From contig JACPXH010000007.1 in NCBI GenBank assembly GCA_016196625.1, positions 86,461-150,460 of the forward strand: 64,000 nt of DNA. Reading direction: 5' to 3'. The notes beneath the pieces are model-generated. The model searched no databases and was not told the origin of the DNA. It worked only from the letters and a program-made list of their open reading frames with translations. The number at the start of each line of letters is the position of its first letter. Within the stretch, counting starts at the first letter, position 1. Positions 1 through 64,000 of the stretch are shown here, piece after piece. A program made the position numbers and the translations under genes. The DNA comes from Candidatus Parcubacteria bacterium. Lineage in GTDB: Bacteria > Patescibacteriota > Minisyncoccia > JACPXH01.

Positions 1-6283
<6,283 letters not shown>

Positions 6284-6314
6284 CCCGTGGTTCCTTTGGA
6301 GAGGAGGGAGAGTG

Positions 6315-6578
6315 ATGTTGAAGCGTCAAGCCGTTCGGCTTGCTAACAAGCACTGGGAAGTACGTCAGAAGCTGGCAGGGCAGGCTCGACGGAATCTGCT
6401 ACTCAAGCCAGCGACGCTCGAGCGGATTCAGGCGTTAGAGAGAGGCATGCGGCAGTACCTTCTTGAGCGTTTCAAGGCCGAGGAGCGGCTCGGGCCGTAT
6501 GTGGTGCGGATCGTCTCGGCGAACGGGCAAGAAGAGACGCTCGAGATTCTTGAGCCACAGCCGCCGGTCATCCGGTAG
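6315..6578 (+). CDS. hypothetical small protein (87 aa)
   Basis: ATG preceded by GGAGAGGAGGGAG RBS; first of four tandem small ORFs between gyrB and secE. Confidence 0.45.
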   Translation: MLKRQAVRLANKHWEVRQKLAGQARRNLLLKPATLERIQALERGMRQYLLERFKAEERLGPYVVRIVSANGQEETLEILEPQPPVIR

Positions 6579-6607
6579 CGCGCTCAGCGAGGAGGAGGTG
6601 AGGAGCG

Positions 6608-6799
6608 ATGTGGCAGAAGCTTCAGAGGTGGTGGAACAGGCAGTGGTGTGCAAGTCACGGGCATATCTATCCACCCAAGCTGGGGTTGCCGGACAGCGCA
6701 CTCGCTAGGACGCTCAAGGCAGGAGACAGTTGGGCAGATATGTCTAAACCATGCCAGCGTTGTGGGGTCACAGTTGCGTCGGCACCCAAGGCGGTCTGA
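6608..6799 (+). CDS. hypothetical small protein (63 aa)
   Basis: RBS GAGGAGGAGGTGAGG before ATG; overlaps next ORF frame so uncertain. Confidence 0.25.
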   Translation: MWQKLQRWWNRQWCASHGHIYPPKLGLPDSALARTLKAGDSWADMSKPCQRCGVTVASAPKAV

Positions 6800-6858
6800 C
6801 GAGAGCCGCGGAGCCAATGGACTCCGCGGCTCAATACTCAACAGAGGAGGAAATCGCA

Positions 6859-7122
6859 ATGGGTGTTATCAACGGTATCCGGGTTCAGGCGTTCACGGCA
6901 CGCTTCGTCGCCACCACGCCCGCCGGACAGGAGGAGGTTAGAGACGACGTGGTGGCCGCTTTTTTGGAGGCGTTTCTTGCCGGAGACGATACCATTAAGC
7001 GACCCGATTGCGATTTTGAGTTGGGGGAAGTGAAAGAGCAGCGCATCGAGGTCGTCCCGCGGGCTGAACTCCGGAGACTGCGTAGGGCGGCACGGAGGGG
7101 CGAAAAAGTCTCAACCCCCTAG
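6859..7122 (+). CDS. hypothetical small protein (87 aa)
   Basis: ATG at 6859 preceded by AGAGGAGGAAA RBS. Confidence 0.4.
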   Translation: MGVINGIRVQAFTARFVATTPAGQEEVRDDVVAAFLEAFLAGDDTIKRPDCDFELGEVKEQRIEVVPRAELRRLRRAARRGEKVSTP

Positions 7123-7343
7123 GGCCATGACCGCAGCCGTGCGACGGTACCGCCGCACGGCTGGCTAACTGTTTTAGCTATACATATTGCCATTTCCCCA
7201 TCCTCGAGGAAACCGCCATATGTGTGTGCACATTACCTGACTGGATTGACAACTGTATACTATGTAGTGTATTATAGGAGCGCGAACTGGTTTTTGGCTT
7301 CTAAACTGGTCTGTTGAATGCAGACCTAAAGAAGGAGGAACCG

Positions 7344-7607
7344 ATGGACGATGCGGTGAAGCGGGCGTTCGGGATCATGGCTGAGCAGATCTCGATTGCT
7401 CGAGATCTTTCTGAGAGGCGGGCTCTCAAGTTCCGGTCTGATGCCGGCGCGGATATCAGCAAGCACCGGCGCGACCAACATGGCCTCTACTGGGATTACA
7501 CCGGGTACCTCGATCAGGAAAGGAGGGACAAGGCGGAGATCGAGGCACTCCTCGGCCGGTTCGACCGCAACCAGAAGAAGCTCGCCGAGCTTCTCGGTAC
7601 GGTCTAG
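7344..7607 (+). CDS. hypothetical small protein (87 aa)
   Basis: AAGGAGGAACCG-ATG; upstream TTGACA-18-TATTAT promoter-like box in AT-rich spacer 7241-7275. Confidence 0.45.
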   Translation: MDDAVKRAFGIMAEQISIARDLSERRALKFRSDAGADISKHRRDQHGLYWDYTGYLDQERRDKAEIEALLGRFDRNQKKLAELLGTV

Positions 7608-7639
7608 CCGTCGTAGCCCCCGCGCATCATGTTTCTTCT

Positions 7640-7679
7640 GGGCCCTGCGCCAACTCGGTGCGGGGCCCCTTGCTTTTTA
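7640..7679 (+). terminator. stem-loop + T-tract (rho-independent terminator candidate)
   Basis: gggccctgcgcc/aactc/ggtgcggggccc followed by cttgcttttt. Confidence 0.4.
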
Positions 7680-7684
7680 TGGGG

Positions 7685-7713
7685 TTGACAGGCGCGCTGG
7701 CCGTTTATATACT
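7685..7713 (+). promoter_or_regulatory. sigma70-type promoter TTGACA-17-TATACT upstream of secE-nusG-rplK
   Basis: exact -35 hexamer and near-consensus -10 with 17-bp spacer. Confidence 0.45.
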
Positions 7714-7777
7714 GGAGGCACGATTGAGCCCGCGAGGGCTTTTTAAGTTAGCCAGATTGCGTATAATAGCAAGTACC

Positions 7778-7966
7778 ATGTGGCAGCGCATTGTAACCTA
7801 TCTCCAGGAGGCGCGGTCCGAGTTTGCCAAAGTAAACTGGCCCACGCGCCGGCAGACCATCAACTACACGCTCGTCGTGATCGGTTTTTCGCTCGCGATG
7901 GCGGTATTTCTGGGCGCGTTGGATGCGCTTTTTGCGTTCATCGTGCAGCGGATTCTAAATCGGTAA
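7778..7966 (+). CDS. secE: preprotein translocase subunit SecE
   Basis: single TM segment ...TINYTLVVIGFSLAMAVFLGALDALFAFIV; position immediately before nusG; TATAAT 11 nt upstream of ATG and no SD (possibly leaderless). Confidence 0.8.
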   Translation: MWQRIVTYLQEARSEFAKVNWPTRRQTINYTLVVIGFSLAMAVFLGALDALFAFIVQRILNR

Positions 7967-7996
7967 AGTTCGCTTCTCCCTGAACCTTGAAGAATT

Positions 7997-8542
7997 ATGC
8001 CGAAGCAAGCATCAGAACTTGGTCGTAACTGGTACGTGTTACACACGTACTCCGGCTATGAAGATGCCGTCGCGCGCAACTTGAAGCAGCGCATTGAGTC
8101 GTTGGGTATGGAGGGCAAAATATTCAATGTTCTTGTGCCCAAGGAAAAAAAGATTCGCATCAAGAACGGTAAGCGCCGGGTGGTTGAAGAACGGATTTAT
8201 CCCGGTTATGTCTTGGTTGAGATGATTGTAACGGACGATTCGTGGTACGTGGTGCGCAATACCCCGCGGGTTACCGGCTTCGTGGGTTCGGGCACCACGC
8301 CGACAGCCATAGACAAGAAAGAGGTTGAGGAGCTGCAGCGGCGCATGGGCGTAACGGAGCCTAAGTACAAGGTTGACGTTGCGGTCGGCGATCAGGTCAA
8401 AATTACTGACGGTGCTTTCAGGGACTATGAAGGCAAGGTGTCCGAGGTGGACGAAGAAAAAGGGAAGGTGAAAGTATTGGTTTCGATGTTCGGCCGTGAA
8501 ACTCCGGTCGAGTTGGATTTCCTTCAAATAAAAAAGCTTTAG
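7997..8542 (+). CDS. nusG: transcription termination/antitermination factor NusG
   Basis: NGN + KOW domains (WYVLHTYSGYE..., GDQVKITDGAFRDYEGKV). Confidence 0.9.
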   Translation: MPKQASELGRNWYVLHTYSGYEDAVARNLKQRIESLGMEGKIFNVLVPKEKKIRIKNGKRRVVEERIYPGYVLVEMIVTDDSWYVVRNTPRVTGFVGSGTTPTAIDKKEVEELQRRMGVTEPKYKVDVAVGDQVKITDGAFRDYEGKVSEVDEEKGKVKVLVSMFGRETPVELDFLQIKKL

Positions 8543-8545
8543 GCC

Positions 8546-8971
8546 ATGGCAAAAGCGATCAAAGCGCAGGTAAAACTGCAGATTCCGGCTGGCGCAGCGA
8601 CGCCGGCTCCGCCCGTGGGCACTGCCCTCGGGCCGCACGGCATCAACCTGCAAGAGTTCTGCGCCCGCTTTAACGAGGCCACGCGCGACAAGGCCGGCGA
8701 CATTATTCCGACGATCGTCACGATCTACGAAGACCGCTCGTTCTCTCTCGTTTACAAATCGTCGCCTGCAGCTGAACTCCTCAAAAAAGCGGCCGGGGTG
8801 GAGAAGGGTTCGGGCGAGCCCCACAAAAGCAAAGTCGGTAAAGTCACGCAGGCTCAGGTGCGCGAGATTGCGGAAAAGAAAATGGCGGATCTCTCTGCTC
8901 ACGATCCCAGCGCGGCAGCAAAAATCATCGAAGGCACGGCGCGGTCAATGGGGCTGGACGTCATAGAGTGA
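8546..8971 (+). CDS. rplK: 50S ribosomal protein L11
   Basis: [36 protein letters not shown].. Confidence 0.95.
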
Positions 8972-9167
8972 CGTCGTCCGATCTTTGCTGTACCAGCAAA
9001 GATTTAGGGGATTGAGGTTGAGTGAGCCCGCGCTGGCGTGGGCGAAAGAAACCCCGCATGAAGCTTTTCCTTGAGAGTGCTGCGAAGAATGGGAGAGCCG
9101 TAGGCGAGTTCCGAGGGAAAGACGTCCCTCGAGCTTTCGTGCGGGGTGGAGTGAATCTCGTATTTGT

Positions 9168-9205
9168 GAGCAGGCTCCGCGCTTGTACAAGCGCGGAGCC
9201 TGCTC
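9168..9205. repeat. perfect 38-bp palindrome (17-bp arms, gtac centre); bidirectional terminator or protein-binding site
   Basis: gagcaggctccgcgctt-gtac-aagcgcggagcctgctc; a second 9-bp-stem hairpin at 8981-9003. Confidence 0.4.
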
Positions 9206-9275
9206 TTGTGCTTCATGGCGCAAGTCCCTACTATTTGTCTAAACCGTTGTGGGGCGAGGGCCCAAGGAGGGTAAA

Positions 9276-9968
9276 ATGCTCCTTTCCAACACGCCGATTC
9301 TTCGGCACATGGCAGCCGGGAACATCGTCATTGACCCGTTCGATCGAGCACAGCTCAAGAACGTTAGTTATGATGTACGGCTTGGAGAATGGTTTTGGCG
9401 TATAGATCCGGGCGGACCAGGCTCCGCTATCTTTAACCCATTCAACCGTGCTGCTATGACTAAGTTATGGTCCGGCCCTCACCGCGCTGAGCGCGCGGCT
9501 GATATGATCGCGCGTTTGCACAGGGTGCCGGCAAAAGAATGGGACGGCATCCGACCAGACGACCTTGTCATTCTGCTCGCTCCCGGAGAGATGATCCTCG
9601 GGCACACCGAGGAATTCATCGGCGGACGTCAGGTCTGCACCGCTCATGTGCAGGCCCGGTCTTCTGCCGGTCGGAGCTTGCTTACCGTCTGTGAAGATGC
9701 GGGTTGGGGCGACGTGGGGTATATTAACCGCTGGACGCTCGAGATCCGCAATAAGTCGCTCCACTACTGGATTCCGCTGGTGGTGGGCGAGCGGTATGCG
9801 CAGATGGTTTTCTCCCAAGTGGAGGCGCCTCTCCCAGGCACTGCATACGGTCAGACGGGCAAGTATCAGCGCGGCACGACCTTGGAGGAGGTTAAGGCTG
9901 CTTGGCGACCGGAAGATATGCTGCCAAGGATGTACCTCGATCGAGAGGAGAAGGAGGCGAGGTTATGA
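9276..9968 (+). CDS. dCTP deaminase/dUTPase-fold protein (long form)
   Basis: IVIDPF, VSYDVRLG, QARSSAGRSLL, GWGDVGYINRWTLEIRN motifs of the Dcd/Dut beta-clip trimer family. Confidence 0.75.
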   Translation: MLLSNTPILRHMAAGNIVIDPFDRAQLKNVSYDVRLGEWFWRIDPGGPGSAIFNPFNRAAMTKLWSGPHRAERAADMIARLHRVPAKEWDGIRPDDLVILLAPGEMILGHTEEFIGGRQVCTAHVQARSSAGRSLLTVCEDAGWGDVGYINRWTLEIRNKSLHYWIPLVVGERYAQMVFSQVEAPLPGTAYGQTGKYQRGTTLEEVKAAWRPEDMLPRMYLDREEKEARL

Positions 9969-10537
9969 GTCAGGTCGGTCTGCTCTGTGACGCACAGATT
10001 CGGGCGTTGGCGCAAGAAGGGATGATAGAGCCGTTCTCCGAGGCGGTTCGCACAAAGGGAATCATCTCTTACGGGCTCGACTCCTACGGCTACGACTTCC
10101 GACTTGGTGGAGAAGCGTGGGCGTTTAGCGATGTCGGTACCGGCGGCTCGCTGCCCGTTGATCCGAAGCGCTTCGATACGAAACTCTACTTCCCGTTCCG
10201 CCTCGATGATCCGTACGCGGTCCCGCCGCGGGGGTTCGTGCTTGGGCTGTCGGTCGAGCGCTTCAAGATTCCGCGCGGCATCATGGTCATCGGCGCAGGC
10301 AAGACGACGTATGCCCGGAGCGGGGTCATCGTACAGGTAACGCCACTCAACCCGGAGTGGGAAGGCGTGCTCATGCTTTCGATCAGCAATGCCTCGCCCC
10401 ATCCCGTGCTGATCTATCCGCGCGAAGGGATCGCGAAGCTCCTGTTCTTTCGGGCCGAAGCGACCTGCGAGTCTTCCTACGTGGAGCTCGGCGGCAAGTA
10501 CCAGGGCCAGGAGGGCATCGTTGGTCCTCGGGTGTGA
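9965..10537 (+). CDS. dcd: dCTP deaminase-like protein (Dcd or same-fold dUTPase), overlapping upstream gene by 4 bp
   Basis: ISYGLDSYGYDFRLG, GKTTYARSGV, NPEWEGVLMLSISN, KYQGQEG aligned by eye to E. coli Dcd. Confidence 0.75.
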   Translation: MSQVGLLCDAQIRALAQEGMIEPFSEAVRTKGIISYGLDSYGYDFRLGGEAWAFSDVGTGGSLPVDPKRFDTKLYFPFRLDDPYAVPPRGFVLGLSVERFKIPRGIMVIGAGKTTYARSGVIVQVTPLNPEWEGVLMLSISNASPHPVLIYPREGIAKLLFFRAEATCESSYVELGGKYQGQEGIVGPRV

Positions 10538-10688
10538 TTGAATCGAGGCGGGGACGCAGAGCGTTCCCGCCTCTTCCATTTCGTGATAGCGCGTGGTATT
10601 GAAATGGAGGACGTGTTTCTTGACAGCGATGGTTGCCTGAAGTGGCATCCAGTAGGATGCCCGCAGCTCACCCGAAGGGAGGAACGAG

Positions 10689-12323
10689 ATGGCGAATTTT
10701 ACGAACGAAGAGGTACGGCTCCTGAGCGAGTTCGTGTCGGATCCACGCGGGAACGTCTTCGCCGTATTTCCGCACAAGATGCCCGGGATGATCGGGGCGG
10801 CGTATGCCCGTTACAGCCGTGCCCGTGGCGGACTTCGAGAAACGTTGCTTAAAGAGTTCATCAGGGCCGGCGTGCTCGATGCGCGCCACGCCGATGAGCT
10901 CATCCAGCGTATTCTCATCGTTTACGGCGATGACTCGGTCCAGGAACTGGAGTCAGCGTGGCTCTCGCTTGAGGGGATCTCGAATCTCGCGACAAAGGTG
11001 GTTGAGGATCGGCGGTTGGGCGGCTACATCGAACAGTCGTCGCGGTACGTGTTCTACGATCAGCGCGATGAGCAGGGACGCTTCCGATACCTCCGTGAGC
11101 CGACCATCATGGCGTCCCCGTATGGCGCGCGTTACGAAGCGGTGATGGATGCGGTCTTCGGCACGTATTGTTGGCTCATCGAGCCGATGCAGGAGTACTT
11201 CCGGCGGCGCAAGCCCCTTGAGGCAGCCGAGTACGAAATTCGTGCCGATCGCGGCAAGATGCGCTACGCCGACTGCCGCGATGATCAAGAGCGCAATGAC
11301 TTCAAGACGACCTGGCGGTTCGACATCCGCGCGAAGGCCTGCGATACGATTCGGATTCTCTTGCCCGCTTCCACGCTCACGAACGTGGGCATGCACGCGA
11401 ACGGGCGTACCTTCGAACACATGCTTCGGCATCTGTACTCGAGCGATCTTCTCGAGATGCAGCAGCTCGCGGTGCAAGCCCACGCGGCACTCAACACGGT
11501 GATTCCGCGTTATGTAGAGCGGGCTCGGCGGAGCGAGTACCTCGTCGAGACGCGTCGCGCCATGCAGGTGCTCGCGGACGCATTACTCGACCGCGTCACA
11601 CCGGAGCCAGCTGCCGCAGTTACGGTTACCGAGGGGTCGTACGAGTGGACGCGGCAGCTGGCGGCGATGCTGTATCCGTACAGCGAACATTCGCTCGAGC
11701 AGCTCACACAGTTCACGCGGTGGGACATCTCGCCCGAACAGCAGTGGCGTATCTATGATACGTACATCGGGAACCGCCGCACGCGGCGGGATCGGCCGGG
11801 TCGGGCGCTCGAGTTCGGATATCCTTGGTTCGTTGATCTAGTGATTGATTTCGGGATTTACCGAGATCTACACCGCCATCGGATGTTGACACAGCAGCGT
11901 CAACGCATCACGACGCGCCTGGGCTTCTGCGAAATCCCCGAGGCAATCGTGGAAGCGGGGTTCCGGAGCGATGTCGAGGCGTGTGCCGAGCAGTCTGCCG
12001 AGCTCTACGAGGCGGTTCGCGTCGATCTCGGATCCGAGGTGGCGCAGTACTGTGCGCTTTTCGGACACAACATCCGGTGCTGCTTCGCGTTCAATGACCG
12101 TGAGGCGCAACACCTCCTTGAATTGCGCACCGGACCGCAGGGGCACCAAGGCTACCGCAGGATCTGTCAAGAGATCTATCGGCAGATGCGGGTGGTGGAT
12201 CCTGTCGGCCCGCTGCGCGTTGAACGGTTCATGAAGTTCGTGGACCTCAACGATTACGACTGGCCGCGCGCTGATTCCGAAGCGCGCCAGCGGGCAAAGG
12301 AGGCGAAACTCGGAAGTGAATAA
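10689..12323 (+). CDS. thyX: FAD-dependent thymidylate synthase ThyX-like, long (544 aa) form
   Basis: N-terminal ...GNVFAVFPHKMPGMIGAAYARYSRA (cf. ThyX ...AARVSF), central DLHRHRM (RHR motif), C-terminal LRTGPQGHQGYRRICQEIY (cf. LRADSHAQWEIQQYA); context next to dcd genes. Confidence 0.6.
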   Translation: MANFTNEEVRLLSEFVSDPRGNVFAVFPHKMPGMIGAAYARYSRARGGLRETLLKEFIRAGVLDARHADELIQRILIVYGDDSVQELESAWLSLEGISNLATKVVEDRRLGGYIEQSSRYVFYDQRDEQGRFRYLREPTIMASPYGARYEAVMDAVFGTYCWLIEPMQEYFRRRKPLEAAEYEIRADRGKMRYADCRDDQERNDFKTTWRFDIRAKACDTIRILLPASTLTNVGMHANGRTFEHMLRHLYSSDLLEMQQLAVQAHAALNTVIPRYVERARRSEYLVETRRAMQVLADALLDRVTPEPAAAVTVTEGSYEWTRQLAAMLYPYSEHSLEQLTQFTRWDISPEQQWRIYDTYIGNRRTRRDRPGRALEFGYPWFVDLVIDFGIYRDLHRHRMLTQQRQRITTRLGFCEIPEAIVEAGFRSDVEACAEQSAELYEAVRVDLGSEVAQYCALFGHNIRCCFAFNDREAQHLLELRTGPQGHQGYRRICQEIYRQMRVVDPVGPLRVERFMKFVDLNDYDWPRADSEARQRAKEAKLGSE

Positions 12324-12347
12324 CCCCACTGTTCATTAGCGATATAC

Positions 12348-12400
12348 GCCCCGCGCGCAGCCCGAGTTTCGAGGGATTGCGCGCGGGGCGTTTTCTTTTC
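12348..12400 (+). terminator. rho-independent terminator after thyX
   Basis: cgccccgcgcgc...gcgcgcggggcg + ttttctttt. Confidence 0.7.
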
Positions 12401-12465
12401 TATGCTGGGGATGATCGGACGTTCGAGGGGATGTGGGTGTGTCGTCATACAGCGGAGGGTGGCGT

Positions 12466-12735
12466 ATGGAGCGGATGGCGAAGTTAGCGGCGCCGCGGAA
12501 GGGCCGGCTTGAAGCGGGCAAACCGAGCGTAATCATTCGCGTACTCGATCTGGTGCAGCTCCATCAGGCGGAGCAAGGCGGGCATTGCATTGAATACCGC
12601 CGGTTGCGCTTTCTTGCTCGGCAACACGATCCCCAGCTTCTCGAGCGAGGACGGATCGGATGGGGGCTGTGGTTTTTGGTGCGTCAAGGGCATCTGCGTC
12701 GCGTCAAGCACCAGCTGTATCAAATCATTGAGTAG
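12466..12735 (+). CDS. hypothetical arginine-rich small protein (89 aa)
   Basis: GGAGGG RBS; followed by cccggg..cccggg hairpin + T7 tract at 12728-12765; overlapped by an equally long antisense ORF so uncertain. Confidence 0.25.
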   Translation: MERMAKLAAPRKGRLEAGKPSVIIRVLDLVQLHQAEQGGHCIEYRRLRFLARQHDPQLLERGRIGWGLWFLVRQGHLRRVKHQLYQIIE

Positions 12736-12809
12736 CGCTCCCGGGTCAGCAATGGCCCGGGCATCTTTTTTCTTGCGCAAGAGCGTGGTATCGTTCAGTC
12801 GGATACGCT

Positions 12810-14480
12810 ATGGCGAACTATCAGCCCATCATTGGCCTTGAGATTCACGTGCATCTTCGTACCCGTACGAAGATGTTCTGCGGGTCGTTGAATGATCCGG
12901 ATGAAAAACACCCGAACATTAATGTCTGCCCCATCTGTTTGGGTCATCCGGGAACGCTCCCCGTGCCGAATAAGCAGGCGATTGAATACGTGATCAAAAC
13001 GGGGTTGGCGCTTGGCTCGCAGATTGCCGAGATTTCAAAGTTTGATCGCAAGAACTACTTTTATCCGGATTTACCGAAGGGGTATCAGATATCCCAATAT
13101 GATATGCCGTTTTGTGTTGGCGGGGAGATTACTCTTGAGAAATCCGAAACAAATCCCAATTTCCAAAACGCAAATACTGGAAAATCACAAATCACAAATC
13201 ACAAATCACAAACAAATTCCAATCTCCAAAATCCCAAAACGATACGGATCCGGCGGATCCATCTGGAAGAGGATGCTGGCAAGATTATTCATCTTGTGGG
13301 GCCGGCAAAGCTATCCGGAGATTTATCCCCGCAGGAGATGATTGAAGCTATGCAAAAGACCGAAACAGTCAAAAAGGTTTCGCTGATTGATTTCAACCGT
13401 GCTGGCGTGCCGCTCATGGAGCTGGTAACCGAACCGGATTTGAGCTCCGGCGAGGAGGCGCGAAGATTCTGCGAAGAGTTGCAGCTTATTTTGCGCTACC
13501 TTGGCGTGGCGACAGCAGACATGGAGAAAGGCGAGATGCGCTGCGAGGTTAATTTGTCCTTGCGGCCAGGCTTCGACGGTGAGCTCAGCCGAACCGCTCA
13601 GGGCGAACGCACGAGTCTCGGCACCAAAGTGGAAGTGAAGAACCTCAACTCGTTCCGCGCCGTGGAACGGGCGATTAACTACGAGATTGTGCGTCAGGAT
13701 AAGCTTCTGGAGCGTGGCGAGAAGGTTGTGCAAGAGACGCGCGGGTGGGACGAGGGCAAGGGCGTAACCGTAAGTCAGCGCACGAAAGAAGAAGCAGAAG
13801 ACTATCGCTACTTTTCCGAACCCGACATTCCCCCACTGCGCCTCGACAAATCGAAAGGAGGCGCGTTCGATCTCGCGGAGATGCGCCGGCATCTGCCCGA
13901 ACTGCCGCAGGCCAAACGCGAACGCTTCAGTCGGGAGTATGGACTGCCGGTTAGGGACGTGGACGTGCTCGTGCGAAACCGGGCACTCGGCGACTTCTTC
14001 GAGCGGGCGGCGAGTGAACTGGGCGCGTGGAAAGAAGCGAAAGGACAGCCGGGCGTATCGCCGATTAAGCTTGCCGCGAACTATCTCATTACTGATCTTG
14101 TCAGGACGTTGCGGGAGGAGGGGGTTGAGCCCGAGGCGATGCGGTTAACCCCTGAGAATTTTGCGGAGTTCACAACGTTCGTGCATGGCGGGGTAATTTC
14201 ATCGTCCGCGGCTAAGCTTGTGCTTGCGCGTATGGTTAAGACCGGCGAGGACCCCACGGCGATTGTGGGCGCCGAGGGGTTGGAGCAGGTGAGCGACGCG
14301 GATGCGCTGCGCGAGGTGGTGCGCCAAGTGGTCGCGGCCAATCCGAAGCCGGTCGCGGATTACGCCGCAGGTAAGCGCGAGGCCTTGCAAGCGCTTGTGG
14401 GTTTGGTAATGAAAGAAACAAAAGGTCGCGCAAATCCGGCCGTCGCCGCGCGGCTCATTGAAGAGCTGCTCGCCGCATGA
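12810..14480 (+). CDS. gatB: Asp-tRNA(Asn)/Glu-tRNA(Gln) amidotransferase subunit B with low-complexity in-frame insertion
   Basis: MANYQPIIGLEIHVHL...CPICLGHPGTLPV...IRIRRIHLEEDAGK; insertion KSETNPNFQNANTGKSQITNHKSQTNSNLQNPKT. Confidence 0.95.
   Translation: MANYQPIIGLEIHVHLRTRTKMFCGSLNDPDEKHPNINVCPICLGHPGTLPVPNKQAIEYVIKTGLALGSQIAEISKFDRKNYFYPDLPKGYQISQYDMPFCVGGEITLEKSETNPNFQNANTGKSQITNHKSQTNSNLQNPKTIRIRRIHLEEDAGKIIHLVGPAKLSGDLSPQEMIEAMQKTETVKKVSLIDFNRAGVPLMELVTEPDLSSGEEARRFCEELQLILRYLGVATADMEKGEMRCEVNLSLRPGFDGELSRTAQGERTSLGTKVEVKNLNSFRAVERAINYEIVRQDKLLERGEKVVQETRGWDEGKGVTVSQRTKEEAEDYRYFSEPDIPPLRLDKSKGGAFDLAEMRRHLPELPQAKRERFSREYGLPVRDVDVLVRNRALGDFFERAASELGAWKEAKGQPGVSPIKLAANYLITDLVRTLREEGVEPEAMRLTPENFAEFTTFVHGGVISSSAAKLVLARMVKTGEDPTAIVGAEGLEQVSDADALREVVRQVVAANPKPVADYAAGKREALQALVGLVMKETKGRANPAVAARLIEELLAA
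13170..13245 (+). repeat. AT-rich tandem repeat (aaatcaca x4 and related units) lying in-frame inside gatB
   Basis: aaatcacaaatcacaaatcacaaacaaattccaatctccaaaatcccaaaac. Confidence 0.6.
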
Positions 14481-14526
14481 GATTTAGCTGGTTCTTCCGG
14501 CAGGGGCGGTTGCCCCAGGAGGGCGC

Positions 14527-14646
14527 ATGGTGCGAGGAAAAGTCGTGTTCGGCGTGATCGGAGCGGCGTTGTTCATTGGTATGCTCGGTTGCCTCATCTA
14601 CCTCATTCGTTTGGGAATAACGGATGGGTTTGGGGCGTTTTGGTGA
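14527..14646 (+). CDS. possible 39-aa hydrophobic peptide
   Basis: CCAGGAGGGCGC-ATG; MVRGKVVFGVIGAALFIGMLGCLIYLIRLGITDGFGAFW; followed by hairpin 14649-14673. Confidence 0.2.
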   Translation: MVRGKVVFGVIGAALFIGMLGCLIYLIRLGITDGFGAFW

Positions 14647-14648
14647 GG

Positions 14649-14673
14649 AGCCCGGCCGCAAAGCGGCCGGGCT
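14649..14673. terminator. bidirectional hairpin between small ORF and miaA
   Basis: agcccggccgc-aaa-gcggccgggct. Confidence 0.4.
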
Positions 14674-14677
14674 GAAC

Positions 14678-15604
14678 TTATCCAAGGAAGTCGGCAACGA
14701 GCGCGCGCGCTTCGTCGAAGTGCTGCACCCACCGGATGCGCTTGTCTCGTCTGAACCACGTCATCTGCCGACGGGCGTATTGGCGGGTGTGGGTTTTGAT
14801 TAGGCGGATGGCTTTTTCGAGCGTGATCGCTCCATCGAGGTGCTGAATAATTTCGGTATAGCCGATACCGGAGAGCGCCGGCAGCGTGCGTCGGTACTTT
14901 TCGAGGAGCGATTCGACTTCGTTGACGAATCCCTCCTCGATCATCTCGTCTACTCGTCGCTCAATCGTTTCGCACAGTTCTTCCTTGGGTTTCGTGATAC
15001 CGATCTGGAGGGTTTCGTACCGAGCCGAGCCCCTTGCCTTCAGCGCGGCGAACGACCGATTTGCTCCGAGTGCAACTTCGATTGCCCGGATGAGCCGGCG
15101 AGGGTTCGCGGGGTCAACGGCATCCGCGCTCACGGGGTCGAGATCGCGGAGTATCTTCGCAAGTTCGTCCGTTGGTTTTCCCGCAAGCCGCGCGCGCAGT
15201 TGCTGGTTCGGTTCGACCGCGGGGATTACAAGATTATCTACGACCGCGTAAATATACAGGCCCGTTCCGCCAACAAGAAATGGCGCTTTCCCGCGTCGGA
15301 TCGTTTCGTCAATCGCTACCCATGCCCGCTGTTGGTATTGGGCGAGCGTAAATTCTTCATTGAGATCCACGCAGTCAACGAGGTGGTAAGGGATACCTGA
15401 AACAGTGTAGGTATCGCCCTGCCATGCGCCGCGTGGCTTTGATGTTCCAATCGTGAGCTCGCGATAGATCTGTCGTGAATCAGCCGAGATGATTTCAGCG
15501 TTAAACTCGCGCGCAAGCTCAAGCGCCCAAGCGGTTTTGCCGGAGGCGGTCGGGCCGACAATGGCGATGAGTTTGGGGGACCTTGACTTTCCCATTGAGA
15601 ACAT
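14678..15604 (-). CDS. miaA: tRNA dimethylallyltransferase
   Basis: P-loop IAIVGPTASGKT, DSRQIYRELTIGTSKP. Confidence 0.9.
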   Translation of the reverse strand: MFSMGKSRSPKLIAIVGPTASGKTAWALELAREFNAEIISADSRQIYRELTIGTSKPRGAWQGDTYTVSGIPYHLVDCVDLNEEFTLAQYQQRAWVAIDETIRRGKAPFLVGGTGLYIYAVVDNLVIPAVEPNQQLRARLAGKPTDELAKILRDLDPVSADAVDPANPRRLIRAIEVALGANRSFAALKARGSARYETLQIGITKPKEELCETIERRVDEMIEEGFVNEVESLLEKYRRTLPALSGIGYTEIIQHLDGAITLEKAIRLIKTHTRQYARRQMTWFRRDKRIRWVQHFDEARALVADFLG

Positions 15605-15669
15605 TTAATGTGTTGGCTACATTTCCGCAGTTCGCTATTATTCGCAGCAAGGCTTGGGGAGGGGTGGCA

Positions 15670-16080
15670 ATGACGATTGCGGTGAAGCAGGATCAAGCCG
15701 ATCTGGCGTGCAATGTAACCGCTGAACACTTCCTGGATTTCTCCGCATGTAACGGTTTGCGCGAGAAAATCCGGTCCGCGTTTCGAGGCGGTGAGGCGAA
15801 CCAGCTGACTACCGTTTCGTTTATCGCGACGGTGGGGAACCAACAGGAGCGGCTCTCGCTGGGGTTCCATGAGTTCGGGCGTCGCTTGTTCATTTATCTG
15901 TGGCTCGGCCCGAACTACCGGAAGAATCAGGTTCTCTGGACGAAGGCCATGCAGTGGGAGGCGCATCTCCGGCCGCTGCTCGCGCAGAGCGCCGTGGCCG
16001 AGATACGCTTAATGGACCCTGCCTTCTGGTTGGTGCGGCATGGGGTGGGAGTCCAGCACATTACCGTTGACTGCGCATGA
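15670..16080 (+). CDS. hypothetical protein (136 aa)
   Basis: GGGGAGGGGTGGCA-ATG; protein-like composition whereas overlapping antisense ORF is S/P/R-rich junk. Confidence 0.3.
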   Translation: MTIAVKQDQADLACNVTAEHFLDFSACNGLREKIRSAFRGGEANQLTTVSFIATVGNQQERLSLGFHEFGRRLFIYLWLGPNYRKNQVLWTKAMQWEAHLRPLLAQSAVAEIRLMDPAFWLVRHGVGVQHITVDCA

Positions 16081-16168
16081 AGTCTTGCTGCGAATGCCGT
16101 CCGGCCCCCCACCGGACGGTTTCTATTTTATCGCCGGGGTAAGCTCGGAAAACCTGCGCAGATTTCTT

Positions 16169-18043
16169 TTACTTCGTGCGAGCGGTTGTTTTCGCAATCG
16201 TTTCGGTCAATTCTTTGATAACCACCGCAAGTTTCTTTGCGCCCCGGTCTCCTTTTTCGCGGTCGCGTACGGCCACGGCTTTGGCCCGCACTTCTTTGTC
16301 GCCCACGATAAGCATGTAGGGAATTTTCGTGAGTTCGGCATTCCTGATTTTTTTACCCACGGTTTCATTTTGATCCTGGAGTTCGACACGGATCTTTACG
16401 TCTCGCAATGCTCCCAAAACTTTTTTGGCGTAGGCGGCGTGTTTATCCGCGATGGGAATAATAGACACCTGCACCGGCGCAAGCCACAGGGGAAATGCGC
16501 CTGCGTAGTGCTCGATGAGGAACGCAATGAAGCGTTCGTGCGAGCCCAGGGGCGCGCGGTGGATGACAAAAACCGGCTTGTCCTTGCCGTCCTGGTCGCG
16601 GTAGGTGAGGCCGAAGCGTTCGGCCGCGAGGAAGTCGAGCTGGTTGGTGGAGGCCGACTCTTCCCGGCCGATGACGCTCCTTATCTGGAAGTCTACTTTC
16701 GGGCCGTAGAAAGCCGCCTCGCCCTCGGCTTCAACGAATTTCAACCCGGAGCGTTTCAGCGCGCGCCGGATGATCGCGACTGATTTTTTCCAACCCTCGG
16801 GCATGCCGGCATATTTCATTTTGTCTCTCGAAGGAAGCGACAAGCGCATGTAGAAATCTTTGAGGCCGAAGATTTTTTTGTACCAGAATTCGTGCAGTTT
16901 CATCACCCGCAGAAATTCTTCTTCGGCCTGGTCCTCGCGGCAGTAGATGTGGGCATCGTTTTGGGTGAATCCCCGCGTGCGCAACAGTCCCGCGAGCGTG
17001 CCGGACAGTTCGTAGCGATACACCGTGCCGTATTCGGCGTAGCGGATGGGGAGGTCCCGGTAGCTGTGGGGTCGGCTGCGGTAGATCAGGTGCGTGTGCG
17101 GGCAGTTCATGGCTTTCAAGTAGTAGTTGCCGTCATCAAGCGCCATGGGCGGGTACATGCTGCCCAAGTAGTACGGGATGTGCCCAGACATCTTGTACAG
17201 GTCTTCTTTCGCGATGTGGGGGGTACTTACGCGTTCGTAGCCCCAAGCTGATTCAATTTCTTTGGCGTACTGTTCAATGGTATCGCGCAGCACCGTGCCC
17301 TTGGGCAGCCATAGTGGCAGTCCCGGCCCCACTTCAGGAGCAAAGGTAAACAGACCAAATTTTTCGCCCAACACGCGGTGGTCGCGCTTCTTTGCTTCGG
17401 CCTCTTGCCACAGGTAGTGGTCAAGCTCCTTTTTATCGGTGAAAGCCACGCCGTAGATTCGCTGCAGCTGCGGGTTTTTCTCCGAGCCCCGCCCCGCTAA
17501 GCGGGGCACGGAGGGGCGCTCAGCGCCCCGCCAATACGCGCCGGCAATCTGGGTAAGTTTGAACGCATTCGGGTTGAGTTCTTTGGTCGAGGCAACGTGC
17601 GGTCCGCGGCAGAGGTCGCGGAACTTGCCGGTAACGTAGAAGCTTACGGCTTTTGGGGTCTTGGCAGCGCTCGCATTTTGGTCGCGCCGTAATTCGCTGA
17701 TTTCGCCTTCGTTCGTGGTGCCATACTTTTGAAGATCGGCGAGGAGTTCAGCTTTGTAGGGTTGCTCGTGTTCATTGGCCCAAGCGATCGCTTCAGCGAG
17801 CTTCACGTCACGCTTCTTGAACGTAAGGTTCTGGCTGATGAGTTTACCCATTGCAGCTTCGAACTTGGGCAGATCTTCCGGGGTAAGCGGCCGGGGCAGA
17901 CCAAAATCATAGTAGAAACCGTTTTCAATCACCGGCCCGACGCCGAGTTTTGCCTTCGGGAACATTTCCAACACCGCCATCGCGAGGAGATGGCTGAAGG
18001 AATGGCGAATGCGTTTGAGTTTCTCGGTTGGTCGGATAGCCAT
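16169..18043 (-). CDS. thrS: threonyl-tRNA synthetase (no N-terminal TGS domain)
   Basis: HSFSHLLAMAV (HxxxH), class II motifs, anticodon-binding C-terminus. Confidence 0.95.
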   Translation of the reverse strand: MAIRPTEKLKRIRHSFSHLLAMAVLEMFPKAKLGVGPVIENGFYYDFGLPRPLTPEDLPKFEAAMGKLISQNLTFKKRDVKLAEAIAWANEHEQPYKAELLADLQKYGTTNEGEISELRRDQNASAAKTPKAVSFYVTGKFRDLCRGPHVASTKELNPNAFKLTQIAGAYWRGAERPSVPRLAGRGSEKNPQLQRIYGVAFTDKKELDHYLWQEAEAKKRDHRVLGEKFGLFTFAPEVGPGLPLWLPKGTVLRDTIEQYAKEIESAWGYERVSTPHIAKEDLYKMSGHIPYYLGSMYPPMALDDGNYYLKAMNCPHTHLIYRSRPHSYRDLPIRYAEYGTVYRYELSGTLAGLLRTRGFTQNDAHIYCREDQAEEEFLRVMKLHEFWYKKIFGLKDFYMRLSLPSRDKMKYAGMPEGWKKSVAIIRRALKRSGLKFVEAEGEAAFYGPKVDFQIRSVIGREESASTNQLDFLAAERFGLTYRDQDGKDKPVFVIHRAPLGSHERFIAFLIEHYAGAFPLWLAPVQVSIIPIADKHAAYAKKVLGALRDVKIRVELQDQNETVGKKIRNAELTKIPYMLIVGDKEVRAKAVAVRDREKGDRGAKKLAVVIKELTETIAKTTARTK

Positions 18044-18097
18044 ACTACCCCATGCATCAATTTTCGAATTCTGAATGTTGAACCGAATTCGAATGTT

Positions 18098-19522
18098 TCA
18101 AAATTCTGGACTTACCCCTTGAAGGTATAGATGAGTGTTGTATCCCCCCGCTGATTTTTGATATACCAGATAGTCAGCATCTATATCCCAATCCATGATT
18201 TTGTTTTGGGTAAGGATGATTGCTTCTTTACCTGTCGCCAGATCAACTCGAGCAATGCTGTTGGCACCGGGTTCATAGTCGCTATCAGAGAAGGCATTGC
18301 CGGTGCCAAATGAGAAGTAAAATCGGTTGTTATCCAGTCTTCCCCGAACCCAAACGCGATTGGTAGGGTCGCGCATTTCTTTTGTGAACACAGTTTTCCG
18401 TGGTTCCATCTGATCAACTTTTACTGTGAGGGTAGTTGTGGGATCGGATGCCGAGGGGCCGATCTTATAGGCGTATGCCACATAATTATTTTGGCAATCG
18501 ATGAGGGTGTCGCCGGCGATGGAGTCACGTTGCTGAGTCGTGAGCCCGTAACGCTTGATGCCGCCGCTAATCTCATAGCAGACATTGCTTCCTCCGACCA
18601 TAACGTTGAATGGGGTTGATGCGCCGCCAAACGGCACGTTTTCGTTTAGGCTGCTCAGGTCAACTTCTCGTTTCGTCGCAAGATCATATAGAAATAGGTT
18701 TCCTTTTTTGACACCGTAGATGTTTGGATTAGAACCGTGGCTAGCCACGAGATAATTGCTGGATTTTCCATAGATAGCGCTTACTCCTTCGCTGATGAGC
18801 TCTGCTTTTCCAGAGGAGGGATTGTAAGTGTAGAGTTTGGCATCCTGCGTCCAGTATACTCCTCCGTCAAACACACCGGCGCTTTCAGCGGAGCCATCGC
18901 GGGCATCTTCAAGATGAGTTAGCTGGGTGGCGGTGCCTTGGGAGGTGGTTGGGGCGAATTCGAAGAGAAATACATCCCAGATATTCTTTGGATATGTGGG
19001 GGGCTCCTTTGTGTGTTCAATCCATACTATTTTGTTTTTTTCTATCCGTAGGGTGTTTTTTGCCGATAGTCTGCTGTTGAAAATGACGGCCTGCGAGAAA
19101 TCGTACCTTTTTGTTCCTTGTTCGATCGGATTTTTGCGTTCTATTGTTGCTTGTTGAAAGAATGGCGGTACGACTATCGCTATGAATTGCAGTACCGAGA
19201 ATACTATTACCGTGAGTAGAAAAGAGAAGATGTATTTTCGTCCTGATTGATCAAGGCGGCGGAAGAGAAACAGCACTACGAAACTGGCAATCGGAATTTC
19301 GAGGAGCAAAAAGTAAAAATACAGAATGGGTATGCTTGTTGAGAAGATATAGATGGGATTAACCAACAAAACGAGAGCTCCCCCTCTCTTAAAAAGCAAT
19401 GAACCAAGTAGTCCATATAAAGATCCGCTTAAGAGCGCATTCAGGACGCCTGCGATGATCAACAAAAAGTAGAAAAGCATATTATGTAGAAGGGCTAAAG
19501 TTTTCGGTTTCGTAACCGCCAA
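18098..19522 (-). CDS. membrane-anchored protein with predicted beta-propeller-like periplasmic domain; low-GC gene
   Basis: 4 N-terminal hydrophobic helices; repeated (D/N)YLV(Y/A) strands; DNA visibly AT-richer than neighbours. Confidence 0.6.
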   Translation of the reverse strand: MAVTKPKTLALLHNMLFYFLLIIAGVLNALLSGSLYGLLGSLLFKRGGALVLLVNPIYIFSTSIPILYFYFLLLEIPIASFVVLFLFRRLDQSGRKYIFSFLLTVIVFSVLQFIAIVVPPFFQQATIERKNPIEQGTKRYDFSQAVIFNSRLSAKNTLRIEKNKIVWIEHTKEPPTYPKNIWDVFLFEFAPTTSQGTATQLTHLEDARDGSAESAGVFDGGVYWTQDAKLYTYNPSSGKAELISEGVSAIYGKSSNYLVASHGSNPNIYGVKKGNLFLYDLATKREVDLSSLNENVPFGGASTPFNVMVGGSNVCYEISGGIKRYGLTTQQRDSIAGDTLIDCQNNYVAYAYKIGPSASDPTTTLTVKVDQMEPRKTVFTKEMRDPTNRVWVRGRLDNNRFYFSFGTGNAFSDSDYEPGANSIARVDLATGKEAIILTQNKIMDWDIDADYLVYQKSAGGYNTHLYLQGVSPEF

Positions 19523-19575
19523 CTAAAAACCGATGACCGAAACTTATAACTTATAACTGACAATTGATAACCGGG

Positions 19576-22500
19576 TCAGTTTTCTCCAACCACCACCGCT
19601 TCATCGGCGAGGAGCTTTAAATTCCCATCTTTATCTGACAGTCGCCCCTTCGCCAAAATGATGTTTTCTTCGTGCCAGACGTTCGGTGTCCTTTCTAAAA
19701 CCGATGGGAAGACGAGCACCTCGATTTGCTGGGTGAGATCTTGCACGCCCACGAAGAGCATGGGTGAGCCGCTCTTCGTGATCTTCTTGGCGATGTTAGA
19801 TACAATACCGCCGATTTTGACTGTTTGTCCAATGCGTAACCTGGTCAATTGATTGATGGGCGTTGTCACTTTTGACAGTCGGGCCGAATAATCGGTCAGC
19901 GGGTGTTCGGTCACGTACATGCCCAAGAGTTCCCGTTCCCACGCGAGGCGCTCTTTTTTAGCAGCGGGCGGCGCGTCAACGAGGCGGACTTTGGTCAAAG
20001 CGACATCGGGGGCATTCGCAAACAGGCTCGTTTGACCATTGGCCAGGCTACTTCGTTGGCTGCGGGCAAAGTTTTGGATGGTTTCGAGATTCGCGAGCAA
20101 TTGGTTGCGCTCGCCGAGTGAATCCATAGCCCCGGACTTGATCAGCGATTCGAGTGATTTGCGGTTGAGATCTCGTTGCGCGGTGCGCTCGACAAAATCA
20201 GTGATATCGCGATATCCGCCCTGCGCGGTGCGCTCGGCGATGATCGCTTCCACCACGTTCACGCCGACATTTTTGATGGCCGTGAGGCCAAATCTAACCG
20301 CCCCGCCCACCACCGAGAAGTGCACGCTTGATTCATTCACATCCGGCGGCAGTACCGCGAGCCCCATGTCACGCGCTTCTTGCACCAGGAACGCGGTGCG
20401 GTCAATGTCGCCTTCTTCCGAGGTCATGAGCGCGGCGATGAACTCTGACGGATAGTGCGCTTTGAGGTACGCTGTCCAGTAGCCAATAAGGGCGTAGCAG
20501 GCGGCGTGGGAACGGTTGAAGCCGTAGCGGGCAAAGGGTTCAAAATAGTCAAAGATTTGCTCGGCCAGTTTTTTGTCGATGGCGTTGGCGACGCAGCCTT
20601 CCACAAAACGTTTCCGTTCGTTGAGTAGCAGCTCTTTAATCTTTTTGCCGATGGCTTTACGCAGTGTGTCGGCTTGGCCGGGCGTGTAGCCGGCGAGGGC
20701 CTTGGCAATTTCCATGATCTGTTCTTGGTAGATGGCAATGCCGTAAGTGTTTTTCAAAATGGGCTCGAGCTTGGGGTGCCAATAGGAGATTTTTTTACGG
20801 CCATGCTTGCGGTCGATGAACTCCGGGATAAATTCCATGGGTCCGGGTCGGAAGAGTGAAACCATGGCGATAATGTCTTCGAGTTCGGTGGGTTTCAGAT
20901 CTTTGAGGTGGCGTTTCATGCCGTTGCTGTTGTGAACGACGAAGCTATTCGCAACGAAATTGTTGGCTGGAGCCCGCATCGCGATATCGTACGTTTGTGC
21001 TCTGCCCGCTGGCTTAATCTCCTTGACGGTCGTCCACATGAAGCCTCGAGGTATGGCCGGACATTCCCACCGAATCAGTTGTTTGTACTGGAGGGCGAGT
21101 TCAGCAAACTTTGTTGCGCTTATGAGAACGAAATTGTGTTGGGGGTACTGGGAGGTAAAGAGGCATATCTTCTCTTGGTCCAGCTCGTGCAGCCAGCCCT
21201 TGATTTCGTAGAATGTATTGTCGTGCGGAGTATAAAAGTCGGGCGTGTACGACATGAGCGTGCCGTCCGCGCGACGCAGCTCGAAGGTCTTCGGCTCGTA
21301 TTCGTACGCAGCGCGGTGGAGTTTTAGGATCCGTGCAAAGTCGGCCTCCCAGTTCGAGCGAACATAGTGGCCGAGATCTGGTCGGTATCCTCCTTTGCGG
21401 TGCGGTGCTCGCTGCCCATACATTGGATTGCCGGTTCCGCGGAACCTCTCGAAGGATTGACGTCGTAGCGCCTCCGCCCGCTCCTTTACGTGGAGCATCT
21501 CGTGCGTCCTCCCGGTCAACGCGCGGGAAATTTTTCTGCCGGTCTCACGGAGGGTGTCGTTGGTCTTTTTCGTCAGTCTGGTGTTCCACGGTTGCCCGCC
21601 ATTCGCAAAAAATATTTTCTGGGCCACGGAAATTCTTTGCCGTGAAAACGTCTTCGCGGGGTTCCGATAGACGCACGCTGAACAGCGGTAGCAGTAGGTA
21701 CTCTTTCCGTGTTTCTGTCCATTGATTTGGACGCCGCACCGTTGACAGGTATTCCAGATATCGTATTTCGCCCGCGTCTTCACCAATACATTGTCCCCCG
21801 GTTCAATGTCTGCGAGTTTTTTCCATCCATCGCTCGTGAGAAACATGTGTTCTGTGGTCGCTTTGATGTACCGGCGATCTTCGGTAATGAGTGCTGATAC
21901 GTTCTTCTCTCCGCGTGTGGCAACGGCAAGGATATCGTTATTGTGCACCGTCCCGGTGTCGAGGTAGACGGAACGCAAACTCTTCCTGTTAGATTTTTGG
22001 TACAGTTGTTCGATCGTCAGGTTCGAGACGGTAGTTTCTCCTGATATGCATTCGAACTGGAACACTCCGGTGGTCCGTCCTTCTTGAAAAAGCCGGTACG
22101 TCGCAGGATCGTCGAGGGGGATATCCTCGATGGTGAGATGTGCCTGCGGCTCGATGGCGTTCAATACGTGTTCGATGAGCGTAAGGTTTTTGAGCCCGAG
22201 GAAGTCAATTTTGAGCAGGCCCAAATCTTCGATCGAATGCATCTCATATTGCGTCACGATTGTAAGGTCGTCCTGACTGGCCCGCTGCAGGGGCACGTAC
22301 TCGGGGAGGGCGTCTTTGGTAATGACCACGCCACAGGCGTGGGTGGATGCATGGCGGGCAACGCCCTCAAGTTTGCGCGCGGCGTCTAAGAGGTGTTTGG
22401 CGTCTTCATCGTTTTCGTAGAGTTCCTTTAACTCCGGGACGACCGCGAGCGCTTGCTCGAGCTTCAACTGGAAGGGAACGAGCTTGGCGATTTGGTCGCA

Positions 22501-23859
22501 GAAACTGTAGGGCATACCGAGGGCGCGACCAGTATCCCTGACGGCAGCTCGGGCGGCCATGGTGCCGAACGTGATGATCTGCGCCACGTGGTCGCGGCCA
22601 TAGCGTTCCGCCACGTACTGCAGCACTTCGTTGCGACGATGGTCGGCAAAATCAAGGTCAATGTCGGGCATGGAAATGCGGTCGGGGTTGAGGAAGCGCT
22701 CGAAGAGCAAGCCGTACTTGAGCGGATCGATATCGGTGATGTTGAGCAGGTATGAAACGATGCTGCCGGCGGCTGACCCACGTCCCGGGCCCACCACAAT
22801 GCCCCGCGCTTTGGCCCAGTTCACGAAGTCTTGGACAATGAGGAAATACGAACCGAAGGCGGTTTTGGTGATTACCGCTAGCTCGTATTCAAGACGTTTT
22901 AATACCGCAGCGCTCACCCCACCATCGCCGTAGCGCTTGGGCAAACCGCGGTAGCACAGTTCTTTGAGAAAGGAATCCGCGCTGTAACCCGTCGGCACTT
23001 CAAAGTGGGGCAGGATGGGCGTGCCCAATTTGAGTTTCCAATCGCACTGTTCGGCAATTTTGACGGTGTTCGCGAGCGCTTCCGGCACATCCGCGAACGC
23101 TTGCGCAATTAGCTGCGGGTCTTTAAGCGAGAAGTCGTCGCCTTTGATGGTGAGGCGTTCTTCGTCATCAATCCGGGTGCCCGTTTGCACGGCCATCAAA
23201 ATGTCCTGGGCGTCGGCGTCTTCGGGCCGCACATAGTGGGTGTCATTGGTGACGACGAGGGGCAAATCAAGTTTTTTTGAAAATTGCTTTAAGGCTTCGT
23301 TCACTTTGGTCTGTTCGGGAATGTTGGGGTGGTGCTGGAGTTCGAGATAGAAATGCTCTTGGCCAAAAATGTTTACGTATTCATGGCAGAGCGTCTCGGC
23401 CCGTTCGAGGTTGCCGGCGAGAATGGCGCGGGGAATCTCCCCGGACAAACATGACGAAAACCCGATGAGTCCCTCGCTGAAGGCGGCGAGTGTGGCTTTG
23501 TCCACACGGGGTTTGTAGTAAAAGCCTTCGAGATGGGCGCGGGTTACGAGCCTGACGAGATTGCGGTAGCCGGTTTCGTTTTTGGCGATGACAAGCAGGT
23601 GGTAGCGGTTTTCTTTGATTCCGGCCGACCGGTCAGCCATCGCGCCGTCAGTGAGGTACAGTTCGCAGCCGATAAGTGGTTTGATGTCGCGCTTCTTCGC
23701 CTTTTGGTAGAATTCGACGGCACCATAGAGCACGCCGTGGTCGGTCAGGGCGAGCGCATCCATGCCGAGTTCTTTGGCTCGGTCGAGGAGTTCGTCAATC
23801 TTGCCCAGTCCATCGAGCAAGCTGTAATGAGAATGTACGTGTAGATGTACAAACTTCAT
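19576..23859 (-). CDS. dnaE: DNA polymerase III alpha subunit interrupted by one intein
   Basis: PHP domain MKFVHLHVHSHYSLLDG; GVFQFE|[intein]|SNGMKRHLKDLKPTELEDIIAMVSLFRPGP. Confidence 0.95.
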   Translation of the reverse strand: MKFVHLHVHSHYSLLDGLGKIDELLDRAKELGMDALALTDHGVLYGAVEFYQKAKKRDIKPLIGCELYLTDGAMADRSAGIKENRYHLLVIAKNETGYRNLVRLVTRAHLEGFYYKPRVDKATLAAFSEGLIGFSSCLSGEIPRAILAGNLERAETLCHEYVNIFGQEHFYLELQHHPNIPEQTKVNEALKQFSKKLDLPLVVTNDTHYVRPEDADAQDILMAVQTGTRIDDEERLTIKGDDFSLKDPQLIAQAFADVPEALANTVKIAEQCDWKLKLGTPILPHFEVPTGYSADSFLKELCYRGLPKRYGDGGVSAAVLKRLEYELAVITKTAFGSYFLIVQDFVNWAKARGIVVGPGRGSAAGSIVSYLLNITDIDPLKYGLLFERFLNPDRISMPDIDLDFADHRRNEVLQYVAERYGRDHVAQIITFGTMAARAAVRDTGRALGMPYSFCDQIAKLVPFQLKLEQALAVVPELKELYENDEDAKHLLDAARKLEGVARHASTHACGVVITKDALPEYVPLQRASQDDLTIVTQYEMHSIEDLGLLKIDFLGLKNLTLIEHVLNAIEPQAHLTIEDIPLDDPATYRLFQEGRTTGVFQFECISGETTVSNLTIEQLYQKSNRKSLRSVYLDTGTVHNNDILAVATRGEKNVSALITEDRRYIKATTEHMFLTSDGWKKLADIEPGDNVLVKTRAKYDIWNTCQRCGVQINGQKHGKSTYCYRCSACVYRNPAKTFSRQRISVAQKIFFANGGQPWNTRLTKKTNDTLRETGRKISRALTGRTHEMLHVKERAEALRRQSFERFRGTGNPMYGQRAPHRKGGYRPDLGHYVRSNWEADFARILKLHRAAYEYEPKTFELRRADGTLMSYTPDFYTPHDNTFYEIKGWLHELDQEKICLFTSQYPQHNFVLISATKFAELALQYKQLIRWECPAIPRGFMWTTVKEIKPAGRAQTYDIAMRAPANNFVANSFVVHNSNGMKRHLKDLKPTELEDIIAMVSLFRPGPMEFIPEFIDRKHGRKKISYWHPKLEPILKNTYGIAIYQEQIMEIAKALAGYTPGQADTLRKAIGKKIKELLLNERKRFVEGCVANAIDKKLAEQIFDYFEPFARYGFNRSHAACYALIGYWTAYLKAHYPSEFIAALMTSEEGDIDRTAFLVQEARDMGLAVLPPDVNESSVHFSVVGGAVRFGLTAIKNVGVNVVEAIIAERTAQGGYRDITDFVERTAQRDLNRKSLESLIKSGAMDSLGERNQLLANLETIQNFARSQRSSLANGQTSLFANAPDVALTKVRLVDAPPAAKKERLAWERELLGMYVTEHPLTDYSARLSKVTTPINQLTRLRIGQTVKIGGIVSNIAKKITKSGSPMLFVGVQDLTQQIEVLVFPSVLERTPNVWHEENIILAKGRLSDKDGNLKLLADEAVVVGEN
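20929..22050 (-). mobile_element. dnaE intein (374 aa) with non-LAGLIDADG nuclease-like insert (Cys4 zinc ribbon + PD-(D/E)xK-like TPDFY...EIKGW)
   Basis: starts CISGETTV after GVFQFE; ends VVHN|S; CQRCG...CYRCSAC; no LAGLIDADG motifs. Confidence 0.8.
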
Positions 23860-24299
23860 GGTTTTTTTGAGAGGACGCTTGCTCCGTTAAACCCCGAAGG
23901 GATTTGTTCGGGGTGTAGGTGAACGAATTTCGTAGCCATGTGTTTTGTTCGTGTTTTCCATTGAGGCCGGTCGCCGCCACTCCCTTAGCGATCGTTCGCT
24001 CGTCCAGCGACTCGCAATCAAGGAATGCTCCGGGGCGGCGCACTCGGCCTCGCGTCCCTCGATACGACTCGGGACAAGCTCGGTCGGCGCCGCCCGTTCG
24101 GAGCCAAGCAGTTGGCTCCTCACCCTCACCACCTGCCGAGCACTCACGCGGACGCGGTGAGTGCTCGGACCGTGCCAGGTGATTGCGGATGTCGCTTCGG
24201 GAGCGACGGCGACCGGCCTGAAGGCATATTTTCCTTCCATGCCGTTGCCGTGCGTACGTCCCTAGTTCCAATCAAAAGTTCTCCACCTATAATAAGGGG

Positions 24300-24926
24300 A
24301 TGGGGAGGATGAAACAAACTGTGCACAAACCGATGGACCTGCAGTATTTTCGCCGCGGCGTCAAACTCGTGGCTGGGCTTGATGAAGTGGGTAGGGGGGC
24401 GCTCGCCGGGCCCGTTGTGGCGTGCGCGGCGGTGTTTGACCAGCAAGGGATTCGGCAGCTTCACAGGCTCGGCGTGCGCGATTCGAAGCGCCTCGCGCCT
24501 CGAAGGCGCGAGGCGCTTTGCCCGCAGATCAAACAAGCGGCGCTGGCCGTAGCGTTCGGGTCATGTTCAGCCAGCATAATTGATCGAATCAACCCCCACC
24601 GCGCTACGCTCCTGGCATTGGGCCGGGCATTCCAAAATTTGAAAATGGCGCCCCACCACTGCTTGGTTGACGGCCCGCACGCGCCCAGGACTTCGGTGCC
24701 GACGACCCCGTTGGTTAAGGGTGATGATCGGTTCCTGGCGATTGCGGCGGCTTCAATTTTGGCGAAGGTCAGGCGCGACCGGCTCATGACCAGACGGCAC
24801 CGCAAGTTTCCGGCCTACAACTTCCCGCAGCACAAAGGGTATGGTACCAAGATGCACCAATCAGCAATCAGGAAGCACGGCCCGTCGGCAATGCATCGGT
24901 TGACGTTTGTGTGGCGTATCGGCTAA
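24300..24926 (+). CDS. rnhB: ribonuclease HII
   Basis: GLDEVGRGALAGPVV, DSKRL, IAAASILAKVRRD, GYG. Confidence 0.9.
   Translation: MGRMKQTVHKPMDLQYFRRGVKLVAGLDEVGRGALAGPVVACAAVFDQQGIRQLHRLGVRDSKRLAPRRREALCPQIKQAALAVAFGSCSASIIDRINPHRATLLALGRAFQNLKMAPHHCLVDGPHAPRTSVPTTPLVKGDDRFLAIAAASILAKVRRDRLMTRRHRKFPAYNFPQHKGYGTKMHQSAIRKHGPSAMHRLTFVWRIG
24875..24912 (+). repeat. 38-bp direct repeat copy A (3' end of rnhB)
   Basis: gcacggcccgtcggcaatgcatcggttgacgtttgtgt; 37/38 identical to 25643-25680. Confidence 0.8.
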
Positions 24927-24987
24927 GACGCGAGGAAAGAAATAGGGACAACGCGTTGACTGAAGCGATTCGGTTGATTTAGGATAT

Positions 24988-25233
24988 GTGCGCATGACTT
25001 ATCTCGGCCGCATCGAAATTAACCCAGGGAAACTGTTGGGCAAGCCGGTTATTAAAGGCACCAGAATTCCGGTGGCTTTGATTTTAAATTTGTTCGCTCG
25101 GGGATATACGATCGATAGGATTTTGGAAGCGTACCCCAATCTGAGGAGGGCAGACGTTCTGGCCGCCCTACGCTATTCCGAAGCGCGACTGAAACGCGAA
25201 TCCGTGGCGCCGCTTGCCGCATCGAGCCGATGA
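24988..25233 (+). CDS. DUF433-family antitoxin-like protein
   Basis: GKPVIKGTRIPVALILNLFARGYTIDRILEAYPNLRRADVLAAL. Confidence 0.7.
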   Translation: MRMTYLGRIEINPGKLLGKPVIKGTRIPVALILNLFARGYTIDRILEAYPNLRRADVLAALRYSEARLKRESVAPLAASSR

Positions 25234-25598
25234 AGCAGACCCGGCTTCTTTTGGACGCCAATATTTCCCCAGAGACCGCAATGTTCTTGCGGTCTCTTGG
25301 TTTTGACGTTGAGAGCTTGATCGAAGAAGGTTTGGGCGGTTTAGATGACGTTGCGGTAGTGGAGCGGGCCCGCAAAACACGTCGAGTGCTCATCACCTTT
25401 GATCTCGATTTCGGCGAACTCTACTACTTCTCTGCGCGTCGAGCGTTCTCCATCATCATTCTTCGACTAGACGATCAGCGCGTTGAAAATGTGAATGTCG
25501 CACTGCAGAAGTTTTTCGTGAAGTACCGCAGGTTGTTTGGCGGCAAAAAGAAGCGCTTAGCTGTCGTGAGTGATTCTGATCTTCGGATTGTGGAGTGA
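25230..25598 (+). CDS. DUF5615 / PIN-like toxin partner of DUF433
   Basis: LLLDANISPETAMFLRSLGFDV...RVLITFDLDF; 4-bp overlap with upstream gene. Confidence 0.7.
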   Translation: MKQTRLLLDANISPETAMFLRSLGFDVESLIEEGLGGLDDVAVVERARKTRRVLITFDLDFGELYYFSARRAFSIIILRLDDQRVENVNVALQKFFVKYRRLFGGKKKRLAVVSDSDLRIVE

Positions 25599-25642
25599 GT
25601 ATGACTATTGGCGCTTCACGCCCACCGAGCCGCACTTACTCA

Positions 25643-25680
25643 GCACGGCCCGTCGTCAATGCATCGGTTGACGTTTGTGT
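25643..25680 (+). repeat. 38-bp direct repeat copy B (downstream of TA pair)
   Basis: gcacggcccgtcgtcaatgcatcggttgacgtttgtgt. Confidence 0.8.
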
Positions 25681-25775
25681 AGAAAGCGAAGTGGGCGAAA
25701 GAAGAGTGAATCCCCAGGCGGGCTTGCCCGCCTGGGGGTCTTCTTGCAGTTTTCTGCGCCGGTTTGCCATCGGCG

Positions 25776-26273
25776 CTACCCTACCTCGTCAAACTCGATT
25801 CGAAGCGGCCACGCTTGGGTGACCGTTCGGGTGCGTCCCGTGGTACCAACTCGCGATGTTGTCTCGGTGAGCTTGCTGACCAAGGTGAGTTTCCAGGTAG
25901 CGTCGCCACCGGTGCCGAAGACAATCCCTTTGTCACGCAGAGCCCGCGCAGCTTCTCTGATAGCCGCGAGCGCGGGTTCAGTCGTCTTGCTCCGCGCACC
26001 GATCCCGAGTTGCACGGTGTAGTCGAACCACCTTAGTCCTTCAGCGTCCATTTTTCCTTCCGGCCCAGCCCTGAAGTGCTGGAGGTTTTCACGCACGAGC
26101 GGAGGCAAATGCGGTTCGTCTATGGGGTGGACGACGTCCTGCCAGAAAGAGGGAAGTTGCAGGTAGCAGGGATCGATGATCGCCAGCGTGCCCGAGTCTA
26201 CGCTTACCTCACCGATGTCCATCCGTTCTTCCCAGGAGCGGGAGTCAACGACGGTCGGTCGCCTCTTACCCAT
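25776..26273 (-). CDS. hypothetical protein (165 aa)
   Basis: GGAGGAAACCCG-ATG start; terminator hairpin ccccaggcgggc/gcccgcctgggg at 25706-25733. Confidence 0.5.
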   Translation of the reverse strand: MGKRRPTVVDSRSWEERMDIGEVSVDSGTLAIIDPCYLQLPSFWQDVVHPIDEPHLPPLVRENLQHFRAGPEGKMDAEGLRWFDYTVQLGIGARSKTTEPALAAIREAARALRDKGIVFGTGGDATWKLTLVSKLTETTSRVGTTGRTRTVTQAWPLRIEFDEVG

Positions 26274-26491
26274 CGGGTTTCCTCCATATGACGGGTTGGG
26301 TTGGCTTGTTTCAAGGGTACTTGGACCTATTTCGTCCGATTGAATAACTGTACTAGATTACCCTATATTAGTCAAGTTTATCCATCTAAAGCTTAAGGGG
26401 TGGATGCATCCGATCGGTGCTGTTGCGGATAAAGGTTTTTTCTGCTATCGTTACTTTTGAACTTTGAGTTTTGCCTTTTGAGTTTTCTGTC

Positions 26492-26740
26492 ATGGGAACC
26501 CCCACCCAAAAACACACCAAATCCCGTCGCGACAAGCGGCGGTTCCAATTGCGCCTTTCGCATCAGCAGCTCTCGACCTGTCCCAAGTGCGGCCGGCCGA
26601 GGCTTGGGCACACGGCATGTTTATACTGTGGCACGTACAAGGGTCGGGAGGTGGTGGACGTTTTGAAACGGCTGTCGAAGAAAGAGAAAAAGGCCCGGGC
26701 AAAGGAGCTGGCGGCGAAAGAACCGGCAGCTGCGAAATAA
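26492..26740 (+). CDS. rpmF: 50S ribosomal protein L32
   Basis: MGTPTQKHTKSRRDKRR...CPKCG...CLYCGTYKG. Confidence 0.85.
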   Translation: MGTPTQKHTKSRRDKRRFQLRLSHQQLSTCPKCGRPRLGHTACLYCGTYKGREVVDVLKRLSKKEKKARAKELAAKEPAAAK

Positions 26741-26925
26741 CAAATGCCAAAGCTCAAATGTCAAATCAAGTTCAAAATGACGCCGCGCGTCATCCTGAGC
26801 GCAGCGAAGGATCTTGAGATCCTTCGGTCGTCCGCCGACTGGCGGACTCCCCCAGGATGACAATCGAGTTGTCACTTTGAGTTTTGGGTTTGATTTAAAA
26901 TTTGGATTTTGACATTTGACATTCC
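26741..26925. repeat. palindromic AT-rich repeat, family A copy (MITE-like), rpmF-nusB spacer
   Basis: caaatgccaaagctcaaatgtcaaatcaag...gtcactttgagttttgggtttgattt...gacatttgacattcc with nested GC hairpins in centre. Confidence 0.7.
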
Positions 26926-26929
26926 CGTT

Positions 26930-27421
26930 ATGGCTTCCCGTCACCTCTCGCGATCAATCGCCATGCAGTCCCTCTATGAGTGGGATTTTGCCGGCATGGA
27001 CGATGCGAAGCTTGAAGAGGTCGTAAATCGCAATATTCAGGAGTTTGCGCCGGGGCTTGATGATGCAAGCTTCATTTGGGAGTTGGTCAAAAATACGCTT
27101 CAGCGTCGGGCCACCATTGATAAAATCATCGAGAAGACCGCACCCGAATGGCCCATTGACCAAATTACCATGGTGGATCGTAACATCCTTCGTCTTGGCA
27201 TCTACGAACTGCTCTACGGCAATCGGGCCGAGGTGCCGCCGAAGGTGGCGATAAACGAGGCCATTGAGATCGCCAAAACTTTCGGCGGCGAATCTTCCGG
27301 CAAGTTTGTGAATGGAGTCCTCGGCACCATCTATCGCGAGATCGGAGAGCCGGATAAAGATGCGCCGAGGCGCGGAGAAAAGAAGGTAGCCTCTCGCGCC
27401 GAAGAGAAAACCCCGCAATAA
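26930..27421 (+). CDS. nusB: transcription antitermination protein NusB
   Basis: [14 protein letters not shown]...[23 protein letters not shown]...[22 protein letters not shown]; start chosen after the repeat. Confidence 0.85.
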
Positions 27422-27424
27422 GTA

Positions 27425-27585
27425 CCACATAATACTCAACCCTAATCCGAAGCTCGAAATCCGAAACAATATCCAAATTTCAAAACCCAATACTCAAACC
27501 GCGATTTGAATCATTGGAGCTTGTGATTTGGGATTTATTCGAAATTCGGTATTTGAGTTTCTGGTTTGAGAGCTGGGTCGGTTAA
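27425..27585. repeat. divergent AT-rich partially palindromic repeat (related to family A), nusB-rnc spacer
   Basis: ccgaaacaatatccaaatttcaaaacccaatactcaaacc...ggtatttgagtttctggtttgagag. Confidence 0.4.
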
Positions 27586-27590
27586 TCCTC

Positions 27591-28280
27591 GTGGCTTTTC
27601 TCGAGAAGTTGGAACCAAAACTTGGCGTCGCTTTTCAGAATCAAGACCTGCTTCAGCAGGCCTTTGTGCATCGTTCGTACCTGAACGAAAATCCGGGTTT
27701 CCGTCTCGACCAGAACGAAAGGCTGGAATTTTTGGGTGACGCAGTTTTGGAGCTTGTCGTAACCGAAGCGCTCTACGCCCAATTTCCGGAAAAACCGGAG
27801 GGGGAACTCACCAACCTGCGGGCGGCGTTGGTCAACGCCAATATGCTGGCTGAAGTGGCGCGCGGTCTTGATTTCAACGACCACTTGCTTCTGTCGCGCG
27901 GCGAGGCCAAGGACGAGGGTCGCGCTCGACAGTACATCCTGGCGAATGCCTTTGAAGCGGTAATGGGCGCCTTATATCTTGATCAAGGGTACGAGGCGGC
28001 GCGCGGTTTCGTGGAGCGCGTGCTACTCACGCACTTGGCGCACATCGTGGAAAAGCAGCTCTACAAAGATCCCAAGAGCCGTTTCCAAGAGGCCGCACAG
28101 GAGAAGGCCGGCATTACCCCGACGTACGAAGTCTTAGAGGAATGGGGTCCGGATCATGCCAAGCATTTCGTGGTGGGCGTGTTTATCGGCCGGGAGCTGG
28201 TTGCGAAAGGCGATGGGCCGTCGAAACAGGCAGGCGAAGAAGCGGCGGCGAGGGCGGGGCTGGAAGTGAAGGGGTGGTAG
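27591..28280 (+). CDS. rnc: ribonuclease III (GTG start)
   Basis: ERLEFLGDAVLELVV signature, C-terminal dsRBD. Confidence 0.9.
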   Translation: MAFLEKLEPKLGVAFQNQDLLQQAFVHRSYLNENPGFRLDQNERLEFLGDAVLELVVTEALYAQFPEKPEGELTNLRAALVNANMLAEVARGLDFNDHLLLSRGEAKDEGRARQYILANAFEAVMGALYLDQGYEAARGFVERVLLTHLAHIVEKQLYKDPKSRFQEAAQEKAGITPTYEVLEEWGPDHAKHFVVGVFIGRELVAKGDGPSKQAGEEAAARAGLEVKGW

Positions 28281-28282
28281 GC

Positions 28283-28410
28283 CGCTTCGCGGAAGTCCAA
28301 ATACCAAAGCTCAAATGACAAATCAAATCCAAAGCCCAAAGCCGTTTTTGACATTTGGATTTTGAGCTTGATTTGAACTTTGGATTTTGTCATTTGGGTT
28401 TTTGGGCAGA
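28283..28410. repeat. palindromic repeat family A copy, rnc-rpsP spacer
   Basis: gccgcttcgcggaagtccaaataccaaagctcaaatgacaaatcaaatccaaag...ctttggattttgtcatttgggtttttgg. Confidence 0.7.
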
Positions 28411-28455
28411 GATTTGATTTCTTCCAAGAGTTTCTGTACCATCGACACAGTTGCT

Positions 28456-28821
28456 ATGTTAACGATTCGTCTCCAGCGTGTTGGACGCAAGAACACCCCT
28501 CTTTTCCGGGTGGTGGCTACGGATTCCAAAAACCCGCCCAAGGGCAAGTTTTTAGAGGTGGTGGGTTCGTATAATCCGAAGACCAAGGCAATAAATTTAA
28601 AGTCTGACCGAGTTACTCATTATTTGGCTCATGGCGCAACCTGTTCAGATACGGTTTGGAATTTGTTTGTGCGCGAGGGCGTGGTACCGGGATTGAAGCG
28701 GCCGTTCAAATCCAGCCGTCCACAGTCTGCGGTTGCAGCGGATGCGCCCGCGCCGGTGACGGTTGGTGTCGGAGCCGAGCCCGAAGCGGCTGAAGCGGAC
28801 GGCTCAACCGGGCAGGGGTAA
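28456..28821 (+). CDS. rpsP: 30S ribosomal protein S16 with A/P-rich C-terminal tail
   Basis: MLTIRLQRVGRKNTPLFRVVATDSKNPPKGKFLEVVGSYNPKTK. Confidence 0.9.
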   Translation: MLTIRLQRVGRKNTPLFRVVATDSKNPPKGKFLEVVGSYNPKTKAINLKSDRVTHYLAHGATCSDTVWNLFVREGVVPGLKRPFKSSRPQSAVAADAPAPVTVGVGAEPEAAEADGSTGQG

Positions 28822-28969
28822 GTTTCAAGAGGGGTTGATTTTGGGGCGAGGAGGTGCTACTCTTTTTTCATACCAGTGAAGCCTGTTCTGTCCGGGCCTG
28901 ATCGGGCAAGAAAGACAACGATCAGAAAGGTCGGCTGGGACGGTAGAATGATTTGAGCAGTTTTTCAGT

Positions 28970-29353
28970 ATGGCAAAAGCATCAGAGCCGGATCTCGCGT
29001 TTGTTGAGTACGTGGTTAAGGCCGTCGTTGACAACCCGGACGCGGTTGAGGTGAACCGGAAAGTTGACGAGATGGGCGTGCTCATCACGCTTAAGGTCCA
29101 TCGTGACGATATGGGTCAGCTGATTGGCCGGCAGGGTTCAACCGCTCGGTCTCTCCGGACGCTCTTGCGAATTGTGGGCGCGAAGCACAACGCGCGCGTC
29201 AATCTCAAGATCGAGGAGCCCGAAGGCGGTCGCATGGTGCGTGAACCGAGTGCTTCCATGGGTCGCGGCGAGGGTCGCAGCGAGGAAGGCGTAAGCCGCG
29301 GCAACGAGGCCACGCGCAACTTCGACGAGGCGGTGGACGATTTGAGGCTGTAA
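28970..29353 (+). CDS. KH-domain RNA-binding protein (UPF0109/YlqC-like) with C-terminal extension
   Basis: FVEYVVKAVVDNPDAVEV...VLITLKVHRDDMGQLIGRQGSTARSLRTLL. Confidence 0.75.
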   Translation: MAKASEPDLAFVEYVVKAVVDNPDAVEVNRKVDEMGVLITLKVHRDDMGQLIGRQGSTARSLRTLLRIVGAKHNARVNLKIEEPEGGRMVREPSASMGRGEGRSEEGVSRGNEATRNFDEAVDDLRL

Positions 29354-29626
29354 AAGGAAAGCTTCCTCCTGCGCGTCCCTCATATTCTTCGAGCGAGCTC
29401 GCCAGCTGGCGGGCGAGTCGAGAAGCGTTCTGATTGGACGGACGGTTCTCGACCCTAGTCCGATCCGCGGACGGTTTTAGGACAAGCTCGAAGAATAACA
29501 GGGTTGAATTTCTGCTGACGTAAAACGAAAAACCGCGTCACACCCCTCGACTGCGCCTCGCCTAGCGGGGTTACGCTCGGGGCAAACGGTGTGGCGCGGT
29601 TCGCGTTCCGGCTGGCAGCGATTTCA

Positions 29627-29652
29627 ATTCTAATGTATTAATACATTAGAAT
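29627..29652. promoter_or_regulatory. perfect 26-bp AT-rich palindrome in 550-bp non-coding spacer upstream of trmD
   Basis: attctaatgtattaatacattagaat. Confidence 0.4.
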
Positions 29653-29900
29653 GTTTGGGGGTTGCGGTAAAAAGTTTTTCGACATCATCACAATTTTCTT
29701 CCGATTTTGTTCGCGAGCAACGCGAGCGATTACAAAATCGAGGACCCCGCGTTTATTTTGCCATTCAGTGTGGTTGCGGCGTGCGTGGCCGAATAGGCCC
29801 GTCCCTCTGTGGGCGAAGCGCGCCGCTGTGTTAGCAAGGCGAGGATTGGTAGTGGCTGACGCGGTAAATATAGTGCAAAATAAGCGCGCGGGCCGAACTT

Positions 29901-30632
29901 ATGAGATTCGACATCATTACAATATTCCCAAAAGCTTTCGATTCGTACTTGAGCGAATCAATCATCAAGCGCGCCCGAGAAAAGAAGCTCGTGGATATTC
30001 GGATTCACAACCTCCGCGATTTTACCACAGACAAACATCAAAAAGTTGACGGTCGGCCTTATGGCGGCGGGCCGGGGATGGTGTTTATGGTGGAGCCAAT
30101 CTATCGGGCACTCAAAGCGTTGAAAGCCGCGCCGCCGCGCACGACCAAGAGTAAACGCGAGACGCGCGTGGTCATGTTGGCGCCCGAAGGCAAGCAGCTC
30201 ACTCAGCGCGAGGCAGAACGGTTGAGTAAGTATAAACGGATCGTGCTCATCTGCGGCCGCTACGAGGGGTTTGATTCACGGGTGGATACGCTCGTGGATG
30301 AGAAAATCTCCATTGGTCCTTATGTGCTTGCCGGCGGAGAATTGCCCGCGATGGTGCTGTTAGAAACCGTGGCGCGCAACATCCCGGGCGTGGTGGGGCA
30401 TCCTGAAGCGCTCAAAGAAGAGACGTTTTCAAAGAACCTTGAATACGTTGAGTACCCGCAGTACACGCGGCCGGAAGTGTTTAGGCTGGGGTCGAAGAAG
30501 CTGCGGGTTCCGAAGGTGCTCAAGTCCGGAGACCACGCCGCCATCAGGGCGTGGCGTTCGAAGTGGACGCGGAGGTCTTGCCCCGTGACCACAACGAGGA
30601 ATGGCCGCCTCGGCGGCAGATGGATGAGGTAG
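29901..30632 (+). CDS. trmD: tRNA (guanine37-N1)-methyltransferase; annotated 3' end reads into an inserted element
   Basis: MRFDIITIFPKAF, GGGPGMV, SIGPYVLAGGELPA; last ~18 codons lie inside the 30581-30713 element; putative ancestral stop TGA overlaps TTGACA. Confidence 0.85.
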   Translation: MRFDIITIFPKAFDSYLSESIIKRAREKKLVDIRIHNLRDFTTDKHQKVDGRPYGGGPGMVFMVEPIYRALKALKAAPPRTTKSKRETRVVMLAPEGKQLTQREAERLSKYKRIVLICGRYEGFDSRVDTLVDEKISIGPYVLAGGELPAMVLLETVARNIPGVVGHPEALKEETFSKNLEYVEYPQYTRPEVFRLGSKKLRVPKVLKSGDHAAIRAWRSKWTRRSCPVTTTRNGRLGGRWMR

Positions 30633-30713
30633 TTCGGTGCCTCATCTCTAGTGTTCTGGGAATACGCCTTCGGGAACAGCCGAGCGTTCAAGTTTCCTCG
30701 TTGTGGTACGGGG
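30581..30713 (+). mobile_element. 133-bp MITE-like/structured element copy 1: ~20-bp terminal inverted repeats, flanked by (t)cttg direct repeat, abutting -35 of rRNA promoter
   Basis: left ccccgtgaccacaacgaggaa, right ttcctcgttgtggtacgggg; internal hairpins gccgcctcggcggc and gatgagg-tagttcggtg-cctcatc; second copy at 53491-53622. Confidence 0.55.
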
Positions 30714-30714
30714 C

Positions 30715-30742
30715 TTGACACGTTTGCTGCGGCGACTACAAT
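30715..30742 (+). promoter_or_regulatory. sigma70 promoter TTGACA-16-TACAAT for 16S rRNA
   Basis: consensus -35 directly 3' of the inserted element; ~330-nt leader to 16S. Confidence 0.5.
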
Positions 30743-31748
30743 AGAGCGTGGAGATCGCCTATGTAGATTATCTCGGACAACCTTGGCCTCAGAGCGTATC
30801 GACGTTCGGGCACCGTACGACCGCGAAGGCGTCTAGCCGAGATCCACAAGTAAATAGTTCGGTGAATCTCGAAGATGGACTTCTTCGCGGTTGTATTTTC
30901 CGAGACGCTGACTGACGCGGACAATTGAGATTGCTTCGCTGTGCTCGCAATGACGAATGCAGCCGGTGTCCCTTGAAAATTGAATAGGTAAGGTAAGTAA
31001 AAATCCAGTTATTCCTTGTTGTCCCGATCTATGGGTGTTCGGCAGCGCGCTTGGCGCGATGGCCGGACATCTTTTGAGAGTTTGATCCTAGCTCAGGATG
31101 AACGCTGGCGGCGTGGATAAGCAATGCAAGTCGTGCGAGGCCTTTTCTGAAGGAGTTGCGATTACATCAAGACGACAGATGAAATGGTCGAGCGGCGAAC
31201 GGCTTAGTAACACGTAGGAATCTGCCCCGGAGTCGGGCATAACTCGTCGAAAGGCGGGCTAATACCCGATGGTATCAGCATTGCAATTTTGATCTTTAGA
31301 ACCTTCTAGTGTCGACAAGCGCCTAGATGCTGGAAGTTGCGGCGAAGGGAAGGGAGCGCAGACTCCCTTGGTGGCGCGCACAAGTACCCCTTGACCGGTT
31401 AACCCGGGGGCCCTTCGCCTACTAATTTCTAGAGTTCAAAATTGCGATGCTGATTAAAGATGCAAATCACTCCGGGAGGAGCCTGCGGGCTATCAGCTTG
31501 TTGGCGGGGTAACGGCCCACCAAGGCTATGACGGCTAGGGGGTGTGAGAGCATGGCCCCCAAGATGGGTACTGAGACACGGACCTGACACCTACGGGTGG
31601 CTGCAGGCGAGAATATTCGGCAATGGGCGAAAGCCTGACCGAGCGACGCCGCGTGAAGGATGAAGCCCTGCGGGGTGTAAACTTCTTTTGACCGGGAGGA
31701 AGCCGCAAGGCTGACTGTACCGGTAGAATAAGGGGCTGCTAACCTCGT

Positions 31749-32101
31749 GCCAGCCCCGCACCAAACATTTGGTGGCGGGGCGACCAATGTTAGCAATACA
31801 AAACGAATCTGGTATTACCGAAAGCGCGACCTGGAGTCGCAAGGCTCCTTGAATAACTCGGCTCATATGCTGGGAACTCTGTGAGTGGCTGCAATCGTTC
31901 AACGATGCTCCAGAGCAATCAGCAGGGAAGTCGCCCCGCCCTTGGCGAGGTTGACCCCTCAGAGACTGATCCCTATCGGCGAAGTGCCGAGACGGGTGAG
32001 AACGGATGCGTGTGTATCTGTTCAGACGCCGAGCTCCGCCAATTGGCGGATGGTGGGATAGTCCATGTTCCGAAGCCAAATCCAAATGTTTTGGTAACGG
32101 G
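31749..32101 (+). mobile_element. 16S group I intron 1 (353 nt, ORF-less) near E. coli position ~516
   Basis: splits gtgccagcagc(a)gcggtaatac; contains ggctcatatgctggg and tcagagactgatc (R-like) blocks; ends with G. Confidence 0.65.
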
Positions 32102-32373
32102 GCCAGCAGCAGCGGTAATACGAGGGCCCCGAGCGTTATCCGGAATCACTGGGCGTAAAGAGTCTGTAGGGGGTCTGGTTAGTCGGGTGTGAAATTTCCG
32201 CGCTCAACGCGGAGCCCGCATCCGAAACGGCCAGACTCGAGGACGTGAGAGGCGAGTGGAATGCACGGTGTAGGGGTGAAATCCGTTGATATCGTGCAGA
32301 ACACCGAAGGCGAAGGCAGCTCGCTGGCGCGTTCCTGACCCTGAGAGACGAAAGCGTGGGGAGTGAATGGGAT

Positions 32374-33349
32374 CGGATTTGGTCCCCTCGTGCGGCGACG
32401 CACGAGCGCAAATCTGGCTATATGCTGGAACATCCGAGTATCTCACCGTACTGCGTTCAGGGCAGTAACAATCTGTGAGTGCGGATTATCAGCAGGAAAC
32501 CGTGGTAAAATGATACTATGGGATCCTCAGAGACTATACGCCGGATACCTCAAATGAATAAGGAACTCGCCATTCTGTTAGGACTTCTCTACACAGATGG
32601 TTGTGTTTCCCCAAAAGGACAAAGTTGGAGAATTTATTTCGCCGTAAAATCGCAAGTGTTAGTCAACCTTTTTCGGGATTGCATGGTAGATGTTTTCGCC
32701 CTCGAGTCTAATCGAGTGCGGATTGGCGTTACGCAAGATGGTTTAACGAGAGCCATCGTGAACTCGAAAGAGGTGGGCAACTGGTTGGTAGGCAGGTTTG
32801 GCACATTCCGAACGTTAAAGTTCGCGAATGGCCGATTGCCTCCAGCAAGACTGCCGGTGTCGCTGTTGAAAAGCACGCGACATGTAGCAGATTTCTTGCG
32901 AATTGCGTTTAGCTGTGATGGAGGCGTGAGTTTCTATTCTGCAAAACGCGACGGCAGAAATGGCGGCACCCGATGGTTAATTCGAACAGTCTTTCTCGCT
33001 TGCACACATCCGCAGTTGCGGAGAGATTATCTGAAGTTACTTTCTCAACTTGGCATCCGAGTACGAGAAGTCGCCAAAGATGGCAAGCTGAAGATGGAAA
33101 CAGAACGAGATATTCGTCTGTTTCAAGAGCGGATCGGTTTTACCGCCGGTGTTCGAGTAACGGGCAATTCCAAATTCTGGAATGGCTACGAAAAAAATGA
33201 AGTCTTGCGACTTCTGATCGCGTCGTATGGCCGGCCATCAAAGATCTACCAACTGCCTAAATTTAATGAGGTAATGATATAGTCCGAACTTCATGGCGAC
33301 ATGAAGAGACAAGTAAGACTGGGTAAATCTTGTCCGTTGTAACAACAAG
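32374..33349 (+). mobile_element. 16S group I intron 2 (976 nt) encoding LAGLIDADG endonuclease, at ~E. coli 788/789
   Basis: exon1 ends ...gggaU; exon2 tagatacccc; ggctatatgctggaacatccg, tcagagactatacgcc (R element); terminal G. Confidence 0.7.
32518..33282 (+). CDS. LAGLIDADG homing endonuclease (double-motif) inside 16S intron 2
   Basis: LAILLGLLYTDGCVS and FLRIAFSCDGGVS. Confidence 0.8.
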   Translation: MGSSETIRRIPQMNKELAILLGLLYTDGCVSPKGQSWRIYFAVKSQVLVNLFRDCMVDVFALESNRVRIGVTQDGLTRAIVNSKEVGNWLVGRFGTFRTLKFANGRLPPARLPVSLLKSTRHVADFLRIAFSCDGGVSFYSAKRDGRNGGTRWLIRTVFLACTHPQLRRDYLKLLSQLGIRVREVAKDGKLKMETERDIRLFQERIGFTAGVRVTGNSKFWNGYEKNEVLRLLIASYGRPSKIYQLPKFNEVMI

Positions 33350-33450
33350 TAGATACCCCAGTAATCCACGCCCTAAACGATGAGGACTTGTTGTGTAGAG
33401 TATCGACCCTCTACGTGGCGAAGCTAACGCGTTAAGTCCTCCGCCTGGGA

Positions 33451-33482
<32 letters not shown>

Positions 33483-33493
33483 AGACGGGAGTT

Positions 33494-33528
<35 letters not shown>

Positions 33529-33624
33529 GTAAGCGAGGAACCTTACCAGGGCTTGACATGTTCGAGTAAGGCCGCCGAAAGGTGGTCCCTCCCACAAGGA
33601 CCCGAACACAGGTGCTGCATGGCT

Positions 33625-34429
33625 ACATCCGGATACGGATGGATGGCCGGTCCGGTGGCAACATCGGATAACAATAACCAGCCCAAAACGGTGGAGCCCT
33701 CCTGGTTTTCGGAGTAAAATGGAAGCCAGTGGGTAATACCGTGGGAAGCAAGTTTATATTCAAGACAGCCGAAGACTACTACGCACTGGGTCTTTGGCTG
33801 GCGGATGGGTACTGGCGTTCAAGCTCAGTCGGCTTAACTTCGGTTGACTCTCGATTGATAGAGCGGTTTGTTCGGTTTTTACGGCGGGCGGCTCCGAGCC
33901 ATCCGCTGAAGTACCGAACGTATCACCCACTCGATGGTCGAGGGAAACGTAGACGTGTGGCGACACAAGTGTACGTAAACAGTCGGGCGTTGACCCGAAT
34001 GTTCACTGCCACGAAAACCGGAGTATTGTTCGTCCCATCGCGAAACGTTCCTGCGTATTTGGCAGGGCGGATAGATGGTGATGGGCACGTAGACGCCAAA
34101 CATCGATCGGGCATTCGGATCGCGTATGGGAACGCGTTCGATGCTCGGAGGGATCGTCGGTTGTTCGGCGCAGCCAATGTGAGCTTGTACCGGTATTCAG
34201 CTGCGAGGACGATGGTCCTTTACTTGAGGAAGCATTATCGAGAGCGCATCGAACCCGCGGTTCGAAAATTCTCGATGAAACTTGCCCCGTAGAGACTGAA
34301 TTCCGAATCAAAGCGGAATGAGAATTGTCGATCTTCGACGATTCAGACGGTTGGCATCCAGCCCCAGTTTTTCAAACTGGAGCTGGATGAAGGTATAGTC
34401 CATGCTCGTGGAAACACGGGAATATCATG
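33625..34429 (+). mobile_element. 16S group I intron 3 (805 nt) encoding LAGLIDADG endonuclease, after GCATGGCU (~E. coli 1057)
   Basis: exon junction gcatggct|gtcgtcagc; gaaggtatagtccatgc (S element); ORF begins inside conserved ataccgtgggaag block. Confidence 0.7.
33729..34292 (+). CDS. LAGLIDADG homing endonuclease inside 16S intron 3
   Basis: YALGLWLADGYW and YLAGRIDGDGHVD. Confidence 0.8.
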   Translation: MGNTVGSKFIFKTAEDYYALGLWLADGYWRSSSVGLTSVDSRLIERFVRFLRRAAPSHPLKYRTYHPLDGRGKRRRVATQVYVNSRALTRMFTATKTGVLFVPSRNVPAYLAGRIDGDGHVDAKHRSGIRIAYGNAFDARRDRRLFGAANVSLYRYSAARTMVLYLRKHYRERIEPAVRKFSMKLAP

Positions 34430-34528
34430 GTCGTCAGCTTGTGGCGTGAGTTGCTCCGTTCAGTCGGGTAACAAGCGCAACCCCTATGTGCTGTTACAGG
34501 TGTCAGCGCAAACTGCCTGCTTCAAGCA

Positions 34529-34564
<36 letters not shown>

Positions 34565-35144
34565 CTTTGATGCCCTGGGCGACACACGTGCTACAATGGC
34601 CGGTACAATGGGACGCCAACCCGTAAGGGGGAGCAAATCCCACCAAAACCGGTCTCAGTCCGGATTGAGGTCTGCAACCCGACCTCATGAAGCTGGAATC
34701 GCTAGTAATCGCGGATCAGCCACGCCGCGGTGAATACGTTCCCGAACTTTGTACTCACCGCCCGTCAGGCCAGTGAAGGCGGTAATGCCGGAAATCTGGG
34801 TTTGTCCCGGATGAAGGCAGGATCGCTGACAAGGGCTAAGTCGTAACAAGGCATCGGTAGCGGAAGCTGTCGATGGATCATCTCCTTTCTAGGGAGTTCT
34901 TACCTTCTACGGTTAAGAACCGCTAGTAAGGTCAAGTGGTCGGTGCTGCGTTTGCTGCCACAAGCACGAATGCGGCGGGAGTTGGCCGATGTCCTCAACC
35001 ATCGGCTGCTCGGCCCCGAAGCGTCATTCGGGCGGTCGGGACAACGAGGAAAAACTGGAATAGCAAACCGCGCGCCCTCTTGAGGGGGCGCGCGGTTGTG
35101 TTTTATGATGCGAGGGCGCTTGGATTGCGGCGTGCAGCTAAAGC

Positions 35145-35216
35145 GGGCGCGTAGTTCATTGGTAGAACGCCTTTCTGATAAAAAGGAGGTAGTAGGTTCG
35201 ATTCCTACCGCGCCCA
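35145..35216 (+). tRNA. tRNA-Ile (anticodon GAT), no encoded CCA
   Basis: gggcgcg acceptor / cgcgccc; anticodon loop ctGATaa; T-loop gtagg-ttcgatt-cctac. Confidence 0.9.
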
Positions 35217-35257
35217 CAGCAGATCTATTGCTGCATATTCGGACAGGAAAGTCGCTT

Positions 35258-36226
35258 ATGATAAAAGAGAAGATTAATAAGCCCAACATCCGAGATACTA
35301 AGCCGGGATACTCGGAGGGATATTATGATATTTTTGAACATTTGGAGGATTATGCTGCTAAGATTTTTGCCGCTGCAGACATTCATCCGCAAGAGACGAA
35401 AGTAATGGAGGGTGAAACTGGAGTTATCCTTAACGTATTTGATGGGCAACAGCGAGCCATCGTCAAGATTAATCCTTTCCATGGCGATCTCCTGACCAGC
35501 GACTACTTTTATAACAAGCTCGAGGGGTCTGGTGTCCCAGTTCCAAGCGTCTTATTTTTTGACGATTCAAGGCAAGTGATACCCTACGACTTCCAAGTTT
35601 TAGAGTATTTAGAGGGTGTAGATATACGGAGCATTCCGGCAAAACTTCACAGACAGGCGGGCACGCTCGTTGGCGAAGCGCTGCAGAAAATTCATAGCAT
35701 CAACGTTGAAGGATTCGGCTGGCCTTTATCAGGAGGCGGATGGGGCGCCACATCATGGCTGGATGCATTGCGAAAGAATTACTTTGATAGTTCTTTGGCA
35801 AAGAAACACGAAGTTTTTTCTACTGAAGAGATACGGCAGATAGAACGGATCACCTTCTTTAATGAAAAGCTCAATAGTATTGCACCTCATTTAATACATT
35901 CTGACGTAGGTCATGGGAATAGCTTATACAGGCTTGAAGACAATCAGTTGTTCCTCGTAGGATTCATAGATCCAGGCGGCATTATTGGGGGCGATCCGAT
36001 GTTTGATGTGCCGCTGAGCGTTGACGCTGAAGATGATTTTGAGAAAGGGATAGGGGAGGTATACACAGGGCGGAGATCTCTTTCTCCGGAAGAAGAGTAT
36101 CGTCTCAACCACCTCAACTTAGCCAGACGCTTTTGGTCAACATGCTGGCATTATGCGACCGGGAGAGACCATAAGCCGGTCAAAGACAAAACCGTTGTAC
36201 TACTCAAGAATCTGACCACGAGGTAG
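35258..36226 (+). CDS. aminoglycoside/choline-kinase-like phosphotransferase (APH family), low-GC gene directly 3' of tRNA-Ile
   Basis: Brenner motif LIHSDVGHGN, FIDPGG...GDPMFD; ORF-track N-terminal extension overlaps the tRNA and is rejected. Confidence 0.7.
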   Translation: MIKEKINKPNIRDTKPGYSEGYYDIFEHLEDYAAKIFAAADIHPQETKVMEGETGVILNVFDGQQRAIVKINPFHGDLLTSDYFYNKLEGSGVPVPSVLFFDDSRQVIPYDFQVLEYLEGVDIRSIPAKLHRQAGTLVGEALQKIHSINVEGFGWPLSGGGWGATSWLDALRKNYFDSSLAKKHEVFSTEEIRQIERITFFNEKLNSIAPHLIHSDVGHGNSLYRLEDNQLFLVGFIDPGGIIGGDPMFDVPLSVDAEDDFEKGIGEVYTGRRSLSPEEEYRLNHLNLARRFWSTCWHYATGRDHKPVKDKTVVLLKNLTTR

Positions 36227-36927
36227 TGGGTTTGATTCATATCGTGTCCACACCCATGAATAAATCCTGGCTCATTGCAATCGGAATCGTCGCGGCAATC
36301 GGCGTTGCTGTTTTCTTCGTCTCGATGCGGCGCGCGCCAGAACCGCCGGCGCCACCGTCGGGGCAACCGACGAATTCGCAGCCGTCTAACCAAACTCCCG
36401 CACCCGTGGACGCCGAAAGCGAAAAACCGCCGCGCGCATTCCCCGGCGTTCTTCCCGCCGAAGAAGTAGAAAACAAAATCGCGGTCATCAAAACGCCCAA
36501 GGGCGAAATTCGTTTTGAGCTTCTCGCTGCAGAGGCGCCTAAGACGACAAGCAACTTTGTGTATCTTGCAAAACAGGGCTACTTCAACGGCCTGAATTTC
36601 CATCGCGTGGAGTCGTGGGTGATTCAAGGCGGGGATCCGAACTGTGGTTCGACAGGCTCACCACCTTCGGCAGCTGGGCCGTGCGGCACCGGTGGGCCGG
36701 GTTATCGGTTTGAAGATGAGCCGGTGCGCTTGGAATACAAAACCGGCATCGTCGCCATGGCCAACGCCGGGTCCAACACTAACGGCTCGCAGTTTTTCAT
36801 CTTGAAACAGGACACGTCGCTCCCGCCCAACTACACTATTTTTGGGCGTGTGACGGCCGGGCAAGACGTAGTGGTAAAGATCGCTGCGGGAGACACGATG
36901 GAGAAAGTCGAGATTCTGTCGAAGTAA
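36226..36927 (+). CDS. membrane-anchored cyclophilin-type peptidyl-prolyl isomerase (start may be 36256)
   Basis: TM + Pro-rich linker, then FHRVESWVIQGGDP...IVAMANAGSNTNGSQFFI. Confidence 0.8.
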   Translation: MGLIHIVSTPMNKSWLIAIGIVAAIGVAVFFVSMRRAPEPPAPPSGQPTNSQPSNQTPAPVDAESEKPPRAFPGVLPAEEVENKIAVIKTPKGEIRFELLAAEAPKTTSNFVYLAKQGYFNGLNFHRVESWVIQGGDPNCGSTGSPPSAAGPCGTGGPGYRFEDEPVRLEYKTGIVAMANAGSNTNGSQFFILKQDTSLPPNYTIFGRVTAGQDVVVKIAAGDTMEKVEILSK

Positions 36928-36943
36928 TCCTGTATCATCAGGT

Positions 36944-37495
36944 ATGCGCCGACCCACGAAAATTCTGCTGACAACCCAGATGATCGCGGTGGGTGCCGCG
37001 GGGATGCTAGTGCCGATTTATGCGATCTACGTGGAAAAGATTGGCGGAGACATTCTCGCTGCGGCAGGCGCGTGGACGGTGTTTTCAATCGTGAGTGGGG
37101 CGCTCATGATGTTATTCGGTCGGCTCACCGATCGGGTGCGGGAACCAGAGTATTTCATCGTTGCCGGGTTCTTTGCGGCCGCGGTTGGTTACGTGGGGTA
37201 TCTCTTCGTGCAGAGCCCCACGCATCTGTTCATCGTGCAGATGGTGCTTGGCGTGTCGGTCGCGCTTATGACGCCCGCGCATGACGCGCTCTACACCGAG
37301 CACCTCGACGGCGGGCGGTTTGCGTCGGAGTGGGGGTTTTGGGAAGGCATGTGGAACATTACCGAGGCTGCGGCCGCGTTGGCTGGTGGGCTTGTGGTCG
37401 TATGGTTTGGGTTCAAAGCGCTGTTTATGATTATGGCGCTCTTGGCGTTTTCGACTGGTGTCTACGTGTGTGTCTTGCCGCGCCGGGTGCTGTGA
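36944..37495 (+). CDS. MFS-transporter C-terminal-half-like membrane protein (possible gene fragment)
   Basis: 6 predicted TM segments; only 183 aa. Confidence 0.45.
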   Translation: MRRPTKILLTTQMIAVGAAGMLVPIYAIYVEKIGGDILAAAGAWTVFSIVSGALMMLFGRLTDRVREPEYFIVAGFFAAAVGYVGYLFVQSPTHLFIVQMVLGVSVALMTPAHDALYTEHLDGGRFASEWGFWEGMWNITEAAAALAGGLVVVWFGFKALFMIMALLAFSTGVYVCVLPRRVL

Positions 37496-37585
37496 CCGAT
37501 TTGGCGCGTCAAGAAAAGAGAACGCCCGTCCCTCGATACACTAGGGACGGGCGTTGAATCTTGCGGAAGAAGGAACAGCGGGCGG

Positions 37586-38182
37586 CTAGACAGCGGCGAG
37601 AGATAGCGCCTTGAGCGCCGTTGGGACGATGATCCGGTGGCTCGGCACCAGATCATCCGGCAGGAGATCGGCCGGGTAAAAGGCACCGTTGGCCGGCGTG
37701 CCCTCGATGCGCGCAAGGTGAATGAGACAGCAGAACACTCCGCGCGTCGGTTCGGGGATGAGGCGGACGTCCACGAGCTGCGGCCAGCCGATGAATTTGG
37801 CCGGTGCAAGCTCCTTCGTCTCGAGCCGCCTGAACGCGGCCTCGAGATCCTCGCGCGCGATCCGCGCCTGAATGTCGTCGCCCAGTGGGATAGCGTCGGG
37901 CGCCTGGATGACGGTCCCGGGCGAGTGCAGCAATCCCGGAAATGCTTCGCTCGGCTCTTCCTCCTTCGTGGGCCGGCGCATGAGCAGCACTTGCAGGTCG
38001 CCGTGCGCCGGGCCGAAGCGATAGATCACAGTCTCGACCGCCGCTTTCGGCAGGAGCAGCGAGAGCGCCTCGAAGGCGTCCGGCTGCCACGGTTGGGTTA
38101 CGCCTAACCGCTTGAGCCAGTGCGTGCAGGTATCCCAGTCATCCTTGGTCGCGAGCGGCAGAACCCGTACCTGTTCGGTCAT
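37586..38182 (-). CDS. hypothetical protein, paralog A
   Basis: shares TQPW..FEAL...RRxT....HSPGT(V/I) pattern with adjacent ORF. Confidence 0.5.
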   Translation of the reverse strand: MTEQVRVLPLATKDDWDTCTHWLKRLGVTQPWQPDAFEALSLLLPKAAVETVIYRFGPAHGDLQVLLMRRPTKEEEPSEAFPGLLHSPGTVIQAPDAIPLGDDIQARIAREDLEAAFRRLETKELAPAKFIGWPQLVDVRLIPEPTRGVFCCLIHLARIEGTPANGAFYPADLLPDDLVPSHRIIVPTALKALSLAAV

Positions 38183-38212
38183 CCCATCCCCCCTTGCGTG
38201 GGCGTTGCTTGC

Positions 38213-38770
38213 TTACCGGCCAGCGAATCGATTCAGGCGGGGTAGTCCCGTGAGCGCGATTTCAATCAGCGAACGGTGGTGATCCATGAGTGGTTCTGGC
38301 AACGGTTTGTCGACCGGAAAAAATTGTCCGTGGTTCGGCATACCGATAACGTAGGCTATGTGGATCAGGCGTAGCTCGGTGCCGCGTCGGATCCGGTTCA
38401 GCTCAAGTTGTGTAAAGATCGGTTTGCTGATAGTGGCTGGCGCGAGTTCACGTTCCATCAACCGTTTTAGCGCATCGGTGAGCGTCTTGTCGGTGGCCCG
38501 CAATATTGTGCCGGGTGAGTGCCACTCGTTGGGCCAGTAGATGTCATTCGTCGCTCGGCGGGCCAAGAATACGCACCAGCCCTCGGGACGGTACTGGAAG
38601 CACACCACTTCGTAGGCCGCGCATACTACGCACCGTGCCAGAGCCTCGAACAGCTCGAGCGTCCAAGGCTGGGTGTGCTCCAATTTGCCGCACAGGCGAA
38701 TAAAGGTTCCGACTTCACGACGGGTCAGTTGGCCTTCTCGTAATAGCTGCGTCCCCATTGCCCTTGCCAT
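38213..38770 (-). CDS. hypothetical protein, paralog B
   Basis: tandem paralog of 37586-38182. Confidence 0.5.
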   Translation of the reverse strand: MARAMGTQLLREGQLTRREVGTFIRLCGKLEHTQPWTLELFEALARCVVCAAYEVVCFQYRPEGWCVFLARRATNDIYWPNEWHSPGTILRATDKTLTDALKRLMERELAPATISKPIFTQLELNRIRRGTELRLIHIAYVIGMPNHGQFFPVDKPLPEPLMDHHRSLIEIALTGLPRLNRFAGR

Positions 38771-38963
38771 CCGTTCCCTCCCTCCGTATGGGTGGCTGTT
38801 TGTCGCGCTGCCAACGCTGGTCTATTTTATATACCGGATCTATTGGATGAAGTCAACTGGTTGGTGTTATGTCGTCGGCGGCTCCGCCCGGGCCGCTGAT
38901 TCCTTTTTGTGCTTGGTGGATGTTCTTTTCAATCCGTACGCGCTGTGGTATACATAAAGCGGC

Positions 38964-39878
38964 ATGAAGTATCTCATCACCGGCGGCCCGAGGGGTTGGA
39001 TTGCCCAAAAGTTCGCGGCGTTTTTGAGTTCGCCGGGCGGCGAAGCCGAGCTGTCGGCCGTTAACATTGCGGACGCGACGGCAATCGAGGCCGAGCTCGA
39101 CCGGGCGAAGCCAGAGGTCCTCATCAATACTGCCGGCAAAACCGGCGGACCAACTGTGAGTCCCTCGGGCCAACCCGGGCGCAACATTGATTGGTGCGAA
39201 GACCACAAAGTTGAGACGCTCACCTCGAACGTGGTTGGGCCGGTGGAACTCGTGAAAGCCTGCAAGGCACGGAACATCAAGCTCGTGCACCTTTCAAGCG
39301 GCTGCATCTTTCAGGGTCGGGGGCACCTCGCGAGTGGTTTCCGTGAGGACGACGCGGTCGCCCCGCCGAGTTTTTACTCATGGACCAAATACTGGGCCGA
39401 TCAGTATTTGATGCAAGCCTGGCCAGAAGGCACGCTCATTTTGCGGCTGCGCATGCCCACGGACGCCGAACCCGGGCCGCGCAACCTCATCACCAAGCTT
39501 GCGGGTTATCCCAAGATCATTGACGTGGAGAATTCACTCACCGTGATCCCCGATCTTTTGGCGGCAACGAAGCAGCTGATTGCGCAGGGTGCGGTGGGGA
39601 TTTACCACGTGACCAATCCGGGGTCGGTCACGCATCGCGAGATTATGGGGCTCTATCAGAAGTTGGTTGATCCCGGGCACACCTTCGAGTTCATTTCAGA
39701 GGCAGAGCTCTACAGCCTTGGGCTTGCGAGTACCGGCAGATCCAACTGCATTTTAAACGTGGACAAACTTTTACGCGCGGGCGTGCAGATGCCGCCCATC
39801 AAGGAACGGATCCGTGAAGTAATGGCCGAGTATGCGGCGAATCTCAAACGCAGTCAGAGCGTTCCGGCTCAAGCGTAG
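38964..39878 (+). CDS. NAD(P)-dependent epimerase/reductase of extended SDR family (dTDP-4-dehydrorhamnose reductase-like)
   Basis: MKYLITGGPRGWIAQ Rossmann start; SSGCIF...YSWTKYWAD catalytic Y..K. Confidence 0.75.
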   Translation: MKYLITGGPRGWIAQKFAAFLSSPGGEAELSAVNIADATAIEAELDRAKPEVLINTAGKTGGPTVSPSGQPGRNIDWCEDHKVETLTSNVVGPVELVKACKARNIKLVHLSSGCIFQGRGHLASGFREDDAVAPPSFYSWTKYWADQYLMQAWPEGTLILRLRMPTDAEPGPRNLITKLAGYPKIIDVENSLTVIPDLLAATKQLIAQGAVGIYHVTNPGSVTHREIMGLYQKLVDPGHTFEFISEAELYSLGLASTGRSNCILNVDKLLRAGVQMPPIKERIREVMAEYAANLKRSQSVPAQA

Positions 39879-39971
39879 CCACGGTTCTGTGGTTTTGTGC
39901 ACGAAAGCGCCACCTTGCTCAAGGTGGTACTTCTGTTTTTGGCGTGAGCGTGGTATAACCTTGATTTAAGG

Positions 39972-40018
39972 GCTATAGCTTAGTGGCAGAGCACCCGCTT
40001 TGTTCACCCCGTACCAAA
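39972..40018 (+). pseudogene. truncated tRNA-Ala-like 5' half
   Basis: gggctatagcttagtggcagagcacccgctttg resembles first 33 nt of downstream tRNA-Ala; no T-arm/acceptor 3' strand. Confidence 0.45.
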
Positions 40019-40022
40019 ACTT

Positions 40023-40094
40023 GGGCCAGTAGTTTAGTGGTAGAACACCGCTTTTGCACAGCGGAGATCGCGGGTTCGATTCCCGCCTGGTCCA
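40023..40094 (+). tRNA. tRNA-Ala (anticodon TGC)
   Basis: gggccag/ctggtcc acceptor, anticodon loop ttTGCac, T-loop gcggg-ttcgatt-cccgc. Confidence 0.9.
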
Positions 40095-40137
40095 CAATTC
40101 AAAAAAGCATCACAGATATCCCTAATCTTATATATTC

Positions 40138-40914
40138 ATGGACACTCTCGATGACAAAGTAAATAAATCCGCGCTTGAAGCCCAAGTGAAAGATATGTAC
40201 CGGCAAGTGGCCCAGAATCCAAGGGGTGAGTACCATTTTGAAATGGGGCGAGATTTGGCCGAGAAGCTCGGCTATCCATCCGCAGACCTCGATGCCATCC
40301 CCGCAGAGGCGGTCGAATCATTTGCCGGTGTGGGCTACCACTTCGATCTGGCGGCGCTCAAGCCGGGCGAGCACGCGCTGGACGTAGGCAGCGGTTCAGG
40401 CACCGATGTCTTCTTTGCCGCACGCAAGGTTGGGCCAGCGGGGCACGTGGTGGGAGTGGACATGACGGACGAGCAGCTCGCAAAAGCCGAAGGGTTGCGT
40501 CAGCGTTATGGGTTTGAAAACGTATCGTTCGTGAAGGGCTATATTGAGCAGATTCCGGTGCCGGACGGCGGGTTTGACGTGGCTGTTTCCAATGGCGTCA
40601 TTAATCTTTCGGCCGAAAAGGTAAGGGTTGTGCAGGAGGTGAGTCGGGCGCTGAAAGTCGGCGGACGGCTGGCCATCTCTGACATTATGGCCTCGCACAA
40701 CTTGAGCGAGCGAATCAAGGCGAACGCGGAGCTGTGGGCGGCGTGCATTGGGGGCGCGGTTACTGAGCAAGAGCTCCGCCAATACCTTGAGCATGCTCAC
40801 TTGCAGTTGGTGGAGTTTCGCGAGAACCCGCAGTATAAGTTTTTGACTCATCCCGATGTCATGGAGAAATACGGCATCAAGAGCGTCTCGCTCTTGGCGA
40901 TCAAGACGGCATGA
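40138..40914 (+). CDS. class I SAM-dependent methyltransferase (ArsM/UbiE-like)
   Basis: LDVGSGSGTDV motif I, VSNGVINL. Confidence 0.75.
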   Translation: MDTLDDKVNKSALEAQVKDMYRQVAQNPRGEYHFEMGRDLAEKLGYPSADLDAIPAEAVESFAGVGYHFDLAALKPGEHALDVGSGSGTDVFFAARKVGPAGHVVGVDMTDEQLAKAEGLRQRYGFENVSFVKGYIEQIPVPDGGFDVAVSNGVINLSAEKVRVVQEVSRALKVGGRLAISDIMASHNLSERIKANAELWAACIGGAVTEQELRQYLEHAHLQLVEFRENPQYKFLTHPDVMEKYGIKSVSLLAIKTA

Positions 40915-41441
40915 TCAAAACGCCGTATGATCGAGTGATTGAGAAGTTCCTTGATCGCGAGGTTCAACCGGCGAGCCGTATCATTGACGTGGGATGCGGT
41001 ACTGGCTGGACGGCGCTCTTCTTGGCGCGCCGAAAGCCGGGTTCCCAAATCGTGGGCATTGATATTGACACGCTTACCGTCCACCGAGCGAATGCGCTAT
41101 TCCGTCGGGCGAGGCGCGAGAAGTTGGTGCAGTGCCATCGTTGCGGCGTTGAGCAGCTTCGCGTACGCTTCGGCACGCAGATGTTTGACTGCGCCATCAC
41201 GAGCCATACGCTGCACCATTTCGAGCGACCCGCAGCCGCTCTGCGGCAGATTCGGGCCGTGCTCAAGCGCGGGGGTCGTTTGCTGCTGGTCGAACTTTCG
41301 CCCCGCTACGGTGAAGCGCTCGACGATTGCCCCCGCTACTCGCTTGTCAAAATCAAGGAGTTCGTGCGGCGGGCTGGTTTTCGACGGGTAGGCGGAGCGG
41401 AGCGCGCGCCGGGTGTTGTGTTGGTTCGGGCGAGCCGATAG
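40911..41441 (+). CDS. class I SAM-dependent methyltransferase
   Basis: IIDVGCGTGWTA, GGRLLLVEL; 4-bp overlap with upstream MTase. Confidence 0.7.
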   Translation: MIKTPYDRVIEKFLDREVQPASRIIDVGCGTGWTALFLARRKPGSQIVGIDIDTLTVHRANALFRRARREKLVQCHRCGVEQLRVRFGTQMFDCAITSHTLHHFERPAAALRQIRAVLKRGGRLLLVELSPRYGEALDDCPRYSLVKIKEFVRRAGFRRVGGAERAPGVVLVRASR

Positions 41442-41704
41442 CCCAAGCTGTGGATAACGTTCGCGCAGCAAGCGATTGAGTGTGATAGAATTTGACTAGC
41501 CAGACTTTTCAATGGTTGATGGCCCGGCGCGGTTTTCTGCTCCAACGCATGCGGCAGCGCCGGAGAGCTACCCACCATTTAACAACTTAACCGTGATTGT
41601 CTTTCCTGCGCTGACTGGTCGATGTCAGCGTGTACGCATGGCTCCGCCATGCGGCAGGGGGAAGCAGAAGGCGGGGCTTTCCGCCCCGCTAAAAGGAATT
41701 TCCT

Positions 41705-42403
41705 ATGTATTCAGACATTGTTACGCTGCCCAATTGGGCCACCACCGTTGTTGATTCGCTCACGAGCCTATGGGCGCAGTTCATCGGTTTTCTGCCGGTG
41801 TTCTTGTCGGCTGTAATCGTATTCCTCATCGGTTGGCTTGTGGCAGCGGTTTTGGGCAAAGTTGTGCATCAGGTGGTCAAGGGTTTGCGCATTGACCAGT
41901 TGTTCGAGCAGATGGGCTTGGATAAGGCGCTCGCGCGAGGAGGGCTCAACTTGGATACGGGCCGGTTTGTGGGCGAGGTGGTGAAGTGGTTTGTCGTCGT
42001 GGCGTTCCTGCTGGCGGCCTCTGACATCCTTCAGCTGCGCGATTTCAACGACTTCTTGAAGAGCGTGTTGGGGTACATTCCGAACATCGTAGTGGCAGTG
42101 CTCATCCTGTTGGCCGGAGCATTGCTGGCCAACTTTCTTGAGCGCACGGTGGAAGCGAGCGTGGCGGCAGCCGAGCTCAAAAGCGGCAAGTTTCTTGGTG
42201 TGGTTACGCGCTGGTCGGTATGGATTTTTGCGATCTTAGCAGCCCTCGTGCAGCTCAACGTCGCGCGCCAATTGCTCACGACACTGTTTACCGGCGTCAT
42301 CGGGGCCCTCGCACTGGCCGCGGGCTTGGCCTTTGGTTTGGGCGGCAAGGATTTCGCCTCTGATTGGCTTGAGAAAATAAAGAAAGATGTAACAGAGCGG
42401 TAG
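41705..42403 (+). CDS. membrane protein with duplicated conserved-TM-helix repeat (mechanosensitive-channel-like)
   Basis: two internal repeats each TM + VVKxxxVVAFLLAA / LAALVQLNVA. Confidence 0.6.
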   Translation: MYSDIVTLPNWATTVVDSLTSLWAQFIGFLPVFLSAVIVFLIGWLVAAVLGKVVHQVVKGLRIDQLFEQMGLDKALARGGLNLDTGRFVGEVVKWFVVVAFLLAASDILQLRDFNDFLKSVLGYIPNIVVAVLILLAGALLANFLERTVEASVAAAELKSGKFLGVVTRWSVWIFAILAALVQLNVARQLLTTLFTGVIGALALAAGLAFGLGGKDFASDWLEKIKKDVTER

Positions 42404-42485
42404 CAGTCGGCAAGGGATATCGGGTTGTCGGCCGGCGGGGCGAGCGCCTCGCCGGCTTTGCTTTTTTCATGTGCAAAACAGGGTA

Positions 42486-42513
42486 TTGACACGTATTTTT
42501 TGAAGCTTATAAT
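42486..42513 (+). promoter_or_regulatory. consensus sigma70 promoter TTGACA-16-TATAAT, ~410 nt upstream of 23S
   Basis: exact -35 and -10 hexamers; preceded by terminator hairpin + T-tract of upstream gene. Confidence 0.5.
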
Positions 42514-42812
42514 GGGAACTGCCTTATGGCACGAACCCAAACCATACTCGATACCAGAAGCGGATAGACCTCGCGCGATTTATGATGTGTGCGCGAAGCC
42601 GCTTCTCCAGAGCGGTTTTCGTTTTCTTTATAGAGCGGGTGAGGAGTTTGGGGCGGAGCGCTCAGGGTTTTATTCCGAGCGCTGCGCTCCGGACTCAAGG
42701 GTTCGGGAGACCTTTGACAACCGAATACAGGCAGACAACATTGCAAAAAGACCCGCTTATCTGTTTTAGCGAAACAGAGGCGGGCATAAACAAAATACCT
42801 CTTATACGCTTC

Positions 42813-42914
42813 TCGATGCTTCGCATCGGGAATGTCTAATGACTAATGCCGAATGTCGAATTCGTTTTCGTCATTCGTCATTCGAAATTCGGCATTTCCG
42901 CTGCGGAGCAGCGG
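42813..42914. repeat. palindromic repeat family A (gtctaatg subfamily) abutting 23S 5' end
   Basis: cgatgcttcgcatcgg-gaatgtctaatgactaatgccgaatgtcgaattcg...cgaaattcggcatttcc-gctgcggagcagcgg. Confidence 0.65.
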
Positions 42915-43186
42915 GTGTGCGTTGCGAGGTAAACGGGATCGTAAAATAAAGCGTATGGTGGATGCCTTGACACCAAACGGCGATGAAGGACGTGGCGTGG
43001 CTGCGATAAGCTGCGGGGAGCTGCCGAGCAAGCTTTGATCCGCAGATGTCCGAATGGGGAAACCCAGCATGGCAAACCCATGTTACCCGCCTAAGTTTTT
43101 GGGCCTATTGAGAAGGGTCTAAAAACTTAGGCGGGAGCGCACCCGGGGAAGTGAAACATCTCAGTACCCGGAGGAACAGAAAACAA

Positions 43187-43285
43187 TGCTAGCTTTCTAG
43201 CTTTTAGCTTCCTAGCTTTTTAGGCGCGAGTGAACTGTCGTTCGTTCCTAGGAAGCTAAGAAGCTAATCAGCTAAGAAGCTAGCC
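43187..43285. repeat. agct-rich palindromic expansion inside 23S (family B)
   Basis: tgctagctttctagcttttagcttcctagc...gctaagaagctaatcagctaagaagctagc; related copy at 52316-52385. Confidence 0.6.
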
Positions 43286-43330
43286 CATTCCCTTAGTAGC
43301 GGCGAGCGAACCGGGAAAAGCCCAAACCAG

Positions 43331-43420
43331 CCCGAAGCTTCGCTTCGGGAATGTCTAATGTCGAATCCGTTTCGTCATTCGTTAATTAGGAATTAGTCAT
43401 TTCCGCAGCGGAGCTGCGGG
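43331..43420. repeat. family A palindromic insertion in 23S
   Basis: gaagcttcgcttcgggaatgtctaatgtcgaatccgtttcgtcattcg...tcatttccgcagcggagctgcgg. Confidence 0.65.
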
Positions 43421-43694
43421 TTGGGGTTGTAAGAGTATATCGCTTCTTTTCTTTCATCGTATCCCCCGCCTCCATTCGGATGGCGGATTAGGGGTACGGA
43501 GAAAGTTGAGAAAAGAAGAACACCTTGGAGCCGCGTTAGCCGAACACCCCTGGAACGGGTGGCCAGAGAGCATAATAGCTGCGTAGGCGAAAACGTTGGC
43601 TCGCTTCTCGATATAAATCTTGAGTACTGCCCCGCCCGGCTGCGGGGTAGGAAGCAGGGGCGACTACGCCCCAAGGCTAAATACGTTTGGTGAT

Positions 43695-43731
<37 letters not shown>

Positions 43732-43789
43732 CAGCCCGGTGAGGGCGGTGAAATAGTACCTGAAACCATACGCTGACAAGGAGTCAACG

Positions 43790-43889
43790 CCGGTGCTTCG
43801 CACCGGGAATGTCAAATGTCAAAGCTCAAATGTCAAAAGCGATTTGGCATTTGGATTTAGTCATTTGGATTTCCGATGCGGAGCATCGG
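43790..43889. repeat. family A palindromic insertion in 23S
   Basis: ccggtgcttcgcaccgggaatgtcaaatgtcaaagctcaaatgtcaaa...catttggatttccgatgcggagcatcgg. Confidence 0.7.
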
Positions 43890-44450
43890 TTATGGCGTGC
43901 CTATTGAAGAATGAGCCAACGACTTTATCTCGTCCGCAAGTTTAACCCCGTTAACGGGGGGAGGCACAGGGAAACCGAGTCCGAATAGGGCGTGGCGATC
44001 CTTTCGTACTATGCTCATCTTTCGATGAGCAGGGTGCGAATTGATCGCTAGCGGGCGGGTTAAGACCCGAAGCCAGGCGAGCTACCCATGGCCAGGGTGA
44101 ACTTCGGTGATAAACCGGAGGGAGGCCCGAACCCATTGGCCGTGCAATACCATGGGATGAGCTGTGGGTAGAAGTGAAAAGCTAATCGAGCCTGGGAATA
44201 GCTGGTTTTCTCCGAAATAGTTTTAGGACTAGCCTCGAGCGTTCACGATCGGAGGTAGAGCACTGGATGGATACGGCTGCCGATGAGGTACTGCATCCAA
44301 TCAAACTCCGAATGCCGATCGTTCAAGAGCTCGGGAGTCAGACGATGGGGGCGAAGCTCCGTCGTCGAGAGGGAAACAGCCCGTGATCGTCACGTAAGGT
44401 CCCTAAATCTCCACTCAGTGCAAGTAAGGAAGTGTCCCGCCTTAGACAGA

Positions 44451-44494
<44 letters not shown>

Positions 44495-44577
44495 CAGCTC
44501 ACTGTTCTATGGCAACTACGGCGGGGCGCGCCGAAAATGTATCGGGGCTTAAGTGGAGTACCGAACGTACGGATCAG

Positions 44578-44727
44578 CCGATGCTTCGCATCGGGAATGT
44601 CAAATGCCAAAGCTCAAATGTCAAGTCAAATCCAAAGTTCAAATGCCAAAGTCGTTTGGTTTTTGGATTTTGATCATTGATTTGTCATTTGGATTTTGAA
44701 ATTTGGATTTCCGGTGCGGAGCACCGG
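44578..44727. repeat. family A palindromic insertion in 23S (longest copy)
   Basis: ccgatgcttcgcatcgggaatgtcaaatgccaaagctcaaatgtcaagtcaaatccaaag...tttggatttccggtgcggagcaccgg. Confidence 0.7.
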
Positions 44728-45271
44728 TTGGTGGTAGGAGAACGTTCCCTGTGCAGTGAAGCCGCATCCGCGAGGAGCGGTGGAGCGCAGGGAAGTGCAA
44801 ATGTTGGCATGAGTAACCGCAAGTCCGGTGAGAGTCCGGACCACCGCAAGTCTAAGGTTTCCTTGGCAATGGCAATCATCCAAGGGTGAGGCGGGCCTAA
44901 GGCGATGGCGAAAGCCGGAGCTGATGGACAGCCGGTTAATATTCCGGCCCCGCCCGAACGACCAACGGGGCGACGGCGCAGCGTAGATCGAGCGTGTTAT
45001 TGGATTTGCGTCCCCGAGCCAGCGCGCCTTTCAGGCAAATCCGGAAGGCTGCCTTTGATGGCGAGCGCACGCACAGGGGTAAGGTTGACCGCAAGGTCGG
45101 CCAATTCGATCGAAACAGCGTCCCAGAAAACCCCCTAGGATTAATCGTTCGGGCGTCCGTACCGCAAAACCGACACAGGTAGACGAGGCGAGTAGCCTCA
45201 GGTGAACGGGTGAGTCCTCGTTAAGGAACTCGGCAAAACAGCGGTCGTAAGTTCGCGATAAGACCTCCCTG

Positions 45272-45359
45272 CCCGATGCTTCGCATCGGGAATGTCAAAT
45301 TTCAAAGCTCAAATGTCAAAAACGATTTGGCATTTGGATTTCCGCTGCGGAGCAGCGGG
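45272..45359. repeat. family A palindromic insertion in 23S
   Basis: cccgatgcttcgcatcgggaatgtcaaatttcaaagctcaaatgtcaaaaacgatttggcatttggatttccgctgcggagcagcgg. Confidence 0.7.
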
Positions 45360-45559
45360 CGGGGCGCAGCGAAAGACCCCTAGCGACTGTTTATCAAAAA
45401 CACAGGTTCCTGCTAACTCGTAAGAGGATGTATAGGAGCTGACGCCTGACCAGTGCTGGAACGTTAACGGTTGCGGTGCTTGTTGCTCTTAGGAGCAGTG
45501 AGTGCCAAGGCCCGAAGCGCCAGTGAACGTCCGCCCTAACTATAAGGGTGTTAAAGTAG

Positions 45560-45875
45560 TGGAATTTCACGTCGCGGTGCCGCAAGGCAACGTAGCGGCT
45601 TTGCTGCTTTAACTGAAAATCTGGCTATATGCGGGAAAGTCTTGAAAGCCGTGAGTGCGACACAGTAGTTCCTGTAGCCATCTGGTATGGAACAAACTGG
45701 GAGCAAAAATCTCACGGATGAGACAATCCGCAGGAAAGATCCGAAAGGAAATCCTCAGACACTAATACGCCAGACCGACCACATGAATTCTGATGTGGCT
45801 GGAAGATAGAGTGCGATCTTCATGGCGACATGAAGTTGCTATGCGGGTGATCGCATAGCGCATAACAGTCATAAG
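45560..45875 (+). mobile_element. 23S group I intron 1 (~316 nt, ORF-less) in GGUAG|CGAAAUUCC region (~E. coli 1910); boundaries +/- few nt
   Basis: exon resumes cgaaattccttggcaggtaag; ggctatatgcggg, tcagacactaatacgcc, ggaagatagagtgcg blocks. Confidence 0.55.
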
Positions 45876-45908
45876 CGAAATTCCTTGGCAGGTAAGAAAG
45901 ATGCCTGC

Positions 45909-46172
45909 TCCGGCGGAAACGTCGGAGAAAAACCCGGCTTATAACGGTGAAGCCCGACGCGGTTGCAGTTGACAAGAGACTGCGTGAACCGCGGGGTGAT
46001 ACCGTGGGAAGCCGCCCGCCGAAGTGCGGGTTGGCCCCGTAACGACTTGTTCCGAGAGGAACAGAGCCATCGCGAGATATGTGGATGGCTAACACGCCGG
46101 CCCCTCCTTCGGGAGGGTGAAGATATAGTCTATGCCACCAGGAATGGTGGGCCACATGAAGTTCTGTCCCGC
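45909..46172 (+). mobile_element. 23S group I intron 2 (~264 nt, ORF-less) splitting CCUGC|ACGAAUGGCGUAA; boundaries approximate
   Basis: shared blocks ggcttataacggtgaagc, ataccgtgggaag, ccccgtaacgact, gaagatatagtctatgcc. Confidence 0.5.
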
Positions 46173-46472
46173 ATGAAAGGCGTAACGACTGGGGGACTGT
46201 CTCAACGAGGAGCCCGGTGAAAATGCAATGCCGGTGAAGACGCCGGCTGCCTGCAACTAGACGAAAAGACCCCGGGAGCTTTACTATAGCTTGGCATTGG
46301 CCATGTGTTGGGCATGCGTAGCATAGATGGGAGGCGTTGAAGGCTGGATTTCGGTTCAGCTGGAGCCGACAGTGAAATACCATTCTTGTTCGATGCTTGG
46401 TCTAACCGGATCCGCAAAACGGATTTGGGACCGTGCCTGGTGGGTAGTTTGAGTGGGGCGCTCTCCTCAAAG

Positions 46473-47449
46473 CCGGTTGATCTCCTTCGGTCAATCGGCG
46501 GGGGACATCTCGAAACCCGAGATGAAACATTCGGCTATATGCTGGAACATCCGTGGTACTCGCGGGTAGTGAAATTTCACTGAAAATCTCGCGGGTGGCA
46601 CCCATAGGTCGGCGGACAACCAGCAGGCAACCCGCACTCGAAATATCGAGCGCGGGGAGTCCTCAACGACTATACGCCGAACCGAGCACGCATAAGTGCT
46701 CGGATGATATAGTCTGATCTTCTGGGCAACCAGAAGCATTGCTGCTCGCATCGTTCACGGTGCGGCAGCGAGACCCAAGATATGCATTCCAACAGGATTG
46801 AGAAGTACAAGCAGAAGCTGAAACTCACGAAACGCCAGAGGCAGATAGTGGTGGGAGCGGTTCTCGGCGACGGGCATCTGGAGACACAAGATGCCGGGAG
46901 AACCTATCGGCTGAAAATCGAACATTCTGTCGGACAGCGCGCTTATGTTGATTGGTTGTACGATCAGTTGAAACCGCTGGTAGGTACTTTACCCAAGGCG
47001 CGTGTCAGGACGAGAACGTTTCCCAGTGGATATGTTAGTACGGGAGTCAGTTACGGTTTTGCGACGTACTCCCTCGGAGCCCTGCGCTTCTATGCGCAGC
47101 AGTTCTATCGAGGGGGAGAGAAGATCGTTCCTCGATTGATCGGGAAATTGTTGACGCCGACATCCATTGCCATCTGGTACTTGGATGACGGCTCGGTCAA
47201 ATCGAATCGACACCGAACCTTCGTCATCCATACGTATGGATACGCACGGCGCGATCTGCAGCGTTTGCAAAGCGCGCTTGAGCAGTTCGGTATCAGGACC
47301 ACCTTACACACGCAAGTGCGGCTGTCCGGCCGATATCTGCGGTTGTATGTGGTGTCGGAATCGGCGGCGACATTCAGGGCGCTTGTCGAACCGATCATTA
47401 GAGCAATTCCGCAAATGCATTACAAGTTGGGGAACAAATTGCCTAAAAG
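46473..47449 (+). mobile_element. 23S group I intron 3 (~977 nt) with LAGLIDADG endonuclease, splitting CUCAAAG|GUAACGGAGGAGC
   Basis: cggctatatgctggaacatccg; ctcaacgactatacgcc; gatgatatagtctgatc; ORF stop codon overlaps exon 2 start. Confidence 0.6.
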
Positions 47450-47453
47450 GTAA
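46782..47453 (+). CDS. LAGLIDADG homing endonuclease (double motif) in 23S intron 3
   Basis: VVGAVLGDGHL and IAIWYLDDGSV. Confidence 0.8.
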   Translation: MHSNRIEKYKQKLKLTKRQRQIVVGAVLGDGHLETQDAGRTYRLKIEHSVGQRAYVDWLYDQLKPLVGTLPKARVRTRTFPSGYVSTGVSYGFATYSLGALRFYAQQFYRGGEKIVPRLIGKLLTPTSIAIWYLDDGSVKSNRHRTFVIHTYGYARRDLQRLQSALEQFGIRTTLHTQVRLSGRYLRLYVVSESAATFRALVEPIIRAIPQMHYKLGNKLPKR

Positions 47454-47629
47454 CGGAGGAGCTTATAAGGTCGGCTAGCTCCGGATGGACATCGGAGCGG
47501 TCCTGTAAAGGGATAAGCCGGCTTTACTGCAAGGCCAACGCGCCGCGCAGTCGCGAAAGCGGAACTTAGTGATCCGATCGTACATTGTAGAATGGCGAAA
47601 GCTCAACGGATAAAAGTTACCCCGGGGAT

Positions 47630-47949
47630 AGACCCTAAAAGGGTTGTTGTCTAATCCCACAGCAATGTGGGAAGCGTACGGCTTATAACGGTGAACCAGA
47701 GGCGGTCTTTCCTCGCTGCTTGCGAGGTTTTCGACCTCTTAGGAATACCGTGGGAAGCTGCCCGCCTCAATTTTGCGAAACAAAAGTTGGGCGGGTTAGC
47801 CCCGTAACGACTGATCTGAAAGGAGAGGTCCGATGCACTATCGTGCTCGGACAACACGCCGTCTCCTATCATTGAAAGACCACGCCATGGTCTGCGAAGA
47901 CCTAAAGCGGGTGATAGGATGAAGATATAGTCTAATCCGTAAAGGATTG
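47630..47949 (+). mobile_element. 23S group I intron 4 (320 nt, ORF-less) at peptidyl-transferase centre GGGGAU|AACAGGCUG (U2449/A2450 E. coli numbering)
   Basis: exon1 ...cccggggat; exon2 aacaggctggtagtgcccaagag; terminal G; gggtgataggatgaagatatagtctaatcc. Confidence 0.7.
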
Positions 47950-48001
47950 AACAGGCTGGTAGTGCCCAAGAGCCCCTATCGACGGCACTGTTCGGCACCT
48001 T

Positions 48002-48460
48002 AAGACATTGGGGTGCTACGACAGCAATGTCGTATCTTCGTTCAATGAGCGAAGACGAAAAATCTGGCTTATAACGGTGGACTCCATATGGTATACTGAA
48101 CATATGGACAATACCGTGGGAAGTTGATTCGAAGCTCTATGAAAGAATATATTCCGCTGATATTTGCGTGGATATTTCTTGCCATGGTTCTTGCGTTCGC
48201 TGTTTACATCATAGCGAACTTTAGAACGTAGTAAGCTGCATGAAGGGTTCGAATTTAACCCCGTAGAGACTTGCCGTTTTGAACGGCAGATAGCTGCATG
48301 CATATAGCTATAATACGCCAGCCCCCTCCTCCGCTCGCACAAGCGAGCTACGGAAGAGCATAGCCTCATGCGAAGAGGCCTTGCCCGCCGAAGCTCGAGC
48401 AATGCGAGAGCGAAGGTGGGGTGAAGATATAGTCCACGCTGTTAGTAATAACAGAGAACG
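48002..48460 (+). mobile_element. 23S group I intron 5 (~459 nt, ORF-less with AT-rich filler) after GGCACCU (~E. coli 2500); 3' boundary +/-2
   Basis: exon2 (ta)cgatgtcggctcgccacatcctgg; ggggtgaagatatagtccacgc. Confidence 0.55.
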
Positions 48461-48500
48461 TACGATGTCGGCTCGCCACATCCTGGAGGTGAAGCAGCTT

Positions 48501-48532
<32 letters not shown>

Positions 48533-48555
48533 CACGCGAGCTGGGTTCAGACCGT

Positions 48556-48830
48556 AACTACATAATGTAGTGGCGGCTCTGTCAAGTAATTGACAGATGC
48601 ACAAACTGACTCATATCGGTGAAGTCCTCGCATTGCACATTGACCTGTCGCACGCGAGGATAATACCGAGGGAAGCGCACTCTGCATGCTTTGCGGCAGA
48701 GTGTCGCCCCGTAGAGACTTAGCCCATGAAGGCTAGAGTCGCTCTGAATGAGCGGCTAAAACGTCAGTCAACCGCGCGAATGCGCGGTTGGTGGTATAGT
48801 CCATGCATCGAGTAATCGGTGATTAACATG
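48556..48830 (+). mobile_element. 23S group I intron 6 (275 nt, ORF-less) splitting AGACCGU|CGCGAGACAGG (E. coli ~2590-2596, I-CreI/I-CeuI region)
   Basis: reconstituted exon agaccgtcgcgagacaggtcgg matches AGAACGUCGUGAGACAGUUCGG; terminal G. Confidence 0.65.
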
Positions 48831-48893
48831 CGCGAGACAGGTCGGACTCCTATCTGTTGCAGGCGTTGATGATTGAGGAGAGTCGTCCCTAGT

Positions 48894-49670
48894 AAACAAA
48901 AATTGCTACTTCGCGGAGTAATCCGCGATGACAATTCGGCTAATAACGGTGGAATCTCAACTTCTTGTCTCTGGTTGTGGACACACGAGTGGCCTCGGTC
49001 CGCTATTCGTGAGATAATTACTTGAGGACCAGAACAAGCATTGAGACAATACCGTGGGAAGTCGATCAAACATAGATCTTGCTTATATCGCTGGTTTTTT
49101 GGACGGCGATGGCAGCTTGATGCTCCAAGTAAAGAAACGGAAAGATGGAAGATTGCGGCGACGGTTTATGTGCACGATCTGTTTTTACCAAGACAGTCGC
49201 CATGAGCAGCCGCTCCGCTGGATTCGAAAAACTCTTGGCATCGGCTACGTATCGCGTCGGAATGACGGCATGAGCGAACTTCGTATTAACGGTTTCGCGC
49301 AGGTTCGAGATATCCTGACTGCGCTCAAGCCGTTCATACGATTCAAGAAGATTCAGGCGCGGGCGATGCTCAAAGCCGTAAATCTCTTGAGCGCTAAATC
49401 AAGTGTCCATTTGACGCGCGTTGAACTGCTGGAGATTGTTGAATGCATCTTGGCAATTCAGCGTAGCAACTATGCAAGTAAGGCGAAGAAAACTCAAGAT
49501 AGGCTGATCAAAATGTTTGATTTGACCCCGTAACGACTGGATTCTATCGGTCAAAAACCAATAGAGGAAGATGGTGCCACGTGTGCGCCATAACACGCCG
49601 ACCCCTCCTTTGCCAAAGGCTTCGGAGGGTGAAGATATAGTCTACGCTCCGAGTGATCGGAGACTACGTG
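48894..49670 (+). mobile_element. 23S group I intron 7 (777 nt) with single-motif LAGLIDADG endonuclease, inserted inside the sarcin-ricin loop (CCUAGU|ACGAGAGGACC; between U2656 and A2657 E. coli numbering)
   Basis: exon1 ...gtccctagt (ends U); intron ...ggagactacgtg (ends G); exon2 acgagaggaccggg; inter-intron exon 48831-48893 is exactly 63 nt as in E. coli. Confidence 0.7.
49054..49533 (+). CDS. LAGLIDADG homing endonuclease (single motif, I-CreI-like homodimer type), GTG start inside conserved ataccgtgggaag block
   Basis: LAYIAGFLDGDGS. Confidence 0.8.
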   Translation: MGSRSNIDLAYIAGFLDGDGSLMLQVKKRKDGRLRRRFMCTICFYQDSRHEQPLRWIRKTLGIGYVSRRNDGMSELRINGFAQVRDILTALKPFIRFKKIQARAMLKAVNLLSAKSSVHLTRVELLEIVECILAIQRSNYASKAKKTQDRLIKMFDLTP

Positions 49671-49750
49671 ACGAGAGGACCGGGACGAACGAACCTCTGG
49701 TGTACCAGCTGTCCCGCCCGGGGCATCGCTGGGTAGCTATGTTCGGCTGT

Positions 49751-49782
<32 letters not shown>

Positions 49783-49950
49783 AACTCCAAGATAAATCAT
49801 CGTATGAGGCCCCAGAGAGATTATCTGGTTGATAGGCGCCAGGTGTACGCACCGTAAGGTGTTCAGCCGAGGCGTACTAATCGGCCCAAGATCCCGTTTA
49901 CCTCGCAGCTCACAGGCAGCTGCCCAATGTTGCCAATCGAATATCGAAAA

Positions 49951-50064
49951 GCGTCTGGTGATTCGAGCGCGGTTGCCCCACTCCTTCCCATTCCGAACAG
50001 GATAGTGAAAGACCGCAGCGGCGATGATACTCCTTATGGGGGAAAGTAGCCCATTGCCAGGCGC
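49951..50064 (+). rRNA. rrf: 5S rRNA
   Basis: gcgtctggtg...ccattccgaacaggatagtgaaa...gatgatact...gggaaagtag...cattgccaggcgc. Confidence 0.8.
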
Positions 50065-50070
50065 ATATCA

Positions 50071-50105
50071 TAACCCGCGCGGCGTCTGCCGCGCGGGTTA
50101 TGATT
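50071..50105 (+). terminator. perfect 13-bp-stem hairpin ending the 23S-5S unit
   Basis: taacccgcgcggc-gtct-gccgcgcgggtta. Confidence 0.55.
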
Positions 50106-50208
50106 CTCCATTGCAAGATCTAACGGTCCTTGACTCTCTATACGATGTATGATACTAGGGGCACTGGAGGGTTTCGTGAGTCGGTAGTAGCACGAGGAGG
50201 GGCATAAA

Positions 50209-51139
50209 ATGAGATCTCGGTGGAGAACTCGTACAGCAGCACTTTTCATCTACTTCATCGTCCTCCTCCGCGTTGCCAAGAAGAGTGGTCGAGGAATGTG
50301 GGGGAAATCTCTCCGCTTCGTGGTTGCTCTCTTTCTTCAGAGTGCGGTAGGTTTCATTTCCCTCGGTCGCCGATTCGAGATCCTCGCGTATCTGTACGCC
50401 TGGTTTCGGCAGATCGATGATGTTCTCGATGGCGATGCTTCTCTTCCTGTTGGCGAAACGCATACCTCCTACTGCGGGCAAAAGCAGCAGCTGGTGGAAG
50501 CGCTGAGAGAAAGGGGGTTCGATTCGGTAGCAATGCTGTCCGAAGACGTCCTGATTAGGTACGCCGTAAACGAGGCGCGGCGGTTTGGGGTCGATCTTGT
50601 GCCGGAAATCATCGCGCTGTGGGGTCTTGTGCGGTGGGATAGTGAACGGCGACGCAATGCCTCCATCGCCTTACGCGAAGAGCTCTATCAGTTCGCCACG
50701 ACACAAGACGAGTGTGTTCTCATGTTTTTTTGTCAAAGTCTTCGATGGGAATCGGCAGCGCTTCTCCGAGCTTGTTGCTACCCTCGACGGTGCCTTGACG
50801 CGGATTGACTGGATTCGAGATTTCCCCGCAGACGTACAACACGGCGCCTTCAACATCCCGGGCGAGGCGTTACGAGAGTTCGGTATCGAGGCGTATCGTT
50901 TGCGGCGTTGTGTCAGGTGGGAGGAGCTTCGGGCAGTACCGGGATTCTTGGATTGGTGCCGTGGAGAAATCGTCTCGCTGCTTTCTCGTTGGGAGATGGC
51001 TCGAGTGGCGTTCGGTTCAGACTTCGGGGATGTTTTTCCCTCGCACCGTGTCGCACGTCTGCTCTGGCGGTCACTCGTGGGGGAATTCGATCAGTCTTTC
51101 CGGCGATTTGCGGTGATGCTCGAAGTACGAAACCGATAA
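50209..51139 (+). pseudogene. squalene/phytoene synthase family gene split across two frames (frameshift near 50740-50760; real or assembly error)
   Basis: frame 1: YLYAWFRQIDDVLDGD (Asp-rich motif 1); frame 2: ALTRIDWIRDFPADVQHGAFNIPGE (motif 2). Confidence 0.5.
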
Positions 51140-51174
51140 CGTTCCGGGTCCCGGAGCGGTGGGGAGGATGAATC

Positions 51175-51378
51175 GTGCCGCCGAACCTTGGAATGTGTCT
51201 TGCCGCAGCTGATAGGCGACGGGAGAGGGCTCTTAAGGAGCTGGAGAAAGCGACCCTCTCTCCTGAGGAGCACGAGCGGAGAAGAAGGAGGATCCGCCGG
51301 AATTATATGATCGAGGTGGTGCTGCTGTTGGCGGTCATACCACTCAGCTTCCTCATCGCCTATATCCTCGTCGGATAG
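51175..51378 (+). CDS. possible small membrane protein (67 aa)
   Basis: basic coiled segment then TM helix; weak support. Confidence 0.25.
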   Translation: MPPNLGMCLAAADRRRERALKELEKATLSPEEHERRRRRIRRNYMIEVVLLLAVIPLSFLIAYILVG

Positions 51379-51481
51379 GTAAAGTAGGCCCCCCGGTTCA
51401 TTCAGCGGCTCGCGCTTCGCGCTAGCCGCTGACCTTTTTCGGCTGGTTTTTGGCGGCGAGCTGTGATAATCTGGCAATGTC

Positions 51482-52312
51482 ATGGAGCGCCGCTTGTTCA
51501 AGCGACTCGTCATCGGAGGCGTCTACCTCCTTGTTTTTGCGCTGATCGGTTGGGGCGCGTATGCGGCGTGGTTTAAGCCCGCAGCCACCTGTTTTGACAA
51601 AATCAAGAATCAGCGTGAGGAGGACGTTGACTGCGGCGGGCCGTGCGACTCATGCGGCAAGCGCACGGTCAAACCCCTAGAAATACTCACCAAGCAAAGC
51701 TTGCTTGTCCGGCCCGGCGCCTATGATCTGGCCGTGCGGTTGCGCAACCCCAACCAACTGTACGGCGCGGAAAGTTTCCGTTATACGGTGCGCTGGCGTA
51801 ACGGCGCCGGGGCCCTGACGGCGGAACGAGTCGGCACGAGCTACATCCTGCCGCACGGTACGCGCTCGGTGCTTATTCAAAATGTGCCGCTGACCGAGCC
51901 GGCAGCGGCCATAGAGGTTGCCATCAGTGATTACAACTGGGTGCGGCTCAAAGACTACCAGGATGAACCCCGCTTTTTGATACGCGCGCCGAGTTTTACC
52001 AAAGTGGCTCCGGGTGAACTTGGCTTTGCGTTCGCCTCTGCCGTTGTGGTCAACAAATCCGGGTTTGACTTTCAGGCGGTTGATGTGAATATACTCGTGC
52101 TGGATGCGCGCGGCCAAGTGCTCGCGGTGAGCCGCACGGTGCAGAACGCTTTTCGGAATGACGCTGAGCGTTCGTTTCGGGTGAGCTGGCCGGAGCCTTT
52201 TGCCGGCGAACCTGAGCGGATCGAAGTTGAGGCGCTCACGAATGTTTTTGATGAGACAAACTACCTCGAGACATTCCGGCCGATTGAGCGGTTCCAGCAG
52301 TTCGGAGCATAA
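51482..52312 (+). CDS. hypothetical exported/membrane-anchored protein
   Basis: N-terminal TM, Cys cluster DCGGPCDSCG, then ~200-aa domain. Confidence 0.55.
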   Translation: MERRLFKRLVIGGVYLLVFALIGWGAYAAWFKPAATCFDKIKNQREEDVDCGGPCDSCGKRTVKPLEILTKQSLLVRPGAYDLAVRLRNPNQLYGAESFRYTVRWRNGAGALTAERVGTSYILPHGTRSVLIQNVPLTEPAAAIEVAISDYNWVRLKDYQDEPRFLIRAPSFTKVAPGELGFAFASAVVVNKSGFDFQAVDVNILVLDARGQVLAVSRTVQNAFRNDAERSFRVSWPEPFAGEPERIEVEALTNVFDETNYLETFRPIERFQQFGA

Positions 52313-52315
52313 GGC

Positions 52316-52385
52316 GTTAGCTTTCAGCTTTTAGCTTTTAGGGCCTAGAAGCTAACAGCTAACAGCTAACAGCTAACAGCTCGTG
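52316..52385. repeat. family B agct palindromic repeat incl. (agctaac)x4 tandem
   Basis: ttagctttcagcttttagcttttagggcctagaagctaacagctaacagctaacagctaacagct. Confidence 0.65.
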
Positions 52386-53498
52386 TTTGGTTTTCTCCGG
52401 ATATTCAAGTTATGGGACTGGTGGCTTGTGGGAGTGGTTTTGGGGTTGGTTGCGCTCGGCCTTGTTGCTCTTGCTTCCATTACCTTGAGCGCTGGTCAGA
52501 CAGGGTTGCTGTGGCGGCAGATGCTGTGGGTGGGGGTGGGAGCTGTGTTTATGGTTGTGGCCAGCTTCGTTGACTACCGCGCGTTCTTCACGTCCTCGCG
52601 GGTCGTGCTTGTCTGGTACGGGCTGGTCCTTGCGTTGCTGGGGTTCCTGCTCTTTTTTGGGCCAACGATTCGCGGCACCACTAGTTGGCTTAAATTTGGG
52701 GGCATTCTCTCTTTCGAGCCGGTCGAGGCGGCCAAACTTGTTACCATATTGCTTTTGGCCAAGTACTTTTCGGCTCGGCACTTGGAGCTTAAACGCGTCC
52801 GGCACGTGGTTATCTCGGCGGTCTACATTGTGCTGCTGGCGGGGCTCGTTTTCTTACAGCCCGACATTGGTTCGGTCTTTGTGCTCATAGCAATTTGGTT
52901 TGGGATGATATTGATTGCGGGACTAAGTCTGCGTCAGGCAGCCGCTACCCTCTTGGTTGGCGCGGTGCTCGTTGCCTTCGCGTGGGGATTTGTGCTGCAC
53001 GACTATCAGCGGGCGCGACTCGTGAGCTTCGTGCGTCCGGCTGCCGACCCCCAAGGCATCGGCTACCAAGCGCGCCAAGCCATTATTGCCGTGGGTGCCG
53101 GAGGAGTGTTCGGTCAAGGCGTGGGGCATGGCACCCAGACGGGGTACGGACTCTTGCCCGAAGCGACTTCTGATTTTATCTTCGCTGCGTTCGCCGAGGA
53201 ATGGGGTTTGGTGGGCGTTACCATCATGCTGGCTTTGTTCGGTTTGGTCTTTTGGCGGGTATTCAGGGCGGCCGAAGAAGCCCCCAATAACTTTGCGCGA
53301 CTATACGGCTCCGGGCTTCTCGTCATGCTCATGGTGCAGGTGGGAGTGAACATTGGAATGAATTTGGGGCTGCTGCCCATCACTGGTCTTCCGCTGCCTT
53401 TTGTCAGTTACGGCGGTTCAAGCCTGGTGGTGTTGTTTGCGGCACTGGGCATTCTGCAGGGGATTCGTGTCCGGGGGGCGGAGGGTCTTGCCCCGTGA
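52383..53498 (+). CDS. ftsW: SEDS-family peptidoglycan glycosyltransferase FtsW/RodA; stop codon lies inside element copy 2
   Basis: 10 TM; GGILSFEPVEAAK, GIGYQARQAIIAVGAGGVFGQGVGHGTQ, SDFIFAAFAEEWG. Confidence 0.85.
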   Translation: MFGFLRIFKLWDWWLVGVVLGLVALGLVALASITLSAGQTGLLWRQMLWVGVGAVFMVVASFVDYRAFFTSSRVVLVWYGLVLALLGFLLFFGPTIRGTTSWLKFGGILSFEPVEAAKLVTILLLAKYFSARHLELKRVRHVVISAVYIVLLAGLVFLQPDIGSVFVLIAIWFGMILIAGLSLRQAAATLLVGAVLVAFAWGFVLHDYQRARLVSFVRPAADPQGIGYQARQAIIAVGAGGVFGQGVGHGTQTGYGLLPEATSDFIFAAFAEEWGLVGVTIMLALFGLVFWRVFRAAEEAPNNFARLYGSGLLVMLMVQVGVNIGMNLGLLPITGLPLPFVSYGGSSLVVLFAALGILQGIRVRGAEGLAP

Positions 53499-53622
53499 CC
53501 ACAACGAGGAATAGTCGCCTTAGGCGGCAGGCTGACGAGGTAGTTCGGTGCATCGTCCCCTATGTGATGAGGCACGTCTTCGGGGGCAAATGAACTTTGT
53601 GGTTCCTCGTTGTGGTACGGGG
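53491..53622 (+). mobile_element. MITE-like/structured element copy 2, flanked by perfect tcttg direct repeat, abutting -35 of rpoBC promoter
   Basis: same terminal inverted repeats as 30581-30713; interior diverged with compensatory changes. Confidence 0.55.
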
Positions 53623-53624
53623 TC

Positions 53625-53652
53625 TTGACAGATTTTTCTGGCAGAATAGGAT
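53625..53652 (+). promoter_or_regulatory. promoter TTGACA-16-TAGGAT upstream of rpoB
   Basis: -35 partly formed by the tcttg flank of the element. Confidence 0.4.
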
Positions 53653-53973
53653 AGAGGTAGTCGGGCACTAGGTGCCCGAGAAGGCCAAGTGTATCAGCGA
53701 GGCTTACCACTTGTTTGGCGAAAGACGATACCAATACCTTGGCTGCCATTTTATAAAGGTAAAAACTGAAAAAGCCTAAAGGGCCTGTTTTCAGGTTGCC
53801 TTAGTTTTTGTTCTCCTTCGCCGAATACCCCGCCAGCTTGGCCTACTCCTCGTAGTAGCTACGGCTACGCTCGTGTTCCGTAGCGAAGCTACTTCGCAGA
53901 GTAGCAAAGGCTGGACCGCGGGGAGCACCGATGAGTTTCATGCTGCGGATAGCCTCAAGATACGCTGCGGTAG

Positions 53974-56900
53974 CTTTCGCAATCGTCTAACCCCACCACT
54001 ACGTACGCGAGGACCAAAACCTTTTCGCGCCACACGCGCGAGTTCCTGCCCATTCCCAACCTCATCGAGGTTCAGTTAGATTCGTACCGATGGTTCTTGG
54101 CCGAAGGATTGCGTGAACTCTTCGACGAAATTTCGCCCATCAAGGATCACGCCGCCAAAGACTTGGAACTGGCGTTAGTTGATCACTACCTTGATGAACC
54201 CAAATATGACGAAGCCAAAGCTCGGGAACGCGGCGTGTCGTACGAAGCTCCGCTGCGGGCCAAGGCGCGTCTCACCAACAAGCGTACGGGCGAGATCAAA
54301 GAGCAAGAAGTATTTTTGGGAGATTTTCCTCTTATGACCGGACGGGGGACCTTCATCATCAACGGCGTTGAGCGCGTGGTCGTCTCCCAGCTCATCCGTT
54401 CTCCGGGCGTGTTCTTTACCGTTAACTACTGGCGGAGCCGTAAGCTTTTTGGCGCCAAAATTATTCCCAATCGCGGGGCGTGGCTGGAGTTCGAAACCGA
54501 TTTCGACGGCGTCATCTCGGTCAAAATTGATCGCAAGCGCAAAGCGCCAGTCAGCGCTCTGCTGCGTGCTTTCGGGCTCGAGCGAAACGAAGATATTCTC
54601 GCGAAGTTTGCCGCTGTGGACACCGGTGCGCTGTGGGACATTCGGTATGTGGAAACAACGTTGGCGAAAGACACTTCACGTGATCAGGGCGAAGGGTTGA
54701 TCGAAATGTACAAGCGCATTCGGCCGGGGGACCTCGCCACGGTTGATAACGCTAGACAGCTAATTACCTCGATGTTCAGTTTCGAGCGGTATGATCTTGC
54801 GAAGGTTGGACGTTACAAGATGAACCAGCGGCTGGGCCGGAGAGTTCCGCTTGAGGCCGGAGAACGTGTGCTCACCATTGATGACATCGTTGACATTCTG
54901 CGGGAGATTATCCGGCTAAACAATAACCCCCTCGCTGAACAGGACGATATTGATCATTTGGGTAACCGCCGGGTGCGAGTCTTTGGCGAATTGCTGCAAA
55001 ACCGGCTGCGAGTGGGGCTTACCCGTATGGAACGCATAGTGAAAGACCGGATGTCGACCCTCGACATCTATACGCTCACCCCGGCGCAGCTTGTCAATGC
55101 GCGGCCCTTGATGGCCGCCATCAAGGAGTTTTTCACATCGGGGCAGCTTGCACAGTTCATGAACCAGATCAATCCGCTCTCCGAGCTCGAGCATAAGCGC
55201 AGGCTTTCGGCTCTAGGGCCCGGAGGGCTCACTAGAGAGCGGGCTGGGTTCGAAGTCCGAGACGTCCACCCTTCTCACTACGGACGTATTTGCCCCATTC
55301 AGACGCCGGAAGGACCGAATATTGGTTTGGTGGGACAACTTTCCACCTACGCTCAGATTAACTCATTCGGTTTTATTGAAACGCCTTACGCGAAGGTCGC
55401 AGGCGGTCGGGTAACCGCTGAGGTCGCTTACCTCGACGCCTGGGAAGAGCGCAACTTCATCATTGCTCATGCCGGGGTTGAACTCGATAAAGACGGGCGG
55501 ATTGTTCCGGATCGGGTGGAAGCGCGCATCAAGGGCGAGCCGGGCATTGCGCTTCGTTCGGAGGTGCAATTCATCGGCGTTTCGCCCCAGCAGATTATCA
55601 GTGTCGCCACCGCTCTTATTCCTTTCCTTGGGCATGATGACGCAAACCGGGCGCTCATGGGTTCTAACATGCAGCGCCAAGCCGTCTCATGCGTGCGTCC
55701 CCAGTCACCCCTCGTGAGCACCGGCATGGAAGAGCGAGCGGCCCAGGATTCCGGGCAGGTGATGTTAGCTGAAGAAGATGGCGAGGTGGTGGCGGTTGAC
55801 GCTTCATGCGTGGTGGTCCGCTCGAGTAAAGCCGGCGTCAAAGCCAACGCCGAGCGTGTTTATACGCTTCAGACATTCCTGCGCTCGAACGACTTTACCG
55901 CCATCACCCAAAAGCCGGTCGTGGGAAAAGGCGAGCGCGTGCGCCGGGGGGATGTTTTGACCGACGGCGCGAGCACGCAGAACGGAGTTCTAGCGTTGGG
56001 GCAGAACGTGCTGGTGGCGTTTCTGTCATGGGGCGGAGCGAACTTTGAAGACGCGATCATTCTTTCGGAGCGACTCGTCAGAGATGACCGGTACACCTCA
56101 ATTCACATCGAGGATTACTCTATAGATGTGCGCGAGACCAAGCTTGGGCCGGAGGTAACCACGCGCGACATTCCGAACGTCGGCGAGGACAGACTTAAAG
56201 ATCTTGACGAAGACGGCATTGTGCGCATTGGGGCGGAGGTGAACGAATCCGACATTCTAGTGGGCAAAATTTCTCCGAAAGGAGAAGCGGACTTGAGTCC
56301 AGAAGAGCGTCTTTTGCGCGCCATCTTCGGTGAGAAGGCGCGGGACGTGAAAGATTCGTCTTTGCGCTTGGCGCATGGCAAGAAGGGGCGGGTGGTGGGG
56401 ATCCGTGTCTTTTCGCGCGATCAAGGCGACCGGCTGCCGTCCGGGGTTATCAAAACGATTCAGGTAGAAGTCGCGCAACTCCGGCCGGTCTCGGCCGGGG
56501 ACAAGCTTGCGGGTCGGCACGGCAACAAAGGCGTCATCTCGAAAATCCTGCCGGTTGAAGACATGCCGTATCTTGAAGACGGTACACCCGTTGATATCAT
56601 TTTGAACCCTTTGGGCGTTGCGAGCCGCATGAACATCGGACAGATTTTGGAAACACACCTCGGCTGGGCTGCGGACCGGCTGGGATACCGGGCGATCACG
56701 CCTTCTCTGGCGGGCGCAACCGAAGCAGATATCAAGGCCGAACTTGAGAAAGCCGGCTTGCCCGAAGACGGTCAGATGGTGCTGCATGACGGCCGAACCG
56801 GCGAGGCCTTCGGCCAGAGGGTAACCGTCGGGCAGATTTATATGATGAAGCTCATCCACCTGGTGGAAGACAAGATTCATATGCGCTCCATCGGCCCGTA

Positions 56901-57222
56901 TTCGCTGATCACTCAGCAGCCGCTGGGCGGCAAGGCCCAATTTGGCGGCCAGCGTTTCGGCGAGATGGAGGTGTGGGCGCTGGAGGGGTACGGTGCTGCG
57001 CACACTCTCCAGGAGATGATCACGATCAAGTCTGACGACGTGCTTGGCCGTTCAGCCGCGTACGATGCCATCATCCGAGGTGAAAGAATAAAGAGCCCCA
57101 ACATTCCCGCTTCATTCCACGTGCTCACCTCCGAACTTAAGTCCTTGGGGCTGTCCGTTGAACTTATGGGGCAGTCTGTCGAATCCCCGCCCCCAGACGA
57201 ACACACCGAGGTAACGTCCTAA
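53974..57222 (+). CDS. rpoB: DNA-directed RNA polymerase subunit beta; no canonical start codon in-frame upstream of conserved N-terminus
   Basis: ...[36 protein letters not shown]... open from 53974 (after TAG at 53971) with no ATG/GTG/TTG until TTG at 54097. Confidence 0.9.
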
Positions 57223-57234
57223 CCCCCTCGCTTC

Positions 57235-60200
57235 ATGGATACTGATCTTGGCATTACTCGGCTTACTGACTTTTTCGCTATTCGGTTGCGCCTAGCTTCA
57301 CCCGAGGAGATTTTGGCGTGGTCGCATGGCGAGGTCACGAAGCCCGAGACGATCAACTACCGGACCCAGAAGTACGAGAAGGACGGACTTTTTGACGAGC
57401 GCATTTTCGGTCCGGCCAAAGACTGGGAATGTTACTGCGGTAAGTATCGACGCATCCGCTATAAAGGCGTGGTCTGCGACAAGTGCGGCGTTGAGGTTAC
57501 GAGGGCCATTGTCCGGCGCGAACGGATGGGGCATATCAAACTGGCTACGCCGGTTTCGCACGTCTGGTTTCTGCGTGGGGTGCCGAGCCGCATCGGATTA
57601 ATCCTTGATCTTACGCTCCCCGATCTCGAAAAGGTCATCTACTTTGCCGGCTACATCGTAACGCGCGTGGACGAGGCCGCTCGCGCACAGGCGCTCGAAG
57701 AAGTTGAGCGCGAGTTCAAGATGCGCTCGAAAGCCGAGACCGAGCCGGCCCGGAAAGAAGCCTTGAAGAAGGCCAGAGAGAAAGCCCGAGAAGATTTAAA
57801 GACTTTCGCCAAGTTTCAGATTTTGACCGAGCTCGACTATCAATCGATGTCGCTCAAGTATGGCGAGATTTTTGAGGCAGCCACCGGGGCTGAAGCAATT
57901 CGTCGGCTGCTCGAAGAGGTCAACTTGCACGAATTGATAAAGCAGCTTGAAGTCGAGGTCGGCTCCACCTCGCAAGTCCAGCGCAAGAAGGCCTTGAAGC
58001 GCCTCAAGGTTATTCGCGGCATGATCCGCGCTGGCGTCCGTCCCGAGTGGATGTTTATAACAATGCTGCCGGTGATGCCCCCAGATCTGCGGCCCATGGT
58101 GCAGCTTGATGGTGGCCGGTTTGCGACCTCAGACTTAAACGATCTTTACCGGCGGGTCATCAACCGCAACAACCGTTTGAAGCGCCTCATTGAACTCAAG
58201 GCGCCCGAAGTAATCCAGCGCAATGAAAAGCGCATGCTCCAGGAGGCGGTTGACGCTCTCATAGATAATTCGGCCCGGCGCGGACAGGGACCAGTTGCCG
58301 CCACCATCGGTCAGAAGCGCCCGCTCCGATCTCTCGCTGACATGCTCCGTGGCAAGCAAGGGCGCTTCCGACAAAATCTGCTCGGTAAACGCGTGGACTA
58401 TTCGGGCCGCTCGGTGATTGTGGTTGGGCCAGAGCTCAAACTCCACGAGTGCGGCCTGCCCAAGAAGATGGCCCTTGAACTCTTCAAGCCTTTCGTGATC
58501 CGGGAGTTGGTAAGGCGTGAGATCGTTCACAACATCCGGGGTGCTGGACGCATGCTGGAAGATGCGCCCGATGTGGTCTGGGCCATCCTGGAAGAGGTGA
58601 TCGAGAACCGTTATGTTCTCTTGAACCGAGCCCCGACATTGCACCGTTTGGGCATTCAAGCTTTCAAACCAGTCCTCATCGAGGGGCTTGCGATTCGAGT
58701 TCACCCCATGGTCTGTACGGCCTTTAACGCCGATTTTGACGGCGATCAGATGGCCGTGCACGTGCCTTTGACCGACGAGGCCCAGCGCGAGGCGCGAGAA
58801 CTCATGCTTTCAAGCTGCAACCTCTTGAAGCCGGCGACGGGAGAAGCCATCACCGTGCCCACGCAAGATATCGTGTTGGGGTGTTATTGGCTTACTAAAA
58901 TAAAAGAAGGCGCGAGCGGGGAGGGCGCGATTTTTGCGAGTCCGGAGGAGGCGATTATGGCCCACGACGTCGGTGCCGTAGACATCAAAGCGAAAATCAA
59001 AGTTCGGCTTCCCGACACGTGGCTGGCCGCAGGAGAAAAGAGCTTTTCTGCGCTAGAAAAACCGGCCAGGAAAGGCAAGGGTGCGCTACCACCGCCCAGT
59101 TACACCACCGTGGAGACCTCGGTGGGCCGCATTCTTTTCAATGAAGTCCTGCCGCCCTTCTTTCCGTTTGTGAACCGTGAGATGTCGAAAAAGGCGCTGG
59201 GGACTCTCGTGGGCGAAATCATTGAGCACTACGGAGCCGAGAAGGCTGAAACCATCTTGGATAACGTCAAGAAACTTGGTTTTGCCTACGCCACCCGATC
59301 CGGCATATCTTGGGGCATGGACGACTTGATAGTGCCGCCCATGAAAGCGGAGCTCGTCAAGTCTGCCCAAGAGGAGGTGAGCACCATCGCGAAACAGTAC
59401 GACAAGGGTTTGCTTACCGATGATGAGCGCCGGTCTCTGTCGCTTGAGGTTTGGCATCGGCTCAAGACCCAGATTGCCAAGCTCGTGCCGCAGTCCATTG
59501 ATCATCACGGTTCGGTCTTCTCGATCATTGACTCGGGCGCTCGTGGTTCGTGGGCTCAACCCGTGCAGATGATGGGCATGAAAGGCATTGTTGCCAACCC
59601 CGCGGGCCAAGAAATTGAAGTGCCGATACTCGCTTCCTTCAAGGAAGGGTTTAACGTGCTTGAGTATTTCATCTCGACCCACGGTGCGCGCAAGGGCTCG
59701 GCCGACACTGCTTTGCGAACGGCGACCGCAGGCTACCTTACCCGACGGCTCGTGGACGTCGCCCAGGACGTCGTGATTCGCGAGGTTGACTGCGGGGATC
59801 GAGATGGAATTGAGCTTGTCCGCGCCGACTCGGACGAGCTTGGCCAAACATTCTCTTCGCGCGTGTTCGGTCGGGTGGTCCTTGCAGAGACTAAAGACCC
59901 AGTTAGCGCTGAGCTGTTGGTTAAGGCCGGTGACTTGGTGAACCGCACGGCCGCCAAGCGCATTGAGCATGCTCAGGTCAAGACAGTTCGGGTGCGCTCG
60001 GCCATTACCTGCCGCGCCAAGCACGGCTTGTGCCAGCTGTGCTACGGGTATGATCTCGGGCACAACGATTTAGTTAGGACCGGCGAAGCAGTGGGGATTG
60101 TGGCCGCTCAGGCCATTGGCGAACCCGGAACGCAACTGACCATGCGGACGTTTCATATTGGTGGTGCAGCGGGGTTGGGCGACATTACGCAGGGCTTGCC

Positions 60201-60948
60201 TCGGGTGGAAGAAATTTTTGAGGTGCGTCCGCCCCGCGGCAAGGCGGTGATTTCTGAATTTGCAGGCACGGTGGAAGAAATTATCGAGAAAGGCAACCAA
60301 AGGCTGGTTACGGTCCGCGGCGACCAGGGCAGCCAGGCTTACACGCTTCCGCCGCGTACTCCGGCTTGGGTGGCGGCGGGAGATTTGGTGGGGGCCGGGA
60401 CGCAATTGTGCGAAGGACACGTGGATCTTAAGGATTTGATGCGGGTTACCGGCCCTGCGGCCGTGCAGCGCTACATCGTTAGAGAGGTTCAGCGCATCTA
60501 CACCACCGAGGGCGCGGCGATCAACGACAAGCACATCGAAATCATCGTGCGCCAAATGTTCTCGCGCGTACGCGTGGCGGATGCAGGGGAGACCAACTTG
60601 ACGTCGGGTGAGGTGGTGGAGAAGTTGCGGCTCGATTTGGAGAACGAGGAAGTTGAAGCGAAGGGTCAACAGCCAGCGACGGCGAGTCCGGTACTGTTGG
60701 GTATCACGAAAGTCTCTCTCACCACCGACAGTTTCCTCTCCGCGGCGTCATTTCAGGAAACGGCGCGAGTGCTCATATCGGCGGCCATCGAGGGCCGCGA
60801 GGACAAGCTCCGGGGTCTCAAGGAGAACGTGATCATTGGTCGGCTTATTCCCGCTGGCACTGGTTTTCGGGCTACTCGCGGTACGCTTGCGACTGCTGCC
60901 GGTTCGCCGAAACCAGCCGAATCGCGCAAGGTCAAGGTTGCGGCATAG
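57235..60948 (+). CDS. rpoC: DNA-directed RNA polymerase subunit beta'
   Basis: Zn-finger [37 protein letters not shown]. Confidence 0.95.
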
Positions 60949-61023
60949 GCCTCGTTCTTCGCCCGGCGCTTGCTTGTGGTAAGAACCAACGCGCACATAA
61001 TTATCTAAGCCGTAGCACCGGGT

Positions 61024-63135
61024 ATGGCTAAAAACGGCAAAAACGGCAGAGAGCAGATGCGTTTGGATCTACATCCGGAAACACGCCGTTCCATCTGGGC
61101 CATCAGCGCCGGAGTGGTGGCCATCGTCGTTGTGTTAAGCTACGCGGGTTTTGCTGGCAGGGTTGGCTCGCTTGTGGCGGACGGTTTCTTTGCGTTGTTC
61201 GGCCGGGGGTATGTGCTGGTGCCGGTGGCTCTTACTGGCGTGTCGTTGGCCCTTTTCCGTTCGAAGCGCCTAGCCATCGGCCGAGCCCTCTGGTTGGGGG
61301 GTGGCCTTACGGTGTTTGGTCTTTTTGGTTTGTTCGGTTTGGTTGGTCGGGTCTGGGGCGGGCTTTTTGGTAGTTGGATTGCTGGGCCGGTCGCAGCGCT
61401 GCTCGGTACCATAGCGAGCGCGGTTGTTTTTTTAGCATTAGCCGTCATTGGGGCTTTAATGGTTTTAAATAAGCCGCTGCTTAGCATCCGCCGCGCTCTG
61501 GAGATCAATTCTCCGCAGGGGGGGGATGCGCAAACGCAGCCGAGCATGATGCGCCGGCTTTTCCCAGCCCCCAGCTTTACCGTCCGCGAAATTGGTCGAG
61601 ATACTGCGACGCCAAAACCCGCGGCTGCCGCTGAAGCTGTGCTAACCCCGGCGCCGACAGAGATCGATCTGAAAGAAGGCAGGGTCATGGCGGCACCTGT
61701 GCTCAAGAACTATACGCTGCCACCGTTGGACCTTCTGGAGCTCGAGTCTGGGCGGCCCAGCGCCGGCGACATCAAAGCGAACGCCACCATCATCAAAAGG
61801 ACACTTGAGAACTTCGGCATCGAGGTGGAAATGGGCGAAGTCAATGTTGGCCCCACGGTTACGCAGTACACTTTAAAACCGGCTCAGGGGATTAAGCTTT
61901 CGCGTATCTCTGCCCTCCAGAACGATTTAGCACTCGCTTTAGCCGCGCATCCCCTGCGGTTGGAGGCGCCCATTCCGGGGCGTTCCCTCGTGGGCCTCGA
62001 GATCCCCAATCGCTTGGTGTCCATAGTTCGACTTCGCAATCTCATTGAGAATCCAGCTTTTCCGGAAGGGGCAAGCCCGCTTAAGTTTGCTTTGGGGCGG
62101 GACGTTTCTGGGATACCGGTCTATGACGTCCTCTCACGCATGCCGCATCTGCTCATCGCGGGCTCCACCGGCTCTGGCAAATCGGTCTGTATTCACGCGA
62201 TTTTAACAAGCTTTCTCTTCCGGAGCCCGCCGCATCTGCTCCGGTTCATTCTGGTAGATCCCAAGCGCGTGGAGTTAAATCAGTATAAAGGGATTCCGCA
62301 CCTGTTGACTCCAGTCATCACCGAGCCCAAGAAAGCGATCGGGGCTTTGCGCTGGGCAATCTCGGAAATGGAGCGGCGCTACGGGTTGCTTGAAGACGCG
62401 GGCGCGCGCGACGTCCGCAGCTACAACCTGAAAGCGGTGGGCCGTAAGGAAGGCGAGGCCGATCTCCTGCCGTATCTGGTTATCGTGATCGACGAGCTGG
62501 CTGATATCATGGCCGCCTACGGCCGGGAGCTCGAGGGCGCTATTGTGCGCTTGGCGCAGATGGCTCGTGCGGTGGGGATTCACCTCATTATTGCGACACA
62601 GCGCCCGTCAATTGACGTCATCACCGGCCTCATCAAAGCAAACATCACTTCTCGGATTGCATTCCAAGTGGCTTCGCAGGTTGACTCGCGGACCATTCTC
62701 GATATGGCTGGCGCTGAGAAACTTTTGGGCAACGGAGACATGCTTTTTATGTCGGGCGACGCGTCGAAGCCCCGGCGCATTCAAGGCGCGTTCATCTCCG
62801 AAAAAGAAGTGCACCGTGTGGTTGATTATGTCTATAAGGCCTCCGAGAAAATTGCCGAGCTGCCCACACCAGAGGCTAAAGAGGTATTTGCTCCACGGTC
62901 GTCGGCAGGCGGCGGAGTGTTCGGCGGTGAGGGAGGAGACGTGGATGACACGCTCTATGAGGAGGCCAAAGAGCTCGTGGTGCAGGCCGGGAAAGCTTCG
63001 GCCTCGCTCCTGCAAAGACGGCTCCGGGTGGGCTATGCCCGGGCTGCGCGACTCTTGGACATCATGGAAGAGCGGGGCGTGGTGGGTCCGGCTGACGGGG
63101 CCAAACCCCGTGAGGTGATGGTGCGTAAGGTGTGA
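61024..63135 (+). CDS. ftsK: DNA translocase FtsK/SpoIIIE
   Basis: 4-5 N-terminal TM, Walker A GSTGSGKS, VIVIDELADIM, C-terminal gamma winged-helix. Confidence 0.9.
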   Translation: MAKNGKNGREQMRLDLHPETRRSIWAISAGVVAIVVVLSYAGFAGRVGSLVADGFFALFGRGYVLVPVALTGVSLALFRSKRLAIGRALWLGGGLTVFGLFGLFGLVGRVWGGLFGSWIAGPVAALLGTIASAVVFLALAVIGALMVLNKPLLSIRRALEINSPQGGDAQTQPSMMRRLFPAPSFTVREIGRDTATPKPAAAAEAVLTPAPTEIDLKEGRVMAAPVLKNYTLPPLDLLELESGRPSAGDIKANATIIKRTLENFGIEVEMGEVNVGPTVTQYTLKPAQGIKLSRISALQNDLALALAAHPLRLEAPIPGRSLVGLEIPNRLVSIVRLRNLIENPAFPEGASPLKFALGRDVSGIPVYDVLSRMPHLLIAGSTGSGKSVCIHAILTSFLFRSPPHLLRFILVDPKRVELNQYKGIPHLLTPVITEPKKAIGALRWAISEMERRYGLLEDAGARDVRSYNLKAVGRKEGEADLLPYLVIVIDELADIMAAYGRELEGAIVRLAQMARAVGIHLIIATQRPSIDVITGLIKANITSRIAFQVASQVDSRTILDMAGAEKLLGNGDMLFMSGDASKPRRIQGAFISEKEVHRVVDYVYKASEKIAELPTPEAKEVFAPRSSAGGGVFGGEGGDVDDTLYEEAKELVVQAGKASASLLQRRLRVGYARAARLLDIMEERGVVGPADGAKPREVMVRKV

Positions 63136-63151
63136 GGCGCCACCTGCGTGG

Positions 63152-63260
63152 CGCCGAACCAGCGGTGCCGGCCGAGCTTGTCCCGAGTGGCATCGAGGGA
63201 CGCGAGGCCGCGTGCACTGCTGCGGGAGTTCCTTTGCCTGCGTGGCGCCGAACCAGCGCC
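63152..63260 (+). repeat. two copies of 21-bp direct repeat ctgcgtggcgccgaaccagcg 85 bp apart, first embedded in hairpin ggcgccac-ctgc-gtggcgcc
   Basis: copies at 63152-63172 and 63240-63260. Confidence 0.6.
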
Positions 63261-63982
63261 GTAGAGAGCTTATCGTTGGTCGGTATGCGAGTATGAAAGC
63301 TGCCTCCGATGGAAAATTTGGAGGGAAATTAAGAGGCGCTCCGCAAATAGGAGCGCTTCTTCAAGCTCAACGCAAGGCGCGAGGGTTGGAGCTGCGTGAG
63401 GCGGCGAAGCTGGGTCGGCTTCCGGTCGGCCACCTTGAGGCGCTCGAGAGCGGCACCGAAGCGGGTCTGCCCGCGCCGGTTTACGTTGAAGGCATGCTCC
63501 GGCGGTATGCCCGCGTGGTGGATCTTGATCCCCAGAAACTGGTGGACGCTTTTGGGGAGGAGCGCAGGCGGGTGGGAGAGCTTGCCGGAGAGACGGACCT
63601 AGATGTGTTGCCCACCTTGCCGAGGCAGTTTCGGCTCGTGCTCACGCCGCGGGTAATCACTTTTGTCGCGGCCGTGGCGTTGGCTGTAGCCCTCGGCGGA
63701 TATCTATGGTATCAGGTGAGCGGCCTGATTGAAGGTCCGAAACTGATATTGGAGAGTCCGGCAGCCGATATTGCTACCGCCGAACAGACGCTCCACTTCA
63801 CTGGCGAGACCGAGGCGGATGCTCGCTTGACGGTGAATGCGCGCGAGGTTTATGTTGATGACGCTGGCCGATTTGGACTCAACCTTGATTTCAATCCGGG
63901 CTTGCAGACTATTGAATTTAAGGCCACGAATCGTTTCGGTCGGTCAACCACCATCATCAGGCGTATTTTCAAGCGACCCTAA
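63212..63982 (+). CDS. RodZ-like protein: XRE-type HTH, one TM, C-terminal beta domain (start may be 63293)
   Basis: IGALLQAQRKARGLELREAAKLGRLPVGHLEALESG; TM VITFVAAVALAVALGGYLWY. Confidence 0.55.
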   Translation: MHCCGSSFACVAPNQRRRELIVGRYASMKAASDGKFGGKLRGAPQIGALLQAQRKARGLELREAAKLGRLPVGHLEALESGTEAGLPAPVYVEGMLRRYARVVDLDPQKLVDAFGEERRRVGELAGETDLDVLPTLPRQFRLVLTPRVITFVAAVALAVALGGYLWYQVSGLIEGPKLILESPAADIATAEQTLHFTGETEADARLTVNAREVYVDDAGRFGLNLDFNPGLQTIEFKATNRFGRSTTIIRRIFKRP

Positions 63983-64000
63983 TATCTCATGGCGAAAATA

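Follow-up and report, generated by a model that had tools for sequence, protein, structure and literature searches.

A compact toxin–antitoxin operon inserted between copies of the rnhB gene tail in a Candidatus Parcubacteria genome

The genomes of Candidate Phyla Radiation bacteria are tiny, mobile elements have seldom been recognised in them, and little is understood of the routes by which they acquire accessory genes. Here we describe a 768-bp insertion at the 3′ terminus of the RNase HII gene, rnhB, in an uncultivated Candidatus Parcubacteria bacterium, which consists of a compact toxin–antitoxin operon set between two copies of the gene's tail. Judged by sequence comparison among relatives, tiny, recombinase-less cassettes of this kind land at the rnhB end repeatedly.

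Results

The window (the whole 64-kb stretch of DNA analysed) holds the 38-mer GCACGGCCCGTCGGCAATGCATCGGTTGACGTTTGTGT on its forward strand at 24875–24912 and again, with 37/38 identity, at 25643–25680, the sole mismatch being a G to T change at position 14. The preliminary description had pointed out this recurrence, and the repeat proved to be real: with up to 3 mismatches allowed, the 38-mer had exactly two matches in the window versus none in 100 dinucleotide shuffles, and its 31-nt centre, with up to 8 mismatches, again returned just the two known copies. In a repeat search the homology extended beyond 38 nt, to 58 nt at 84% identity, with weaker similarity reaching upstream to 24855. Over the 22 nt that precede the core the two copies agree at 12/22 positions, versus 37/38 in the core itself. 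The upstream, attL-like copy is part of functional rnhB, and rightward from the downstream, attR-like copy the window is 97% identical to L005, a relative's locus.

The near-identity of the two copies is weak evidence for an att core. The 38-mer encodes a conserved motif, GPSxxHRxTF, is 33–36/38 identical in every relative, and has a 24-base skeleton that is matched even in unrelated bacteria; much of its identity is thus due to coding constraint. Indeed, at 33–37/38 among all copies, it is the best-conserved DNA of the neighbourhood. We detected no significant secondary structure in either copy on either strand (z of +0.5 to +1.0 against shuffles). The core holds a dyad, CGTCAA-N8-TTGACG, which is perfect only in the window's downstream copy and in L002 and is not conserved among the copies. 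A dispersed repeat was looked for and not found: just the two copies occur in the 64-kb window, and the degenerate core had no match in viral contigs and, in JGI metagenomes, matched unrelated rnhB genes only, with a single copy in each. The structure is not an assembly artefact, since L023 and L024, independent Logan assemblies, both contain 24034–25605 at 100% identity and the same junction types recur in other lineages.

rnhB (24309–24926, forward strand) matches Pfam RNase_HII with E=2.5e-40 over profile positions 1–196 of 199, and a protein 100% identical to its product (P0001) is the annotated ribonuclease HII of Candidatus Parcubacteria. The body of the gene is host-derived. Its final codons lie inside the upstream repeat, past which the frame continues through TGG CGT ATC GGC TAA, that is WRIG and a stop, to 24926; the proteins of relatives (P0002–P0005, 72–85% identical) end in LTFV or LTFVT. 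The 38-mer had been taken for the last 38 nt of rnhB, which is right for the ancestral gene, whereas the open reading frame here is 14 nt longer. WRIG corresponds to a 12-nt in-frame insertion, TGGCGTATCGGC, at 24912–24923 (forward strand), with the TAA stop next at 24924–24926; these codons lie past the repeat, towards the cassette, and no relative's rnhB has them. At L013, rnhB ends in GTG TAA, after which the two sequences, read side by side, can be aligned from window position 24924 onward, and from this comparison the WRIG insertion is probably specific to the window lineage.

The displaced native 3′ end of rnhB lies at 25620–25682 on the forward strand as a pseudogene fragment. Read in frame it is a 20-codon RNase HII C-terminus, AHRAALTQHGPSSMHRLTFV, followed by a stop, and matches the C-termini of P0002–P0005. 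We identify the downstream copy as the native tail because it ends in LTFV and a stop, like the relatives, and has the same terminator after it as L005. In the 22 nt upstream of the core the fragment is 12–14/22 identical to every rnhB allele, and functional alleles fall in the same range among themselves. The native terminator hairpin (25711–25738, forward strand; fold of −19.5 kcal/mol, z=−5.2) stands directly after rnhB in L005, and in L006 and L012 it comes after the displaced fragment of the gene; from its position in the window, it may now end the toxin–antitoxin operon too. The cassette-side stops are TAA (window, L013) or TAG after one extra codon (L012), and the native stops are TAG or TGA. 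No RNA gene or riboswitch in the region attained an Rfam gathering score.

The segment between the repeats had been said to hold overlapping DUF433 and DUF5615 genes, and profile searches agree. The first gene (24994–25233, forward strand) encodes a VapB-like DNA-binding antitoxin of 79 aa in the DUF433/COG2442 family (PF04255, E=2.6e-23, 82 bits for a cut-off of 23.6), which also matches PDB 2GA1 (DUF433; E=6e-4) and is 100% identical to P0207. The second (25230–25598, forward strand) encodes a DUF5615 PIN-like nuclease of 122 aa, the toxin (PF18480, E=1.2e-18, 67.4 bits for a cut-off of 23.8; a Mut7-C match is weak), in which D9, D40, D58, D60 and E63 are invariant (29 homologues). The genes are co-directional, antitoxin first, and their overlap is ATGA, an arrangement of translationally coupled genes. 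Pairs of PIN and COG2442 proteins were predicted to be a toxin–antitoxin system (PMC2701414), and this function was validated for vapBC10 (PMC3834315); by analogy to vapBC10, the DUF5615 protein would be an active toxin that arrests growth, and the DUF433 protein would neutralise it.

A putative sigma-70-like promoter that matches the consensus (TTGACT-18 nt-TAGGAT; 24956–24985, forward strand) ends 8 nt upstream of the ATG of the antitoxin gene, a spacing that may leave the transcript a very short leader or none; L013 has equivalent boxes, TTGACC-17 nt-TAGGAT, in the same place. Inside the toxin gene (25271–25297, forward strand) is an 11-bp hairpin followed by a T-rich tract. Every homologous cassette seen preserves its nucleotide sequence, with 13 predicted pairs, one compensatory change, and the codons ACC, CGG and TCT invariant in 8/8 sequences. 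Speculatively, this hairpin may be an internal attenuator. The G+C content of the cassette is 8–10 points below that of its flanks. More distant DUF433/DUF5615 cassettes at other loci (L007–L011, L021, L022) have other contexts and no flanking repeats, which indicates that the duplication belongs to the rnhB site and not to the cassette family. At a separate locus, L025, three toxin–antitoxin operons each stand behind a copy of a 125–220-nt repeat; tested for RNA structure and for membership of an RNA family, this spacer repeat gave negative results.

Empty rnhB sites, sought on the strength of the preliminary description, were found in relatives: four relatives' loci (L002/L003, L004 and L005) have a single copy of the 38-mer and lack the cassette. 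At L005 the site is cleanly empty, and the window minus the 768 bp aligns to it without gaps, at 97/100 across the junction. The empty-site loci share the conserved synteny thrS-dnaE-rnhB-...-rpmF-nusB-rnc, and the slot between rnhB and rpmF varies by relative, with genes for a 91-aa Zn-ribbon protein or for proteins of 178, 164/165 or 146 aa. At L004 the stop codon carries a 12-nt tandem duplication, GTTTGTATGAAA. A scan of a genome collection with rnhB returned one 45%-identical match in Pseudomonadales, which was uninformative.

The same cassette is present at the same rnhB site in two other lineages, seen at the right junction in L006 and at the left junction in L013, and the junction from toxin to rnhB fragment is homologous between the window and L006. 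At the same position L012 has an unrelated pair, an AbrB/MazE antitoxin (E=7.5e-8) with a weak ParE/RelE-like toxin, flanked by two copies of that rnhB tail which are identical at 29/31 positions and lie 660 bp apart. An unrelated pair that occupies this very nucleotide position in a sister lineage, between comparable repeats, speaks for a targeted site and for an rnhB tail that can be used again. On the right, both cassette types have their boundary precisely at the stop codon of rnhB; the left limit of the duplicated stretch is ~63 nt in the window and L006 versus ~36–40 nt in L012. Both are extremely compact: the left repeat is followed by ~45–80 nt of promoter region, and only 5–21 nt separate the toxin stop from the rnhB-like fragment, which makes two random decays of large islands unlikely.

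The cassette is old. Its dS between lineages is 0.7–1.6, versus 0.9–1.1 for rnhB, and its dN/dS is ~0.1 (antitoxin 0.11, versus L013; toxin 0.08–0.15); the match to rnhB and the low ratio indicate long residence under purifying selection, with no sign of recent movement. The cassette has co-diverged with the host genes and been kept by this selection, plausibly through addiction. In addition, 25645–26455 of the window is ~90% identical to L005, with flanks at 70–80%, and the gene for the 165-aa neighbour has a dS of 0.21 versus 0.89 for rnhB; the breakpoint falls at the downstream repeat. On these identities, the downstream repeat borders a block that was swapped recently with an L005-like lineage. 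Upstream of the core, the displaced fragment of L006 agrees with the functional allele of L004 at 22/22 positions, which points to recent conversion or exchange.

No integrase or recombinase was found in the 768-bp cassette, which has the two toxin–antitoxin genes only, or in the 30 other open reading frames of the window. An attP-bearing element had 0 matches in viral contigs, and no parent ICE, IME or prophage at the same att site was found in the viral and JGI metagenome collections, which sample this clade poorly. Contigs of SRR12113416 and SRR12113417 yielded the integrated form only, identical to the window (L023, L024), and no excised or empty form. A 178-aa protein of L004 was rejected as an integrase, as its Phage_int_M match is faint (E=0.004, below the cut-off) and it is not homologous to the 165-aa neighbour in the window. 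The 165-aa protein was rejected as a recombinase: it has no Pfam or NCBIfam match, is present in L005 without the cassette, and is a near-orphan (6 clusters among 1.8 billion representatives).

Other element classes were compared on their hallmarks. The repeats have no fold signal and no GTTRRRY, which speaks against an integron attC site; the cassette ends have no inverted repeats, and the duplication spans 38–63 nt with uneven identity, which speaks against an IS, MITE or transposon. The locus does have the features of an integrative element at a gene's 3′ end, namely direct repeats of the gene tail, an intact rnhB, a displaced native tail and, in relatives, an empty attB. It also resembles a CIME, in that attL- and attR-like flanks are kept and genes for integration and transfer are missing.

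Discussion

The explanation we put first, at about an even chance of being correct, is that a compact type II toxin–antitoxin operon of the VapBC type, with a promoter of its own, was integrated at the 3′ end of rnhB by conservative reciprocal recombination. Incoming DNA would have carried a sequence like the rnhB tail and recombined reciprocally with the chromosomal tail. The working rnhB now ends in the cassette-side copy (24875–24926), and the native tail (25620–25682), a pseudogene fragment, lies displaced by 768 bp together with its terminator. The cassette would be a fully decayed, CIME-like integrative element, or would have been moved by a recombinase in trans, with the rnhB tail as a reusable attachment site. 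We infer a circular intermediate and the kind of recombinase. The two lengths of the duplicated left edge between cassette types are not what a single fixed crossover point predicts. The preliminary description read the locus as the footprint of a site-specific integration that regenerates the 3′ end of rnhB, and of a mobile cassette; the insertion, the kept frame, the displaced tail, the lack of further copies and the unrelated cassette of L012 bear this out in part, whereas the recombination may have been either site-specific or homologous, and mobility we infer only, for a cassette that is old and has no recombinase of its own or in the 30 other open reading frames.

Alternatively, a fragment of rnhB tail with the operon, on a small circle or an allele from a relative, might have integrated through homology by a Campbell-type RecA crossover, without a dedicated recombinase, followed by spread or loss between lineages through allelic exchange in the conserved flanks. 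We consider this possible but rather unlikely. The repeat being the best-conserved stretch of the neighbourhood would suit it, as would the left limit of high identity, which varies among lineages and cassettes as homology-dependent crossovers predict. The breakpoint with L005 at the downstream repeat, the L006 fragment that resembles a functional L004 allele, the lack of a recombinase gene and the different genes that occupy the rnhB–rpmF slot in different relatives are consistent with it as well. Such a slot recalls the minimal mobile elements of Neisseria, in which varying whole-gene inserts between conserved genes are exchanged by homologous recombination in the flanks, yet those elements are not known to be flanked by duplicated gene ends. 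Homology, however, leaves unexplained how the rnhB tail came to be joined to two unrelated operons, each ending exactly at the stop codon. In addition, 31–63 bp of imperfect homology is a poor RecA substrate, and allelic replacement alone does not make duplications.

An untargeted, one-off illegitimate event, a replication template switch or homology-facilitated recombination that brought the operon in behind rnhB and re-copied the last ~63 nt, seems improbable to us; the L012 cassette would then be a later replacement within the same pre-existing duplication. The junction is indel-prone (the 12-nt insertion here, the extra codon in L012, the tandem duplication in L004), a strong terminator hairpin stands just downstream, and the homologous junction of window and L006 fits a single origin of that cassette type. 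Two unrelated cassettes with duplications of unequal length and the same right boundary at the rnhB stop are, however, hard to reconcile with one accident, and a duplication from a single template should start out identical throughout, in contrast to the 12/22 upstream and 37/38 in the core seen here. Reading the repeat as coincidence, as part of a dispersed family or as a chimeric assembly has next to nothing to recommend it beyond the core being a conserved coding motif, given a zero expectation by chance, only two copies, concurring independent assemblies and equivalent junctions in three other lineages.

In E. coli, prophage e14 and phage 21 likewise sit at the 3′ end of a protein-coding housekeeping gene, icd, and supply an element-side tail, and the native C-terminal fragment lies at the far end of e14 as the icdC pseudogene, the copies differing by substitutions as here (PMC13626634). 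In contrast, e14 measures ~15 kb, has an integrase gene and leaves the chromosome upon SOS induction, whereas the rnhB element is 0.77 kb, has no recombinase and was seen only in the integrated form. CIMEs, like the rnhB element, keep attL and attR without genes for integration or transfer, and take part in tandem accretion at the att sites of ICEs and IMEs. They are, however, recognised as decayed relatives of known ICEs or IMEs of the same species, whereas the rnhB cassette has no known parent, and two independent cassettes trimmed exactly to a toxin–antitoxin operon are unlike simple CIME decay.

Acinetobacter dif modules (PMC6449649, PMC13141974), like the rnhB cassette, are small, recombinase-less, often toxin–antitoxin only and bounded by short recombination sites, and host XerC/XerD is thought to move them in trans. 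Their pdif sites, of 28 bp, are plasmid-borne XerC-XerD sites that lie in inverse orientation, whereas the rnhB flanks are direct chromosomal repeats of a gene tail with no recognisable dif-like site and no conserved dyad. Integron cassettes, including the toxin–antitoxin ones of chromosomal integrons, are also compact single operons at a fixed platform. They differ in having an attC hairpin, GTTRRRY and IntI, none of which accompanies the rnhB cassette (for IntI, among the scanned window open reading frames), where the repeat is a gene tail. Synechocystis vapBC10, of the PIN-COG2442 class, shares gene order, overlap and small gene sizes with the Parcubacteria pair (PMC2701414, PMC3834315).

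A bolder version of our explanation, which we regard as doubtful, is that in this Parcubacteria clade the rnhB tail is a dedicated capture site at which recombinase-less toxin–antitoxin minicassettes of 0.66–0.77 kb are inserted and exchanged by a host or trans-acting recombinase, with the L025 array as a second example at a different target. If so, it would be a chromosomal cassette platform that has the end of a housekeeping gene as its base and otherwise compares with the integron or with the dif modules of Acinetobacter. A trans-acting recombinase would mean a new cassette-capture system, and homologous recombination would instead make conserved coding motifs anchors of gene flow in uncultivated bacteria. 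The locus shows the tail of a housekeeping gene used repeatedly by minimal toxin–antitoxin cassettes, and neighbouring DNA swapped between lineages that are just 75–80% identical. For annotation, the 63-nt rnhB pseudogene fragment is left unannotated, and the last four codons of the annotated rnhB (WRIG) are cassette-side.

Duplication of the rnhB tail around a toxin–antitoxin pair

A 38-nt core from the tail of the RNase HII gene rnhB (24309–24926, plus strand) does recur with one mismatch, as the preliminary description had claimed; the copies at 24875–24912 and 25643–25680 are identical at 37 of 38 positions with a spacing of 768 bp, and searching with up to 3 mismatches gave 2 matches in the window and 0 in 100 shuffles. 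A scan of the window with the 31-nt centre of the core, allowing up to 8 mismatches, found no third copy. A Candidatus Parcubacteria MAG protein annotated as RNase HII shares 100% identity with the rnhB product. The pair of genes described between the copies is also present: a DUF433 gene (24994–25233; PF04255, E=2.6e-23) and a DUF5615 PIN-like gene (25230–25598; PF18480, E=1.2e-18) share an ATGA overlap, with a predicted sigma-70-like promoter at 24956–24985. Judged by its sequence, the pair is a member of the PIN-COG2442 class, which Makarova et al. predicted to be toxin–antitoxin (PMC2701414), a role validated in the case of vapBC10 (PMC3834315). The G+C content of the insert is 8–10 points below that of its flanks. 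Neither terminal inverted repeats nor an attC-like fold was found at the insertion site. A dyad with tyrosine-recombinase core geometry, CGTCAA-N8-TTGACG, occurs in perfect form only in the window's downstream copy and in L002, a cassette-free locus.

Relatives do carry single-copy rnhB loci. In L005 (GCA_016186535.1), L004 (GCA_964373035.1) and L002/L003 (GCA_016204195.1 and GCA_964522735.1), which have the synteny thrS-dnaE-rnhB-...-rpmF-nusB-rnc in common, the core occurs once and the cassette is absent; the window without 24913–25680 aligns gap-free to L005 over the junction.

The four close rnhB relatives (72–85% identical) have C-termini of the form ...HGPS[AS][MI]HRLTFV, one with an extra T. 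Read in frame (25620–25682), the downstream copy is AHRAALTQHGPSSMHRLTFV-TAG and keeps the clade-typical HRAAL motif, which is lost from the working rnhB, ending in ...MHQSAIRKHGPSAMHRLTFV-WRIG-TAA. Downstream of the fragment is a strong terminator hairpin (25711–25738, z=-5.2) that directly follows rnhB in L005, and to the right of 25645 the window and L005 share 97% identity. L013 carries this cassette too; its rnhB ends in LTFV-TAA, and the sequence then aligns to the window from the window's TAA on, so that WRIG appears to be a lineage-specific 12-nt in-frame insertion. The comparison of tails and terminators thus indicates that the native tail was displaced and that the working rnhB uses the cassette-side copy; the proposed footprint of an integration regenerating the 3′ end of the gene is, in form, largely right. 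The closest known structure is that of prophage e14 with its icd/icdC arrangement (PMC13626634), where the native tail is likewise displaced and the gene ends in the element-side copy. In the empty-site relative L004, a 12-nt tandem duplication (GTTTGTATGAAA x2; 6661–6684) takes in the final codons of rnhB together with its stop. At the sequence level, this duplication, the WRIG insertion and an extra codon in L012 show the rnhB junction to be indel-prone.

Near-identity of the copies and recent exchange

The core encodes GPSxxHRxTF and is 33–36/38 identical across all functional alleles, and its 24-base skeleton matches rnhB of unrelated bacteria too, so coding constraint predicts high identity. 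The att-like 38-bp duplication stands as a duplication; its near-identity is weaker evidence than it looked. In the 22 nt that precede the core, the window copies agree at only 12 positions; functional alleles vary as much there, distant pairs agreeing at 8–14. The tail fragment of L006, another cassette-bearing locus, is 22/22 identical there to the functional L004 allele.

Block 25645–26455 is ~90% identical to L005, against 70–80% for rnhB, dnaE and rpmF. It contains a 165-aa gene (25776–26273, minus strand) whose dS between the window and L005 is 0.21, against 0.89 for rnhB, pointing to recent exchange of this gene between the lineages and placing the downstream copy at the border of recently exchanged DNA. 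Together with the L006/L004 match, this indicates that homologous exchange or conversion is active here and blurs any original crossover point. With 6 clusters among 1.8 billion representatives, the 165-aa protein is nearly an orphan; its matches are repeat units inside proteins of 993–4614 aa. Unrelated genes fill the rnhB-rpmF slot in L002/L003, L004 and L012.

An unrelated cassette at the same site

The most interesting result is that the site has been used again in L012, by a cassette unrelated to the one in the window. The L012 rnhB (72% identical) ends in ...LTFVT-TAG and is followed by an AbrB/MazE-type antitoxin gene (PF04014, E=7.5e-8; TIGR01439, E=1.1e-8) and an ORF of 88 aa that weakly resembles ParE/RelE (PF05016, E=0.006; PDB 1WMI, E=0.6). 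A second rnhB-tail copy starts 5 nt past the stop codon of this ORF, ends in ...TFI-TAG and precedes the same terminator as in L006; the copies (701–731 and 1361–1391) match at 29/31 positions with a spacing of 660. As read from sequence, two unrelated putative toxin–antitoxin operons thus occupy one position, both bracketed by the tail, and in both the duplication ends on its right side precisely at the stop codon. Flanking repeats were absent around DUF433/DUF5615-family cassettes at other loci (L008, L009), which argues that the duplication is a property of the rnhB site and not of the cassette family.

Age of the cassette

In L006 (toxin 78% identical), the right junction runs from the toxin through the rnhB tail fragment HRLAIAQHGPSTIHRLTFV* and the terminator to the 165-aa gene and rpmF; in L013 (antitoxin 87% identical), the left junction is seen. 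The interval from the toxin stop codon to the fragment is homologous between the window and L006, suggesting a single origin of the cassette at rnhB with its appended fragment. Between the window, L006 and L013 lineages, the toxin–antitoxin genes show dS of 0.72–1.59 and dN/dS of 0.08–0.15 (leaving out one partial antitoxin comparison, window versus L006, that was out of frame), and rnhB shows 0.89–1.11 and 0.13–0.17. These values indicate an old cassette under selection, whose residence roughly matches the time since the lineages parted; of the supposed mobile cassette, the insertion form holds, but fresh mobility does not. Lineages with and without the cassette are about equally distant from each other, implying precise loss or movement between lineages at least once.

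Possible mechanism

The arrangement would arise by reciprocal recombination between the chromosomal rnhB tail and a tail-like sequence on incoming DNA. The route has about an even chance of being site-specific integration by a recombinase that has since been lost or that acts in trans. No recombinase was found in the insert or in 30 other ORFs of the window, nor an attP-bearing contig in the viral contig collection searched, and the differing left boundaries and visible homologous exchange speak against a single fixed crossover. These same two features favour homologous Campbell-type integration followed by allelic spread, which we put forward only tentatively. A one-off illegitimate duplication is improbable. 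Random decay and chance are both disfavoured by the compactness of the two cassettes and their shared stop-codon boundary. Closest in content are CIMEs, cis-mobilizable att-flanked elements without integration or transfer genes (PMC5704250), and the dif modules of Acinetobacter, small units that have no recombinase and in many cases hold only a toxin–antitoxin pair. An open-access library, searched by keyword, yielded no account of rnhB serving as an attachment site, and none of such cassettes in the Candidate Phyla Radiation.

Related cassettes and other features

Toxin codons 14–23 (25271–25297; PETAxFLRSLGFD) form a perfect 11-bp hairpin, AGAGACCGCAA-N5-TTGCGGTCTCT, followed by TGGTTTTGA. 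The hairpin is kept at the nucleotide level in 7/7 distinct homologous cassettes (window, L006, L007/L008, L009, L013, L021 and L022), AT-rich genomes included, with codons ACC, CGG and TCT invariant and one compensatory GCAG/CTGC change in L021; its role may be that of an attenuator within the gene or of a regulatory RNA hairpin. A 907-bp block with the DUF433/DUF5615 operon and a 59–64-aa ORF (L007 1–907, L008 148–1053; 96.8% identical) is thus present in two contexts, ahead of recO on one contig and ahead of the gene for the DNA polymerase III delta subunit on the other. In L021 (5001–5264) and L022 (1156–1380), in other genomic contexts, early stop codons cut the DUF5615 toxins to 87 and 74 aa and the antitoxins are intact; from sequence, these cassettes look like decaying ones.

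Contig L025 (1–3527; ENA ERZ27254767; also L026) carries three tandem toxin–antitoxin operons: a 69-aa gene with PIN_3, DUF433 with DUF5615, and an MNT-type nucleotidyltransferase with a HEPN-like NTase_sub_bind protein. Ahead of each is a 125–220-nt direct-repeat copy (683–901, 1607–1745, 2445–2630) without RNA family match or fold signal; the substitution pattern among copies hints at derivation from the 3′ end of a coding sequence. This may be a second case of toxin–antitoxin cassettes accreting at a repeated site.

The window shows Candidate Phyla Radiation traits, namely group I introns with LAGLIDADG ORFs splitting rRNA genes, and a dnaE intein. The introns (Rfam RF00028; 32364–33306 and 46469–46736) break the 16S and 23S genes (31075–34886 and 42949–49888), with LAGLIDADG ORFs at 32518–34292, 46782–47453 and 49054–49533; the intein-bearing dnaE lies at 19576–23859 and its L005 homologue has none (1427 aa versus 1058 aa). 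A GC-rich repeat of ~140 nt, 79% identical between 23997–24133 and 63120–63258 (inverted), may be a small mobile repeat or MITE. Its first copy is in the dnaE-rnhB spacer, within a stretch that L005 lacks and that is framed by a 31-nt inverted repeat (23961–23991, 24192–24222). An intergenic direct-repeat family around CAAAGCTCAAATGTCAAA occurs at 26732–26776, 28289–28333, 43804–43848, 44592–44636 and 45287–45331, accompanied in the rRNA region by GC-clamped hairpins (CCGATGCTTCGCATCGG).

Follow-up and report, generated by a model that had tools for sequence, protein, structure and literature searches.

In the window, that is, the whole 64-kb stretch of DNA analysed here, which comes from a Patescibacteria (CPR) genome, the genes rpmF, nusB, rnc and rpsP lie in one direction. 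The three spacers between them are occupied by palindromic elements, designated E1, E2 and E3. The features of the locus are as follows.

26455..26486, + strand: T-rich solo fragment of the right-arm type within the 5' leader of rpmF, direct-repeat family D1/D3
26492..26740, + strand: rpmF, ribosomal protein L32 (Pfam Ribosomal_L32p, E = 1e-18)
26736..26925, + strand: E1, family-A palindromic element, the whole rpmF-nusB spacer (nhmmer E = 1e-10)
26779..26875, + strand: nested GC-rich core in the E1 loop, GTCATCCTGAGCG...CGAAGGATC type, a second repeat family
26930..27421, + strand: nusB (Pfam NusB domain, homologue alignments)
27424..27582, + strand: E2, diverged heptad palindrome of the AAACAATATC subtype, nusB-rnc spacer, without the family-A 17-mer
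27591..28280, + strand: rnc, RNase III with catalytic domain and dsRBD (Pfam Ribonucleas_3_3, 4e-38; dsrm, 1e-11)
28283..28405, + strand: E3, family-A palindromic element, rnc-rpsP spacer (nhmmer E = 4e-10)
28456..28821, + strand: rpsP, ribosomal protein S16 (Pfam Ribosomal_S16, E = 4.5e-18)

A scan of positions 26200-29000 found its sole promoter-like site upstream of rpmF and no terminator-like site on the + strand, so that none separates the genes. They are presumably transcribed as one unit. The genome's terminator-like hairpins, at 9168-9205 and 50067-50104, have short, perfect stems rich in GC. The spacer stems are long, A-U-rich and mismatched, and lack the short GC-rich stem and U-tract of an intrinsic terminator. 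The first-pass annotation had placed the start of nusB at 26930, just past the repeat. This start is supported by homologues from more than 70 loci, which align from residue 1, and by the Pfam NusB domain, which begins at residue 7. The repeat sequence downstream of an upstream TTG can be mistaken for an extension of the nusB ORF.

Long imperfect palindromes had been claimed for all three spacers, with a nested GC hairpin core in the first, and both descriptions hold. Palindromes were scanned by gapless centre extension calibrated on shuffled sequences, which gave 13 matches in the window versus 0-1 in shuffled sequence. An RNALfold scan of the window for long hairpins was dropped because it was too noisy in GC-rich sequence. 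A blastn search against the window's own reverse strand was replaced because palindromes aligned through their loops and the scores were uninterpretable. The predicted hairpins contain 43-67 bp with minimum free energies (MFE) of -35 to -73 kcal/mol, and the stems are 26-30% mismatched.

E1 has palindrome arms of 42 nt (26736-26777 and 26882-26923) that are 74% complementary, within outer heptad arms at 26736-26778 and 26876-26925. Its MFE is -73.3 kcal/mol (z = -5.6), and none of 200 shuffles was as stable. In its core, caggatgac at 26855 is the pairing partner of gtcatcctg at 26789, with gaaggatcttgagatccttc between them at 26806-26825. Cores of this type also sit in the loops of family-A elements in the nusB-rnc spacer of locus L001 and in L042, L088 and L175. 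E2 (about 27424-27582) is one 54-bp interrupted hairpin with weak statistics (z = -2.0), and its subtype is also seen in L046, both between nusB and rnc and downstream of rnc. The E3 arms are 44 nt long and 70% complementary (z = -2.85). A small GC hairpin (ccgcttcgcgg) at the 5' end of E3 resembles the clamps on the 23S copies described below. E3 ends in GGGTTTTTGGG. The Rfam covariance models gave no match to the spacers at gathering score; at E up to 1, only chance matches to plant miRNA precursors appeared.

The 17-mer CAAAGCTCAAATGWCAA has five exact copies, each on the + strand: one in E1, one in E3 and one in each of three insertions in the 23S rRNA gene. With up to three mismatches, it has 12 matches versus 0.27 expected. 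The hairpins at the 23S rRNA gene are as follows.

42812..42916, + strand: R0, diverged variant of the heptad hairpin, located immediately before the 5' end of the 23S, GC-clamped like the 23S copies, without the 17-mer
43789..43892, + strand: R1, family-A hairpin in the loop of 23S helix 25 (cmscan, LSU model 583/584; nhmmer E = 8e-10)
44574..44730, + strand: R2, family-A hairpin in the loop of 23S helix 45 (cmscan, LSU model 1214-1219; nhmmer E = 1e-12)
45268..45366, + strand: R3, family-A hairpin at a variable hairpin tip, LSU model about 1752-1775 (helix 63)

R1 to R3 are continuous hairpins of 36-66 bp. R1 has 44 bp, of which 8 are G-U pairs. The transcribed strand of the 23S copies folds better than its complement by 9-31 kcal/mol, and R0 as RNA is more stable on the + strand by 9.5 kcal/mol. 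The 23S copies are clearly shaped for the RNA strand. In locus L119, a longer family-A element occupies the same site as R3. R2 is 87% identical over 116 nt to the element in the nusB-rnc spacer of L140. The spacer elements had been assigned to the same family as the 23S insertions. This assignment stands for E1 and E3, which share the 17-mer and near-identical arms; E2 is a diverged variant that lacks the 17-mer.

Helices 25 and 45 are the classical sites of intervening sequences (IVSs) excised by RNase III in other bacteria (PMC11270868, PMC4990558). Only rRNA copies lie at the tip of helix 25 or 45; E1 to E3 lie in mRNA spacers. In CPR bacteria, short ORF-less insertions at known IVS sites and ORFs for the IVS protein (IVP) within rRNA insertions have already been reported (PMC11270868).

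The arms of the family are tandem 7-nt repeats, with units of the CAAATG/CAAAGC type in the left arm and their TTTG-type complement in the right arm. The lag-7 identity is 0.63 in the window arms versus 0.32 in shuffled arms. Complete members carry a PF05635 gene, annotated as the four-helix-bundle "23S rRNA intervening-sequence protein", between two heptad arms. IVP ORFs flanked by both arms are found in L118, L127, L183, L146, L100, L198, L201 and L204. The IVP-flanking arms of L118, L127 and L183 are 89-100% identical over 23-55 nt to E1, E3 and R1-R3 (E down to 3e-15). In L118, the arm that follows the IVP gene shares 90% identity with the E1 right arm (48 nt) and 91% with R2 (55 nt). Over 18 nt, the solo fragment in the rpmF leader matches the right arm of L127 at 94%. 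A profile built from 126 metagenome copies matches the arms of E1, E3, R1, R2 and R3 with E = 1e-12 to 3e-9; it has no further match in the 64 kb.

In its left arm, the element encodes KAQMSNQAQNPNDKK, the conserved N-terminus of IVP, seen in many of at least 7974 homologue clusters. ORF-less copies such as L109 retain the 5' end of the IVP gene. A search for an IVP gene in the window and in 80 rnc loci found none. The family resembles MITEs: it is multi-copy and dispersed, has terminal inverted repeats and has a longer, ORF-bearing relative. Its ends are not sharply defined, and PF05635 proteins are not known to be transposases. Judged from their arms, the window copies are miniature, ORF-less elements of the IVS type. 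No specific account of heptad hairpins in Patescibacteria, or of IVP elements lying outside rRNA, turned up in the literature that was searched.

The IVSs known from the 23S rRNA of Salmonella, Leptospira, Coxiella and CPR bacteria share with the window copies the 23S sites and the inverted arms that form a long stem, and RNase III is the expected processing enzyme. In the Coxiella IVS, RNase III cuts the terminal stem, which is 28 bp long; the loop contains an S23p ORF, and heptamers are repeated in tandem (PMC4990558). The heptameric repeats lie in the arm, as they do here, and arms like those of the window flank IVP ORFs in other contigs. Differences are also observed. Three of the window copies, E1 to E3, lie outside rRNA. 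All window copies are ORF-less, and their arms are very A/T-rich heptad arrays.

Family A is widely dispersed. It gave 129 matches in 120 metagenome contigs, of which 117 (about 90%) are intergenic. The neighbouring genes are very diverse, amounting to about 120 unrelated contexts, and the orientation relative to flanking genes is 32:32. A short-read contig covering the locus breaks inside the repeat at both of its ends. Solo arms are found in frame inside genes, in gatB here and in a trxB-like ORF in L083; in these cases, only the A-rich arm is present and not the whole palindrome.

Signals of selection on pairing were sought in the spacer copies and their relatives. G:U and A:C mismatches in the spacer stems are about equally frequent (86 versus 75, p = 0.43). 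Between the + and - strands, the MFE differs by +8.4 kcal/mol in E1, -0.1 in E2 and -1.3 in E3, showing no consistent folding advantage of the + strand. The same comparison in 54 related hairpins gave 29:22 (p = 0.29). In only 2 of 42 cases is the right arm of an element the best partner of its own left arm. The sequence of each arm is more conserved across distant contigs than pairing is. Thus, selection on the structure of the transcribed strand by compensatory or wobble changes, as would be expected of an element like E. coli rncO, is not seen in these tests. The family as a whole behaves as a selfish repeat with many scattered copies.

It might be supposed that the copies are nothing but inert selfish DNA, tolerated in spacers and at the tips of rRNA loops, and that the mRNA copies are cut inefficiently with no effect on expression. 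The dispersed, orientation-neutral distribution, the in-frame solo arms and the absence of an RNA-level selection signal from the spacer copies are consistent with this. The arms are only 70-74% complementary, the z score of E2 is only -2.0, and mismatches in the stems could lower cleavage by RNase III. RNase III needs roughly 20 bp, however, and the predicted hairpins are well above this length. The shape of the 23S copies also argues against inertness, and the non-random enrichment of hairpins around rnc, described next, calls for explanation. Complete inertness is considered unlikely.

The junctions around rnc were compared in 80 Patescibacteria loci, with U for upstream of rpmF, A for rpmF-nusB, B for nusB-rnc and C for downstream of rnc. 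Heptad hairpins are present in 30 of about 274 U/A/B/C junctions versus 9 of 327 others (odds ratio 4.3, p = 5e-5). They represent at least 13 unrelated sequences, and the unit sequences are wholly different between lineages. They most often immediately precede rnc (in 15 of 76 loci); of the nusB-rnc junctions, only about 20-25% are occupied. Family-A copies adjoin rnc in 3 of the 129 metagenome matches (L140, L173 and L172), and in one of these contigs, Rnc is only 38% identical to that of the window. Relatives keep elements in the same spacers, and heptad hairpins are enriched around nusB and rnc. In about 40% of relatives, the nusB-rnc spacer is almost nil, and the genes overlap or abut in many. 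A hairpin at this position is therefore dispensable.

Such enrichment could mean that the spacers evolved as RNase III operators setting the levels of rnc and nusB, similar to rncO, with the likeness to the 23S insertions due to shared optimisation for the enzyme. Hairpins of unrelated sequences at the same junctions, mostly just upstream of rnc, and the occurrence of family A beside rnc in three independent metagenome contigs, one of them with a diverged Rnc, are in line with this possibility. Precedents are known from E. coli and S. coelicolor (PMC10126417). According to the passage of that paper citing Xu 2008, S. coelicolor RNase III is autoregulated via its own polycistronic (absB) transcript. 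In this respect the window resembles rncO and absB: a predicted dsRNA structure directly precedes rnc within the cluster of co-directional genes to which rnc belongs. Those known hairpins, however, are unique and locus-specific, and their cleavage has been demonstrated, whereas the window hairpins are copies of a dispersed repeat without compensatory evolution and are predicted substrates only. The same family is present in about 120 unrelated contexts in random orientation, both the strand-specific wobble signal and arm covariation are absent, spacer B holds another subtype in L001 than in the window, and nusB and rnc adjoin without a spacer in many relatives. On these grounds, the suggestion of dedicated regulatory hairpins was not upheld, and operators evolved for this purpose are improbable. 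In character, the elements appear closer to selfish repeats than to a regulator built for the task.

The comparison with L001, an 86%-identical relative, reveals a different type of constraint. The orthologue of E3 in L001 is 86% identical overall. Its right arm is about 98% identical, and its left arm contains a 6-nt indel. The E3 right arm together with the rpsP leader is about 98% identical between the two, versus 76-83% for coding DNA. The 30 nt preceding the nusB ATG are identical at 30 of 30 positions. L001 has a different core at the position of the E1 core, and the subtype in spacer B is swapped. The far higher conservation of the right arm of E3 than of its left arm indicates a constraint there other than pairing.

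This conservation, which exceeds that of coding DNA, would fit a role of the arms, especially the T-rich right arms, as a promoter, UP-element, 5'-UTR or terminator for downstream genes, with the hairpin being secondary. TTGACA motifs in the right arms and GGGTTTTTGGG at the end of E3 point in the same direction. Outward-facing -35 boxes in the right arms were considered and rejected: as read from the sequence, the TTGACA before nusB is too near the ATG to serve as a -35 box, and the scan found none. No promoter-like or terminator-like site was scored on the + strand of the elements, and the terminator-like hairpins of the genome are of another type. The same element is also found within 23S rRNA, where a promoter or a terminator would be harmful. 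Expression signals as the function of the arms are very unlikely.

The strong 7-nt periodicity, and the conservation of arm sequence across distant contigs beyond pairing, could also be explained if the arms are arrays of 7-nt protein-binding sites, for a cold-shock-type OB-fold protein, KhpA or IVP, so that the unit and not the hairpin is functional. A KhpA gene lies two genes downstream, and a passage in PMC4679880 describes CspB as binding one molecule per heptamer. The same paper notes that heptamers are the commonest unit of prokaryotic simple-sequence repeats, for mutational reasons, and the unit sequences here are completely different between lineages. Both points weigh against binding-site arrays, which are extremely improbable.

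Two further candidates were rejected. Stem-loop arrays of the TIGR-Tas type occur in CPR bacteria; box C/D motifs, spacers and a Tas gene context are all absent here. BoxA/NusB binding sites are not found in the arms, as GCTCAAATG does not match the BoxA consensus, GCTCTTTAACAA.

Several known repeat families resemble the window family in part. Correia elements (CREE/NEMIS) of Neisseria are dispersed palindromes of ~100-150 bp that are co-transcribed with neighbouring genes, and RNase III both binds and cleaves the hairpins of Correia RNA (PMC2649163). Correia elements are limited to one genus, with defined terminal inverted repeats of 26 bp, an IHF site and a TA duplication, and neither rRNA copies nor an ORF-bearing form exist. 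In contrast, the window family has heptad arms and an IVP-bearing form and is distributed in many phyla. REP/REPIN and Rickettsia palindromic elements (RPE) are likewise high-copy intergenic palindromes. The window family has no GTAG head and no RAYT gene. As in RPE, pieces of the element lie in frame inside genes (gatB and the trxB-like ORF of L083), but in ORFs, the window family shows the A-rich solo arm only and not the whole palindrome. The heptanucleotide repeats of Beggiatoaceae and cyanobacteria (intergenic TAACTGA, PMC4679880) are also tandem 7-nt units that are intergenic and vary in copy number. Those are direct-repeat arrays, whereas here an array and its complement constitute the paired arms of a hairpin.

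The reading we prefer, with a probability of roughly 0.55, is that E1 to E3 are selfish, miniature copies of an IVS-type element that, when transcribed, are substrates of RNase III, with feedback on rnc as a by-product. The spacer copies share the repeat that forms the 23S IVSs; thus, they are likely to be RNase III substrates. Each transcribed copy would form an A-U-rich hairpin of 40-65 bp, the substrate class of this enzyme. RNase III, encoded by an intact gene between E2 and E3, would excise the 23S copies, leaving fragmented 23S rRNA. By analogy with the known systems, it is plausible that this enzyme also cleaves the polycistronic mRNA on either side of nusB and rnc, thereby exerting negative feedback on its own message. 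Such feedback is probably a by-product, tolerated or put to use secondarily, and not the reason for the hairpins.

A broader extension is quite doubtful. IVS-type heptad-armed elements, both IVP-bearing and miniature, may constitute one phylum-spanning class of mobile hairpins dependent on host RNase III. They would persist in rRNA because RNase III excises them and would accumulate near rnc, where cleavage would produce feedback coupling RNase III dosage to element load. RNA-level mobility via an Avd-like IVP protein is conceivable in such a class. If so, the spacers around rnc would form a conserved point of contact between the enzyme and the selfish RNA element that it processes.

IVSs have so far been treated as a peculiarity of the 23S rRNA gene with an unknown origin. 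The same heptad-armed family is found here in ordinary spacers, in ORF-bearing and miniature forms, in many uncultured lineages. The spacer-dwelling family is a plausible source population for IVSs, and the arm sequence provides a handle for finding them. In practice, such repeats break short-read assemblies and pass for ORF extensions, as at the upstream TTG of nusB. In genome-reduced CPR bacteria, the clustering of such hairpins at the RNase III gene makes it possible to test directly for feedback between an RNA-processing enzyme and a repeat dependent on it.

The genome belongs to Patescibacteria (CPR), and the nearest loci by Rnc protein come from Parcubacteria- and Sungiibacteriota-type MAGs. 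Five genes, including the RNase III gene rnc, are followed downstream by an rRNA operon that contains group I introns and other insertions. The rpmF-nusB, nusB-rnc and rnc-rpsP spacers are 189, 169 and 175 nt long, and an imperfect palindrome (E1, E2 and E3, respectively) dominates each of them. Similar hairpins lie upstream of 23S (R0) and inside it (R1 to R3; sites from cmscan alignment).

26492-26740, + strand: rpmF
26736-26925: E1, arms of 42 nt, 74% complementary; fold -73.3 kcal/mol, z = -5.6
26930-27421, + strand: nusB
about 27424-27582: E2, single interrupted hairpin of 54 bp; z = -2.0
27591-28280, + strand: rnc
28283-28405: E3, arms of 44 nt, 70% complementary; z = -2.85
28456-28821, + strand: rpsP
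28970-29353, + strand: khpA
42812-42916: R0, variant heptad hairpin with TAATGAC/GAATGTC units and GC clamps as in the 23S insertions
43789-43892: R1, loop of 23S helix 25
44574-44730: R2, loop of 23S helix 45
45268-45366: R3, tip of 23S helix 63

The first-pass annotation had reported long imperfect palindromes in all three spacers around nusB and rnc, and the arm complementarity and folding of E1 to E3 confirm them. The nested GC-rich core of E1 reads in the sequence exactly as described there, and the nusB start was correctly placed at 26930. A calibrated palindrome scan gave 13 matches in the window; shuffled sequence gave 0-1. No Rfam family matches the spacer elements. The 17-mer CAAAGCTCAAATGWCAA has five copies, all on the + strand, in E1, E3 and the three 23S insertions; the kinship proposed earlier between the spacer elements and these insertions holds for E1 and E3. 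E2 shares AAACAATATC with the nusB-rnc (B) and rnc-downstream (C) spacers of the comparison locus L046.

The arms in the window are tandem 7-nt repeats (identity 0.63 at lag 7 and 0.57 at lag 14, against 0.32 in shuffled arms). A scan of public metagenomes with CAAAGCTCAAATGWCAA found at least 120 contigs, with GC of 0.31-0.54. Nearly all matches listed lie within a CAAA-rich arm next to a TTTG-rich arm, and the consensus, AATGACAAATGTCAAAGCTCAAATGTCAAATCAAATCCAAA, reaches well past the seed. These copies define the dispersed family A. Among the matches listed, 117 of 129 lie between genes, those flanked by co-directional genes are split 32:32 in orientation relative to them, and many neighbours have functions atypical of CPR genomes.

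In some members, an ORF for the intervening-sequence protein (IVP, PF05635) lies between the arms, with its N-terminus (MTNFKAQMSNQAQNPNDKK) encoded by the left arm and the right arm located beyond its stop codon. The same layout recurs in separately fetched IVP homologues (L201, on an 886-kb chromosome, and L204). IVP homologues form at least 7974 clusters, many of which keep the arm-encoded N-terminus, and ORF-less hairpins such as L109 still carry the IVP 5' end. The arm 3' of the IVP gene in L118 shares 90% identity over 48 nt with the E1 right arm, in a region without the seed, and 91% over 55 nt with R2. R2 also matches the element in the nusB-rnc spacer of L140 (87% identity over 116 nt), and the 23S of L119 carries a family-A element of its own at the helix-63 site.

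Helices 25 and 45, the sites of R1 and R2, are the classical sites of 23S intervening sequences (IVSs). Short ORF-less insertions at these sites are reported in CPR 23S genes and ascribed to RNase III-type IVSs (PMC11270868). In the Coxiella IVS, which occupies helix 45, RNase III cuts a terminal stem of 28 bp, the loop holds an S23p ORF, and tandem heptameric repeats precede that ORF (PMC4990558); this design matches the IVP-bearing family members. On the IVP-ORF layout, the arm identities and the likeness to Coxiella, E1, E3 and R1-R3 are filed as miniature members, lacking the ORF, of a family of IVS-type elements. E2 and R0 are diverged relatives. R0 lies 36 nt before the point where the 23S alignment begins, in the expected place of the 23S processing stem.

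The rRNA operon is drawn out over 31075-50062: 16S with a group I intron, tRNA-Ile, ~4.8 kb of ORFs, tRNA-Ala, ~2.8 kb of ORFs, 23S split by a group I intron and an ORF, and 5S. The 16S scores highest with the archaeal SSU model. Another 23S insertion of 57 nt (~43986-44043; LSU model position 687) is palindromic (43995-44048) and does not belong to family A.

Other repeats are found in the window. The E1 core (26779-26875, GTCATCCTGAGCG...CGAAGGATC) is a second widespread palindromic repeat, also present in spacer B of L001 and L042 and in L088, L173 and L175. Its repeated nesting within loops of family-A hairpins suggests either that such loops are preferred insertion sites or that the two repeats make up a composite element. 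A third type (ttcttcgagcgagctcgcc / ggcgggcgagtcgagaag, motif gctcgaagaata) occupies the 546-nt khpA-trmD spacer (29354-29900) and is the core of the rpmF-nusB spacer (A) of L001 (3195-3300). The heptad-repeat hairpin at 52312-52382 (GTTAGCT... / AGCTAAC x4), in the spacer between ORFs 51482-52312 and 52383-53498, has the family-A style but a different sequence family. In gatB (12810-14480), an in-frame 29-aa insert, ETNPNFQNANTGKSQITNHKSQTNSNLQN (13146-13233), consists of CAAA-rich 7-nt repeats and has no counterpart in T. maritima GatB; within a gene, it resembles a solo arm of the A-rich, heptad-style kind. A similar insert is seen in a trxB-like ORF of L083. GC-rich inverted repeats of 31 nt, 200 nt apart (23961-24222), are unrelated to family A.

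The order rpmF-nusB-rnc is kept in nearly all of 80 loci, and the spacers vary from overlaps to about 270 nt. Spacers of at least 60 nt almost always consist of one long hairpin with arms of 7-8-nt repeats. Hairpin sequences are unrelated between lineages, with at least 13 distinct ones in spacer B. Palindromes scoring at least 16 occur at 10/59 A, 18/76 B and 15/80 C junctions versus 23/327 others. For heptad-periodic hairpins only, the junctions from upstream of rpmF (U) to C have 30 in about 274 versus 9/327 (odds ratio 4.3, p = 5e-5), where control gene calls are crude, loci are phylogenetically related and control genes are of any expression level. Independently, three of the 129 metagenome matches listed adjoin rnc, two of them in spacer B (L140 and L173) and one downstream of an rnc with 38% identity (L172), against ~0.2 expected for an even spread over ~1000 junctions per genome. 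Further copies precede rpmF in L145 and flank rpsP on either side in L155. The link between hairpins and rnc is statistical.

Between the window and L001, Rnc and spacer C are each 86% identical, and coding DNA is 76-83% identical. The left arm of spacer C has a 6-nt indel, and the E3 right arm with the rpsP leader (28346-28455; L001 4760-4879) is about 98% identical. On this comparison, strong constraint acts on the region upstream of rpsP, which may serve as a promoter or leader (TTGATT-N17-TACCAT). Spacer A keeps its outer arms and all 30/30 nt before the nusB ATG, with the core replaced, and spacer B is of a different subtype. The only public short-read contig found with the window Rnc (L205, 26897-28388) is 100% identical, and both of its ends fall within TTTGGATTTT in the right arms of E1 and E3; the repeat therefore breaks assemblies.

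As RNA, R0-R3 are predicted to form continuous hairpins of 36-66 bp with 4-11 G-U pairs, and the transcribed strand is favoured over its complement by 9.5-31 kcal/mol. For the spacer elements, the MFE differences between the + and - strands are +8.4 (E1), -0.1 (E2) and -1.3 kcal/mol (E3). Stems of 54 rpmF-nusB-rnc spacer hairpins from related loci show no wobble bias (G:U versus A:C mismatches 86 versus 75, p = 0.43), and related spacer hairpins show no stability advantage of the + over the - strand (29:22, p = 0.29). Among 42 family members, only two have a left arm that pairs best with the right arm of the same element, and mean arm complementarity is 0.51 within and 0.47 between elements. 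This result would be expected from copies of a master sequence that is itself an imperfect palindrome. The spacer hairpins do not look selected as RNA structures. The E1 left arm (26741-26778) is 82% complementary to the E3 right arm (28359-28396) and 74% to its own partner, so a long-range stem enclosing nusB and rnc, in the manner of an rRNA-processing stem, is possible on paper.

A site scan found no + strand terminator-like site between the rpmF-nusB-rnc genes, and the sole promoter-like site of the cluster lies upstream of rpmF, which makes a polycistronic mRNA plausible. Terminator, promoter and protein-binding readings of the hairpins are less likely. Perfect GC-rich palindromes at 9168-9205 (19-bp stem) and 50067-50104 (17-bp stem, directly after 5S rRNA) are probably the real terminators of this genome, unlike the A/T-rich heptad hairpins.

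The predicted hairpins have 43-67 bp, and RNase III requires well below this length of stem. Cleavage of the spacer stems by RNase III, which would thereby cut its own message, is most likely by analogy with IVS stems as RNase III targets (PMC4990558), Correia elements, whose RNA hairpins RNase III also cuts (PMC2649163), and rnc autoregulation through its transcript in E. coli and S. coelicolor (PMC10126417). The copies behave as a selfish family in decay would, and for this reason any feedback on rnc would be a by-product and not the origin of the hairpins, and it may favour their retention near rnc.

Follow-up and report, generated by a model that had tools for sequence, protein, structure and literature searches.

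The question raised by this locus is whether a palindromic sequence lying directly upstream of two promoters in a Candidatus Parcubacteria (CPR) MAG is a mobile insertion and, if so, of what kind and with what preference for the place in which it sits. The stretch of DNA analysed, 64 kb long and called the window here, had been described in a sequence-only reading as carrying an element of about 133 bp at 30581-30713, with near-identical inverted ends of about 20 bp, and an identically organised copy at the rpoBC promoter at 53491-53622. Both are confirmed, with arms of 21 and 20 nt, and the second copy has the same arms and, but for one base, the same flanks. Copy 1 is located between trmD (29901-30632) and the 16S rRNA gene (31075-34886), and copy 2 between rodA (52383-53498) and rpoB; these are the two copies present in the window. 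Their parts are as follows.

30581-30713, + strand: copy 1 of the element, 133 nt, non-coding
30581-30601, + strand: left terminal inverted repeat of copy 1, 21 nt with a bulged G inside, identical to the left arm of copy 2
30623-30646, + strand: internal hairpin of copy 1, GATGAGG-TAGTTCGGTG-CCTCATC, with the TAG stop of the extended trmD inside it (30630-30632)
30694-30713, + strand: right terminal inverted repeat of copy 1, 20 nt
53491-53622, + strand: copy 2 of the element, 132 nt
53491-53511, + strand: left terminal inverted repeat of copy 2, which gives rodA its TGA stop (53496-53498)
53603-53622, + strand: right terminal inverted repeat of copy 2

In both copies the left arm reads CCCCGTGACCACAACGAGGAA (21 nt) and the right arm TTCCTCGTTGTGGTACGGGG (20 nt), and the arms pair as a 20-bp inverted repeat that is complementary save for one bulged G; the boundary sequence may also be written CCCCGT(G)ACCACAACGAGGAA. 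The arm 21-mer occurs exactly twice in the window, compared with no occurrence in 100 shuffles. Between the two copies the arms are identical at 41 of 41 positions and the interior at 61 of 93 (66%; Fisher p = 1.4e-6), and the arms are under much stronger constraint than the interior, whether the divergence of the latter predates or follows insertion. The fourfold-site identity of the window to relatives with empty sites, 0.61-0.78, lies too near the 0.66 of the interior to date this divergence, and the 34% difference may consequently be older or younger than the insertions. The sole long conserved block of the interior is GGTAGTTCGGTGC, the loop of the copy 1 internal hairpin, which differs from its counterpart in copy 2 by one U-A to C-G double change. 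As RNA, copy 1 folds at -74.4 kcal/mol (z -8.8) and copy 2 at -65.0 kcal/mol (z -5.2). The two copies share no open frame in a common register, and a protein-coding element was rejected because the reading frames differ between them. A tRNA or tmRNA was rejected as well, since ARAGORN makes no call on the element. An Rfam 15 covariance-model search with both copies gave no match even at E <= 10, and a retron, an integron attC site or a Y-RNA-like RNA was rejected on the grounds that there is no such match and no nearby reverse transcriptase or integrase; these RNA candidates are also countered by the empty sites described next, which show the element to be inserted DNA.

Orthologous loci were fetched via homologues of TrmD and RodA. 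The sequence-only reading had proposed a search for empty sites as the check on an insertion, and had held that relatives always containing the sequence would point to an ancestral regulatory structure instead. Ten empty sites were found, five at the 16S promoter (L014, L019, L020, L021, L024) and five at the rpoB promoter (L016, L017/L018, L022, L023, L025), in relatives ranging from 89% down to 64% protein identity; the window strain is the only one with filled sites. The 16S site of L019 (TrmD 89% identical) reads …agaaggTCTTGACAcggttcctggagcgacTACAAT, in codons …AGA AGG TCT TGA CAcggttcctggagcgacTACAAT…, and that of L020 (TrmD 88%) reads …agagggTCTTGACAcgtttgctggagcgacTACAAT, in codons …GGG TCT TGA CAcgtttgctggagcgacTACAAT…, both running on into the common leader GGAGATTGCCTATGTAG. 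In these two the TGA stop of trmD lies inside TCTTGACA, that is, within the -35 box, with TACAAT downstream, which matches the pre-insertion sequence that had been predicted, with TTGA supplying the stop. The 16S-promoter sites of L014, L021 and L024 (TrmD 84-77%) are likewise empty. At the rpoB promoter, L023 (RodA ~89%) reads GGAGGGTCTTGACAGATTTTCCTGGCAGAATAGCAT, also given as GGAGGGTCTTGACAGATTTT…, and aligns to the window with ~95% identity on either side of a clean gap of 137 nt, the combined length of the 132-nt element and TCTTG. Removing the element and one repeat from the window gives exactly the sequence found in the relatives, and TCTTG is single-copy at the empty sites of L019, L020, L016 and L023 and doubled, as TCTTG…(T)CTTG, at the filled sites. 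The polarity of the insertion, its exact boundaries and the duplication can be read directly from these comparisons. As all relatives down to 64-77% protein identity are empty, a gain in the window lineage is the parsimonious reading, and repeated precise loss is by far the less parsimonious alternative to a lineage-specific insertion. An independent Logan read assembly of the same strain (L013), whose contig ends inside the element, has the same filled junction, and an assembly artefact is thus excluded.

Between trmD and the 16S promoter, several of the fetched loci have a small ORF that resembles a zinc ribbon (CxxC…CxxC; L015 1812-1877, L021 829-1194, L024 1112-1260), which is absent from the window, L019, L020 and L014. 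The candidate of a different element at the same site in L015 was rejected, its sequence being this small zinc-ribbon gene, also present in L021 and L024.

The junctions and the promoters that they adjoin are listed below.

30576-30580, + strand: left target repeat of copy 1, TCTTG, the final bases of the ancestral trmD frame, with a single TCTTG in L019 and L020
30714-30717, + strand: right target repeat of copy 1, CTTG, which rebuilds the -35 hexamer
30715-30742, + strand: 16S rRNA promoter, TTGACA-N16-TACAAT, 11/12 consensus match
53486-53490, + strand: left target repeat of copy 2, TCTTG, with a single TCTTG in L016 and L023
53623-53627, + strand: right target repeat of copy 2, TCTTG
53625-53652, + strand: rpoB(C) promoter, TTGACA-N16-TAGGAT

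Both copies are inserted in the same orientation and at the same point, between the G and the A of TTGACA, and each directly abuts an intact TTGACA-N16-TAnnAT promoter. The hexamers are TTGACA at 30715-30720 and TACAAT at 30737-30742 for 16S, and TTGACA at 53625-53630 and TAGGAT at 53647-53652 for rpoB. Copy 1 is framed by GGAGGTCTTG on its left and CTTGACA on its right, and copy 2 by GGAGGGTCTTG and TCTTGACA. The earlier proposal that the tcttg and cttg at the ends of the element are a target-site duplication is supported by the single TCTTG at the empty sites, with the correction that the flanking repeat of copy 1 comes to 5+4 nt and that of copy 2 to 5+5 nt. In the relatives, the 16S promoter hexamers are kept in L014, L019, L020, L021 and L024, with differing spacers, and orthologues of the rpoB promoter and leader are present in L017, L022, L023 and L025. 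The overlap of an upstream gene's stop codon with the -35 hexamer of the next promoter is found for trmD, whose TGA lies in TCTTGACA (L019 1436-1448, L020 846-858), and for rodA in L022 (1408-1418), whose TGA lies in TATTGACA. Such stops show extreme compaction of genes and promoters in this clade.

The insertions have altered the ends of both upstream genes.

29901-30632, + strand: trmD, with an 18-codon extension into copy 1 and the tail …TRRS-CPVTTTRNGRLGGRWMR
52383-53498, + strand: rodA, whose stop is the TGA that the left arm of copy 2 supplies

The extension of trmD arises because the insertion removed its TGA stop. That the element lengthens trmD by about 18 codons had been proposed from the sequence and is corroborated by the homologues: 9 of the 9 nearest terminate at the pre-insertion position, and among the 120 nearest the extension is found in the window only. 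In the window RodA ends in …EGL-AP in place of the ancestral 16-residue tail (…EGL-DRFSWQNSIEAVGH in L023); without the element the window would encode the tail that RodA has in L023, …EGLDRFSWQNSIEAVGH. The 16 residues lost are non-conserved. The element accounts in this way for two oddities of annotation, the 18-residue tail of TrmD and the truncated tail of RodA.

Other features of the surroundings of the two copies were observed. In the rpoB 5' leader a second window-only insertion of ~130 nt (53811-53943) forms a long, imperfectly paired hairpin on folding (CCCCGCCAGC…GCTGGACCGCGGGG; -54.9 kcal/mol, z = -2.0). L016, L023 and L017 do not have it, and in L022 its place is taken by a different insert, ~170 nt long. 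This may be a further palindromic element of small size, or the site may be an indel hotspot. In L016, the closest relative, GGTCTTGACA is kept (1020-1030; compare window 53631-53707), but 77 nt that are present in L023 and L017 are missing, which take in the spacer and -10 box of the promoter together with ~55 nt at the beginning of the rpoB leader; from its sequence, rpoB in L016 would have no obvious promoter of its own. The reading frame of RpoB encodes its conserved N-terminus (28 residues) ahead of the first canonical start, a TTG at 54097 (window 53974-54097); no ATG, GTG or TTG precedes this N-terminus, only CTG at 54046, ATT at 54052 and ATC at 54064. The situation is the same in L016 (1090-1180) and L023 (3414), where the gene is called from ATC, and the start is ATG in L022 and L025 and TTG in L017. 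These sequences suggest a non-canonical start, or some other unexplained initiation mechanism, for rpoB.

The rRNA genes between the two copies (31075-49888) are unusually arranged. The 16S gene spans 3.8 kb and the 23S gene ~7 kb, with several group I introns that hold LAGLIDADG ORFs at the following positions.

32518-33282: LAGLIDADG ORF in an rRNA intron
33729-34292: LAGLIDADG ORF in an rRNA intron
46782-47453: LAGLIDADG ORF in an rRNA intron
49054-49533: LAGLIDADG ORF in an rRNA intron

The 16S and 23S genes lie ~8 kb apart, separated by tRNA-Ile, tRNA-Ala and ~9 protein genes (among them kinase-like, cyclophilin, an MFS fragment, an epimerase, two methyltransferases and mechanosensitive-channel-like), and the 23S gene has its own perfect promoter at 42486. 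Elsewhere in the window, a 1427-aa ORF (19576-23859, - strand) has an apparent counterpart in L014, a 1431-aa DnaE gene with an intein-splicing domain on record.

Based on its ends, its size and its polymorphism, the element is probably a non-autonomous transposable element of the MITE type, 132-133 bp long with 20/21-bp terminal inverted repeats, that was inserted twice in this lineage. In the mechanism that we infer, both insertions struck RGG(G)TCTTG^ACA and each duplicated 4-5 bp, (T)CTTG, presumably through staggered cleavage. A transposase that recognises the arms and is encoded outside the window would mobilise the element in trans, as the contrast between arms and interior suggests. 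Since the first three bases of the hexamer are among those duplicated, GGGG(T)CTTGACA is restored at the promoter-proximal junction and the core promoter is preserved. Spacer, -10 box and hexamer are left untouched, and only the sequence upstream of the -35 box is displaced, by ~137 bp. In the empty alleles the DNA upstream of the -35 box consists of the end of trmD or rodA, whose stop codon falls within the hexamer (L019, L020, L022); as this is merely the end of a neighbouring gene, no specialised upstream promoter element has been lost. The rebuilt junction also resembles GGGT(A/C)TTGACA, an extended -35 motif that recurs in the clade (L014, L021, L022, L024 and the 23S promoter). To judge from these sequences, the insertion would be neutral or near-neutral for promoter strength and transcription.

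The sequence-only reading had gone further and called this an undescribed class of element, which is an overstatement. MITEs are by textbook definition small and non-coding, with terminal inverted repeats and a short flanking duplication (PMC10969869). The element is below ~500 bp and non-coding, it has terminal inverted repeats, its 4-5-bp duplication is single at empty sites, and it shows presence/absence polymorphism; as these are the defining features of MITEs, it is a new MITE-like family, of a known kind and not a new class. Bacterial MITEs and the CREE of Neisseria are, like the element, ~100-150 bp long and non-coding, with ~20-26-bp terminal inverted repeats, a conserved core and a short duplication; they are polymorphic in related genomes, lie adjacent to promoters, are co-transcribed with their neighbours and form a long double-stranded stem (PMC10969869, PMC2649163), which in CREE is a substrate of RNase III (PMC2649163). 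The element nevertheless has no known sequence similarity to described families, the ends of CREE included (no Rfam, plasmid or phage match). CREE duplicates TA and can create promoters with its own ends, whereas the element duplicates (T)CTTG and splits and rebuilds an existing -35 box; the 26-bp Correia inverted repeat with its TA duplication is accordingly not what is found here (features of CREE in part after PMC2649163). There are hundreds of copies of CREE, compared with two known for the element.

REP/REPIN sequences mobilised by RAYT also have two conserved inverted arms, a less conserved spacer and a hairpin of ~100 nt in intergenic DNA, but are high-copy and not known to have a target duplication or a fixed position relative to promoters, and no RAYT gene was found among the 30 window ORFs scanned with Pfam. 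The Rickettsia palindromic elements (RPE) are small palindromic insertions in reading frames that add residues to proteins. The 18-residue TrmD tail added by the element resembles their additions; RPE, however, are inserted in frame inside genes and translated throughout, whereas the TrmD extension is a by-product of a destroyed stop that overlapped a promoter. IS900 inserts between the ribosome-binding site and the start codon, and IS900 and the IS110 family exemplify orientation-specific insertion into a conserved expression signal. They differ from the element in being autonomous, in having, as far as is known, no terminal inverted repeats and in targeting translation signals and not transcription signals.

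The small number of known copies speaks against the MITE reading, as does the finding of no transposase or recombinase in the Pfam scans of 30 window ORFs, which identified LAGLIDADG homing endonucleases in the rRNA introns. Further copies were sought widely. Scans with exact 19-mers of the arms returned 0 viral-contig, 4 genome-contig and 8 metagenome-contig matches, in collections that appear to be without the source genome, and all 12 are chance matches without the right arm. A gapped pattern of the inner arms found nothing in viral contigs and all fetched loci. A six-frame pseudo-protein query with both copies against 5.8 billion proteins gave nothing at E <= 10, at low power, the arms coming to ~7 residues. 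Peptides derived from the arms were absent from 240 TrmD and RodA homologues save the window's own TrmD, and blastn of the element against plasmids and phages gave no match. A covariance model (R1) run on the window and the relatives' loci recovered only the two copies and the truncated copy of L013; neither by covariance model nor by pattern did the 25 fetched loci yield an additional copy. A literature search found no paper with a substantive description of MITEs in CPR genomes. A repeat family was also observed in the window (42813-45360 and 26734-28420), made up of a GC hairpin and A/T-rich 'AAATGTCAAA' runs (CCGATGCTTCGCATCGGGAATGTCAAATG…). Five copies follow one another at intervals of 460-790 nt over the beginning of the 23S region, intergenic DNA close to nusB, rnc and rpsP holds related ones, and the 16S gene of L014 contains a similar insert.

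The alternative that survives best, though it is unlikely, accepts a mobile element and proposes that it was moved not by a cut-and-paste DDE transposase but by an HUH (IS91-like or IS200/IS605-like) or IS110-like recombinase. On this view the enzyme would recognise CTTG as its target or crossover core, one of the two CTTG would be borne by the element with no true duplication, and the hairpin fold would serve as single-stranded substrate. IS91 targets 5'-CTTG and makes no duplication. The target of IS801 and IS1294 is identical to the tetranucleotide at which their terminus is cleaved, so that insertions seem flanked by identical tetranucleotides (PMC13181058). CTTG is found at both junctions of the element, where a duplication and an element-borne tetranucleotide look alike, and this possibility of a recombination core is a point against the MITE reading, together with the right-side repeat of 4 nt at copy 1 but 5 nt at copy 2. 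Also in favour of such a recombinase are the ~11 nt common to both targets (RGG(G)TCTTGACA), which is more specificity than most DDE elements have, and the very stable fold with subterminal hairpins. IS91 elements, however, are kilobase-sized, encode a Y2 HUH transposase and have distinct ori and ter ends with subterminal imperfect palindromes and no long terminal inverted repeat (PMC13181058), none of which is seen in the element. Its ends are instead perfect 20-bp terminal inverted repeats, a hallmark of DDE elements, and no HUH or DEDD gene was found among the 30 scanned window ORFs.

It is improbable that the element is now kept for a host function, either as a structured RNA at the 3' end of the transcripts of trmD and rodA (which might stabilise them, be cut by RNase III, or act as a terminator or insulator that shields the strong promoter downstream) or as a protein-binding palindrome upstream of the promoter, although such a function is compatible with a mobile origin and the two are not mutually exclusive. 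The arms have stayed perfectly conserved while fourfold sites diverged by 22-39% from the nearest empty-site relatives, and perfect arms around an interior of 34% divergence may reflect host-level selection on the arms, again a point against the MITE reading. Three interior pairs show double compensatory changes with the cUUCGg loop kept, the corresponding position upstream of the rRNA promoter is taken by shorter GC hairpins in L014 and L021, and the gene cluster includes a gene for RNase III 2.3 kb upstream. On the other side, the covariation is not significant with two sequences and is matched by 60 of 500 shuffles, no U-tract follows the stem, L019, L020 and L023 are without any hairpin there, and the sequence identity of the arms exceeds what a pure hairpin function needs. 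An ancestral regulatory structure lost in relatives, or an assembly artefact, is close to refuted: a site would look empty, too, after a precise deletion between its TCTTG repeats, and nothing more specific favours this reading, but the ten empty sites would need many independent precise losses at two loci, and the junction recurs in the independent read assembly.

With the element taken as a MITE-like insertion, there is still the matter of its landing site, for which targeting of -35 boxes had been proposed. Both copies do lie at the same base of -35 boxes; with two insertions, a real preference is not established by this and is best called suggestive. The window holds five canonical TTGACA-N16-18-TAnnnT promoters, and the two occupied ones are its only (T)CTTGACA promoters; the three that are unoccupied are preceded by GGA, GGG or GTA and include the perfect 23S promoter, GGTATTGACA…TATAAT. 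As 180 TCTTG and 667 CTTG sites were available in the window, chance does not account for two insertions at one and the same base of a -35 box. The window has two more TCTTGACA sites, which have no upstream GG and are both empty, one within thyX and the other without a properly spaced -10 box. The thyX-like ORF itself (10689-12323) is 544 aa long, roughly double the normal length, and contains two Thy1 stretches. Judged from the two occupied sites, a target of ~8-11 bp, RGG(G)TCTTGACA, fits the data. This sequence is also the clade's extended -35 consensus, and specificity for sequence and specificity for promoters are thus inseparable on two events; selection filtering insertions in a gene-dense genome may be a third reading of the pattern. 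The strong promoters of the clade (16S, 23S, rpoB) have a G-rich extension, GGGT(A/C)TTGACA, upstream of the -35 box (window 42482-42514, 30711-30720 and 53621-53630; also L014, L021, L022, L024), which may be a lineage-specific extended -35 element.

A more ambitious proposal, to be held tentatively and at rather low confidence, is that the family homes to promoters. Its mobilising enzyme would recognise the extended -35 region of housekeeping-sigma promoters (GGTCTTGACA), and the G-rich end of the element and the duplication would together rebuild the promoter. If this is true, the element would have a harmless and always accessible landing site in a gene-dense CPR genome in which stop codons overlap promoters, and recognition of a promoter hexamer would be a target specificity without a described precedent among MITEs or IS elements.

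These observations document a recently active small transposable element in a bacterium of the Candidate Phyla Radiation, whose genomes are small and gene-dense. The promoters entered by the two known insertions are of the strongest kind. If the pattern of insertion at the same nucleotide with sparing of the promoter holds genome-wide, it would constitute a natural case of promoter-directed insertion and would point to an enzyme with an 8-11-bp target. The filled and empty alleles form a matched pair for testing the role of the DNA upstream of the -35 box at CPR rRNA promoters.

Follow-up and report, generated by a model that had tools for sequence, protein, structure and literature searches.

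The rRNA cluster of Borrelia burgdorferi runs from the 16S rRNA gene through tRNA-Ala, an ORF-bearing spacer of several kb and tRNA-Ile to tandem 23S-5S rRNA genes, and independent transcription of parts of the cluster has been reported. The locus described here, in a 64,000-nt stretch of a Candidatus Parcubacteria contig (the window), resembles it in that spacer tRNAs are kept as landmarks and protein-coding DNA parts the 16S from the 23S-5S genes. Borrelia differs in phylum, in carrying tRNA-Ile on the opposite strand and in its duplicated 23S-5S, and has neither an MscS-TM-like gene nor a comparable stepwise series of relatives. As in Thermus and Rickettsia, and in Helicobacter pylori (PMC6582327), each rRNA unit of the window has its own promoter and flanking stem; in those bacteria, unlike here, the units lie far apart and no spacer tRNAs are kept between them.

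B. burgdorferi is also cited as an unlinked case in the literature on CPR rRNA loci, where Lui, Nielsen & Arkin (10.1101/2020.03.05.979740; PMC8172020) and Brewer et al. (10.1101/705046), in the excerpts considered here, sort loci by distance and strand. With 8,062 nt between its 16S and 23S rRNA genes, the window's locus is unlinked as Brewer et al. define the term and belongs to the "unlinked by distance" category of Lui et al., with two minus-strand genes (37586-38770) in between. Like the CPR loci in those excerpts, it has 16S and 23S rRNA genes on the same strand and more than 2 kb apart, spacer tRNAs and proteins, some of them on the opposite strand, and rRNA genes rich in introns and homing endonucleases. 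Since CPR loci of this kind, unlinked and with proteins encoded in the spacer, have been published before, the window adds a further case. Named or reported here, and absent from the same excerpts of both papers, are the spacer proteins other than homing endonucleases, an MscS-TM-like gene conserved before the 23S rRNA gene, a conserved internal promoter, and tRNA-associated scars. On the whole, the locus quite probably comprises at least two independent rRNA units on one strand and has grown stepwise around an old core.

Layout of the locus

Searches with Rfam and ARAGORN placed the 16S, tRNA-Ile, tRNA-Ala, 23S and 5S genes on the plus strand in the order of a canonical rrn operon (Table 1). 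The short, tRNA-only spacer of such an operon is replaced by 8 kb holding the two tRNAs and nine protein genes, two of the nine on the opposite strand. The initial annotation had stated that protein-coding DNA parts the 16S from the 23S, and this was confirmed; all nine genes are real, and every spacer gene that it named was recovered with Pfam and NCBIfam. The two minus-strand hypotheticals are paralogues (33% identity, E 2e-21), the cyclophilin probably starts at ATG 36257, and the MFS half-transporter is reduced to a 67-nt remnant in the related contig L210. At least three insertions interrupt the 16S rRNA gene, among them a group I intron and two LAGLIDADG ORFs, and at least nine interrupt the 23S rRNA gene, within which lie four more copies of the long-hairpin repeat of its leader. 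An RNase III gene (27591-28280) lies upstream of the rRNA genes.

Table 1. Features of the rRNA locus, in window coordinates.
Feature	Position	Strand	Remarks
16S promoter, TTGACA-16-TACAAT	30715..30742	+	333 nt before 16S
boxA-like motif, 16S leader	30971..30986	+	CCTTGAAAATTGAATA
16S processing stem, 5′ arm	31004..31029	+	
16S rRNA gene	31075..34886	+	3.8 kb; Rfam
16S processing stem, 3′ arm	35033..35059	+	
14-bp GC-rich hairpin	35066..35097	+	followed by GTGTTTTATG; between 16S stem and tRNA-Ile
tRNA-Ile(GAT)	35145..35217	+	Rfam, ARAGORN
Kinase islet	35218..36219	+	sole gene, APH-family kinase; absent from L210/L215
APH-family kinase	35258-36226	+	Pfam/NCBIfam
Degenerate direct repeat of tRNA-Ile 3′ part	36220..36251	+	26/32; right edge of kinase islet
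Membrane-anchored cyclophilin-type PPIase	36257..36927	+	Pfam/NCBIfam
MFS half-transporter	36944..37495	+	183 aa; Pfam/NCBIfam
Hypothetical protein, paralogue 1	37586..38182	-	
Hypothetical protein, paralogue 2	38213..38770	-	
RmlD-like SDR	38964..39878	+	Pfam/NCBIfam
Terminator-like hairpin	39909..39928	+	3′ of SDR
Pseudo-tRNA-Ala	39970..40002	+	5′ half only, ends in anticodon loop; 30/33 identity to L012 tRNA-Ala
tRNA-Ala(TGC)	40023..40095	+	Rfam, ARAGORN
ArsM-like SAM methyltransferase	40138..40914	+	directly 3′ of tRNA-Ala; Pfam/NCBIfam
SAM methyltransferase MT2	40911..41441	+	Pfam/NCBIfam
PF05552 membrane protein (MscS-TM-like, "CmpX"-type)	41705..42403	+	just upstream of 23S; Pfam
Terminator-like hairpin	42430..42457	+	12-bp stem, then TTGCTTTTTT; 3′ of membrane-protein gene
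23S promoter, TTGACA-16-TATAAT	42486..42513	+	12/12 consensus; 436 nt before 23S
boxA-like motif, 23S leader	42712..42727	+	CTTTGACAACCGAATA
Long-hairpin repeat, leader copy	42813..42915	+	
23S processing stem, 5′ arm	42916..42940	+	
23S rRNA gene	42949..49888	+	6.9 kb; Rfam
23S processing stem, 3′ arm	49890..49914	+	
5S rRNA	49954..50062	+	Rfam
Perfect 17-bp hairpin	50067..50104	+	3′ of 5S

Predicted transcription units

The pattern TTGACA-N16-TAYAAT occurs at two sites in the 64 kb (0.01 expected), both on the plus strand and one before each large rRNA gene. The site before the 23S rRNA gene, described at the outset as a textbook promoter, indeed matches the consensus at every position; its hexamers are invariant in the related contigs L209, L210 and L215, and its leader is highly conserved. 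The 16S promoter is kept in L210 (593-620). Both leaders carry a motif that we take to resemble the boxA consensus. As the search pattern was derived from the window's two copies, a test on these copies would be circular; in distant relatives, the motif was found in 13 of 37 23S leaders vs. 1 on the other strand. Leader and trailer of each rRNA pair with one another, with duplex energies of -82 kcal/mol for 16S (-59 when shuffled) and -70 kcal/mol for 23S (-33 when shuffled), and cross-pairing of 16S and 23S arms gave energies no better than shuffles.

The GC-rich hairpin between the 16S stem and tRNA-Ile may terminate or attenuate transcription of the 16S unit, and in L210 and L215 its structure is kept with a different sequence. 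Its U-tract is short, so that it could instead be a processing structure, and a promoter-like site (TTGAGG-18-TATGAT) overlaps it. Because this structurally conserved hairpin, with TTTTAT after it, separates the two genes, co-transcription of 16S and tRNA-Ile is doubtful. The proposed division of the locus into 16S-tRNAIle and 23S-5S units accordingly stands as to separate units, for which promoters, stems and antisense genes argue, but the place of tRNA-Ile in the first of them does not appear secure. Terminator hairpins, which had been said to follow the interposed genes, follow the SDR (with a hairpin at the equivalent position in L216) and the membrane-protein gene (with equivalents in L209, L210 and L215), but not the others. 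The perfect hairpin beyond the 5S rRNA probably closes the 23S-5S unit.

This arrangement is best read as separate transcription units, because each large rRNA has its own promoter, boxA-like motif and stem, and two of the spacer genes are antisense. The first unit would consist of the promoter at 30715, the boxA-like leader, the 16S rRNA in its own RNase III-type stem and a strong hairpin, and the second of the promoter at 42486, its boxA-like leader, the 23S rRNA in its own stem, the 5S rRNA and a hairpin; the spacer protein genes would be expressed from their own or from read-through promoters. We infer these transcript boundaries and the activity of promoters and terminators from sequence predictions.

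A locus that is still one operon, with the 42486 site as a secondary internal promoter only, would be compatible with boxA-like antitermination motifs that could suppress hairpin terminators, and some similar CPR loci were counted as operonic in the part of Lui et al. (PMC8172020) considered here. Moreover, the 23S promoter of distant relatives abuts the membrane-gene stop codon with no terminator between, so read-through into the 23S rRNA gene is possible there and, to some level, in the window. Such an operon is nevertheless unlikely. Strong hairpins with U-tracts stand at 35066, 39909 and 42430, a read-through transcript would collide with transcription of the two minus-strand genes, the processing stem of each rRNA is local, and the 23S promoter is perfect and conserved in the clade, and hence argued to be the main driver. 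A single precursor made from upstream promoters only is argued against by the internal promoter, the hairpins and the antisense genes.

The gene and promoter upstream of the 23S rRNA gene

The membrane protein encoded before the 23S rRNA gene matches PF05552 in two stretches (68.4 bits vs. a gathering cut-off of 22). Residues 116-209 align with TM1-TM3 of MscS in PDB profile searches (E 3e-4 to 1e-2), and the predicted model, which is all-helical (232 aa), superimposes on MscS in Foldseek over ~90 residues (probability 0.97-1.0, rmsd 2.2-3.6 Å, but E only 0.4-2). In profile and predicted fold, the C-terminal half thus resembles TM1-TM3 of MscS channels, and the PF05552 matches are shared with CmpX of Pseudomonas. 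Unlike MscS channels, the protein, known here from its sequence and model, gave no match to the cytoplasmic MscS domain (PF00924) that defines the family, PF05552 alone being matched.

Among 49 loci with enough downstream sequence, 28 have this gene directly before the 23S rRNA gene (≤1.5 kb, same strand), and the full order 16S, tRNA-Ile, tRNA-Ala, membrane gene, 23S was found in L148, L149, L152, L158, L175, L189, L199 and L107. An exact TTGACA-N16-18-TAnnnT is present in 27 of 37 distinct membrane-gene-to-23S gaps of distant relatives, vs. none on the opposite strand of the same gaps and a shuffle mean of 0.43. In many of these relatives the promoter begins 5-50 nt past the stop codon, which leaves no room for a terminator. 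This distribution indicates an old origin for both the membrane-protein gene and the 23S promoter, neither of which the insertions created. As both are conserved in distant relatives, the functional split of the rRNA genes would predate the expansion of the spacer.

Growth of the spacer and the tRNA genes

A compact orthologous locus is found in the Portnoybacteria-type contig L217, in the order TrmD, 16S, tRNA-Ile, MscS-TM-like gene, promoter, 23S, 5S, FtsW; the spacer of L217 and L218 is 1,540 nt, and their flanks are those of the window (RNase III, S16, KhpA and TrmD on one side, a 270-aa protein and FtsW on the other). The initial annotation had asked whether tRNA-Ile directly precedes tRNA-Ala anywhere, and it does so in L107, L175, L148, L152, L199 and others. 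Its view of an ancestral contiguous operon pried apart by insertions agrees with these compact relatives, the L217 locus and the insertion scars described below, but has to be amended in that the membrane gene and 23S promoter appear older than the insertions.

Closer relatives (membrane protein identity 84-86% in L210/L215 and 94% in L216) share with the window the cyclophilin-to-SDR block, the RmlD-like SDR being common to all three, and one methyltransferase (MT2). In relatives that cover the respective sites, the kinase is missing (L210/L215), as is the ArsM-like methyltransferase (L216/L210/L215); both genes lie directly 3′ of a tRNA in the window. Because most of the spacer content is common to L210, L215 and L216, growth was stepwise by this comparison, and the eight genes other than the membrane-protein gene would have accreted in more than a single event. 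The clade ancestor would have had the order 16S, tRNA-Ile, (tRNA-Ala), MscS-TM-like gene, promoter, 23S, 5S, and therefore already one spacer protein gene and an internal 23S promoter. Before the window and L210/L215/L216 parted, the cyclophilin-to-SDR block may then have been inserted between the tRNAs, and one methyltransferase behind tRNA-Ala. After that split, the window's lineage would have gained the kinase, 3′ of tRNA-Ile, and the ArsM-like methyltransferase, 3′ of tRNA-Ala. The polarity of some gains and losses is uncertain, because relatives beyond the 84-94% group are all distant (16S identity ≤ about 84%).

When an element integrates at a tRNA gene's 3′ end, the tRNA's 3′ segment is left as a direct repeat at the far end of the insert. 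The kinase islet resembles such tRNA-targeted islands: it abuts an intact tRNA-Ile, ends in a repeat of the tRNA's 3′ part that is the best match in the window (26/32; next best 20, shuffled maximum 22), has an atypical GC content (45.5% vs. 56.5% background; kinase GC3 z-score -3.1), and its site is empty in L210/L215, where tRNA-Ile runs straight into the start of the cyclophilin orthologue. Homologues of the kinase elsewhere lie in unrelated contexts. The repeat is described as an att-like scar. Unlike typical islands, the islet spans just 1 kb and has a degenerate repeat and a single cargo gene, the kinase being its only ORF, and no integrase or recombinase was found in it. The insertion on the tRNA-Ala side showed no 3′ repeat; a pseudo-tRNA-Ala lies beside the intact gene and, more decayed, in L216. 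The window's tRNAs share only ~79% identity with their L210 counterparts, against 91-99% for the 16S exons. The two tRNAs, taken initially as remaining landmarks of the ancestral operon, are landmarks in position but appear to have been overwritten. The tRNA genes would have served as insertion points and been partly overwritten themselves. We infer the mechanism of insertion from the scars alone, because Pfam and NCBIfam searches found no integrase or transposase among the spacer genes.

The att-like repeat, the pseudo-tRNA-Ala, the blocks flanked by tRNA genes and the atypical kinase GC could all be read as traces of a single mobile element or genomic island of recent acquisition, the whole 7.7 kb having entered a canonical spacer at once. 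This is very improbable: besides the lack of an integrase or transposase, the content occurs piecemeal, with single-gene differences, in L210, L215 and L216, the membrane-protein gene is ancient at this position, and seven of the nine genes have native composition. In the compositional check proposed at the start, only the kinase and one hypothetical deviated, and the other genes matched the rest of the genome, so that these may be intragenomic relocations, not foreign DNA.

Harder still to accept is a lineage in which the rRNA genes have always been unlinked, with both tRNAs between them by coincidence. For most CPR genomes, the excerpt of PMC8172020 reports unlinked rRNA genes, and most of 120 CPR tRNA-Ile loci surveyed are not beside 16S or tRNA-Ala; against this stand the canonical order and strand of all five RNA genes, the compact L217 locus with identical flanks, and the many relatives in which tRNA-Ile and tRNA-Ala adjoin between 16S and 23S.

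Although rRNA regions are hard to assemble from metagenomes and one assembly (GCA_016186535.1) holds two versions of the locus, an assembly or binning artefact, with a chimeric contig joined through rRNA repeats, is hardly conceivable, since spacer and 23S junctions recur independently (L001, L002, L209, L210, L215). The junctions of SDR, tRNA-Ala, methyltransferase, membrane gene and 23S recur in Logan contigs L001 and L002, from the same organism in different samples. Among NCBI contigs of relatives, L209 has those of membrane gene, 23S, 5S and FtsW, and L216 reproduces junctions inside the spacer. The series TrmD, 16S, tRNA-Ile, cyclophilin and on through to 23S recurs in L210 and L215, collinear relatives without the kinase that are the only independent support on the 16S/tRNA-Ile side.

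Architecture of the rRNA locus and its predicted transcription units

By the Rfam landmarks, the 16S and 23S genes of the window are separated by 8,062 nt. Every protein gene that the initial annotation had named in this spacer was recovered using Pfam and NCBIfam, namely an APH-family kinase, a cyclophilin with an N-terminal membrane anchor, an MFS transporter half (183 aa, 36944-37495), two minus-strand hypotheticals that are mutual paralogues (33% identity, E 2e-21), an RmlD-like SDR, an ArsM-like methyltransferase, another SAM methyltransferase and a PF05552 membrane protein (232 aa). Exact-protein look-up of the cyclophilin (GTG start) and the kinase returned no match, and an Rfam search of the spacer at E up to 5 gave no additional structured RNA or tRNA fragments. 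The spacer-internal and 23S-end junctions recur in independent assemblies, and the 16S/tRNA-Ile side is supported by collinear contigs of two close relatives, L210 and L215. The organism is also present in the sequencing runs SRR12113416 and SRR12113417 and in related runs.

Brewer et al. (10.1101/705046) define rRNA genes as unlinked when they are >1,500 bp apart and place Patescibacteria among the clades in which this is common. Lui, Nielsen and Arkin (10.1101/2020.03.05.979740; PMC8172020) give 27 of 34 circularised CPR genomes as unlinked, with categories for spacers containing tRNAs and protein genes and for same-strand separation of >2 kb in which genes of the opposite strand occur. This last category matches the window, and the phenomenon itself is thus already known.

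Coordinates of rRNA-locus features in the window
Feature	Position	Strand	Remark
16S gene	31075-34886	+	Rfam, ARAGORN
tRNA-Ile(GAT)	35145-35217	+	Rfam, ARAGORN
tRNA-Ala(TGC)	40023-40095	+	Rfam, ARAGORN
23S gene	42949-49888	+	Rfam, ARAGORN
5S gene	49954-50062	+	Rfam, ARAGORN
16S processing-stem arms	31004-31029 and 35033-35059		long complementary arms
23S processing-stem arms	42916-42940 and 49890-49914		long complementary arms
Long-hairpin element copies	42813-42915, 43332-43420, 43790-43890, 44578-44728, 45273-45359		five related copies, ~90-150 nt
LAGLIDADG ORFs	32518-33282, 33729-34292, 46782-47453, 49054-49533		n = 4

The claim that the 23S gene has its own promoter was supported by sequence, with 42486-42513 matching TTGACA-16-TATAAT at 12 of 12 positions. 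The pattern TTGACA-N16-TAYAAT occurs at two sites in the whole 64 kb (0.01 expected), both on the plus strand, one 333 nt ahead of 16S and the other 436 nt ahead of 23S. Duplex energies of the cognate processing-stem arms lie far under those of shuffled controls, whereas those of cross-pairings do not; the RNase III gene is located just upstream of the rRNA locus. Each rRNA leader (16S and 23S) also carries one copy, with none elsewhere, of a 16-nt motif that we take to resemble boxA, a uniqueness test that is circular because the pattern came from those two copies. Terminator-like hairpins were found 3' of the SDR and 3' of the membrane-protein gene. Downstream of 5S is a perfect hairpin of 17 bp, and between the 16S 3' stem arm and tRNA-Ile is a GC-rich one of 14 bp with TTTTAT after it. 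The best reading of these signals is that 16S and 23S-5S form separate predicted units. The split proposed by the initial annotation is therefore kept in this respect, but its assignment of tRNA-Ile to the 16S unit is less secure, co-transcription of the two being doubtful. All transcription-unit boundaries are predictions.

Positions 41484-41704 hold a conserved extended -10-like element, TGATAGAAT, and a conserved, structured leader of ~210 nt before the membrane-protein gene. Both are common to the window and two further close relatives, L209 and L216; L210 keeps the -10 only. This region, for which Rfam gave no match to the leader, may be the gene's own predicted promoter and 5' UTR.

The membrane-protein gene and the 23S promoter among relatives

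The membrane protein has >1,100 homologues, and one source names the family CmpX. Its AlphaFold2 model is all-helical (mean pLDDT 81); in both profile and fold comparisons the C-terminal half resembles MscS TM1-TM3, and the cytoplasmic MscS domain is absent.

Species-representative genomes were scanned with a CPR-type tRNA-Ile pattern, giving at least 120 loci; the loci listed include none from the window's own genome or its close relatives. Most of them lack a nearby 16S or tRNA-Ala, which marks these tRNA-Ile loci as highly plastic. Only L106, L107 and L124 were informative among those listed. The initial annotation took the two spacer tRNAs as landmarks of a once contiguous operon, and in these three loci tRNA-Ile does directly precede tRNA-Ala, with a membrane-protein homologue right behind the pair. 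In L107 the 23S gene comes next. A methyltransferase of L107 was considered as an orthologue of the window's and rejected (22% identity). A further CPR locus, L042 (JAUYOU010000002.1), has an unusually tRNA-rich spacer, with tRNA-Ile, Phe, Gly, Met, Asp, Lys and Val between 16S and the start of 23S and an opposite-strand tRNA-Met before that start, the whole run spanning at most 2.7 kb.

A metagenome scan using an alignment of the membrane protein yielded 80 loci. Where the downstream sequence reaches 1.5 kb or more (49 loci), the 23S gene lies at most 1.5 kb downstream on the same strand in 28. Eight of the 80 have tRNA-Ile, tRNA-Ala, the membrane gene and 23S in order, and in seven of these 16S is also upstream (L148, L149, L152, L158, L175, L189 and L199), the same full layout as in L107. 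An exact sense-strand TTGACA-N16-18-TAnnnT was present in 27 of 37 distinct gaps between the membrane gene and 23S, versus 0 antisense and a shuffle mean of 0.43, often starting 5-50 nt past the membrane-gene stop codon. BoxA-like motifs follow the promoter in 13 of the 37 gaps (1 antisense). Upstream of the tRNA clusters of the distant relatives no consistent promoter was found, scores being 7-9 of 12. Because the 16S identity of these relatives to the window is at most ~84%, both the membrane-protein gene and the internal 23S promoter must go back a long way in the clade.

Two Portnoybacteria-type loci, L217 and L218, encode a membrane protein 58% identical to the window's and share its flanks: RNase III, S16, KhpA and TrmD precede the locus, and genes for a 270-aa protein and FtsW follow it. 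Their order is promoter, 16S, tRNA-Ile, hairpin, membrane-protein gene, TTGACA-17-TATACT promoter, 23S, 5S, and the spacer is 1,540 nt only. They show the locus in compact form at the chromosomal site that it occupies in the window.

Across a class-level span of Parcubacteria, the MscS-TM-like gene is directly upstream of the conserved 23S promoter, and the pairing is kept even at loci that 16S and the tRNAs have left. Transcription or termination of the gene may therefore be linked to expression of 23S-5S, by read-through, promoter occlusion or growth-rate-coupled membrane-protein expression, for instance. We consider it unlikely that the gene is such a non-passive partner, and give the same low probability to a second reading, in which the spacer tRNAs were repeatedly overwritten by incoming copies with a common junction motif. 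If true, coupling would mean that a protein gene, the MscS-TM-like one, has been conserved as a fixed component of an rRNA locus. The literature on CPR rRNA operons was searched for a mechanosensitive or PF05552 gene and gave nothing relevant, and we flag the pairing here.

Probable growth of the spacer beside its tRNAs

In L210 and L215 (membrane proteins 84-86% identical to the window's; L210 16S exons 91-99%), TrmD is followed by 16S, a hairpin, tRNA-Ile, the cyclophilin and a SET-domain gene. Next come three genes on the minus strand, SDR, tRNA-Ala and a single methyltransferase, and then the membrane-protein gene, TTGACA-16-TATAAT without a mismatch, tRNA-Gly and 23S. L216 (94%) has two minus-strand genes, SDR, a pseudo-tRNA-Ala, tRNA-Ala, the second methyltransferase and the membrane-protein gene, and the ArsM-like gene is absent. 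In L209 (93%), the membrane-protein gene is followed by 23S, 5S, FtsW and RpoB. Among these close relatives the promoter hexamers do not vary, nor does much of the 23S leader. The multi-gene block dividing the two tRNAs is therefore shared, with its content still changing. At the site of the MFS half, L210 has a 67-nt remnant of the gene's 5' end (5430-5496) and the SET-domain gene instead, so spacer genes turn over and decay. The tRNA-Gly(GCC) of L210 (11059-11133) and L215 (6798-6872) lies between the 23S promoter and 23S, a position occupied in the window by a hairpin-repeat copy. L209 and L210 belong to one MAG, GCA_016186535.1, so that two versions of the locus occur there, with membrane-protein identities to the window of 93% and 84%. 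Either the bin is mixed or the genome has two rRNA loci.

L210 and L215 lack the kinase segment (35218-36219), the cyclophilin start coming straight after tRNA-Ile. At its right end, 36220-36251 is a 26/32 copy of the final 32 nt of tRNA-Ile, the best match in the window (runner-up 20, shuffled maximum 22). The kinase has a GC content of 45.5% against a background of 56.5% (GC3 z-score -3.1). Compositional and GC-skew analysis, proposed as a check on the insertions, gave no boundary across the spacer other than those of the kinase and of one hypothetical gene, the other spacer genes being of native composition. Kinase homologues in other organisms have unrelated gene contexts; in relatives the kinase is located elsewhere, and those contexts gave no rRNA information. 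The segment has the apparent anatomy of an insertion at a tRNA gene's 3' end; no integrase remains in it. A tRNA-Ala 3' repeat marking the ArsM-like insertion was searched for and not found.

The 5' half of another tRNA-Ala, ending in the anticodon loop, lies 18 nt upstream of tRNA-Ala and shows 30/33 identity to the tRNA-Ala of locus L012; the copy in L216 is more decayed. The spacer tRNAs appear to have served as targets for insertion and to have been overwritten in part. Just upstream of tRNA-Ile there is also a fragment similar to a tRNA 5' half in L210 (~4575-4628) and L215 (~314-367), and its joint, TCACCCCGYA..AAAAYTT, is that of the window's pseudo-tRNA-Ala and tRNA-Ala (39970-40022). 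This common joint suggests repeated overwriting of spacer tRNAs. Incoming tRNA copies sharing a junction motif would be an unusual reading and, if true, would indicate a specific recombination process that replaces tRNAs. Between the window and L210, tRNA-Ile (L210 4629-4701) and tRNA-Ala (L210 9227-9302) are each ~79% identical, with paired stem changes, versus 91-99% for the 16S exons.

The initial annotation described the operon as pried apart by insertions. This description suits eight of the nine genes, but the membrane-protein gene and the 23S promoter are older than the insertions. Growth of the spacer was probably stepwise: an old internal promoter with one embedded gene would have come first, followed by small insertions repeatedly made beside the spacer tRNAs. 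A large 16S-23S distance in this CPR clade should not be taken for a recent loss of co-regulation; 23S already had its own predicted promoter. The locus offers a worked, sequence-level case of bacterial rRNA operon breakup, with empty- and filled-site comparisons and scars, and bears on methods that use 16S-ITS-23S amplicons or rRNA operon structure.

Insertions within the rRNA genes

Compared with the uninterrupted L217, at least three insertions are present in 16S and at least nine in 23S. Every copy of the hairpin element is predicted to form a single long hairpin that is almost perfect (z-scores -6.8 to -10). The 5' half of 23S is broken by four of them at differing sites, and the fifth is in the 23S leader beside the processing stem. 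Their appearance is that of IVS-like or MITE-like insertions. Group-I-intron core motifs recur in several of the rRNA-gene insertions, and intron-rich rRNA genes with LAGLIDADG ORFs fit a CPR organism. The archaeal SSU model of Rfam scored best, probably because of the 16S insertions. The 16S 3' end (34866-34886) reads GGATCATCTCCTTTCT, and that of L210/L215 (L210 4330-4345) reads GGAATATCTCCTTTCT. The anti-Shine-Dalgarno core is UCUCC, not CCUCC, and a clear SD is seen in few window genes.
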